Positions 1 to 64,000 of a stretch of DNA of 64,000 nucleotides are shown here, piece after piece. Every line of letters begins with the position of its first letter. Position 1 is the stretch's first letter. The stretch is from Octopus vulgaris (Eukaryota). The stretch is taken from the NCBI GenBank assembly GCA_951406725.2, contig OX597829.1, positions 34,844,001 through 34,908,000 of the forward strand, in the 5' to 3' direction. A model generated the notes under the pieces. The model had not been told where the DNA came from and did not search any database. It was given only the letters and a program-made list of their open reading frames with translations. Position numbers and translations under genes: made by a program.

Positions 1-2784
1 ATATTTAAAAAATTCTACTGTTAGCATTTACATTTTGTTCCCTAAATTCTGAAGTGAGAGGGTACAGGCAATTTCTGGTTATAATCAATCCATACATTTT
101 TTTTGAGGGGTCAGGATATTATATGTACTTGTGTGTGTGTGTGTGTTGATGTATTCTTCTTTTCTATTTAGACATCAAAAGTTAAAATCAAAACCGAAAA
201 TCAGAGATCTGATTTAAAAAAAATTTCAGTTCAGTTTTTACATGGATTGTATGTCTTCTTTTCCCCTTTAATGAATTTGTTTTGAAACAGAAAAGTAAGT
301 GTGAAACTGAAATTAAATTTGATGGTCACACTTTATACAAAATCTATTTCTTTTCCATTATCCCCCAAATTCAAATTTCTAGTCAATCTGTTACTCTATT
401 CCAAAACAAATCAGGAGTTTTTGTTATATAAGGAATATTTGGCTTTATCACTTCTAGTTTGGTTACTCAGAAGTTGCAGAATAGAACAAGAATCAAAACT
501 AGAATCAAAACTAAAATTTGATGGTTGATGCCAATTACAAGATTGTTTGTCATTCAGTCCTATTTTGATCTAATACATCCAGTCTGTAATAAGAAGGAAG
601 AGAAGTCAGAAACAAATAACCAATGTTTGACCTTTTGAGGTCAAAATAAGGGTAACTTTTGGTCTATCACTTCTGGTCTAATTTGAAAGTTCATACATAA
701 TTTATTTATTTTCATTTCCATTACAGTCTCCCCATGAATGACCACACCTTTTGTCCAAATGTGACTTGAAGTCCATACATAATTCCTATTTTCTTTTTAC
801 AACGTCTAAACCCAAAATAGCTTCCAGTTCCATTTTTGTCACAGAAAAATGTTTAAGAGTTGGGTGTCAAGAAACAAAATCCAAAGTGAAAAACACTTCA
901 AGTGAAATTTGTAAGTCACATATATTCCTGATATCATTTGCCACTATTTTTGATTTGCGATGGGATCAAACAGTGGTCAAAAGATTTGGGGTGGGGGTGG
1001 GGGAGGAGGGGGTTCCACCACAAAATCATTGTTTATTCTTTCAGGTTTAACTGTGGTTTTAATTTTTAATTTTAATTTTAATAGCAGTAAGGATGAGAAA
1101 GATGTAGATATGTAAAAAAAAAAAAATCAAAGACAGGAAAAAATTAACTCCAGTTGCAGTTGAATTCAAAAGTCACAGCTCATACATGATACAATTTTTT
1201 TTTTGTAATACTTAATTATTTTAGGTCAGTTAGAAGTTTAAAGCTCAAAGCTGATAAATTATTCATTTTTTTAAACTACATTCCCACAAAATGACAATAA
1301 CTTCCTTAATTCTGGCCAACTGTCATGCAAAATTCCTAAAAATAATTTGAGGTTGAATTCAAAGAACAAAATTATAAAAAATAAAGTGTTAACAACAGAG
1401 CAGCCTTTTTGATATAGAACCTATATACCAACAGGAAGGCATATTGCTGTACTAAACTTGCTTGAGGCACAGTCCCCATGACAAAGTTCTCCTGAGAAGT
1501 TTCAAATCTCAAGTAAATCCAAGCTGAAGCAATTCTGCCTCTTCAAATAAATTACAACATTGAATTTCTTTAGGACAACAACAATAACAAAAACAAAGGT
1601 CAAATTCAAAGATCAAAGTGCATGCATAATTTTCTTTGATGTTATATACCTCAAAAATTGTAGAGAATATCTAGTGCATCGCTTTGAGTTATAGTTCTTA
1701 CATGATTCTTTATTTCTCTTTCCAATTTACTTTCTTCCAAAATGATGGTTAATTATATGTCCATCACTCCTGTTCTATACTTGAGTTCACAGATGAGCAA
1801 ATTTTAAAAATTGTTTTTCATCAAAAATTACGGTAACTTCCAGCCAATTAAAGCTGTAATAGCTAAAATTGAAGATCAAGTTGATATGTGATTCCCATTT
1901 TTCCAGTCATATTTCCAGTCAATCCATAGTTTTCTTTTGGTCAGAATAGGTGAAATGAAGGGGAGAAAGGTAGAAGTTGATAAAAATTGAGAAGTTTTAA
2001 AATTGAAAAGTTTGAAGCAAATCAATAATCATAGGCCATAAGTAGTTACTTTTGTCACCATTCCTTAATACTAGTTACATTTAGTATCTACCATTCAATC
2101 TGCGGTTCATTTTCGGTTATGAGAGAACCTTTTTTTTTTTTTTTTATAGTATTAAAAAACAAAGATGAAATTCATACATAATTTTTCTTTTGCTCACTAA
2201 TTTACAAATCAATCAAAGCTGATTAATTACTTCTGGTTAATAGTGTTCCTATTTTTATCCATCAAAAGATAGAAATTGAAGTTAGAATGAAAAAAAAGCA
2301 AAAGCCAAAGGCAAAGGAAAAAGTTGAGGGAAAATTAGAAGTGTGAACGTAAGTTGGAAGTTAAATGAGGTTAATTAGTAGTCCCCTTTAATTACAGTGG
2401 CAGAGATTGATGCTAGTAGTCAGAAAACTAAGGTCGAAAGTTAAACAGATAATTTGGAATTAAGTTTGAAAACCAAAATGTCATGCATGGTCACATCTAG
2501 TCTAGTTTTGGTTTCACAGAAAGATGAATAATAAGGCAAGTTAAATTTAGGGTTAGTATTAAGGTTAGACTTAAGGTTAAGGGTTAAGATAGAGGTTTTT
2601 GTTAAGTTAAGTTAGAGCAGGGTTTATAGCCAGCTTAAGTTTCAGATTCATAACTGTTGTTAGAGTTAGTCATTTACATGCTAGTAGGGAAGTCAATTTC
2701 ATTTTTTACTTTGTTTTTTTTTTTTGAGTCAGTGATCAAGGTTGAGAGTTCAAATCACTGTCAATCTTGTATTAATGTGTGTTT
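1..2784 (-). other. Probable 3' UTR / downstream region of ANKRD50
   Basis: Follows the stop codon; AT-rich, with no recognisable TE copies, unlike the introns. Confidence 0.4.
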
Positions 2785-4893
2785 TTATTGTTGACGTGAA
2801 CGGCGCACCTTGTCTTCCTGTTGTCGGGAATGTCGATGGCGGTTTTGGCGGCGCTGATAGTTTACATCGTTGCTGCCTCCACTAGGGGCAATGCTAGAGC
2901 CACCACCACCACCACCAGTGTGGTCACTATTATGATGAAGGCGACGTTGATGCTGATGGTGCTGTTGTTTGTGAGGACGATGTTGCTGGACATGCTTATC
3001 ATACTTAACATTGTTAACATCAGCAGCATCAACAACTACTGTAGGACCAGCATCAGTTGTCATAGTTCTATCAGCATCAGCAGCAGCATCAACATCAACA
3101 CGAGATCGTGGAGGGAGTGGTGGTGGTGTTGGTGAAGCTGATGAAGATGCTGGTTGTTCTTGAGGTGTTGCAGGTGCCGCTTCCACCATGTAACTGCCAT
3201 GTCTTCTACCATTGCTGTTATCATTGGGGTGATACTGGTAGTCAGTATGACTGCGATGACGCTCTTTGCCCTCTTCATCATTCTCTTCATTGTAATAATC
3301 ATAATAATCATCATAATCATTGTCAGCATGTGCTTCTGCGTCATCATAGTCATAAAATTCTCCATATTCTGCATCATCATGTTCTCCACCACCTGGCAAT
3401 GGGGGTACTGCCTGGTCAGTATGACCTATCCGGCCATGCCGAGCAGCATGCATGAGCAGTGCATAGACCTCTCGATGTCCACTTTTCAGTGCAACACGCA
3501 GGGGTGTCCGACCGTAGCGGTCAGCACGTGATGGGTCAGCTCCATGCGCAAGCAAAGTGCGCACAACGCCAGCATGTCCCTCTTGTGAGGCTACACACAA
3601 AGCTGTCGCTCCCTGGCTGCAAGCACGGTCTACAGCAGCACCACGTCTCAATAGCGCGCGCGCCACACCTGCGTGGCCACGCCAAGCGGCTGATTGCAGT
3701 GGTGTGCGTTGCTCATTGTCGGCGGCGTCTAAATCTGCACCACCCACATCTGCAAGTAGGCGTACCATGTCAACATGACCTTGCCAGGCAGCCACATGTA
3801 ATGCAGTTCGTCCTTCTGGGTCAACACCTTCTACGTCAGCGCCATTGGCCAGCAAAAAGGCAGCCATGCGCACACGGTTCTCCAGTGCTAATACATACAA
3901 TGTTGAGCGGCCATCGGCATCATGGTAATTTGGATCAGCCAAACATCCAGTTCCCAGAATTGAGCCCAATGGTCCGCCACCGCCACCACCAACACTGTAG
4001 CTAATGGGTCCACCACATAACCGCTGTTTTCTCTTGATGGGAAGAGGTACAGCAACAGATGTAGTGTTGGCAACGGTGGGGATGGGAGCAGATGCTGCAA
4101 TAGCAGTGGAAGGAGTAGAGGTGACAGCAGCACTGAAAGCAGAACTAGTAGCAGCAATAAATGCAGAAGGTGTAGAGTCTGCTGCAAAATTGGCAACAGA
4201 AGAAGGTATGGCAGAAGCAGAGTTCCGATGTCGAATTCGGGTTGGAGAGCGGTGACGTGGAGGCAGTGGTGGTGGTGAGGGTGAGAAGTTACGGCAGGTA
4301 TCAGTTTCTTCATCTGCTCCTTGTACTTGTGTTGGTGGTGGTGGTGTCGAATGTGAATGCTGTGAAGGTGACTGTAATTCAGAATCTGGGTCCAGTTGCA
4401 AATGTGTCTGTGTGTGTAGTTGTGAGTGTGAGGGTGACTGTGTGGGTGAGTGTGATGGAGAGTGAAGCAACAATGTCTCTGGTGAGTGGAGTGCTCGAGA
4501 GTGAGGCTGTGGTTGAGGATTGTAGCCACGGCGCCGGCGCCTGCGAACGCCTAGCTGTGGTGGCAATGGAGGGGATGAAGAAAACGGTTCACCGTCCCCA
4601 CCTTCTCCTACACCCCCAGTTCCCCCACCAACCAAAATGAGACCACAGCCTCGTTCGGGAGGATAAGGGTGTCCAAGCAGCAAAAGGCTGGCTACAGCTT
4701 CGTGGCCTTCCAGGCAGCTGACTCGTAGTGCTGTCTTGCCATCATGTGAACGCTGATCCACACTAGCACCATGTCGTAGCAGACCCTCCACTACAGAGAG
4801 ATTTCCCTCCTGGGCTGCTAGTATGAGGGCATGGCGACCGTCATTGTCTGTCTCATTCACTTTTGCACCGTGTTCAATCAGTATGTCACAGAC
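2785..4893 (-). CDS. ANKRD50: ANKRD50-like, last coding exon (ankyrin repeats plus low-complexity tail)
   Basis: Acceptor tttgcag|GTC at 4893 continues the ankyrin repeat (HRK|[10 protein letters not shown]). Contains [15 protein letters not shown] and [14 protein letters not shown]. Stop TAA at 2787-2785. Confidence 0.88.
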
Positions 4894-5356
4894 CTGCAAA
4901 TAGATAGAGATATAGATAAATATGTGTAGATGTATATATATGAAATACACTCACAGATACACTCACATGCACATATGTATGTATGAAGCACAGATCAAAT
5001 ATATGAAACAAAAACACTTTGAACAACCCTTCTTCCTCTTCACAAGCATACATAGACATTGGTCTAGCTTCAACCCTATTCACCACCAAGTAACATAGAA
5101 ACATTCTTTGTCATAAATCTTCAACACTCAGTCTCTAATACCTCTATAATGTTCACATTACACTCTATATTCTAACTTTATTCAGAAATATATATGCATG
5201 CTATAAAATCCATTCATTGCATTTTATCTCTTTTACCTGAAGTTCATCAACAACAAAGTCTTTTTATGATCAACTTCTGATTCCTCTACTCTGATGCCTC
5301 TATCACTCTCCAAACACTATCAGCTATTTGATCATCTCAGTTTCTGTACATCAAAC

Positions 5357-5620
5357 ATCATCATCATCGTTTAACGTCCGTTTTCCATGCTAGCATGGGT
5401 TGGACGGTTCAACTGGGGTCTGGAAAGCCAGCAGGCTGCACCAGGCTCCAGTCTGATCTGGCAGTGTTTCTACAGCTGGATGCCCTTCCTAACGCCAACC
5501 ACTCTGTGAGTGTAGTGGGTGCTTTTTACGTGCCACCGACACAGGTGCCAGGCGAGGCTGGCAATGGCCACGATCGGTTGGTGCTTTTTACGTGCCACCG
5601 GCACTGATATCACAACTACA
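5357..5620 (-). mobile_element. RTE LINE 3'-end fragment
   Basis: Reverse complement of the 3' end at 32300-32560, with (GAT)n tail. Confidence 0.85.
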
Positions 5621-5714
5621 TCTTATATAAAGCCATCATCTTAACTAACTTTTTGTATACTACTCCTCTAGGCTTTTATACTTATCCCACACTGATTCTG
5701 CAAAATATATATAT

Positions 5715-6008
5715 GTTTCAGTCATGGGACTACGGCCATGCTGGAGCACTGATTTAAGGAATTTTCGTCGAACAAATCAATCCCAGCACTTGTTTTTTAA
5801 AGGTAGGTACTTGTTCTGTTGGGAACGTAAACACACTCACACTGGTAGTCAAGCAGTGTTTAAGGATCAAACACAGACACAGAGGCACATACACACACAC
5901 ATACACACACACACACACTCACACACACACACATAACGAGTTTCAGTTTCTGTCTACCAAATAAGACTTTGGTCGACCGAGGCTATAGTGGAAAATACTT
6001 GCTCAAGT
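5715..6008 (-). mobile_element. Degraded tRNA-derived SINE
   Basis: Similar to 36409-36812 (tail tgtttcagtca..ggccatgctggagcac; gaggctatagt). Confidence 0.7.
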
Positions 6009-6536
6009 ATACTATCATTAATACTGGTAACTTTTAAAGCTTATATCATACCTCTTAGTTTATAATTAATATATAGTTTGCATATTCTATGGTCTCAATA
6101 TTCCTGTAGTTAATACCAGGTATCAGTCTTTATAGATACCACCTAAGTCCAAATCATCCCCCAACACCTAACTTATCTACACCAGTTCACAGCCATGACA
6201 GACACACTAACACTAAATATGCATAATCTTTTTTCTTACCTAGAAACCTATCCCTAACCAGCCGTCATTGACTCTGTACCTACTGGATTAAGTGATCTCC
6301 AACCAAGAAAAAATCACAATACAGTCTCCTAAATATAAAATATACTTACTATTCAATATTCAAGTACTTTAAATTAAGTAAATGGTGGGAGTTCTGACAA
6401 ATGTAAGTAACAATAGCACCACCAACAGAAACAGCAACAATGACTCAAACAATCAAATCAAAACTGACAATGGCACCACCAACACAAATAGTAGGTATTA
6501 AAATAGAAAAATGAAAAGAATGAGTCAGTCTCTCAC

Positions 6537-8375
6537 CTTTCTATGTCCTTCGTATGCAGCCATGTGTAAAGGAGTCCACCCAGCATTATCTTTATGCATT
6601 TCATCCAGTCCTCGCTCCAGTAGAAGCCCCACAACATCTGCATCACCTTGGGCAGCAGCCACGCTCAGCACAGTGCGTCCTTCCCCGTCAATGGCATCAA
6701 CTGCAGCATTCCAGTAAAGCAACTGACGAACCACACCTGCATGGCCAGCTGCTGCAGCTGCTAGCAGTGGTGTACGTCCAGCTGTGTCGGCAGCATCAAC
6801 GTCTGCATCCCATTCTAAAAGCAGCTCACATGCTTCTTCGCGACCCTCATGAGCAGCTACCAGCAAAGGAGTGGCACCATCAAGGTCTCTGTGGTCAACA
6901 AATGCACCCCGGGCAAGCAGCAATGCTACGACTGCATCATGGTTTTGATGCTGGTATTGCTGTTGCTGTTGCTCTTCTTGTGCCATGCCATTGCTGATGG
7001 CAGCAGAGGAAACGTTCTGGGGTGGGTAACTTTGATCATGTCCTTGCTGTTGGCTGAATGCACTTGCTCGTCCTTCCTTTTGTCTCTCTAGTTTGCTTAT
7101 ATCATCCACTATTTCTCCCTCTGTGCCAAGATCATTGTCATTGACAGTGGGGTATTTCTTTTTCCCCCTTGTTCCTGCCTCTAAACCACCCCTTGTACCA
7201 TCATCATTGTCTTCATCATCATCCCGAATATTTACATTCCCAAGCTGAGTATCAAATTCACACTCATCGGCATCCTGGTTGACTGTTCCAGGAGAAACGA
7301 ATGCAACAAAACCTGTGCCACAAAGTGAAGCAGCCACAGAGAGGGCAGTTCGGCCATCAGCATCTTCATGGTCTACAGATGCACCAACATCAAGGAGATG
7401 TTCTACAATGGAAGCATGTCCCATGTATGCAGCAGCAATGAGAGCAGTTCGTCCCTCGCTGTCGCAGCGGTTCACATCAGCATGATGTGCAAGGAGACAA
7501 CGGACAGCAGATTCTCGGCCACCCCATGCAGCAGCACGTAATGCTGTTCTTCCACCAGCATCACAACGGTCAACCTGGGCACCAGCAGCTAATAAAGCTT
7601 CAACAACACCAGTGTGGCCACCCCAGGCAGCAGAACGGAGAGGTGTCCAGCCATCATTATCAGCTGCATCAGTGAGCTCTGGAGCTTGAGGTGAACCCAG
7701 AAGCACTTCCACCACTGCCAGATGTCCCTGACGGGCAGCTATATTTAGTGCAGTCTGGCCGTAAACATCTGAAATGCAAGGATTGGCTCCTAGGGCAAGT
7801 AGTTCAACAGTAGCTTTAGCATCTCCACGTGCCGAGCATTCATGCAGCATGGCAGAAAGGTCTGCAGCTTCATTTTCTGCATCAGTTGTCCCTATACTTT
7901 CCATCGCTTCACCACTGCTGCGAAGTTGGCGAAGTCTCTCCAGAGTTGCATTCAGCCGATGCTCGTATATGAAATCTTCTTCAGCATCATTATTTGCAAG
8001 GGAGATGGGATCATCTTCTACTTTTGCTTCGTCTTCTATATCACAAGGTACATTGACATTGGTGGCAGTGGTGGGACTAATATTGGTGCAGGCGAGGTTG
8101 TTTTTGCTATCGCTGACACCACTGAAACCATCATCATCAACATCATCATTATCATCATTGTTGTTGTTGTTGTCACGATTACGAATGGATGATATAATCG
8201 GGGTTGCTAAGGTGGGTGATTGGGAAGTTGGTGCCACTGTGCTAGGTATTTCATCTAGGACAACACTGTGAGGAGAGCTTTCACTTTGGCTGTGAGGTGA
8301 CATGCTTACATTACTGGAGCGATGGTGCTTGTGATCATGGTTGTTGGTGGAGTTGTTTGATACAGGTTTTTCATA
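6537..8375 (-). CDS. ANKRD50: ANKRD50-like, second coding exon (ankyrin repeats)
   Basis: Acceptor ttttctttttcag|TAT at 8375; donor AAG|GTGAG after 6537; phase 0/0. Contains [26 protein letters not shown] and [13 protein letters not shown]. Confidence 0.92.
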
Positions 8376-8534
8376 CTGAAAAAGAAAAGAGAATATTGCA
8401 GGAGTGTGCACACTTATATACCATTGTTCTCTGTCTGTCTGTCTGTATGTATGTATGTATGTACATATGGAGAATCTTTGGATCTCATCTATGAACTATA
8501 TACATACACACACACACACATATATATATGCATA

Positions 8535-8603
<69 letters not shown>

Positions 8604-8636
8604 AATAAGACATATATCAGAAAAGAAGCGGTACTG

Positions 8637-9020
8637 GATATTAACAGTTATCACCAAGCTAATATGGCAGTCCAGAAATATAGGACGAATGCTGCTGCCG
8701 ATTAGCTCCAAAAGGCTATCGCCTCTAGCTAGCTATGTGACTCATGAACCTGTGTCCACTGAATTTAGGTAAATAATCCTTCAAACAGATGGTCGGTAGC
8801 GATGCTTGCTGGGTTCGGCCGCTCTGCATTGATAAGGGGTAAATACCCTGAAACTAGTCTGCAGATACCTGACCAGCAAGGGGAAGTGGCTGACCTCCCC
8901 TGTTCAAATGTTTGTGTGTCACATAGCTAGCTAGAGGTGATGGCCTCTTGGAGCTAATCAACGGCAGCATTTGTCCTATATTTCTGGACTGCCATATTAG
9001 CTTGGCAATAACTATTAATA
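8637..9020. repeat. Fold-back element, ~110-bp inverted arms, degenerate hammerhead motif in the spacer
   Basis: Arm ccaagctaatatggcagtccagaaatataggac..ctctagctagctatgtgac is mirrored at 8915-9020; (TA)n nearby on both sides. Confidence 0.8.
8824..8864 (+). ncRNA. Degenerate hammerhead ribozyme motif
   Basis: ctgca-TTGATAA-ggggtaaataccc-tGAAAC-ta-GTC-tgcag: stems I and II pair; two substitutions in the core. Confidence 0.5.
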
Positions 9021-9769
9021 TTATATATATATAATTAATTAATTATCTGTAGGGTTCATTAGAATCAAGGTATTTTAATATTAAGAACACTAAGTAAGGG
9101 ATGAGATCTTCACATCTGTGTATATACCATATATAAACATGCTTGCATATACCCATGCATATATGGACATATTCATACACTTACATATACTTGTATATGA
9201 ACACATCAATATACACAAACATATAGATATACATGTACATTAAATTATATACCCATGCATACCAACATGCTGTTTCATGATCCAATGTAAGTTCCAGATT
9301 GAACATGAAGAAGGTTCCGGGTGAAGTGTTTACACAAAGAAAGAGCATAGATGAATTAAAGATTCACTACAGCTCTTTCAGACGTATTTTTTTTATTGAT
9401 GAATAATTTGATTACATCATGAAAAAAAAAACGTTTTCTTCTGGTGAATTAAAATATAAAATTTGGTTCAGAGAAAAAATATTAAGATGTGGAATATAAA
9501 CTGACTCTCTCATTTTGGCATCAACAAAGAAAATGAAAACACATTGAGGTTTAGCCAGATTTCATAGGCCTATGGTTGATAAAGCAATCAATGGACAGTG
9601 TCACATTAAATAATTTCTTTAAATAGATGGTCAGAGATAAGAGATAAGAGGAAGACAGAGAGAAAGAAATAGGGAGGAGGAGAAAGTAAGAGAGGCTAGA
9701 TTAAGGGTTATCAGCATAGTGTAGTCAAGACACATTTCCTGATGTTGAAAGAGAAATTACTGCTAACCT

Positions 9770-10410
9770 ATAGACCATCAAACAAGAACATTTATGATAA
9801 CATGTACTTATATTCACTCATACAATTCAAAGCATCCAGAAGATTCAGCAGGGCTTTGGCAATGATGCCATGGGAAACATTCAGATAAAGGAGTTGTACA
9901 GCTGTTTCAAACATGGCTGTGCTTCATTGAAGAGTGAGGCTCATTCAGACAGGCCATCCACAAGCCCAAACGAGGATGTGATTGAGAAGGTTCAGCAAAT
10001 AGTCATGGAAGACTGTCACATAACAACCCAAGAAACTGCTCATAAAGTGAGAATAAGCACTCAGTCAGTGTGTTCCATTTCAATGGAGAATTTGTGTATG
10101 CAGAGGGTGCTGGACTGTGCAAAACCATGATCCAGACTTCATGAAGACTATCATCATTGGTGATGAGACATGGATTTATGGTCTCTGGTCAATGGGTTCA
10201 GTCATCTTGCATGTAAACAAAAATCTGATGAGCATGCACAACACATCTGTGCTCTAGGTGTAACTGTTGGGAACTGAGGTGGCCTACTGGCACAAAAATT
10301 TTCATGCATGTGTAGGAAGGGTGGCATCACCTTCCATCCAAAGGACTTTGCCTCACGGCATTAGTTTTGGCAGGTAAAAATAAAGTCAAATACTTTTTGA
10401 ATGCACCTCA
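9770..10410 (+). mobile_element. Mariner relic, internally deleted
   Basis: HTH remnant FKHGCASLKSEAHSDRPSTS, IIIGDETWIYG motif, TIR-like end ...tactttttgaatgcacctcata. Confidence 0.7.
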
Positions 10411-10419
10411 TATATATGT

Positions 10420-10636
10420 ACCCTTGTTTTGACATCATGTAATGATTGTAAATGTAAATCACCTTAATACAAGCATTGTTGTTTGCTTTCATATTTCTGT
10501 AGAAAAATATGTTTGGTCATGGTAAAAGGTGAGGGTTCGTGACAGGGAGGACATCGAGTTTTAGAAAAATTTACTTCAACAAATTCAATCTGATCCATGA
10601 AAGCATTGGAAAGTAGACATTAAATGATGATGATAA
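10420..10636 (+). mobile_element. Degraded SINE with an RTE-like 3' tail
   Basis: Ends ..ccatgaaagcattggaaagtagacattaaatgatgatgat, resembling the RTE 3' end. Confidence 0.5.
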
Positions 10637-10644
10637 TATTTTTT

Positions 10645-11732
10645 ATTCTTTTACTTGTTTCAGTCATTTGACTGGGGCCTTGATGAGGCACCACCTTGAA
10701 GGGTTTTAGCTGAATGAATTGATGTCAGTACTTATCTGGTACTTATCCTATCAGTCCCTTGCTGAACCAGTAGGTTTCAGAGACATAAACAAACCAATAT
10801 CAATTGTCAAGCAACTGTGGGGGACAAACACAAATAAAAACACACACATCGGTATGTATATATATATATATATATATATCATTGTCGTCATCATCATCGT
10901 TTAACATTTGCTTTCTATGCTGGCATAGGTTGGATGGTTTGACTGAGAACTGATAAAACAGGAGGCTGCATTAGGCTCCAATCTGATTTGGCAAAGTTTC
11001 TACAGCTAGATGATCTTCCTAATGCCAACCACTCTGAGAGTATAGTGGATGCTTTTATGTGCCACCAGTAGAGAAGCCAGTTAGGCAGCACTGGCATCGA
11101 CCATACTCAAAATGGTGCTTTTTACATCCCACTGTCACAAGTGCCAGTCAGGTGGCACTGGCATTACCCACACTCAAATGATGCGTTTTACATGTCACTG
11201 GCATAGGTGCCAGTCAGGCAGCACTGGTGTCGGTCATGCTCATATGGTACATTTTACATGCCACCAGCATGGGTGCAAGTCACTCAGTTCAACAGATCTT
11301 CACAAGCACAGCATATTGCCCAACGATTAAAGGGTGCTTTTTCAAATGGGCCAGTTATGCGACACTGGCATTGGCCATAACTACAGTCTCATTTGACATG
11401 CTGGGTCTGCTCAAGCATGGCATATCTCCAAAGGTGTTGGTCACTTGTCATTGCCTTACAATTCTACACACACACACACATACACACACACACACACACA
11501 CATATATACATATACATTTATATATACATGCACATACACATACATATATATAAATACATACACACACAAACACACATATATAATGGGTTTCTTTCAGTTT
11601 CCTTCTACTAAATCCACTCACAAGGCTGGACATTTAGTAGAAGACACTTGCCTAAGGTGCCTTGCAGTGAGGCTGAACTCAAAACCATGTGATTGGAAAG
11701 TTAACTTCTTACCACATAGCCACACCTGTGCT
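10645..11732 (-). mobile_element. tRNA-derived SINE split by an RTE 3' fragment (about 10880-11455) in its internal (TA)n
   Basis: SINE tail half at 10645-10860 and head half at 11465-11732 flank an RTE 3' UTR piece starting with (CAT)n. Confidence 0.75.
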
Positions 11733-11857
11733 TATATATATATATATATGTAGTTTTTATTTTATAATTTTAAAAAGTTTGTAAACCAAAAAATAATTAG
11801 CTTTGAAAACAATGTAAAAGTAGTTGGAATCTAATATACAATTTATAAGCAAATATT

Positions 11858-12039
11858 GATTTCAAATTTTGGCACAAGGCCAAACAATTTTGGGGTGGGT
11901 ATAAATCAATTACATCAACCCCAAAAGATGAAATGCAATGTTGACCTTGGCAAAATTTGAACTCAGAATGTGAAGACAGGTGAAATGTTACTAAGCATTT
12001 TAGTTAGTGTGCTAATGATTCTACCAGCTGATTGCCTTG
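11858..12039 (-). mobile_element. Second tRNA-derived SINE family, degraded
   Basis: Minus strand reads agctggtagaatcattagc (A box) ... gagttcaaat (B box) ... aaggtcaac. Confidence 0.55.
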
Positions 12040-12215
12040 TTATAAGCAAATATTATAAACAATTTACAACAAATTGAAAAGGACAAGAAGAAGAGAAGGA
12101 AAACAAGATGGTATTGAATATGAAATAACAACAGATCTTCAAGTTCAAAGAGAGGAATGTTACACATAAAGGGACTGCCTCATACATAAGTATGGAAATG
12201 AAAATTTTTGCTTAC

Positions 12216-25524: not shown

Positions 25525-27013
25525 CTAAATTAAGTTAAGTTAATTTTTTGGCTCAAAAAGCAAAAGCAAGGCCATGTAGGGGGACATGGAGTTATGTACA
25601 GGGAGGGTGTTCATGCAAAGAGTTCAGGCCATTTCTGGTCAAGAGAGTCTTTGAACCGAGCGGTCGTCGGCATCTTCACCATCTCGTCTGGCAGCTTATT
25701 CCACGGATCCGCAACCCGGACGGAGAAAGCCCCTCTCCTTCGATTGAGATGAAATCGACGCAGATAGAGCTTTTCGGAGTGACCCTGCAGCTGACGCTCT
25801 GGAGCAGGAGTGAAGAACAGCTCTTTCGAGAGGTTACACTTTCCGCTTATGATGTTGTGAGCGAGAATGAGATCACCACGGCGTCGTCGTTTTTCTAGAG
25901 AATAAAGGTCAAGCGTCTTCAGCCTTTCTTCATAAGACAAATGCTTGAGACCAAGAACCATGCGGGTAGCCAGCTTCTGGACTCTTTCGAGATGATGTAT
26001 GTCTTTGAGGAGATAAGAAGAGGCTTGAATCCTGTACTCCAATAAGGGTCTCACCAGCGTGACATAGAGCAGTAGGAATATGGCTGCTGTGAGCATTCCG
26101 AATGACTGTCGAATCAAAAACAGAACTCCGCATGCTTTGTTGGCAGCATGGACGCATTGGGCCGAAGGCAAAAAGGAAGAATCCATCAAGATACCCAGGT
26201 CCTTTACCTGGTCGGTCCTCTCCAGCAGCAGACAACCTGGCCTGAAATCAAGTTGAGTTGCAGAAGAGGAGCCAACAGGCAGATGACAGCACTTTGACAT
26301 GTTCAGACACAGGTCCCATTCGTTAGACCATCTCCAAACTTGGTGGAGACATCGACGAAGATCAGCTATATCACTGCGAGGAGCAATCAGTTTGACATCA
26401 TTGGCAAATAGAAGGGTGTGTTGCGTGAGGTCGTTGAGCAAGTCATTTATGAAGACTAAAAACAATAACGGCCCAAGCACTGAACCTTGAGGCATGCCAC
26501 TGCTTGCACTGGAGATGTCGGACAGCAAACCATTAACTTGGACTTGGAAGGGTCGATCTGAGAGTAAAGCACCAACCCATCGTACAATATCTGGATGGAA
26601 ACTATATGCTTGAAGCTTGACAAGTAATAGCTGGTGGTTAACCGAGTCAAAAGCTTTGGCAAAGTCCAATAAAACGATGTCAACAGCATCACCATCATTC
26701 AGGATACGCGTCACCAATTCTTCCATTGCCAGTAAGTTGGTCAAGCATGATCTCTTCGGCACAAAGCCGTGTTGGGAATCAGAGATAGAGGTTGTGTTTT
26801 GGAGGTGGAGCAACATACTTTTCTTGAGGATGGTTTCGAACATCTTGCTGATTATTGAAGTAAGGGAAACCGGTCGGTAGTTAAGCGGGTCTTCGCGGCT
26901 CCCTTTCTTGAAAATCGGGCAGATTATCGCTGTTCTCCAGTCTGCAGGTACAACACCCGTTGCCAATGACATATTGAATAGAAGTGTTAAAGGTTTGCAG
27001 ATGACCGGAGCCA
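25525..27013 (-). mobile_element. CR1-group LINE, 5'-truncated, RT region still open (25611-27013)
   Basis: NYRPVSLTS, QHGF, LDFAKAFDSV, GMPQGSVLGPLLF, FANDVKL (catalytic D to N), KDLG, LERVQKLATR; (CTTAA)n-like tail. Confidence 0.92.
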
Positions 27014-28125
27014 TGTACACATGCACTTAATGATCATGAAAAGAAAAGGGGCATGAAATGTTACTAAATGTGGGCAATGCATGAGAGAAAGAGAGCCTGC
27101 TTATTTTGGACCCAACAGAGGGACTAGCTATCCTAACTAGCTGCAGTATGATGGATAAAGCAATTGGGGAAATGATGACAGAGAAAACCCCTGGTTCATC
27201 AAGAATTACTGCTGAGATGCTTAAAATATCTGATGACCTTATTCTCATAGAAGAATTAGTAATAGAATTACAAAAGTAATTTCAAGCATGGAAACAAAAC
27301 TTGGAATTAAAGGGTCTTAAAATTAACTTGGCAAAAATCACCAAAGTTCTAGAAAACAGGGAACCAGTCAGGACTTTACACTTTTCAGGAAAATAGTGCA
27401 GCACAATATGCAGAAAAGGTACCCAGAGAGCACTGGACACATCATACAGTGCATCCAGTACAAACCAGGGACACAATAGAATCACAGCAAGATTAACAGA
27501 TTTAGGAATCTTCATATGTGGCAGATACACAGGAGCAATAAATTCTAAGAACACGGAGGAAATAGATTTTCTTGAATGTCCAGGAGGATCCCCATAGATA
27601 GAAAGATAGCTTTTGCTATCTAGGTGACTTAACTGGCAGTGTAAGGAGATGCTCTGAAACTATAGTGACCAGAGTAAGAATAAGCTGGAGAAATTTCAGA
27701 AACTTATTACCACAGAAACAAAAGGTTTCTCTCTCAGAGTAAAAGGCAGCTTGTATATCAACTGCAATGTTACATGTATGGACTCTGAATGCAGAGGACA
27801 TGCAAAGTTCAGAAAGAGGATGTGTGGTGAAAGTATAGATAAATGCTGTACATAAATGTGTTGAGAGAAAAATTGTTGCATAAGAGAAATTAGCAGTTCA
27901 TAGTGTGCAAAAGAGAAGACTGCATTGGCATGAGTATGTGATATATATGGTTGAGGACAGCTGTAAAAAGAAGTGCCAATTGCTTAATATAGATGAAATC
28001 TATAGAAAAGAAAGATGTGAGACAAAGCTGTGAAGGCTGTTCTCAAGCTGTTGACCTTCATAGAGGAGATGGCCAAGAAGTAAGATGATTGTCAATTTGC
28101 TGTGCTTGTGAAAGCCTGTTTGTCA
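27014..28125 (+). mobile_element. Old RTE LINE relic (upstream piece at 25456-25521)
   Basis: Degenerate matches to the RTE copies, e.g. actgctgagatgcttaaaatatctg, ctatctaggtgac, ctctcagagtaaaaggcag. Confidence 0.75.
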
Positions 28126-28556
28126 CAGTTCAGGGCCCAGCTCTGTGCAAACACATTTTACCCCTGTCAAACCTTCAACACCCTATCATCTTCCTATTCC
28201 TAATCCTTCATTGCTCTCCTAACTACAGCATTATTCTGTTATAGTAATTAAATGAGAAATAAAACTACATATTTTATTCCATTTTGTGCTACCAGTTATT
28301 TATTTTCACAACCATGAACTAAATCCTATGGAAATCCACATCTCATTCTTAACAAATCCTTATATCTGATCTTGATGACCTTCCCACTTTTGTTTGCAAC
28401 TCACAAGATTTGCCTCTAATTAATCTAAAACCTATAGTTGTTATTGTACACCTCTTACTCTCTTCTACCAACACTCTTGCAACTTTTGCCTGCCCCCACC
28501 CATCATCTCCTATCTCTCATCTATCATCATCATCATCATCATCATCATTATTATTA

Positions 28557-29070
28557 GGTGAGAAAGCAATGCATGCCTTCAAAGTAACACTGGGGTACAT
28601 ATATACAAAGCCCAATATACACATCATGACTTCCCATCTGATAAAGACACATAAAGCACATGCATCACAACCATATATCTATGACATGGTGATCTCATAT
28701 CAAGATAAACAGCACATGACCTTGCAGGTGGGGCTCAGTTAGTTTTCTTCTTTATCCTAACAAAACAGCCATGTTTTGTTAGGATAACGAACAAAACAGC
28801 CATGTTTCCAGGAGCAAATTATTCAAACAATAAAAGAATTCCTCTCAACATGCTCCCCCACTACTTCTGCTTGTGATCAGAGATATACATATTGTCAGCC
28901 ACTAACTGGCTATTGTCAACCAACTGATAAGCAAATCTGTGGTATTGAGCAGAATATTTGCTGTAGCCCATCTTTTATACCAAGACAAAACAATGTACAG
29001 ATAACGCTTCCAATCAGTTAAAATCAGAAGCCATGAGAGCCACACCACTGTCTGGTACTGCATCAGGACA
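28557..29070 (-). repeat. Unclassified interspersed repeat (second partial copy at 41990-42062)
   Basis: gcatgcc..caaagt.acactggggta..atatac.aagccca.tatac.catcatgact occurs at both sites next to (ATT)n. Confidence 0.55.
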
Positions 29071-29189
29071 TTTTATCATTATTATTATTATTCTGCTCTA
29101 TTATTATTATTATTATTATTATTCTGTATCTTATAGCGGAAACAGCTGTAAGCTAATGAAGTTCATAAGATAATCACTTAATTCTTCTG

Positions 29190-29790
29190 TCAAGACCCAT
29201 CAAGCTGAGCAAAATCGCAGCCATGGCAGATACTGGTGTCACGTAAATGACACCTTTCTGGTGGCACGTAAAAGCACCCATTACACACTTGTGATGGTTG
29301 GCAATAGGAAAGGTATCCAGCTGTAGAAGCCCATGCCAAATCAGACTGGAATTTGGTGCAGCCTCCCAGCTTATCAGCTCTGGTCAAACAGTCCAACCCA
29401 TGCCAGCATGGACAACAGGTGTTAAATAATAGTGATGATGATATATCATCATCATCATCATCATCGTTTAGCGTCCGTTTTCCATGCTAGCATGGGTTGG
29501 ACGGTTCTACTGGGGTCTGTGAAGCCAGAAGGCTTCATCAGGCCCAGTCAAATCTGGCAGTGTTTCTATGGCTAGATGCCCTTCCTAACGCCAATCACTC
29601 CGTGAGTGTAGTGGGTGCTTTTTACGTGCCACCTGCACAGGTGCCAGACAGAGCTGGCAAACGGCCACGAACGGATGGTGCTTTTTACGTGCCACCGGCA
29701 CGAGGCCAGACGGGGCGGCGCTGGCAACGGTCGCGAAACGGAAGGTTCTCTTACATGCCATCGGCACTGGTAACACATCTGCAATTTCCA
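29190..29790. mobile_element. Two RTE 3' fragments tail-to-tail (+ 29190-29441; - 29446-29790)
   Basis: gtccaacccatgccagcatgg..gatgatg|atata|tcatcatc..ccatgctagcatgggttggac. Confidence 0.85.
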
Positions 29791-30642
29791 TTGATCGATT
29801 TCGAAGATGCACTGTTTATATCTCGAGATGCAGCACGGAATTTTGTCAGTGAACAGGTCGTGGTCTCAAAGTGCCGAAAATATTTTGGCAAATTAAATTT
29901 AAATGTTGAAGTGAATCTAACGGTTTTGTGTTTCTTAGATGGAAAATATAGTATTTTCTGACAATATAAGGTGTATTTTTTCCCACCCAAAATTTTCCCC
30001 AAATGTCCCCATTGCACTTTATATGCTGAAGATCAAGTTTTGGACAGACTTGGTTAATGTTATTAAAGATGGCCAATACAGGTGATGGTGGAGATCAGTG
30101 GTGATATTTGGTAGTGTTAAGGGAAGTATTGTAAGTTAGCCTAATAGTTTACTAAAGGATGTTAGTCTAAATTTCCATGGTTCCTAAACATGAAAATGTG
30201 TGACATTCAGCTGAAGTTTTCAGGGTTAGCTGCAATTTTTTTTTTTTTGCAGAGTGATGATGATGATGATGTATGCTCGAAAATATGGAACTCTTTGTAG
30301 ATTAATTATAAGAGTATATTCAGAGAAAAAAAATTTGTTCTGTTTTTTTCTCTCCTCTTCCAACACATTTAAATTTATTGTTGGTTTCTTTCATTAAAAA
30401 TTTCCGTATAAAATAACAGAAAGAAAATAATATAAAAATGAGAAACATTAGAAAAATACTGCCACTGGTTAAATTGTTGACTTCTTCTTTGAATGTATAT
30501 CAATTTACTTAGACATGAAATCTTCCAGAACTGCTTTCTATGTAGTGTCTTAAAATTTGTGTGTGCATGCTTGTATGTATGTATATATATATATATATGC
30601 GCACGTGTGTGTGTGTGTGTATGTATATATGAGTGTGTCTGA

Positions 30643-30677
<35 letters not shown>

Positions 30678-30682
<5 letters not shown>

Positions 30683-32560
30683 GGGTCCACCAGGGTTCAG
30701 TACTCAGCCCCCTCCTATTTATCATAGTACTCCAGGCAATTACGGAGGAATTCAAGACAGGCTGTCCCTGGGAGCTCCTCTACGCTGACGACCTTCCTCT
30801 TATTGCTGAGTCACTATCAGAACTGGAGGAGAAGTTCCAGGTGTGGAAGGAGGGTTTAGAATCAAGGGGCCTTAGAGTCAACCTAGCTAAAACCAAAGTA
30901 CTAATAAGTAGGAAGGTAGACAATCCACAAATGTCTTCAGGAAGATGGCCCTGTTCGATCTGTAGAAAAGATGTAGGTAGAAACTCTATAAGATGTACCC
31001 AGTGTAAGCTATGGACACATAAGAGGTGCAGCAATGTCAAAGGTAGGCTAACTGGGAAGATAGTTTTTGTATGTGGCAGATGCTCGGGAGCATTAACCTC
31101 CGAAAATCTGCAGAAAACAACTTCCGTCACTTTCCAGGGGGAAAAACTAGAAGTAGTTGATAGCTTCCGTTATCTAGGTGACCAAGTCAGTAGTGGGGGT
31201 GGGTGCGCTGAAAGTGTAACTGCTAGAATAAGAATAGCCTGGGCGAAGTTTAGGGAGCTCTTACCTCTGCTGGTGACTAAAGGCCTCTCGCTCAGAGTAA
31301 AAGGCAGACTGTATGATGCGTGTGTACGAACAGCCATGCTACATGGCAGAAAAACATGGGCCGTGACTGCTGAGGACATGCGTAAGCTCGTGAGGAATGA
31401 AGCCAGTATGCTCCAATGGATGTGTAATGTCAGTGTACATACTTGACAGAGCGTTAGCACCTTGAGAGAAATGTTGTACCTAAGAAGCATCAGTTGTGGT
31501 GTGCAAGAGAGACGATTGCGCTGGTATGGTCATGTGGCGAGAATGGATGAAGATAGGTGTGTGAGAAAGTGCCAATCCCTAGCAGTTGAGGGAACCCGTG
31601 GAAGAGGTAGACCCAGGAAAACCTGGGACGAGGTGGTGAAGCACGACCTTCGAACTTTAGGCCTCACTGAGGAAATGACCAGCGACCGAGACCTTTGGAA
31701 ATATTCTGTACGTGAGAAGACCAGGCAGGACAAGTGAGCCCAGCCCACTTATGAATGCCTTTTCTCCCTTGGACACAAAGACCTGTTGAGGCAAGCGAAG
31801 TCGATATAGAACCTCATCCGATGACAGACACCCATGCCAAGCCCCCATGCTTGCGAAGACATGTTGGGGCAAGCGAAATCGAAATCGAAACCGAGTTGAA
31901 CCAGCCAGGATCCCTGGCCTGGTGGTACGTAAAAAGCACTATCCGACTCGTGGCCGTGGCACGTAAAATACTCCAATGCGACCGTATGACAGGCACCCAT
32001 GCCAACCCCCTTTGCTTGTGAAGACATGTTGGGGCAAGCGAAATCGAAATCGAATTGAACCAGCCAGGATCCCTGGTCTGGTGGTACGTAAAAAGCACTA
32101 TCCGACTCGTGGCCGTGGCACGTAAAATACTCCAATGCGACCGTACGACAGGCACCCATGCCAACCCCCTTTGCTTGTGAAGACATGTTGGGGCAAGCGA
32201 AATCGAAATCGAATTGAACCAGCCAGGATCCCTGGTCTGGTGGTACGTAAAAAGCACTATCCGACCCGTGGCCGATGCCAGCACCGCCTCGACTGGCTTC
32301 CGTGCCGGTGGCACATAAAATACACCAATCTGACCGTGGCCGTTGCCAGCCTCGCCTGGCACCTGTGCAGGTGGCACGTAAAAAGCACCCACTACACTCA
32401 CGGAGTGGTTGGCGTTAGGAAGGGCATCCAGCTGTAGAAACATTGCCAGATTAGACTGGAGCCTGGTGCAGCCTCCTGGTTTCCCAGAACCCCGGTCGAA
32501 CCGTCCAACCCATGCTAGCATGGAGAACGGACGTTAAACGATGATGATGATGATGATGAT
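30678..32560 (+). mobile_element. RTE LINE, 5'-truncated: RT C-terminal half with PHD-like insert, repeat-rich 3' UTR, (GAT)n tail
   Basis: GVHQGSVLSPLLF, LLYADDL, GLRVNLAKTKVL, FRYLG, RRLRWYGHVARM, RGRGRPRKTW. One premature stop at 31444; starts in a (TA)n tract. Confidence 0.95.
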
Positions 32561-32811
32561 ATATCGTTGCTATTATGCAAAAGTGTTGTAAGTACAAAAT
32601 GTTGCTTTTTCAGAAAACGAAAAAATAGTTTCACCATTCCATAGCAAAACTGTTGTACTACACTTAGACAATTTCTGATATCTTGACATCTGAAGCAGCT
32701 GGAGATACAATAGTTTGACCAAAAGATCTGGCTATTGCAAAAATAAATATTGAAAGAAGCACATTTAGCTAAATTTGAACATACTACAATTTAACATAAT
32801 AGCAACGATAT
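32561..32811. mobile_element. MITE-like element, ~250 bp
   Basis: 17-bp TIRs atatcgttgctattatg / cataatagcaacgatat. Confidence 0.65.
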
Positions 32812-33144
32812 ACATATATATATATATGACACACATGCAGTTGGTGATTTGTTTTCTGTCTTTGAACTTTTCCAATGAAGCAGAAGAGAAGTTAGGAGTT
32901 TCTACAGCTGGATGCCCTTCCTAACACCAACTACTCCAAGAGCGAAGTGGGTGCATTTTACGTGCCACCAGCACGAGGGCCAGTCAGGCAGTACTGGCAT
33001 TGACCACACTTGAATGGTGCTTTTTATGTGCCACCCACATGGGACCAGTCAGCTGGCACTGGCATTGACCACGCTCGTGTATATATATATATATATATAA
33101 ATAAAAGAATGGAGTCGAACGACGATTTAACAAAATTCCTTTAT

Positions 33145-33225
33145 TCTCGACATATGTTTCGAAGACTGCATATTCATAATTTCAAAGGAATAAGGGGTGC
33201 ATTATGCTGCCTTCTCATCAGGAAA
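33145..33225 (-). ncRNA. Type-I hammerhead ribozyme (Penelope-like minimal form)
   Basis: tttc-CTGATGA-gaaggcagcata...tatgcagtcttc-GAAAC-atat-GTC-gaga: intact core, G-C closed stem II, palindromic stem III, GUC triplet. Confidence 0.85.
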
Positions 33226-33387
33226 GACAAGGAACTTATTTATAGTAAAAAAACACACAAATTTTCACACAAAAGCACGTGATCTCTGCCCTTGGCATGT
33301 AGCTTCAACCGTGTTTTCTGATGTGAATTTGCTACCCGGGTATCGGTTAACCGAATTATCCATACTAGGATAATTCATTCAACTACT

Positions 33388-33419
<32 letters not shown>

Positions 33420-33499
33420 GTCAATTCAATATCAAAATCTTTCTTTTTCCACCAAGCATCAAGCTAATACATTCCTTGTGCATGTCCTCTTGTTGTCCA

Positions 33500-35340
33500 T
33501 TATATCTTGACAGGTCTTCTGAAGTACAGCATATTGCCAAAGGTCTCGGTTACTAGTCATTGCCTCTGTGAGGCCCAACATTCAAAGATCATGCTTCACC
33601 ACCTCATCCCATATCTTCCTGGGTCTCCCTCTACCACAGGTTCCCTCCACAGTTAGAGATCATTGCTTCTTCACACAGCTGTCCTTGTCCATACACATCA
33701 CATGACCATACCAGTGCAGTCTCTCTTGCACACCACATCTGATGCCACTTATGCCCAACTTTTCTCTCGAGACACTTACACTTTGTTGTACATGTACACT
33801 GATATTGAACATTCAGCAAAGCTTTCTGGCTTCATTTCTTTCAAGCCTACACATGTCCTCAGCTGTCACAGCTCATGTTTCACTGCTGTATGGCATAGCT
33901 GTTCAGGCATCATACAATCTGCCTTTCACTCTGGTCCTTTGTTGCCAGCAAAGGTAGGAGTCTCTGAACTTTGCCCAGCCTAATCTTATTCTCACAGAAA
34001 TGCTCTTGGAATATCCACCTCCACTACTAACTTGATCACCTAGATAACAGAAGCTAACTACTACCTCTAACTTACCACCCTGGCAGTTGATGGAGTCTAT
34101 TTTCTGTACATTTTCAGTGTTTCTTGTACCTGTGCTTCTTACACATACAAAAGCTATTTTTCCTGTTAACCTTCTTCTGATATTGCTGCACCTCATATGT
34201 ATCCATTGCTTGCACCAGGTACATCTCATGGAGTTTCTACATATGCCTTTTTTACAGATTGAGCAGGTTCATCTACCTGAAGGGATTTGTGATTTGTCTG
34301 CCTTCCTACTTACCAAGACTTTGGTTTTTGCTAGACCTTGCTTCCTTACCTGGAACTTCTTCTCTAGTTCTGGTAGTGATTCAGCAGTAAGAACAAGGTC
34401 ATCAGCATAGAAGATCTCCCAGGGGCAGCCTGTCTTAAGTTCCTGTTATTGCCTGGAGGACTATGATGAACAAGAGGGAGCTGAAGACTGACCCTCAGTG
34501 AACCCCTACTTCTACCCTGAATTTTTTGCTGTACTCATTGCTAACCCTCACACTACTGATAGCATCCCTGTACATGGCTTGTACAAAAACTCTCACCAAC
34601 TACTCGTTTATCCCTAATTTCTGCATTGACCACCATATAAGGGACTGGGGGATCCTGTCAAAGGCTTTCTCCAAGTCAACAAAAGCCAAGTATAGGGGTT
34701 TATCTTTAGCTATGTATTTCTCCTACAACTGCCTTACCAGAAATATAGCATCAGTGGCACTTCGCCCTGGCACAAAATTAAACTGCATCTCTCCTTAATT
34801 AGTTGGGCTATGACTCTCTCTGTAACTTTCATCACCTGATCCAACAATTTGATACCTCTGTAATTATTTTTTATCTAAAGCATCACCTTTACCCTTGTAG
34901 CAGTTAACTATGTTGCTGCTACACCAGTCACTGGGTATGACTCCTTCATGAACAACCTGATTTACTATATGGGTGACCAGACCATAACTGACACTGCCAG
35001 ATATTTTAAGCATCTCAGCGATGATTCCTGATGGGCTGGGAGCTTCCCTTGTCTTCATATCCTTAATTGCTTTATTAATAAGGTACTGTCAATTTGGATA
35101 GCTGTTCCCTAAATTATGTCAACATTTGGCAGGCCTTCCTCCTCCCATTCATTCTCCACATTCAGCAGTCTTTTATAATGGAATTTCTAAGCCTCTTTCT
35201 TTGCAGAATCATTAAATGCAAGTGCACCATCATCCATGCAGGCACATTTCTCTCCTATGACATCACAATTTTCTTTTGTCATTGGACAACGTATGAGGAT
35301 TCTGAAATTTCTTGCTGAACTGTTTATAATGATCAAAATG
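33500..35340 (-). mobile_element. RTE LINE relic covering most of RT, with the PHD-like insert
   Basis: PSGIIAEMLK, DWCSSNIVNCYKGKGDAL, AFVDLEKAFDR, LYADDL, CTWCKQWIHMRC; frameshifted. Confidence 0.88.
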
Positions 35341-35573
35341 TTGGTGCTCACAAATTATCATTACCTGTACAGGTGCAGCATGTGCCACATATCAGATGGC
35401 GAAATGATTACCAAGCAATGTGAAATGAAGTGTTTTGCTTAAGAACACAACGCAATGCTAAGTCTGGGAATTGAAACCACAATCTTGCAATCACGAGTGC
35501 AACACCCTAACCACTAAGCCATGCACACACATATGTGTGTCTGTGTGTGGGGGGAGTATTTTTATATCTAAGA

Positions 35574-35909
35574 CTAGCACTATGACCCGGCAACGTGGGG
35601 TCATAGTGCTAGTGCATGCATGCGCACATACACGCGCGTACTGTCCGACCAATCACATACAGCTAGCTGGCATTCAATTGGCGTATCAAGTTTCAGGCAT
35701 TTTGATTGGGATTTGGATAGAAAATTCACAAAAAAAAGTCACTTCTATTGATTTTTTAATGGCTTTGCGGGGTGACTGGGGAGGTGCACGACCACCTTTG
35801 GATGGTTTTGAATGACCCTAGAAAGTGCGAGCCCTCTAACTGAAAAATTGTGGATTTGTATAAAGGATACACACACAGACAGACATTTTGTCGTTTATAT
35901 ATATAAAGA
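35574..35909 (-). mobile_element. Non-autonomous Helitron-like element
   Basis: Minus strand begins A|TCTTTATATAT and ends with a 16-bp-arm hairpin ending CTAG|T. Confidence 0.65.
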
Positions 35910-36408
35910 TATAATTTAATATATTTTTGAACCGTGGGTTATTAAAAAAATTAAAAGCAGGCCATTACAAAAAAAAAAATTGCTGATTCCTGATCTGTAA
36001 TCTTGAGCAACTTATGCCAGACTTCACAATCCCTGATGATTTTGCTTGGTCAATCCACATAGATAACAAAACTACATCACAAAAGTTATCATTTCTGTCC
36101 AGGACTAGAAAATACTTAAGCTTTGGTCAATTACTGATCCTTTTCAAAATGAAACTATGTACTACTACTACTACTACTACTACACACAAAAATATCCAAG
36201 ACGATATTTAAAAGCCACCTCAGTGATTCAAAAATATTCATCCATAGACACATCACAGATATACTGCTTCCTTTCATTGCATCTACAGCTACTTCTCTTA
36301 ATTGCTTAGTTATATACCACCTTCATCTAATCTCAGCTAGCATGTTTCCCTTCCTTTCATTACTCCAACTGTTTCTCAATGTTCCACTCTCAAACTTTTC
36401 CACAAATC

Positions 36409-36812
36409 GGCGCAGGAGTGGCTGTGTGGTAAGTAGCTTGCTAACCAGCCACATGGTTCCGGGTTCAGTCCCACTGCGTGGCACCTTGGGCAAGTGTCTT
36501 CTGCTATAGCCCCGGGCTGACCAATGCCTTGTGAGTGGATTTGGTAGACGGAAACTGAAAGAAGCCTGTCGTATATATGTATATATATATAAGTGTGTGT
36601 GTACATGTTTGTGTGTCTGTGTTTGTCCCCTTAGCATTGCTTGACAACCGATGCTGGTGTGTTTACGTCCCCGTCACTTAGCAGTTCGGCAAAAGAGACC
36701 GATCGAATAAGTACTGGGCTTACAAAGAATAAGTCCCGGGGTCGATTTGCTCGACTAAAGGTGGTGCTCCAGCATGGCCGCAGTCAAATGACTGAAACAA
36801 GTAAAAAGAGTA
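36409..36812 (+). mobile_element. Full-length tRNA-derived SINE (CORE-like centre, internal microsatellite, LINE-like tail)
   Basis: A box tggctgtgtgg, B box ggttcagtccc, caccttgggcaagtg, and many copies in the window. Confidence 0.9.
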
Positions 36813-37739
36813 AATTACTTTGCCCAATCTTTCTTTTTTTTTCTAGAATATCGATCATCTGGGATCCCCTTCTCATCTATAGTAGGTTTTTTTTTTATTA
36901 CCTACAACAGTTTTAACATACCGAAGTTAAAAATAGAACAACCATATCAATTTTATCCCTAGTGGAGAGCCTGTGTAGGTCTTGGTCACTTCCACCTCTC
37001 TTAACTAAAAACACTCAGAAACAAATTACATAAACAAACTAAATTATGGTTTATATAGTTAAAAAGTCCCTAAGAAATTCTAGGTATCATCTCTAGTAGT
37101 TAAATAATCACAAAGCTAGAATTTCAAATTTGACATTAATTTTAGTTTATGTTAAAATTAATTCTAGTTCATAGATTTAGGTTATTAGAATATAACTTGC
37201 AGAATTATTATGAAAGTCATTCTAGACACGATCCTCTCTTTCGTTTTAATTCAAATATATTTTACGATGTATTCTACATTTAAAGCAATAAGATAAGATC
37301 TGAGGAAAAGTTGGTTGCTATTTTTCACACAAAGTAACTGTATAGACTTGCCCTTGTTGGTTATATAAAGATCTGAATTGTTGTGTAGCTCCAGATTGCT
37401 CTGACTCAGCAATCCTATAAGATGTACATAGCTGAATGACTCATCATGACTCACAGATTTGTTGGGTCAGTTATATCATTCCTCTTTCGACCTGAGATTT
37501 ATCCTTATAAATTAGACAGCTCTTACCCAGCACCACAACCCTGGCAAGACCATTATATGAAACACAAAGGATGCTTTGGGGCATTGTACAGTCGTCAAGC
37601 CTTCCCACCTCCCAAACTGCAGCCAATTCTTTTTTTCTTACCAAGAATATGTCTGTGTGCCATTTTTCTTTCTTTAGTATGTCTTTTATGCGTATTGTGA
37701 ATTTTGTATCAGCGTTGCATGTAATTTCTTTTGTTTTTT

Positions 37740-38390
37740 GCATGTATATGTGTAATATTTATGTTGTTGAGTGAGAGGGTTGGAGGTATTTGATATTCTC
37801 TGGTGTTGCTGATAAGAAAGGAGACGGCACTGACTGATGCTACATTATGTCAGCTGTTGTGGAACCAGGTTTCCACATGAAGTAGTTATGCAGCTGTACT
37901 TGGAGAAAAGGGTGAGGCTGTGAGTGTGATGTCATGTGCATATGAGACTGTATTTCTGAGGTGTGAGTAGGTCATGTTTGAACAAGTGGAAAAGAATGGG
38001 TAGGAAGATGGATCCTTGAAGTACTCCATTCATGAAATTCTGCTTTGCAAGTATTAGTTTGGTAGTAATAAGAATAATGTGAATGGGAGGTATTTTCATT
38101 GTTGAAACATATGCCCTGTGTTAAGTTCATGTATAGTGTGGAGATTATGTGTACTGGTCAGAATGTGTTTTGATCTGGAAAAAATGTAATGGTTAGTGAT
38201 ATTAAGGACAAGTCTTTCTGAGGATGAACGATATGTATGATACTGTTTCACTTATGCTTTTGAACTGTTAGGATTTCCCCCTTCTGCCACACTTCACGAA
38301 ATTGATGATATTTATGGAAATATTGTCTAATGACATTTCTATATGTTGTTTACCTGCTTATAAACAGTAGTTGAGCAGACCTAGAATCAA
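37740..38390 (-). mobile_element. Highly degraded non-LTR RT relic
   Basis: NGVLQGSIFLPILFHLF and YAHDIT resemble RT motifs B and C. Confidence 0.5.
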
Positions 38391-40661
38391 AAAGTCTTTC
38401 TAGCTACCCACCTCATGCATAAGTTATCCAGGACTACGCTCTCCAATGTGCTCTTTTTTTTTTTAAAGACAATGTGTGATTTGAGGGAGATTTGGCTACT
38501 GCTTCTAACAGGTCAAGCAACCACAAAGATGCTCCTTTGTTGCCTTGAGCAGTTGATGTGGTGAGAGCAGTGATTACTTCATTATCCATAAGGTTTATGC
38601 TTATGATTTTGATCAAACTCCAAAGGGTTTTAGTTTTTAGATTATTCTATTGATTTTTTTGTGCGTCTGATGGAAGGAAAGGGGCCAAAATCATGAGCTG
38701 GATGAAACAAAGATATGTATTTTTCACTTAAAAAACATGGTCTTTTTTTTTTTTTTTTTGCTGAATTTCAAGAAATGTTCGACAACAGTGTTTGCCTAAT
38801 ATGTTGAGACCGATATTAATATGGGGTGTAGTATTAGCATTATTATTGTTTAAATCTAGTTAATTCCTCTAAATAGTGTTTTAGAATTTACCCTGTGCTT
38901 TACGTATGATTTAAATGTTTGCCAAATTTTGGGGCGTTTTTAAGTTTATTTTCTTGTTTAATTGTATAATAGCGGTGGGTTATATATATCTACTGAGCAT
39001 GGTATAAGTTAATCCCTAGTTTAAATCAGGCTGGATAGTTCTGTTGTGTGTGGAGGATCTATACTTTTTATGTAGTTCTGGGATATTTTAGGATATTTCA
39101 GTAATAAATGTTTACATTGGGAATTGCGGTGTAGTTGAATTCTGCATATTTTGATGTTGTTTCCTAATTTTTTTTTTAAGGTTTGTTGTGTTGCTAAGCA
39201 TCAAGTGAATTTTTATTAAGTGAACCTATAATTAAATGCAGGCTAACCATAGCCACCCACCCTTTTTAAAGATTACATCATCAAATGTGTCCTCTATTTT
39301 ACACTGTAGGGAACGGGGTGGGGTGGAGTGGGTTGAAGATTTGTCTGCTATTTCTAGCAGGCCGAACGACCATATACAGGTTCTCTCGTTGCTCGCTCTG
39401 TGAGGCTACTTTTGTTTCAGCCACAAAAGAAAGGAAATAATTGAAGAAATGACAAGAAAATTTAAACAAAATATATATCACACTTTCTTTATAGGCATTT
39501 GTGTCTTGCATTTCGAGAGATTATATAAAAATTTGCATTAATATTTCCCTCATTTACATATCTAGCTTTGAAAAACAAGTTGTGTATAAAATGTTGTTGA
39601 AGCATTGTTTCTTTGTTCATTTAATACAATGTAATATTATAGAACTTCTACGAAATTTCAGCTGGCCTTTTGTTCCATTATACACGGCTTTCTTTAGCTT
39701 TTCAGTTAAATATATTGTTTAGGGCGTGGATGAAATTTTCTCACGATCCTAAGTTACATGTAAAAATCAATTGGCCTGTTTAATTTGGCACTGGCTGGTT
39801 GAATTTATAATTGTTTAAAGCTAGATTACAAAGAACAGATGTTTCTTTGTTTCCTTTTCTCTCAGACTAGAATAATATTTATTTGATTAAAATACAATGG
39901 CTCGTCCGATAGCGATTGATTCGTTTCTTGCATATGCATTATATACTAAAGTTCATATGTCGATTAGCTCTACAGGTTGGATGATTCAGTATATATGAAA
40001 ACTGACTCATCCCTTGGTCGTCTTCTTTCATTGATTAACCGAAAGAAAAAGATGTACAGTAGCCGACAATTATTTCGGCGAATATCCTAACGACTCCAAT
40101 CTCTACCATAAAGTAATTGTGTAGAGTGTGTGTGTGTGTGTGTGCGTGTATATATATATATATATACGCACACACACACACAAATACATACATACATACA
40201 TAGACACACATACACATGCATGAATAAACGCACATACACACGTGTGGGTAGGCGGAATATGACCAAATGATTAAGTTTGATGGTCTCGAACCCATTATGT
40301 GGGGATTTTGGGCGAATATCATTTTCTGTAACTACAGGTCAAAAGAAAATGTAGAAAAACCCGTCGAGTGCGCGCTGTACTTGTAATTTTAAAAAAATGG
40401 TACAGCCCGTGTCAGACTGATCCTGCCTGAGAATTACGTCAAGAAGACACGTGTCTGTAGAATGCTTATGTTAATTCAGGAGCAGATAATTCAGTTGATC
40501 GAACAATTGACGTGTGTGTTTGTACACAAACATGCATACATGCATATATGCATGCATGCATACGTTAAAGTACAAGTGAGGATATATAAACCTCAAGGGA
40601 ATAGAAATATCCATGATTAGACTGGTTGAATACCTAATAATATGGGCACACACATTATTTT

Positions 40662-40778
40662 TATAAAAACCAAGAGAAAGGATGGAGATAAGATTGATAA
40701 AAATTTATTAATACATAGACAAGACATGCAATTAAATTTTTATTAATCTTACATCTATCTTCTCTCTCGGTTTTTACA
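40662..40778. repeat. Short fold-back element, same family as 42467-42985
   Basis: Inverted arms aaaaaccaagagaaaggatggagataagattgataaaaattta / taaattttattaatcttacatctatcttctctctcggttttt. The upstream flank 40597-40655 resembles 42068-42128. Confidence 0.65.
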
Positions 40779-40804
40779 CATATATGTGTGTGTGTGTGTA
40801 CACA

Positions 40805-40935
<131 letters not shown>

Positions 40936-40946
40936 ATATCTACATG

Positions 40947-41008
<62 letters not shown>

Positions 41009-41108
41009 TATGTGTGTGTGTGTGTGTATGTGTATATATATAATAATTTTTTGCATAATTTGATAAAAGAAAACAAGGCTGTGTAGATATTAGAACATTT
41101 ATAGATAG

Positions 41109-41160
41109 GTCTTACAGCTGTTTCCAGGATATTTATTACTTATATCCCTTCATCAGAGAC
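41109..41160 (-). ncRNA. Type-I minimal hammerhead ribozyme
   Basis: gtct-CTGATGA-agggatat(aagtaataa)atatcctg-GAAAC-agct-GTA-agac: perfect stem I, stem II, palindromic stem III. Confidence 0.85.
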
Positions 41161-41292
41161 GGTGTGAGAGGATGGTTAAGTAATAGTTAGTTTAGATGTG
41201 ATACAAAATATAGAGTGAGGCGGAGAAAAGAATATAGATGTAAAGATATGTAGGGATATTGAAGTTGTAGATCCATTTTTGAGGCAGAATGA

Positions 41293-41323
<31 letters not shown>

Positions 41324-41393
41324 TACACATAAAATGTAACATGTGAATCGTCAATTTTTTCCTCTGTCTTCCTTTTCTATTAAACCTTCCCCT

Positions 41394-41428
41394 GTTTCTG
41401 AAGAAGAGCTTTGCTCGAAACGTTAAAC
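41394..41428 (+). ncRNA. Ultra-minimal hammerhead motif in a ~190-bp element (about 41340-41530)
   Basis: gttt-CTGAAGA-a-gagc(ttt)gctc-GAAAC-GTT-aaac. Confidence 0.65.
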
Positions 41429-41548
41429 CATCTTTCTTTCCTTCCCTGAGTGTCTGCTAATACTTTACATGTACCACGTCCTCACATTATTGTTTTTTTT
41501 TTTTTGCATTTGTGCGTCATCTTTTAATTTATATATATATATATATCT

Positions 41549-41967
41549 TACTCTTTTACTTGTTTCAGTCATTTGATTGTGGCCATGCTGGAGCACCACC
41601 TTTTTTTTTAGTCGAGCAAATTAACCCCAGGACTTATTCTTTGTAAGCCTAGTACTTATTCTATCGGTCTCTTTTGCTGAACCACTAAGTTACAGGGACG
41701 TAAACACACCAGCATCAGTTGTCATGCGATGTTGGGGGGACAAACACAGACACACAAACATATACACACATACATACATACATACACACATACATACATA
41801 TATATGACAGGCGTCTTTCAGTTTCTGTGTACCAAATCCACTCACAAGGCTTTGGTCAGCCCGAGGCTATAGAAGAAGACACTTGCCCAAGGTGCAACGC
41901 AGTGGGACTAAGCCCGGGACCATGTCATTGGTAAGCAAGCTACCTACCACACAGCCACTCCTATGCC
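41549..41967 (-). mobile_element. tRNA-derived SINE, full length
   Basis: Reverse complement of the 36409-36812 family. Confidence 0.9.
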
Positions 41968-42129
41968 TTTTTTTTCATTATTATTATTGAGAGAGCAGTG
42001 CATGCCATCAAAGTGACACTGGGGTAAAATATACGAAGCCCAGTATACCCATCATGACTACCTCAGAGGGATAGAAGTATCCAACATTACTCTGGTTGAA
42101 TACCTTATAATATAGGCACACATATTCTT

Positions 42130-42453
42130 TTATTCTTTTACTTGTTTCAGCCATTTGACTGTGGCCATGCTGGAGCACTGCCTTTAGTCGAGCAAATCAA
42201 CCCCAAGACTTATTCTTTGTAAACCTAGTACTCGTTCTATCAAGTTCTTTTGCTGAACCACTAAGTTACGGAGATGTAAACATGCCAGCATTGGTTGTCG
42301 AACAATGTTGGGGGAGACAAACACACACACATATATATACAACAGGCTTCTTTCAGTTTCTGCCTACCAAATCCACTCAGAAGGCTTTGGCCAGCCTGAG
42401 GCTATGGTCAGCTTGACACTTGCCCAAGGTGCCACGTGGTGGAACTGAACCCA
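42130..42453 (-). mobile_element. tRNA-derived SINE, head truncated
   Basis: Same family as 36409-36812. Confidence 0.85.
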
Positions 42454-42466
42454 AATATATTATTAT

Positions 42467-42978
42467 TATAAAAATGAAGAGAGATGGCGATAAGATTAAT
42501 AAAAATTTATCAAAAGATTGATAAGACCTACAATTGTTTCAATTCCTCACTTATAGCATAAAATCAATCAAATTTAATTTAATTAGATCAATTTGATTAA
42601 TTATTATAAGCCAGAATATCATCAGGGAAGAACGTACAAAGAAATTTATATATAACATATTGAAAACATTAAATAAACAAACAAGAAAAATACAGTGTAC
42701 CCATTAAAATTAATACATAATATAACTGTATATATTTTAAAATTATGTATTAATTTTAATGGTACACTGTATTTTTCCTGTTTGCTTATTTAATGTTTTT
42801 CATTTTGTTTTCAATATGTTATATATAAATTTCGTTGTATGTTCTTCCCTGATGATATTTTGATTTAATTAAATTAAATTTAATTAATTTTATGCTTTAA
42901 GCAATGAATTGGAATAATTGTAGGTTTTGTCAATGTATTAATAAATTCTTAATTATATTATCTCCATCTTCTCTCTTG

Positions 42979-42985
<7 letters not shown>
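42467..42985. repeat. ~520-bp imperfect palindrome with hammerhead motifs in its arms
   Basis: Arms of ~250 bp (e.g. atatcatcagggaagaac / gttcttccctgatgatat; tacagtgtacc / ggtacactgta). Minus strand 42627-42527 reads cc-CTGATGA-long stem II-GAAAC-aatt-GTA-gg. Confidence 0.85.
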
Positions 42986-43040
<55 letters not shown>

Positions 43041-43109
43041 ATAGATAGATAAATAGATAGATAATACATATATGTGTATAAATATATATATATATATATA
43101 TAGACTATA

Positions 43110-43176
43110 CTTTATTTAAAGCAGCAGAAAATTCAACAAACAAAATTTGTTGAATTTTCTGCTGCTTTAAATAAAG
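43110..43176. repeat. Perfect 31-bp inverted repeat with 5-nt loop
   Basis: ctttatttaaagcagcagaaaattcaacaaa-caaaa-tttgttgaattttctgctgctttaaataaag. Confidence 0.95.
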
Positions 43177-43291
43177 CATATTACTCTACCACTGGTATTT
43201 GAGTACTCTTTTTTTCCACCTTGTTTCACATTTATGTGTTTACTCCGGTATATATAAACTATAGATAGATTATATATATGTGTGTGTGTAT

Positions 43292-43470
43292 GATAGATCA
43301 CTAGCCACTAAACCTTTTCCATTTTCTCTCCCTGTTTATTTCTGTTATCCTTTCTGTTGAAGAGCATAGGCTCGAAATGTAAAAGACTGTCTCACTTCTC
43401 GAGTGTTAAACTAATACATCTGTTCTTTACAAACCTGTCATCGTCTTTTGTTTTTTTGTAAATTCTCACT
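43292..43470 (+). mobile_element. ~180-bp element with variant hammerhead motif at 43350-43385; copies at 53548-53730, 57917-58092 and partial 48410-48468(-)
   Basis: cttt-CTGTTGA-a-gagc(atag)gctc-GAAAT-GTA-aaag; shared flanks gatagatc..tagc and ..aaattctc.ct(TA)n. Confidence 0.65.
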
Positions 43471-43590
43471 ATATATATATATATATATATATAAAGTTAA
43501 TCCAAACAAGAAAGCACAAAAAAACACAACACGAGGACGTGGAACAAATATAGTATTATTGGACGCTCAGGAAAGAAGGGAAGAAGGAGG

Positions 43591-43625
43591 GTTTAACGTT
43601 TCGAGCGGAGCTCTTCATCGGAAAC
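43591..43625 (-). ncRNA. Hammerhead motif variant, same family as 41394
   Basis: gttt-CCGATGA-a-gagc(tcc)gctc-GAAAC-GTT-aaac. Confidence 0.6.
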
Positions 43626-43696
43626 ATAGAAGAAAAGATCCAGAGAAGGGAAGACAGAGGAAAAAAAATCCCCAACGGTACACACGCGGTCACATT

Positions 43697-43727
<31 letters not shown>

Positions 43728-43730
43728 CGT

Positions 43731-43766
<36 letters not shown>

Positions 43767-43818
43767 GTGTTTATATATATATATAAATATATATATACTA
43801 TATATACATATATATATA

Positions 43819-44008
43819 TGTGCGGGTGGCACGTAAAAAGCACCCACTACACTCACGGAGTGGTTGGCGTTAGGAAGGGCATCCAGCCGTAGAAACACTG
43901 CCAGATTTGACTGGGCCTGATGAAGCCTTCCAGCTTCACAGACCCCAGTTGAACCGTCCAACCCATGCTAGAATGGAAAGCGGACGCTAAATGATGATGA
44001 TGATGATG

Positions 44009-44010
<2 letters not shown>
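43819..44010 (+). mobile_element. RTE 3'-end fragment within (TA)n
   Basis: Matches 32365-32560, with (GAT)n tail. Confidence 0.88.
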
Positions 44011-44047
<37 letters not shown>

Positions 44048-44231
44048 TTATTTATATATTCGTTTTATATATATGTTATGTATATTATTGTGTCTGGGAA
44101 GAGTCATTCTCTTTTAGTGCCTTATTATTTAACACACTCACCGGTTCGATTTCCACCCATTTAGTTATTTATTCTTTCTAAAATTTTCGTTACGTTTTGC
44201 AACATTTGCTATAGTCGTTGACTCATATATC

Positions 44232-44282
<51 letters not shown>

Positions 44283-44303
44283 TTATATTTATATACATTG
44301 TAT

Positions 44304-44334
<31 letters not shown>

Positions 44335-44354
44335 AAATTTTTTTAAAAATTTTA

Positions 44355-44398
44355 TCTAGTTTCAGCTCACGAGCTGTGGCCATGCTGGGGCACCGCCA
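44355..44398 (-). mobile_element. Isolated LINE 3'-tail stem-loop
   Basis: ggcggtgccccagcatggccacagctcgtgagctgaaacta resembles 48231-48270. Confidence 0.7.
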
Positions 44399-44408
44399 TT
44401 ATATACAT

Positions 44409-44445
<37 letters not shown>

Positions 44446-44560
44446 TATATATATACGCTATATGTATATACATACATTATATATTATGCTATGTACATAT
44501 ATGCTACATATACATATATATATATATATATGTATATATCTCTGTGTGTGTGTATATATA

Positions 44561-44596
<36 letters not shown>

Positions 44597-45393
44597 TGTA
44601 TGTATGTATGTATATAGCATTATGACTCACACATACGTCGAAACCGACAGGAGAGCCCATCATATACTTTTCATATATATATATGTATATATCGTTTTTA
44701 GAAAGCAAAAATCCGGAGAAGCACAAAAAAAAAAAAAATTAAGGGTGGTTTTGATGGGGACAACGGACGGAAGTCTTTCCCGATTTCGTCATTCGAAGCA
44801 AAAGAATCTCGGTTAATAATATAAGCGTTGAACACAAAAAAAAATAAAAGATGAATGGGATGGGGGGGGGGAAGGACGTGATCTGTTGTTGGAAAGGGAG
44901 AAGAAAAGAAAAAGAGGAAAGTTTGGAAGCTATTATTGCTCATCAAGGATATTAGGTTTGAGATCGAACCCACAAACACGAGAGCGAACGGCGGTATTAA
45001 GACAGAGACAGACACACACCACACACACATATACACACACGTGTGAGTGAGCAAGTGAAACGTCCAGCTAATTGGTTACTACATTGTATATATTTGTCTT
45101 ACAGTAAAGACGTAAATATCTTGTGTTCAACAAATGTCTTCATCCTACACACACATCGACATGTGTATATGCATACACACACACACATACATACATATGC
45201 ATTCCTAAATTATTCACTCACATGCAATACACATACAAAAACGAATATGCACATATTCATATTGCACTTGACTTATAGGAGGGAAATGTGTATGCGTGAG
45301 AGTGTAGTTCTTTGAGGAAGACAATTATAACACTAATATGCGTATATTCTCTCCGTATGCGTATTGCAGGCGAGTGAATATATATATACATAC

Positions 45394-45495
<102 letters not shown>

Positions 45496-45670
45496 TATGC
45501 GTATTGCACGTAAGTGATAATATATATATATATGTGTGTGTGTGTGTGTAATCCTGCTACCAGTTCTAATAAACCCGTCAGACATTCACTATTTCTCAAA
45601 ATATGCCTCAAATAAATTTGAACCGGTAACAAATTTATATTTGTACACTTCAACTGCTCAGTGCTTCTAT

Positions 45671-45737
<67 letters not shown>

Positions 45738-46608
45738 ACGGGCTAACGGGCACTATACATTAACTATCATGCTGTTTCTATCTGAATGTATATTTAATTA
45801 CCTATTTATATATGCCTAGGAGGAAGGAATGTTCGTATGTGTATCTGTCCATTATTAGATGGGTAAATTTCAACAAGTACGCGCATTAATTCGTACGAGG
45901 CTTTAAAGTGGTTTTCATATAGTACTCAGATAGCAGAATAGTTTCTTCAATAATAGAATATAGGTATGTGCGTGTACGTACATACACACATACATTTGTC
46001 GTGTATATATAACCACCCTACATGGTTCTTTTTTATACTTGGCAATAATTATTAGTCACTGTTGGACACTCCCTTTCATCAGCTGTCGATTGGCGATCAT
46101 GATTCTACAACAAATAAATTTAGGGCTATATATATCAATTCATCCTACCGTTGTTTATATATACACTCTAAGCTTCGCATCACTAGTGGTTTTACGACAA
46201 ACATACATATGCATGCACGCACACATACACACCGCGCGCGCGCGCGTACATACACACCTAAAAAAACACACACAATGTAAACATAAATAAACATAGGTAC
46301 CCATGTATACATACATTTTGAACTTTGTGTATATACCCAAGCACGCGAACACAAACATACGAACGCACAAACATAAATATATATATAGAAGTTATACTCA
46401 CATTTTCGTCCGGTGGTGTGGTGAATAATATATATATACATATATCATATATATATATATTTAATAGAATATGCAATCATATATACATATACACACATAT
46501 ATACATGAATGTGTGTTTGTATATTAGCATATATTCTTATTTATACATGTGTATGTATTCATATATCTATTTCTACATTATGTATGTATGTATATATATA
46601 TATTTTTC

Positions 46609-46648
<40 letters not shown>

Positions 46649-47113
46649 GCACACACACACACACACGCAAATTATATACACCCGGCTACGTAATAATCCA
46701 TGCCGTCACGATCGTCGTTCATTGTGTAGAACCAACTATAGAGAAGCCTCAATGAGCCAGAAGACGATGATGATAAAGATAATAATAATAGTAATAATAA
46801 TAACGATGTAGATGAAAACGGAGGCGTTATTACGGTATTAATCAGCAGCAGCGGCTTCGTCCCAGCATCCGCATCATTCACATCTCAGATGCTGGCAAGC
46901 AGTTGTCTGCCCTTGGATGGTAATCTAGACCATTGTTCATGAGTTCATAATACATTCATAAATATATGCATGTGTATGTATATGCATGTTTATGTCTATA
47001 TACATGTGTGTGTGTGTGTGTGTTTACGTGTATGTGTATATGTATGTATATATGCTTATATATTTATTATGTATAATATATGTGTATGTATTTCATATAT
47101 ATATATATATATT

Positions 47114-47155
<42 letters not shown>

Positions 47156-47202
47156 TTAAGGAGTATGGCTATATATTTTATATATTTGGTTTTATCTCTA
47201 AT

Positions 47203-47304
<102 letters not shown>

Positions 47305-47361
47305 TTTATAAAAAAACATTAAAATCTGAAAGAAGCACACTCTAAGATGTAGAGCAGTATA

Positions 47362-47698
47362 TATTAAAAATGGGGAAGGCAAGTTAATGGGATTACTTTA
47401 GATTTCCTGTCCATAAAGGGTTTGATTTTTAATGGTGTATTTTCAGATCCCAAAAACCTGTTGGCCCAGGAGCTCTTAAAAAAAAAAAACAGGTGCGGGG
47501 GGGGGGGATGCTTCACTGCACAAAGGCAACAATTGGAGATAATAACCAATTGTTACCTTTGAGTAGTGAGGCATTTCCTCCTCCATATATTTAACAGGTC
47601 ATGGGCCAACAGGTTTTTGGGATCTGATGAAATGCCACAAACCTAAACTCTTTATGGATGGGAAACCTAAGATAATCCCATAAACCAGCCTTCCTTAG

Positions 47699-47705
<7 letters not shown>
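47362..47705. repeat. Fold-back element, ~110-bp arms each with a hammerhead-like motif
   Basis: tcagatcccaaaaacctgttggccca / tgggccaacaggtttttgggatctga. 47619-47679 reads gggat-CTGATGA...GAAAC-ctaag-ATA-atccc. Confidence 0.8.
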
Positions 47706-47754
<49 letters not shown>

Positions 47755-47907
47755 TTATATATAATATATATATTATATTTATATATAATATATATATATT
47801 ATATTTATATATAATATATATATATTATATTTATATTTATATTATATTTATATATAATATATATATATATATATTATATTTATATATGATATATATATAT
47901 ATATATA

Positions 47908-47964
<57 letters not shown>

Positions 47965-47967
47965 TAT

Positions 47968-48274
47968 ATCATGCTTCAGGACCAGCTTCTGCAACAGCCT
48001 GGGTTTCAAGGGCCCACAGCTTTTTAATATTCTCCCAAAGAGTCTGAGGAACTGGAACAAAGTAGATGTAGCAGTTTTTAAATCAAAGCTGGACATCTTC
48101 CTGTCGAGAGTCCCAGATGAACCTACCTCACAGCAAGAGGTGCAAATGAGAGTAGCTATGTCAAACTCCATTCTTCACCAAGTGCCACATATTAGAGGAG
48201 GTTCTTCGTAATAACAGTGTAGCACAAAACGGCGGTGCATCAGCATGGCCGCAGCTCTAAGCTGAAACAAAAAA
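47968..48274 (+). mobile_element. CR1/L2-group LINE 3' end within (TA)n
   Basis: Reads NSLGFKGPQLFNILPKSLRN..FKSKLDIFLSRVPDEP..SNSILHQ, stop at 48209, then a short 3' UTR with a hairpin. Confidence 0.8.
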
Positions 48275-48318
48275 TATATATATATATATATTATATTTAT
48301 ATATATATAATACATATA

Positions 48319-48361
<43 letters not shown>

Positions 48362-48492
48362 TATATTATATTTATATATACATATAATATATATAGAATA
48401 TATACATATAATTCAAATTTACAGAAAACAAAAGACGAAGACAGATGAAGGAAAAACAAGCAGGTGTATGTGTGTGTGTATTTTTATATATA

Positions 48493-50476
48493 TCATCATC
48501 ATCATCATCATAATTTAATGTCGTTTTCCAGTTCGACCGGGCTCTGGGAAGCCAGGAGGCTGCACCCGGCTCCAGTCTGACCTGGCAGTGTTTCTACAGC
48601 TTGATGCCTTTCCTAACGCCAACCACTCCGTGAGTGTAGTGGCTGCTTCTTACATGCCACTGGCACAGGTGCCAGGGGAGGCTGGGAATAGTCACGATTG
48701 GTTGGTGTTTTTTACGTGCCACCAGCACGGAAGCCAGTCAAAGCAGCGCTGGCATCGGCCACGTATGGATGGGGCTTTTTACGTGCCACCGGCACAGGTG
48801 CCAGGGCAGGCTGGCAACAGCCACAATCAGTTGGTGCTTTTTACATGCCACCGGCACAGGTGCCAGGGCAGGCTGGCAACAGCCACAATCGGTTGGTGCT
48901 TTTTACGTGCCAGGGCAGGCTGGCAACAGTCACAACTGGTTGGTGCTTTTTATGTGCCAGGGCAGGCTGGCAACAGTCACAACTGGTTGGTGCTTTTTAC
49001 GTGCCACTGGCATGGAAGCCAATCAAGATGGCGCTGGCATCAGCCATGTACGGATGGTGCATTTTACATGCCACCGGCACAGGTATCACAACTACAATCT
49101 CCATTTGATTTTTGATGTTGATGGTGATGTACTACAAGCACAGCAGGTCGCCCTACGATACAAGGTAAGTACAGCAGACCGTCCTGCGATCCAAGGCACT
49201 TTGGAAGGGCTGGGGCTTCTATGTGAAGCTGGTGCAGGAAACAGCCATGAACTCACATTATTTGTCGGGTCTTTGCAGTCACAGCATATCTCCAGAGGTT
49301 TTGGTCTTTCGTCATTGCCTCTGTGAGGCCCAGTGTTCAAAGGTTATGCTTGACCACCTCATCCCATGTCTTCCTGGGTCTACCTCTACCCTGGATTCCT
49401 TCAACTGTTTGAGAGTGGCACTTCTTCACACATCTCTCTTCATCCATCCATAGAACATGACGTTACCAGTGCAGATGTCTCTCTTGCATACCACATCCAG
49501 TGCTTCTTATATCCAGCATTTCTCTCAGGGCACTTGCACTCTGTTGTGTATGCACACTGACATTACACATCCATTGGATCATGCTAGCTTCATTTCTTTC
49601 AAGCCTACACATGTCCTCTGCAGTCACAGCCCATGAAGTTGGCAGTTCGCGCACATCGTCGCACAATCTACCTTTCACTTTGAGTGAGAGACCCTTTGTC
49701 ACCAGTAGGGGTAGGATCTTTCTAAACTTTGCCCAGGCTATTCTTATTCTAGTGGTAACACTCTCTGAGCATCAACCCCCACTACTAACTTGGTCACATA
49801 GGTAGCAGAAACTATCAACTACTTCTAGTTTCTCCCCCAGGAGTGTAATGAAATCTGTTTTCTGAGTATCAATGGTGTCTATTGCCCCTGTGCATCTGCT
49901 GCACACGAAAGCTATCTTCTCGGTTAATTTTCCTTTGATGGTGCTGCACGTCTTATGTGTCCATAGTTTACACTGGGTACGTCTCATGGAGTTTCTACCT
50001 ACACCTTTTCTACAGATCGAGCAGGGTATATATATTACATATATACCTGAAGGGGTGTGTGGTGTGTTTGACTTCCTACTTTCTAGAACTTTGGTCTTTA
50101 CTATATTGACTCTAAGGCCTTTTGATTCTAAACCTAGCTTCCACACCTGAAATTTCTTTTCTAGTTCTGGTAATGATTCTGCTATGGGGGCCAGGTCATC
50201 AGCATAGAGGAGCTCCAAGGGGCAACCTGTCTTGAATTTCTCTGTTATTGCCTGGAGGGCTATGATGAATAAAAGGTGACTGAGGGCTGAACCTTGGTGG
50301 ACCCCTACATCTACCCAGAATTCTTCACTGTACTCATTGCCAATCCTAACCTTGCTGATGGCCTCTCTGTAAAGGGCCTGTACAGCCTTTATTAACCATC
50401 TCCAGTTTCCGCATTGCCCACCGGATAAGGGATTGGGGGACCCTGTCAAAGGCTTTCTCCAAGTCCATGAAAGCTA
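48493..50476 (-). mobile_element. RTE LINE, 5'-truncated, with PHD-like insert and expanded 3' UTR subrepeats
   Basis: AFMDLEKAFDRVP, GVHQGSALS, LLYADDL, CSICRKGVG..QCKLWTHKTC..CSRC, (GAT)n tail. Confidence 0.92.
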
Positions 50477-50835
50477 TGTATATATAGCACGATAGCTATA
50501 AATATATGGCTTAAGTCACATGTATTGCATGTATTAACCATTTGTCAATCTCCAGTTTCCGCATCGCCCACCAGATAAGGGATCAGGGGACCCTGTCAAA
50601 GGCTTTCTCCAAGTCCATGAAAGCTATGTATATATAGCACGATAGCTATAAATATATGGCTTAAGTCACATGTATTGCATGTATTAACCATTCGTCAATC
50701 TCCAGTTTCCGCATCGCGCACCAGATAAGGGATCGGGGGACCCTGTCAAAGGCTTTCTCCAAGTCCATGAAAGCTATGTATATATAGTACGAAAGCTATA
50801 GATATATAGTTTAAGTCACATGTATTGCATGTATT
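50391..50835. repeat. Tandem triplication, ~150-bp unit
   Basis: attaacca at 50391, 50533 and 50683; each unit contains gaccctgtcaaaggctttctccaagtccatgaaagctatgtatatatag. Confidence 0.92.
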
Positions 50836-51815
50836 GGGTTGTATGGAGAGGCATCATATCCAATGATTGGTGTAGCAGCATCATCGTCGACTGTTACAAG
50901 GATAACTGAGACACTTTACAAAGAAATAATTACAGAGATATCAAATTACTAGACCTGGTTATGAAAGTCACTGAAAGAGTCATAACCAAGATAGTTAGAA
51001 AGAAAGTTAACCTAGATGAAATGCACTACTTATATTCTCTTAATAATCTGGTACCTGCAGGAGAAGTATGTAGCAAAAAGTAAATTAATGTACTTAGCAT
51101 TGTTGACCTGGAGAAAGCCTTTGACAGAGTTCCTTCATCTCTCATCAAGTGGTTGTTGTGAAAGCTTGTAAGAGCCATTCAAGCCATGTACAGTGATACT
51201 GTTAGCAAAATGAGAGTTAATGAATACAGCAATAAATTTAGCTTGCAAATAGAAGTTCATCAGGGTTTGGTTATCAGTCCCCTCTTATTTAGTCCTGGTT
51301 GCCCAAGGGACCTTGTTCTTATAGTTGAGACTGTAGGACAATTAGAACTAAAATTCCAAGAGTGGAAACAAAATCTGGAATCAAAGGGTCTTAAATTTAA
51401 CTTAGCAAAGACTAATACTCTAATTGGCAGGAGAACAAACAGGTCACTAATAAATGCAGATGACATGCAAAGACTTGGAAGAAATGAAGTTAATATGCTC
51501 TGCTGAATGTGCAATGTCAGTATACATGTAGAACAAATTACAAATGTGCTTAGATAAAAATTGGACATATGAGATATGAGATGTGGTATGTAGGAGAACA
51601 GTCTGTGCTACTATGGTCATGTGGTGTGAATGGATGTGGACAACTGTACAAAGAACTGCCGATTGCTAAATTTGGAATGTCCCTTTGAAAGAAGGAGATC
51701 AAGGAAAATGTGGGACAAAGTAGTGAAGACTGGCCTCAAGATGTTGAGCTTCTCAGAGATAACTTGGAACCAAGATGAATGGTAATATGTGGTGCTTGAG
51801 AAGACCTGTACATCT
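50836..51815 (+). mobile_element. Old RTE LINE relic with deletions
   Basis: NYRDIKLLDLVMKV, DLEKAFDRVP, EVHQGLVISPLLF, LESKGLKFNLAKT. Confidence 0.82.
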
Positions 51816-52359
51816 CTGCAGAATTGAAGTTCTGTCAAACAACTCATCTTCTGATATCCACTCTTCTATGTTACCCTACACTTAACTGATATCCTCTACA
51901 TCCAACTTATTCCCTATCTCCAATCATCTGTCACACTATTTTCTCTCTGTGCACTTACTTACACATCCAGCTTTTCTGGTTTTTCTATCCTCTTGTCTCA
52001 TATTCATGTTGTACCTCAAATTTACATCTCTTTCTTTCTCTCTTTCACTTTCCAAGTGTCTTTTCAAGTGTCTCTTCAGCAAGACACCTGCTCCTCTCCC
52101 TCTACCACAGTTTCTTATTCCTCTCATTAATACATCATTTGGTTGAGAATTTTTATCTTATAGATACTTGGCCACCTCGCTGCTGCTGGTGTCATGGACA
52201 CTCTGGTTAAGTGTTTCATACAGAACCTGGTGGAGCGCTCTGGCTTGTCTGTTCTTATCACACCATCCAACCAATACTAGCACAGAAAAGGGGATATTAA
52301 ATGATAATGATGATGGTGATGATATTACATATATATATTATATAATATATATATATATA

Positions 52360-52758
52360 GACGCAGGAGTGACTGTGTGGTAAGTAGCTTGCTAACCAAC
52401 CACATGGTTCCGGGTTCAGTCCCTCTGCGTGGCATCTTCTGCTATAGGCCCGGACCGACCAATGCCTTGTGAGTGGATTTGGTAGACGGAAACTGAAAGA
52501 AGCCTGTCGTATATATGTATATATATATATGTATGTGTGTGTGTGTTTGTGTGTCTGTGTTTGTCCCCCTAGCATTGCTTGACAGCCGATGCTGGTGTGT
52601 TTACGTCCCTGTCACTTAGCGGTTCGGCAAAAGAGACCGATAGAATAAGTACTGGGCTTACAAAGAATAAGTCCCGGGGTCAATTTGCTCGACTAAAGGT
52701 GGTGCTCCAGCATGGCCGCAGTCAAATGACTGAAACAAGTAAAAGAGTAAAGAGAGTA
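52360..52758 (+). mobile_element. tRNA-derived SINE
   Basis: Close match to 36409-36812 with a short internal deletion. Confidence 0.9.
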
Positions 52759-53438
52759 TATATACATTTATACACATGTGTGTAGGCATAGCTGCATGTT
52801 TAAGAAGCTCACTTTGCAATGACATGGTTTCAAGTTCACTCCTACTCCATGGTACCTTGAGTAAGTGTCTTCAATAGCCAACCAATATCTTGTTAATGAA
52901 TTTGGTAGACAGAAACTGTGTAGAATCCCAACATGTGTGTGTGTGTGTGTGTGTATAAACAAAATCGAACACATATATACAAGGTGTGTCTGTTGTTACT
53001 TCATGTGTTGGCTGCATTTTAGGCTTAAAAGAATATATTCTCAATGCACCTAGATATTGATGTTTCAACATTGTTGTTACTTTTGAATGCTGCATATTGA
53101 ATAAAGCCTGGTGCAAGCTATATTGCTGACTATATGCTAAAAGTTTAAAAACTATCTAGCTGGCATGTCTCAATGTTTCATGCAATGGAAAAGTTCAAAT
53201 ATGAATTAGAAAGAGCTTGACATATGTAAACAAAACTGAACACACACACTTTCACATACACAAAGTGTGCTTGTGTTGTTAGTTTGTGGGTCAGCTGCGT
53301 TTTAGGTGTATTTAAGTTAAGGGCACCAGAATTTAGTATGGTATTATCCATATAATTCATGGCACTTTGGGCAAATGTCTTTTGGCCGACCAAAATCTTG
53401 CGAGTGAATTTGGTTGATGGAATCTGAAAGAAGCCCAT

Positions 53439-53487
<49 letters not shown>

Positions 53488-53727
53488 TTTGTTATCTCCC
53501 TTACTTCTTAGCTCTCCTGTGTGACCCTTCTGTCAGGCATTTGCCATGATAGATCACTAGCCAGTATACACATTTTTTTTCTCTCCTTGTTTCTTTCTGT
53601 GTCCCTTTCTGTAGAAGACTGTAGGCTCGAAATGTTAAAGACTTTTTCAATTCCCAAGCATTATACTAATACAGCTGTTTGTTTTTTACACCACCTGTCT
53701 TCGTCTTTTGTTTTTTTCGGGAATTCT

Positions 53728-53780
<53 letters not shown>

Positions 53781-54359
53781 AGTGTGTATGTATCTTTGTA
53801 TATGTGTTTGTCCCCACCCCCACTGCTTGACAATAGGTGTTGGTGTATTTATGTCCCTGTAACTTAGCCACTTGGCAAAAGAGACTGATAGAATAATTAC
53901 CAGGCTTAAAAAGAAATTTCTAATATACTAATGAGTGTAGTGTCTTTATATATTTGTCCAGAATCACGCTAGATGTGGAGGAGGAGAGAAAAATAGTAAG
54001 TCAGTGAAGGAGAGGTAGTGAGAATAATAGCCCTGATTGAGAAGGAGTGAGTGAAAGGATGGGGTGAAAAAAAATTAGCGTTTCAACTCTGAGTATATGT
54101 GTGTATGTGTATGCATGTACATGGGAAGTATGTGAATGTTTGTATGTGTAATTATTATGTACCTTATTTATATATAAAATACTACAATTAGCCGTCATTA
54201 TTGACAACACATGAGCAACTAGTTAATTATAAGCACTGGGACCAATTTGTTTGGCTAAAATTCTTCAAGGTTCCATTTTCTATCAATTATCTTTCTAGCT
54301 ATCTATCCACACACACACACACACACATATATATGAGTGAGTAGACAAACAAAAGAAGG

Positions 54360-54620
54360 CACTCAACACATTTATTCATTTATTGGGAGTTATATGCATT
54401 CAAATCAAACTGGTTTGAACAATATTATATAGTAGAAGTCATCATGTTGCACCGTCTGAACTGCTTTTCTTCTAGTTCTTTGATCTCATGCTGACACCAG
54501 TTCTTGTCTTTTTAGGTGAAGAACTCCTTCACTGACGCTTTCACCTCCTCTTGATTGATGAAGCATCACAAGTATAGGAAGTGAGCCATGGATCAGAACA
54601 AGTAATAATCTGAGGGAGAT
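54360..54620 (-). mobile_element. Mariner transposase C-terminal relic
   Basis: PSDYYLF..SMAHF..FINQEEVKASVKEFF. Confidence 0.55.
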
Positions 54621-54687
54621 ATTTTCTGGCAATCTTAATGTACATAAGCAGTGGTTAAGCAAGAGCCAAACATGAGCATTTCAAATA

Positions 54688-55438
54688 CAGGGTGGGACAG
54701 AGAGGACAGACGTTTTTTAAAAATTCACAAAATCCTTAATTTTATATGCATACAAATTTTATTGACATCAATGTGTTCGTATTGAATTAGCATTTTTCAA
54801 AAATCAAGTGTGGTAAACAATATCCATCATGTGATGTCTGTTTTCATTGATGCATTTCAGAAGGTGTTCTTGGCAGTTGGCCTCCATTCTCTCCAACATT
54901 GCTCTATGCATTGTCCCGTGGTTTCAACTGTTGCCTGATGACCAATTTGTACGGGTGGAAATGCAAGTCCTCATGCAAAATATGCCTTACTGATTGATTA
55001 CCGATGCCAAGTTCAGTGAATACCTCTGAGCAGAGCGATTCAAACTCCATATCAAAGCTTGTTTGATGTGTTCCACATTTTCTGGAGTCTGTACTGTTCA
55101 TGGCATCCCCACTGGTCTCCTATTCATTAGTGTACCTAGTGTACAAAGTGTGTTCACCCAATGTAAGATTGTGTTATGGGTGAGAATAGCCTGATTTCGG
55201 TGAATGTTGATGTGGCACCGAAACTCACACTGAACTGTTGTGACACTCATTATCCTTCAATTAACTGTTGTAGGCAAACAGGCTATGCTCTATTGTCCAT
55301 AGTGTCATGGTTTCACCTGAAAAGAAAAAAAAAAGCTAAGACATCACGGACCGAATGTTACCTGTTGGACATATGTCCCCCTCCCTGGAGCTGAGTAACA
55401 GGCATTTCAAAAATGTCTGTCCTCTCTACTCCACCCTG
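54688..55438 (-). mobile_element. Tc1/mariner-superfamily deletion derivative
   Basis: TIRs cagggtgggacagagaggacagacg / tgtctgtcctctctactccaccctg with TA on both sides; remnant SVRHILHEDLHFHPYKL. Confidence 0.8.
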
Positions 55439-55444
55439 TACAAA

Positions 55445-55680
55445 GTAGTACTCTGCATCTGATGAAATTATGAGAGGATGATTTACAATGAGTTTGTTCT
55501 GGACAGTCAAACCATGGATGCCAACTTGTACTCTGAACAGCAAATATACCTGACATTGGTTAACAGAAAGTGAGCAGCAGCACAATGCAAGACCTCATAC
55601 TGTTTGAACAACCCAGAATATACTCCAGGAACTTGAGGGAATTAAAATGATGTCAAACGCAACATATAATCTAGACTTAA
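55445..55680 (+). mobile_element. Mariner transposase mid-domain relic
   Basis: QTMDANLYSEQ, HNARPHT, LQELEGI..YNLDL (YSPDL-like). Confidence 0.55.
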
Positions 55681-55983
55681 GTATTTAATTTTCTCAGAAT
55701 ATCTGGCCCTAGCAAATGCTACATTGTAGTAATCTGTATATGAGTTAAATATCATTTCATTTACTGAAAGTCTAGATATATGATTGAATATATTGTTTAT
55801 AATTCCTTTTATAATAGAGGGCGAGTGCTTATATTTTTTATTGATATACCCTAGATTTTTGCTTGGTTTATGGTATGGTTTAGATAATCTGGTATCCAGA
55901 CTAAATGTTACATCAAGGAAATTTATCTTATGGTAATTATTTTCAATAGTAATAGTCCAAAATTTTCGAAGAATTTACTGGTT

Positions 55984-56177
55984 TACTCTTTTACTTGTTT
56001 CAGTCAGTTGACTGTGACCATGCTGGAGCACAGCCTTTAATTGAGCAAATCAACCTCAGGACTTATTCTTTGTAAGCCTAGTACTTATTCTATCAGTCTC
56101 TTTTGCCGAACCGCTAAGTTACGGGGACATAAACACACCACCATCAGTTGTCATGCGATGTTGGGCGAACAAATTCA

Positions 56178-56233
<56 letters not shown>

Positions 56234-56383
56234 CATACATATATACATATATATGATGGGCTTAAGGCTTTGGTCGGCCCGAGGCTATAGTAGAAGACTT
56301 GGCCAAGGTGCCACGCAGTGGGACTGAACCCGGAACCATGTGGTTCGTAAGCAAGCTACTTACCACACGGCCACTCCTATGCC
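55984..56383 (-). mobile_element. tRNA-derived SINE
   Basis: Reverse complement of the 36409-36812 family. Confidence 0.9.
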
Positions 56384-56499
56384 TAATTATTTCTTATATT
56401 TCTCCATTTCTACTTTGCTACATTTGTCTAATATGAAGAGAGCATCATCCAAATTTAGATTGCCCCCACCCCACCTCACCCACTCAACTTAGGAAACCG

Positions 56500-56830
56500 G
56501 GATTCCATCTAGAATAGGATATATATCAACAAGATCAGTTACTTGCACTGAGTCACCTGAATCCATTGTCATGTTGAAACAGTCAACTCTATCAGATTGG
56601 CTGCAGATTATTACCAAAATTTATTAGAATATTACAAGTAGCTAGTATTATATCAAGACCCGACCTAGATAAATCAGAATTGTGCATAGCAAAAATGAGA
56701 TCCATATTAAGTAGTACTGGATTAATAGTAGAAGAACAAATCAATATGTCAAGTATAAATTTACTATTATTTTCCTTCTGTAATCTTTTGAACCATCCAA
56801 TAATCTCAAGTGTGTCTGACCCCATTTCTT
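56500..56830 (-). pseudogene. Penelope-like element RT relic
   Basis: EIIGWFKRL..KFILDI..STINPVLL and FNMTMDSGDSVQVTDLVDIYIL resemble the PLE RT motifs FIQxDIxxFYPSI and FDVTMGSxDGAEVCELVGLYIL (recalled). Confidence 0.6.
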
Positions 56831-56942
56831 ACTTGTTCTTTGTTTTTTTTTTACTATTTCTTTATTTCTGTATTTTGATTATAATTGTATTTTGTCTGCC
56901 ACTATATCAATGGGTTAAGTTTTTTTCTTTATCTATGCTTTG

Positions 56943-56974
<32 letters not shown>

Positions 56975-57225
56975 GAATCAGTGGACAAATAAAAGAAAGA
57001 CCACTTAACATGTTTATTGGGAGTTACATACATTATGCAAAACAGTTTGATTCAGATTTCATGCTACTTCAAGTTTCGAAACCCCTAACAGTTGGTAAGC
57101 GTTCAAATTCTTGCCAGTCTGATGAGAAAGGCTTCGTTAGGGGCTTCAAATCTCGAAGTTGCACAGAATCTGAATCTGTTTTGAGTAATATATACATATA
57201 TCATTATCATCATCATTTAATGTCA

Positions 57226-57293
<68 letters not shown>

Positions 57294-57294
57294 A

Positions 57295-57496
57295 GTAGTT
57301 AAGTCTATGTCTGGTCATAGAGTGACCAATGGTTTTGCAACAACAAAAGTCTTAGCCCCATGGATGACTGGTCAGACACTAAAGCTGAAGACAAATGTAA
57401 TTCTTCCTTTAGAGTCTGACAAGATGTCCATGGCACTAAGCCCTTTGTGGATGCAAAACCATTTGTCACTCTATGACCAGACGTAGACTTAACTAC
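57295..57496. repeat. Fold-back element with degenerate hammerhead motif (57411-57472)
   Basis: gtagttaagtctatgtctggtcatagagtgac / gtcactctatgaccagacgtagacttaactac; agagt-CTGACAA...AAAAC-cattt-GTC-actct. Confidence 0.75.
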
Positions 57497-58494
57497 ATTA
57501 CTACTTTAGAGTGAGCTTCTTTTTTTTTTGGATATATGATACATTGACTTGCACTTGTTAAAAATTTCCTTGTATCTTCCATAATAAGCAGGAAATGTAA
57601 TACCCTCCACTAGGTTATATGTAAACTCAGAAAGTGTAAACAAGCTTCCTGGATTTTCAGACTTTGCCAACTATAACTCAATTAATTGTTGTTGTAGTAT
57701 TTGTTTTTGCAATTCCTGTAGCTTCTCTTGAAGCTGTACTACTGCAGCTAATAGGGTTTCTATGATGCAGAAATTGTCAAATAACTAATGTGAGTTTTGA
57801 ATGATCTTTATCACCAGATGTTATATCCTTATGGATAAACGAATACACTGCAACACTGTAATAACAATATAATTGAAACAAACAGCACATGGAACTAATA
57901 ATCTAACAGACGCCATGATAGATCGTTAGCTACTACACACATTTTTTTCTCTCCTTGTTTTTTCTGTGTACCTTTCTGTAGAAGAGCATAGGCTCAAAAC
58001 GTAAAAGACTTTTTCTATTCCTGAGCACTATACATCTGTTTGTTTGTACACCACCGGCCTTTGTCTTTTGTTTATTTTCGTAAACTTTCCCTTTAATAAT
58101 CTAGCATGCTAAATCGAGCTGTAAACTTTGAAATCCAACTTTGAACTATCAACATATGAACTGTGGAACTAGCACGAACTACCTCACTTACTCAGACCGC
58201 TACTATTTATATGTAATGGTCCAGTCCACTCTCACCAGGGGGTGTCATACTCTTGCACAACAGAGACTAAATTACTAAATATTCAAAAATAAGTACTGGG
58301 ATCAATTTGTTTGACTAAGCCCTTCAAGCTGGTGCCTTTGCATGGCCAGAACCCAATGACTCCAATGACTGAAACAAGTAAAATGAAAAAGAAAGATATT
58401 TGTATGTATGTATGTTGGTAGCTGGGTACATAGAGGAATAAAAGATAGGCAGAGGGAGCTAAATCAAGAGAAAAAAAAGAGGGTAATCAACCAG

Positions 58495-59224
58495 TTAAAA
58501 GCCACAGTCATGCACAACAGCCATAGAAGCCAAGGATTTGAGTGTTGGAGCATTGTGCTGTGAAACAATACCCTTTGCATCAGTTTTCTTGGGTGTTTGG
58601 TATTTGTAGCCTTTTGTAACTGCCTCAGCATGTTGGCATAGTACTCTCCATTGACGGTGTGGCCATTTTAAAGATAGTCAATAAACACAATACTTTGGCA
58701 TCCCCCAAAACTGAGACCATCATTTTTACTGCAGATGAAACGACCTTGGCCTTCTTTGGAGTAAGTGAGGAGTATTTTCACTGCATGCATTGTCTCTGGT
58801 TCAAAATGTTGAAGCCAACAATGACTCTGGGTAAGGAAACGTTCAAGGAAATCAGCTGGATCTGCCTGAAACAGTGTTATATTTTTCGTGATATGATCAA
58901 GTGTTAGATGTGGGACCCATCGATCCGAAATGTTCATCATGCCAAGTCTGTCACAGAACATGCTAATAACATTGGCTATTTGATTTACAGAGAATCGCAT
59001 GTCATCCATCAGCATGTGGTGAACACAATCAATGTTTTCTTCAGTGGTGATGTTCAAACCTTAGGTCATCTTCAATATTCTCCTAATATCAGTTATCCCT
59101 TTTTGCACTGTTGATAAAGCTGGAGCATTACCCCTTAATGTAGCAACCATATCAGCATGAATGTCCTTGGGGGCTAAACCCTTTTTCTGCAATTGATAAC
59201 ACCACAAGGCCAAATTTTGTCCAT
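58495..59224 (-). mobile_element. Mariner transposase relic
   Basis: QKKGLAPKDIHADMVATL, TTEENIDCVH, RWVPHL, IVFIDYL; frameshifted. Confidence 0.8.
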
Positions 59225-59454
59225 TTTCAAGAGAAATCACTACTAGTTACTTTTGAAGTCTTTGAACAATCAGATGTTAGTGTACCTGGGGAAAAGAAAA
59301 AACAAAACAAAGCAGTCGTTAATATGAGGAGTAGAAATTAATGCATACACGATTTCACAGTTCTTGCATCACTTCTTCATAATCAACCTAAGAACTTTTC
59401 AGCTCACTCTCATACAGGAGATACTCATTGCAATGTATGTATGTAATAGTTTGC

Positions 59455-59870
59455 TGCTAGACACCCATAAAATTATTAACCATCTTACAAACAATAACTC
59501 TGAGTACCTTTTCAAACTCCACCTGTCTAACACCCGTGGACATGTTTACAAAGTCAGAAAACAGCACAGCTCCCATGACTTTCGAAAACATTTTTTCACG
59601 CTAAGAGTTGCTGAAGCATGGAACAGACTGCCGGCATCAGTTGTTAGTTGTCGGAGCACTGCATCCTTCAAAACTTCCATGCTTCCTGAGATTCGTCAAC
59701 ACTACACCTGATTTTCTCCCCTCCATACACACACAAGCATGTATCTGACTCATACACTGTTCGCTTTCCAGATATTTGTACATTACTGCTTATACTTTAT
59801 ACGCACTTTTTGACAAGTTGTGGTGCACCTGAGCACTGTATACAATTAATTTCATTATTATTATTATTAT
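59455..59870 (+). mobile_element. CR1-group LINE 3' end
   Basis: NTRGHVYKV..RKHFFTLRVAEAWNRLPASVV..SFK, stop at 59711, (ATT)n tail. Confidence 0.85.
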
Positions 59871-60477
59871 AACCTTAATTGAATACATTGAGTTTATGTA
59901 ACAAATTGTTTGATTGTACTTTAGAATCTGTAATCTTGAAATGGTTTGGGTGTAGTAATTTATTTTGGATATGATATGTGGGACTTGGCTAGATGGGGTG
60001 TTGGTATTTTGGTTTATCTTTTATCTTCTACTTGTTTCAATCATTTGATTGAATAAATCAACCCTAGGCTTTTTTAAAGCTTAGTTCTTAGTCTATCAGT
60101 CACTTTGCCAAACTGCTAAGTTATGGAAACCTAAACACACCAACACTGGCTGTCAAGTGGTTGTGGGAGACAAACACAGACACAGAGATACACACACAAA
60201 TACATATATACATCTACACCCACAGAAATAGGGGGTGCACTTGCACCCACTAAAATTTTGTGAGGGTGTAAAATTCAATATTGCACTCATTACTTTCCTT
60301 TCCCAGGCTTAGAAAACAAGAATAAAGAACTAAAATGTATAAAAAGAAAATCTCCCAAATCCCTAGAAAGATATATTACTGAACTAAAGCATTCACAACA
60401 CTAAAATTAAATATATATATATATTTTTGTATTTGGTTTGCAAGATTCTTTATGTGAATTCGTGTTGAAGCATATTT

Positions 60478-60698
60478 TATTGTCTAGGGATAGCCATTCT
60501 CTTTTAGTGCCTTATTATTTAACACACTCACCTTGTGTCTTGCAACCTTTTCAATAGTTGTCAATGACTATTGAAAAGGTTGCAAGATGCTACGAAAATT
60601 ATAGAAAAAATAAATAAGTAAATGAATGGAAATTGAACTGGTGAGTGTGTTAAATAATAAGGCACTAAAAGAGAACGACTCTCCCCAGACACAATAAT
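60478..60698. repeat. Nested fold-back element; one-armed copy at about 44085-44222
   Basis: Outer arms ttctcttttagtgccttattatttaacacactcacc / ggtgagtgtgttaaataataaggcactaaaagagaa. Inner 21-bp hairpin tcttgcaaccttttcaatagt / actattgaaaaggttgcaaga. Confidence 0.85.
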
Positions 60699-61489
60699 AC
60701 ATACATAAATACACACACACACACACACATATATATATCTACAACAACCGCAGTCATCCCTCAATGCTAGCATAATTAAAAAGCTATTAAACTCCACAAT
60801 CAAGTGCCCTTCACAGTTCAGCTTTCTCATTTCCTCAAAATACTACAAGTGACTCATCATCATCATCATCATTGTCATTATGTTCTACTGCTATTACCCT
60901 TTACTGCAACTAAAGAATAGCAACAACAAGACCAGCACTGGAAGTCACTCTTCAATGCTAGAACAATTGATGCCCTATTAAACAACACAGTCTCTAGCTC
61001 TTCTCTACAGTCAGGCCACTCAAATTTTTTCTCAGAATAATGCCTGCTGGAGCCTAGCAGCAGGTATTTAAAGGGAAAAAATTTGACAAGACAGTCAGTC
61101 ACCTGCTGACACTCGTTGACGCTACATCGAAGAGGCCAGGGAACAGAAGAAAGAAGAAAGAAGACATGCACCCAACACCAGAGGTGAAGACACCTCCGAA
61201 GGGGCTGCCACGTCAAAACGGTAGAGTAGTAGGGGCCGAAACTGAATGTGGTTCCTCCTGATGATGTCTTGAGCTAACTGGATCCTATAAAGGAGCTTTG
61301 TGGTAGCAGACCATAAAACACGGTTGAAATTCCATTCCAAGAGACCCATCATCACCATTGTCAAACTATTCTACTGCTACTACTACTATTACTCCAATTA
61401 GTAAAGAACCACTTCTTTCTTCCCTCCAATTTGAATGTATACATGACAGTTCCATGATAAGTCTGCCAACTGTAAATAAAATAAATTAT

Positions 61490-62565
61490 GAACACACAAA
61501 ACCACAAAATATGCTGCTATTTTCAATGCGTGAGACTATTCATAACCAGTGATTGTAGCTTCATCCATTTACCTGGAACAAGATGTGCAATGTGCACAAG
61601 GAATACCAGCCAACACCAAACCACACATCTTACAACACCACCACCACTACTAAATGCTAAATCACACTAAATAACTTCTACACATGTAACCTGGAATCCT
61701 AAAATCTGTTCCTATTCCTAACAAGAAAGATTATGTCTGATGTGTGACTGTCCTTTCACTCATCTCCCAGGGACATGATGTACTAATAAAAGCATGATAC
61801 TAAACCACCACCAAATCCACAGCAGAAACATCCCTTATAGTGGTAGTGATAGTCCATACTTGAATTGAAATCCAGAAGTCACCCAGATATCTACTTGGTA
61901 CAATAGTAAAATCAATAACCACAAACCATATAACTATAACCATATTCAGCAGTGCAACCATACTAACTCTAGACAACAACCCCTCCGAAAACAAGAAATT
62001 TCTTTAATAGTGATAATGAATCTGGCAAAAGAAATAAAAAAAACTTCTAGCTCACATACAGCACCAACCACTGCTGTTACCCCAGTGTATGACTACACCA
62101 TTACTTTCATTGACCCACAAGCACAACTCAATAATAATGCTGAATCTACAACGTCAATAATGCTGAATGTACAAGAGAGACCTTGTACAGTGAAAAGACA
62201 ATATGTGCAGCACTAAGTGAGATGCACCTGACCCCAGACATATTGGTTGTGGAAGTTTATATGTACATATGGCAGGTTATGTACTACTCAGAACTGACTA
62301 CAGAATACAGAAACAAGGAGAAATAGTGATCTTCATCCAAGAAGACCTGGCAACAAATGTCCTCCTCACCCACTCCAACACAGTGTATTATATGCTAATA
62401 ATACATGTGATTGACCTCAATTTGATCATAGGCATTACCTACAGTCTTCCTGATGCAGCTAGCCAAGGAGATCACAAAAGATGCTTTGTTGCTCATAAGT
62501 CAAACCACGAATGAGGTCAACCCACAGGCCAAAGTACTTTTAGCAGGGGACTTTAATTTTCCTAG
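61490..62565 (+). mobile_element. Degraded LINE 5' half (Cys/His ORF1-like motif and APE endonuclease)
   Basis: KICCYF..DCSFIHLPGT; SEMHL, MAGYVLLRTD, LLAGDFNFP. Confidence 0.6.
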
Positions 62566-62611
62566 TCTCAGCCTTGTCAGTGGGTTTGGTAGATGGAAAT
62601 GAAGCCCAATG

Positions 62612-62655
<44 letters not shown>

Positions 62656-62659
62656 CATG

Positions 62660-62691
<32 letters not shown>

Positions 62692-62856
62692 AATAAATAT
62701 TTGTACATGTCAAAATTCTTTATTTATTTAATTTCTAATGAAAATAAATGGGATATACACCAATACTATATTTGCATACACATGCATGAACTAAGAATAT
62801 GCAAAAGACACTAATAAATTATAGTAACTAAGGAATTTATATTCAATTATAAATAT

Positions 62857-63700
62857 TTAGGGGTGAAAAAAGTATTCGTACAGAACATAAATAACTGATA
62901 ATTCTGATTTAATACTTCGTAGCATAACCATTATTCAGTTTCACTTCAACCAATCTCTTCTTGTAGTTCTTAAGCAATGACTCGCATGTTTCTTTAGGAA
63001 TTTTTTCCCATTCTTCTTGACAAATTTTCTTCAAATCTGCAATGCATGTTTGGGCTCTTGAATGAATTTTAATTTTCAAATAACGCCACAAATTTTCAAT
63101 GGGGTTCAAGTCAGGTAACTGGCTTGGCCATTCTAATAATTTTATATTGTGATTGTCAGTCCATTTTTTGGTAGACTTCGTCATGTGCTTAGGGTTGTTA
63201 CCCTGTTGTAAAACCCACCCATCACAAAACTGGAGCTTTTCTACAGAGTCCCATAAATTATTGTTCAAAATATTTTGGTACATCTCTGCATTCATTCTAC
63301 CATCTATCACATGTAAATTGCCAGTATCATTTGCAGAGAAACACCCCCACACCATGATGTTGCCACCTCCAAACCTTATTGTAGGAATTGTGATTTTTGG
63401 CGAATAGGTGGTACCATCTTTCCTCCAAACATGCCTATGCAAATTTTGTCCAAACAATTCAATTTTCAACTCGTCTGTCCATAGAATGTTTTCCCAAAAT
63501 GTATCAGATTTATCTTTATGTTCATAAACAAATTTTAAATAGTCAACAGCAGAGTTTTTCTAGGAGAGTGTGACTTCAGTTCATTCCTATGAAGTTCATT
63601 GCTGATTGTTCGTAGTTTAACACTAGTCCCTGAAGCTAACAAATCTTCTTGCAACTCCTTTCTGGTGATCATTGCGTCTTTTTCGATTCTTCGCTTCATT
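62857..63700 (-). mobile_element. Tc1 (DD34E-type) transposon relic, truncated at (TA)n
   Basis: LWTDELKIELFG, GGGNIMVWGCFS, QQGNNPKH (second catalytic D lost), WPSQLPDLNPIENLW; frameshift near 63535. Confidence 0.92.
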
Positions 63701-64000
63701 TTTATATATATATGCATGATTTATTTTGCATTGCAAAGATTTTGTATATATTTTGACGTATTTCTTAAGAAAACCTTCAACTGTTATATGTATATATTAT
63801 TTTCATGTTTAAGATTTTATTTTTATATCATTTTATTGTATTTTATAAACCCATTTAATTGCTATATTTATAGATATATGGTGTTTCATTTTGCATGTCT
63901 TTTATCTGATTTTTATTATTATACACTTAGCAATTTTTAAAAAAAAAGATTTAGATATGTTTTTATGTGGATGTCTGTATTGTAGGCATGCATATGTATT

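What the first reader, a model, noticed from the sequence alone, without database searches (positions are those of the whole stretch)
42467..42985. Fold-back elements placing a hammerhead on both strands
Seen: a 520-bp palindrome with a complete hammerhead motif in one arm and a decayed one in the other. The same design, with unrelated sequence, occurs at 47362-47705 and 57295-57496; 8637-9020 has the motif in its spacer. All lie next to (TA)n or (TG)n tracts. Inference: these are inverted pseudo-LTR products of Penelope-type insertion rather than true MITEs. Transcripts would form long dsRNA hairpins (ADAR/Dicer substrates) competing with the ribozyme fold.
Basis: partly seen in the sequence, partly recalled or inferred. 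Interest (0 to 1): 0.7.

Follow-up and report, generated by a model that had tools for sequence, protein, structure and literature searches.

The report
Back-to-back Penelope retrotransposon ends
The palindrome is real, but it is an old, decayed pair of back-to-back 3' ends of a common Penelope-like jumping gene that carries a hammerhead ribozyme motif, a known kind of insertion, and its one-long-end, one-short-end pattern suggests that both cut DNA strands likely copied the same RNA from two fixed start points.

Summary
The 42467-42985 palindrome is real (arms 88% alike). The left arm holds an intact Penelope-type minimal hammerhead motif on the minus strand; the right arm's motif is decayed. 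It is not a MITE. Most family copies have one orientation only, the fold-back point varies, and longer copies run upstream into a decayed RT/GIY-YIG gene of the Hydra clade of Penelope-like elements. The element really starts at about 42060: a SINE splits its tail. The other three palindromes belong to three unrelated hammerhead families (one clearly, one weakly tied to an endonuclease gene; one a 361-nt tandem unit). Across five families, 44 of 46 fold-backs with readable ends pair one tailed with one tail-less end; in two the arms share no sequence. That favours priming on both cut strands over hairpin self-priming (inferred). Head-to-head inverted Penelope ends with opposite-strand hammerheads are published, and this scan reached the same reading on other pieces of this genome. 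Folding predicts the hairpin buries the ribozyme; expression and editing could not be tested. Side find: a young Hydra family with an intact 955-aa ORF makes multi-kb, over 99.5% matched palindromes.

The parts
42060..42140 (-). Remnant of the family's 3' tail belonging to the left (long-ended) arm; cut off from the arm by a SINE and cut short at its far end
   Evidence: BLAST of family reference positions 442-523, 87%
42141..42455 (.). Later SINE insertion that splits the tail (the name OK/OR-type octopus SINE is recalled, not from a call)
   Evidence: Repeated elsewhere in the window (I13/I15); very high contig depth
42467..42725 (-). Left arm: 5'-truncated pLTR copy, 3' end pointing outward, 94% to family consensus
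42529..42625 (-). Intact minimal type I hammerhead motif: CUGAUGA core, 78-nt stem II region with U.U at its base, GAAA, 8-nt self-complementary helix III, UA cleavage site, 2-bp stem I
   Evidence: 4 hits against 0.017 in shuffles; fold
42721..42725 (.). Head-to-head junction with 5 nt shared by both arms; the right arm reaches about 18 nt further 5' in the family sequence
   Evidence: read from the sequence
42721..42982 (+). Right arm: 5'-truncated pLTR copy ending at the short (tail-less) end, 91% to consensus; decayed hammerhead at 42849-42922
42982..43102 (.). (TA)n tract, likely the insertion target
40565..40793 (.). Second, shorter fold-back of the same family (long end left, short end right)
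   Evidence: (L115)
47303..47705 (.). Family B fold-back (tailed end left, short end right); longer copies encode the C-terminus of a PLE GIY-YIG endonuclease on the hammerhead's strand
57291..57545 (.). Family C fold-back (short end left, tailed end right); hammerhead cores decayed at CpG
8627..9021 (.). Family D fold-back of a 361-nt tandem unit with a U3-A8 hammerhead variant in the unpaired middle; the left arm carries only 11 nt of tail

Best explanation
The palindrome is two 5'-truncated copies of the hammerhead-bearing 3' end (pLTR) of a decayed Hydra-clade Penelope-like retrotransposon, joined head-to-head, and it was likely made in one insertion in which both nicked strands of a (TA)n target primed reverse transcription on the same uncleaved element RNA at two fixed internal sites. 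Shown: family membership, linkage to an RT/GIY-YIG ORF, a variable centre, two fixed outer ends, and near-strict pairing of one long with one short end. Inferred: the endonuclease cuts both strands; each 3' OH starts cDNA at one of the two sites (60-180 nt apart, which gives the tail); both cDNAs stop early and are joined through 0-9 nt of shared sequence. The ribozyme likely serves only the parent element. In the fold-back it is predicted to be buried in a 250-bp duplex and has no same-strand partner for the dimer that this motif type needs, so the locus is most likely inert debris.
For: Family and gene: 57 matches from 40 scored of 177 candidates. Four long copies (L151, L152, L153, L157) carry linker or endonuclease remnants about 2.5-4 kb upstream on the hammerhead's strand. 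L191 joins the endonuclease remnant, the 3' UTR and the start of the pLTR reference; L192, 75% identical in DNA over the linker/EN part, carries the RT. Hydra marks (DKT, RWR, CxCX5C, CxxC, CxH, no CCHH) are in the intact relative L188 (criteria from PMC8557442 section 11); Atlas neighbours carry GIY-YIG, RVT_1 and HTH_animal. Ends: of 59 two-orientation loci in families A-D, 36 are long/short, 2 short/short, 0 long/long and 21 have an unreadable end. Of 10 fold-backs among 13 young-family loci, 8 are readable and all are long/short. 44 of 46 gives p = 1.5e-11 against 50%; single-orientation loci of family A split 17 long, 17 short, 3 broken. Arms are not copies of each other: no shared sequence in L108 and L067, and the arm reaching further 5' is the short one in 4 and the long one in 4 of 8 young loci. 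Arms of one young locus differ by 0.04-0.45%, as a rule less than from other loci (0.2-12%), so they come from one source. Young junctions show 0-9 nt of overlap or a 1-nt gap. In vitro, a Poseidon-clade PLE cuts and extends both strands, starts at two internal RNA sites that match the tail, and uses uncleaved RNA (PMC11167929). Folding: -227.5 kcal/mol as a hairpin against -160.3 with the hammerhead helices enforced.
Against: No biochemistry for Hydra elements; the two-site model is carried over from another clade, and that paper saw no strand bias in start site and does not discuss inversions in the parts read. PMC3846280 explains head-to-head copies by self-priming on an antisense template. 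Loci are top BLAST hits, the young pairs were hand-picked, 21 of 59 ends were unreadable, and a short end can also arise by later loss of the tail. The tail start is itself microsatellite-like and breaks often, so tail-only arms are weaker evidence than they look, and one query enriched for them. At young locus C6 the inverted arm is closer to another locus (0.21%) than to its own downstream unit (0.35%). No listed short-read contig spans the focal centre junction. No full-length family A copy was found; the ORF link is a chain of decayed, interrupted copies.
Confidence: 0.72

Rival explanations
1. Same Penelope-like origin, but the inversion arises by self-priming: a cDNA or an antisense RNA folds back and is copied into a hairpin, which is then cut with a stagger and inserted.
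For: Proposed for rotifer Penelope elements from palindromes at the junction (PMC3846280). A staggered cut of a hairpin would also leave one long and one short end. Arms within young loci are nearly identical, and several junctions are almost symmetric (focal element, L031, L042, C1a).
Against: A hairpin copy must lie inside its template and should give a fixed polarity. Two loci have arms with no shared sequence (L108, L067) and three overlap by under 20 nt (L012, L099, L104). Polarity is mixed: short arm further 5' in 12 of 14 family A loci, long arm in 6 of 8 family B loci, 4 and 4 in the young family (read by eye).
Confidence: 0.18
2. Two separate insertions of the same family landed back to back, or a single insertion was later duplicated and inverted by DNA repair.
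For: These families target (TA)n and often sit beside one another; the focal tail is split by later insertions.
Against: No microsatellite at the centre; ends are paired long/short; arms of a young locus are each other's nearest relatives in most cases; one 10-12-nt TSD frames a whole fold-back (L087); flanks are not duplicated.
Confidence: 0.05
3. A self-spreading fold-back DNA transposon (MITE) or a selected RNA switch in which the hairpin controls the ribozyme.
For: Fixed outer ends, a TA target and a strong predicted hairpin.
Against: The centre varies, most copies have one orientation, the two ends differ, and the family leads into an RT gene. The arms have drifted apart about as far as independent decay predicts (12% apart; 6% and 9% from consensus), with no sign of preserved pairing.
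Confidence: 0.03
4. Assembly artefact from fold-back chimeric long reads.
For: Such artefacts exist (general knowledge); young-family arms are over 99.5% alike.
Against: Focal arms differ by 12% plus indels; short-read contigs of two runs match the SINE/left-arm boundary without a mismatch (records 3 and 9); the two ends and both flanks differ.
Confidence: 0.02

Closest known systems
Hydra clade of C-terminal EN+ Penelope-like elements (Craig et al. 2021, PMC8557442), including Hydra-1_Obim
   Same: RT followed by GIY-YIG without CCHH; DKT, RW(K/R), CxCX5C, CxxC and CxH motifs; hammerhead near the 3' end; (TA)n target; inverted 5'-truncated copy at the 5' end with a tail often on one end only.
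   Different: Families here are longer (young unit 5.6 kb, 955 aa, Asn-rich inserts; published ones mostly under 3 kb). Tails are about 50-180 nt against 30-40 nt. Stem II is very long (78 nt in A). The Hydra-1_Obim hammerhead in the supplement differs in sequence from families A-D, and that entry is listed as having no pLTR.
Minimal PLE hammerheads (Cervera and de la Pena 2014, PMC4209133)
   Same: Type I motif, extra nucleotide after A9, short stem I (2 bp as in D. virilis), palindromic helix III, U3-A8 variant, and pairs of motifs 100-700 bp apart on opposite strands, attributed to truncated PLEs.
   Different: No G10.1-C11.1 pair in family A (U.U instead, as described for an axolotl motif in PMC7229834); much longer stem II; cleavage not tested here.
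Inverted pLTR insertions of Adineta vaga Penelope elements (PMC3846280) and D. virilis Penelope (PMC2377424)
   Same: Head-to-head inverted repeats of variable size, one TSD round the unit, tail on one of the inverted ends.
   Different: That work favours self-priming on an antisense template; the copies here include non-overlapping arms that this cannot make.
Non-LTR retrozymes (PMC7229834; bioRxiv 10.64898/2026.07.22.740005)
   Same: Family D (8627-9021) is a 361-nt non-coding head-to-tail unit with a type I hammerhead.
   Different: D carries a minimal U3-A8 motif, occurs as short partial tandems and follows the PLE long/short end rule; circular RNA not tested. The focal family A is not of this kind.
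L1 twin priming (Ostertag and Kazazian 2001; recalled, not read)
   Same: Both target strands prime on one RNA and give an inversion joined by microhomology.
   Different: In L1 the second primer anneals at a variable internal point and the arms hardly overlap; here both starts are fixed near the 3' end and the arms usually overlap, giving a palindrome.

Membership tests
EN+ Penelope-like element (family A, focal) | pLTR linked to an ORF with RT and C-terminal GIY-YIG endonuclease | tested here: met
   Linker/EN remnants upstream on the same strand in L151, L152, L153, L157, L191; RT in L192; all decayed. Pfam itself gave no hit on the fragments or on the intact relative.
EN+ Penelope-like element (family A, focal) | Type I hammerhead in the pLTR, sense to the ORF | tested here: met
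   (CTGATGA the commonest core, 19 of 73 loosely matched sites; GAAA in 27 of the second-half matches)
EN+ Penelope-like element (family A, focal) | 5' truncation, inverted 5'-truncated copy, optional tail on one end | tested here: met
EN+ Penelope-like element (family A, focal) | Partial-tandem (direct pLTR) full-length copies | tested here: inconclusive
   Seen in 4 of 13 young-family loci; no full-length family A copy found
Hydra clade | No CCHH in the EN; CxCX5C linker; DKT and RWK motifs; CxxC and CxH flanking E/N | tested here: met
   Present in the intact young-family ORF (RWR for RWK); family A remnants align to it at 31-61%
Hydra clade | Insertion into (TA)n | tested here: met
   All 16 readable young-family fold-back ends abut (TA)n; 32 of 42 crudely placed ends in A-D abut a simple repeat against 19% background (some of these positions were tail starts)
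Hydra clade | Placement in the RT phylogeny | not tested
   Reference proteins were seen only as text in the supplement; no tree was built
Neptune/Nematis clades | CCHH motif with two cysteines between GIY and YIG | tested here: not met
   One cysteine only between the two motifs in the intact ORF; criterion
MITE / fold-back DNA transposon | Same terminal inverted repeats and fixed internal structure in all copies | tested here: not met
   37 of 67 family A loci have one orientation; centre and arm lengths vary; the two ends differ
MITE / fold-back DNA transposon | Constant TSD | tested here: inconclusive
   Mostly unreadable inside (TA)n; one 10-12-nt TSD among 21 resolved of 29 loci examined
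Active hammerhead ribozyme | Self-cleavage | not testable with these tools
   Fold predicted disfavoured: -13.8 against -20.1 kcal/mol alone, and by 67 kcal/mol in the full element
Non-LTR retrozyme (family D only) | Short non-coding head-to-tail units, each with a type I hammerhead | tested here: met
   361-nt monomer; head-to-tail joins in 8 of 20 loci; no ORF hit in D loci
Non-LTR retrozyme (family D only) | Circular RNA expression | not testable with these tools
   No raw RNA reads were offered

The most novel reading that the evidence does not exclude
Hydra-clade Penelope elements insert by obligate two-site twin priming: one enzyme dimer uses each of two fixed RNA start sites exactly once, one per DNA strand, so insertion routinely builds its own palindrome. 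A still-active family is filling this genome with multi-kb, near-perfect fold-backs that are a major source of the long dsRNA behind octopus hyper-editing.
Probability: 0.25. Interest if true: 0.65.

Novelty: new member of a known kind. Interest (0 to 1): 0.3.

Why it matters
The locus itself is ordinary retrotransposon debris. Its value is as a data point on how Penelope-like elements make their inverted ends, which the papers read leave open (self-priming was proposed; the in vitro study explains the tail but not the inversion in the parts read). The long/short rule and the non-overlapping arms give a testable prediction, and the intact young ORF offers a Hydra-clade enzyme to test it with. 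If such fold-backs are transcribed they need no partner repeat to form dsRNA. PMC5625713 reports that octopus has an exceptionally high share of dsRNA-forming loci and that Penelope is a heavily edited repeat in lizard.

Tried and rejected
Rfam scan of the window: no hammerhead model among 111 matches, mostly microsatellite hits to miRNA models. First descriptor demanding a pair at 10.1-11.1 missed the focal motif. One search was meant to reach upstream but used the tail by my orientation error; it gave tail-bearing copies, and one search repeated the search correctly. The RT gene beside locus L004 lies on the opposite strand and did not match long family A copies, so it was rejected as the parent. 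My first clade call, Neptune, was dropped after reading the Hydra criteria. Pfam and PDB gave nothing for the intact ORF. No RNA holder was listed for the focal stretch; two guessed-RNA contig sets gave almost no cover of the palindrome; neither is evidence on expression or editing. Expression and editing of the young family remain untested. TSD search was mostly defeated by (TA)n flanks; 8 of 29 loci were unresolved and several ends were misplaced. 5' truncation points do not visibly cluster at the ribozyme cleavage site (one family A arm, L108, starts there). Paper searches for a twin-priming account of Penelope inversions returned only PMC3846280 and PMC11167929 as relevant; searches on octopus Penelope palindromes returned no description. 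Subscription papers such as Arkhipova 2006 and Lunse 2017 (recalled) were not searched; preprint supplements were closed and only one PMC supplement was read.

Full report
Setting. The window lies on contig C16 of G000, a 2.8-Gb genome in 227 contigs. It is rich in microsatellites, SINEs and LINE fragments. 'Octopus' is my recall from the repeat types and is also the word used in earlier notes. An ankyrin/TANC-like gene lies on the minus strand at 2785-22490. Whether the focal element, 20 kb upstream of its large exon, is inside its transcript is unknown.

Observation. The palindrome is real. Its arms meet at 42721-42725 and are 87.8% alike over 230 columns, each 94% and 91% like the family consensus. 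The left arm carries, on the minus strand, a complete type I hammerhead motif from 42625 to 42529: CUGAUGA, a 78-nt stem II region with a U.U mismatch at its base, GAAA, an 8-nt self-complementary helix III, UA, and a 2-bp stem I. A descriptor for such motifs finds 4 in the window against a mean of 0.017 in 60 shuffles; it was relaxed after a stricter one missed this motif. Rfam does not see it. The right arm has lost GAAA, a helix III pair and 23 nt of stem II. The other three palindromes exist. At 47362 the better motif has one helix III mismatch; at 57295 both cores have decayed at CpG (family counts: CTGACAA 5, CTGATGA 3, CTGACGA 2 of 18); at 8637 the motif is a U3-A8 core variant held by 20 of 22 family motifs.

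Family A. The arm has 177 first-look candidates; 40 were scored, giving 57 matches. With two more searches I held 90 loci, 67 after removing 23 duplicates. Of these, 37 have one orientation and 30 have both; the centre varies from locus to locus. Every 3' end falls at one of two places, about 60 and 174 nt past the predicted cleavage site. Walking upstream leads through a long AT-rich 3' UTR to remnants of a PLE linker and GIY-YIG endonuclease on the hammerhead's strand in L151, L152, L153 and L157. L191 joins these to the pLTR start, and L192 (75% DNA identity over that part) has the RT. All are decayed and interrupted.

A young relative. A protein search with the family A linker (150 scored of 8568 candidates) found a family at 42-44% identity with long open frames, often as neighbouring opposite-strand pairs. 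I fetched 13 loci: 8 such pairs and 5 long frames. L188 holds an intact 955-aa ORF with DKT, RWR, YRDD, CxCX5C, CxxC and CxH and no CCHH, the marks of the Hydra clade in PMC8557442 section 11. Atlas neighbours at 0.96-0.98 carry GIY-YIG, RVT_1 and HTH_animal; Pfam and PDB gave nothing. Its pLTR has a hammerhead of the same build. Ten of the 13 loci are head-to-head fold-backs, up to about 12 kb including tandem units. All 8 with two readable ends have one end at the short site and one at the long site 178 nt further on, both in (TA)n; centres are scattered and joined with 0-9 nt of overlap or a 1-nt gap. Arms within a locus differ by 0.04-0.45%, loci by 0.2-12%; locus C6 is an exception, where the inverted arm is closer to another locus.

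Families B, C, D. They had 1507, 632 and 2590 candidates; 20 loci each were fetched. B runs into an endonuclease C-terminus on the hammerhead's strand in at least 8 loci. C has one such hit upstream (L057). D is a 361-nt head-to-tail unit with no ORF hit.

The end rule. Of 59 two-orientation loci in A-D, 36 are long/short, 2 short/short (one is the window's D element, with 11 nt of tail), none long/long, and 21 have an unreadable end. With the young family, 44 of 46 are discordant (p = 1.5e-11 against 50%), while single-orientation A loci split 17 long and 17 short. The arm that reaches further 5' is not fixed: short in 12 of 14 A loci (one complex locus left out), long in 6 of 8 B loci, 4 and 4 in the young family (read by eye). 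In L108 and L067 the arms share no sequence. One fold-back outside a microsatellite (L087) is framed by a 10-12-nt duplication. The sample is top BLAST hits and hand-picked pairs, not a random draw.

Mechanism. Shown: the structure above. From the literature: a Poseidon PLE protein cuts and extends both strands of AT-rich DNA, starts reverse transcription at two internal RNA sites whose spacing equals the genomic tail, is predicted to be a dimer, and uses uncleaved RNA (PMC11167929, parts 1-2 of 4 read). Inferred: each strand primes at one of the two sites on the same RNA, both cDNAs stop early, and they are joined by microhomology. This gives outward-pointing 3' ends, one tail and a variable centre. 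The published rival, self-priming on an antisense template (PMC3846280, passages), can give one long and one short end if a hairpin is cut with a stagger, but not non-overlapping arms or mixed polarity. I put 0.72 on two-site priming and about 0.95 on the Penelope origin.

The ribozyme and the hairpin. PLE minimal hammerheads are thought to work as dimers and cleave poorly in vitro (PMC4209133, parts 1-2 of 4). A transcript through the fold-back holds one sense motif and its antisense copy. The predicted hairpin is -227.5 kcal/mol; enforcing the hammerhead helices gives -160.3, and the CUGAUGA core is predicted fully paired. The arms have drifted apart about as expected for independent decay, so nothing suggests selection on pairing. 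No RNA run was listed as holding the stretch; contigs of two runs match the SINE/left-arm boundary exactly, but none listed spans the centre. Editing and small RNAs are untested.

What is known. Inverted 5'-truncated copies and a tail often on one end (PMC8557442, passages, section 11 and supplement search); head-to-head units with one TSD (PMC3846280); inverted repeats of variable size in D. virilis (PMC2377424, passages); minimal hammerheads 100-700 bp apart on opposite strands and the U3-A8 variant (PMC4209133); a U.U base of stem II and tandem retrozymes (PMC7229834, passages; bioRxiv 10.64898/2026.07.22.740005, part 1 of 5); heavy editing of Penelope in lizard and a high dsRNA share in octopus (PMC5625713, passages). 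I found no paper stating two-site priming for these inversions, which cover open-access text only. Earlier agents of this scan reached the same reading, including the long/short pairing, on other pieces of this genome; none near this place. Their notes are not independent support, but they sent me to the Hydra criteria.

Verdict. Observation confirmed, interpretation supported in its main point, new member of a known kind, interest 0.3. The boldest reading left open (obligate two-site priming by an active Hydra family that feeds octopus dsRNA editing) has probability 0.25 and would rate 0.65.

Noticed in passing
L188:2414-7760 and L179-L187 (G000 C2, C8, C5, C1, C32, C4, C6): Young Hydra-clade family with an intact 955-aa ORF, Asn-rich inserts, a 2.5-kb 3' UTR and a long-stem hammerhead; copies form multi-kb fold-backs with arms over 99.5% alike, which suggests recent or current activity.
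   Followed up: partly
window 40565-40793: Second fold-back of family A, 1.3 kb from the focal one, long end left and short end right.
   Followed up: yes
window 8627-9021; L071-L090: Family D is a 361-nt head-to-tail non-coding unit with a U3-A8 hammerhead variant, retrozyme-like, that follows the PLE end rule.
   Followed up: partly
window 41113-41156 (-), 41398-41424 (+), 33149-33221 (-), 43595-43621 (-), 57976-58003 (+): Further PLE-type hammerhead motifs from other families; 43106-43180 is a 75-bp palindrome at the start of one such element in the same (TA)n tract as the focal element.
   Followed up: no
window 2785-22490 (-): Ankyrin-repeat / TANC-like P-loop gene with a 3436-aa open frame full of low-complexity inserts, far longer than usual for this kind of protein (ANKRD50-like start is recalled).
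   Followed up: partly
window 55678-56771 (-): Decayed PLE reverse transcriptase fragments (41-42% to the young ORF), about 500 nt from the family C palindrome; link not tested.
   Followed up: no
L004:1-888 (-): RT gene of another PLE clade (KGG-type motif) directly beside a family A copy, in the opposite orientation.
   Followed up: partly
L030, L106, L113, L114, L120 (G000 C26): One family A fold-back present in five near-identical copies on one contig, apparently a segmental duplication; counted once.
   Followed up: no
window 31821-32274, 48644-49006, 50398-50835: Tandem arrays of 159, 47-62 and 150 nt inside other repeats.
   Followed up: no
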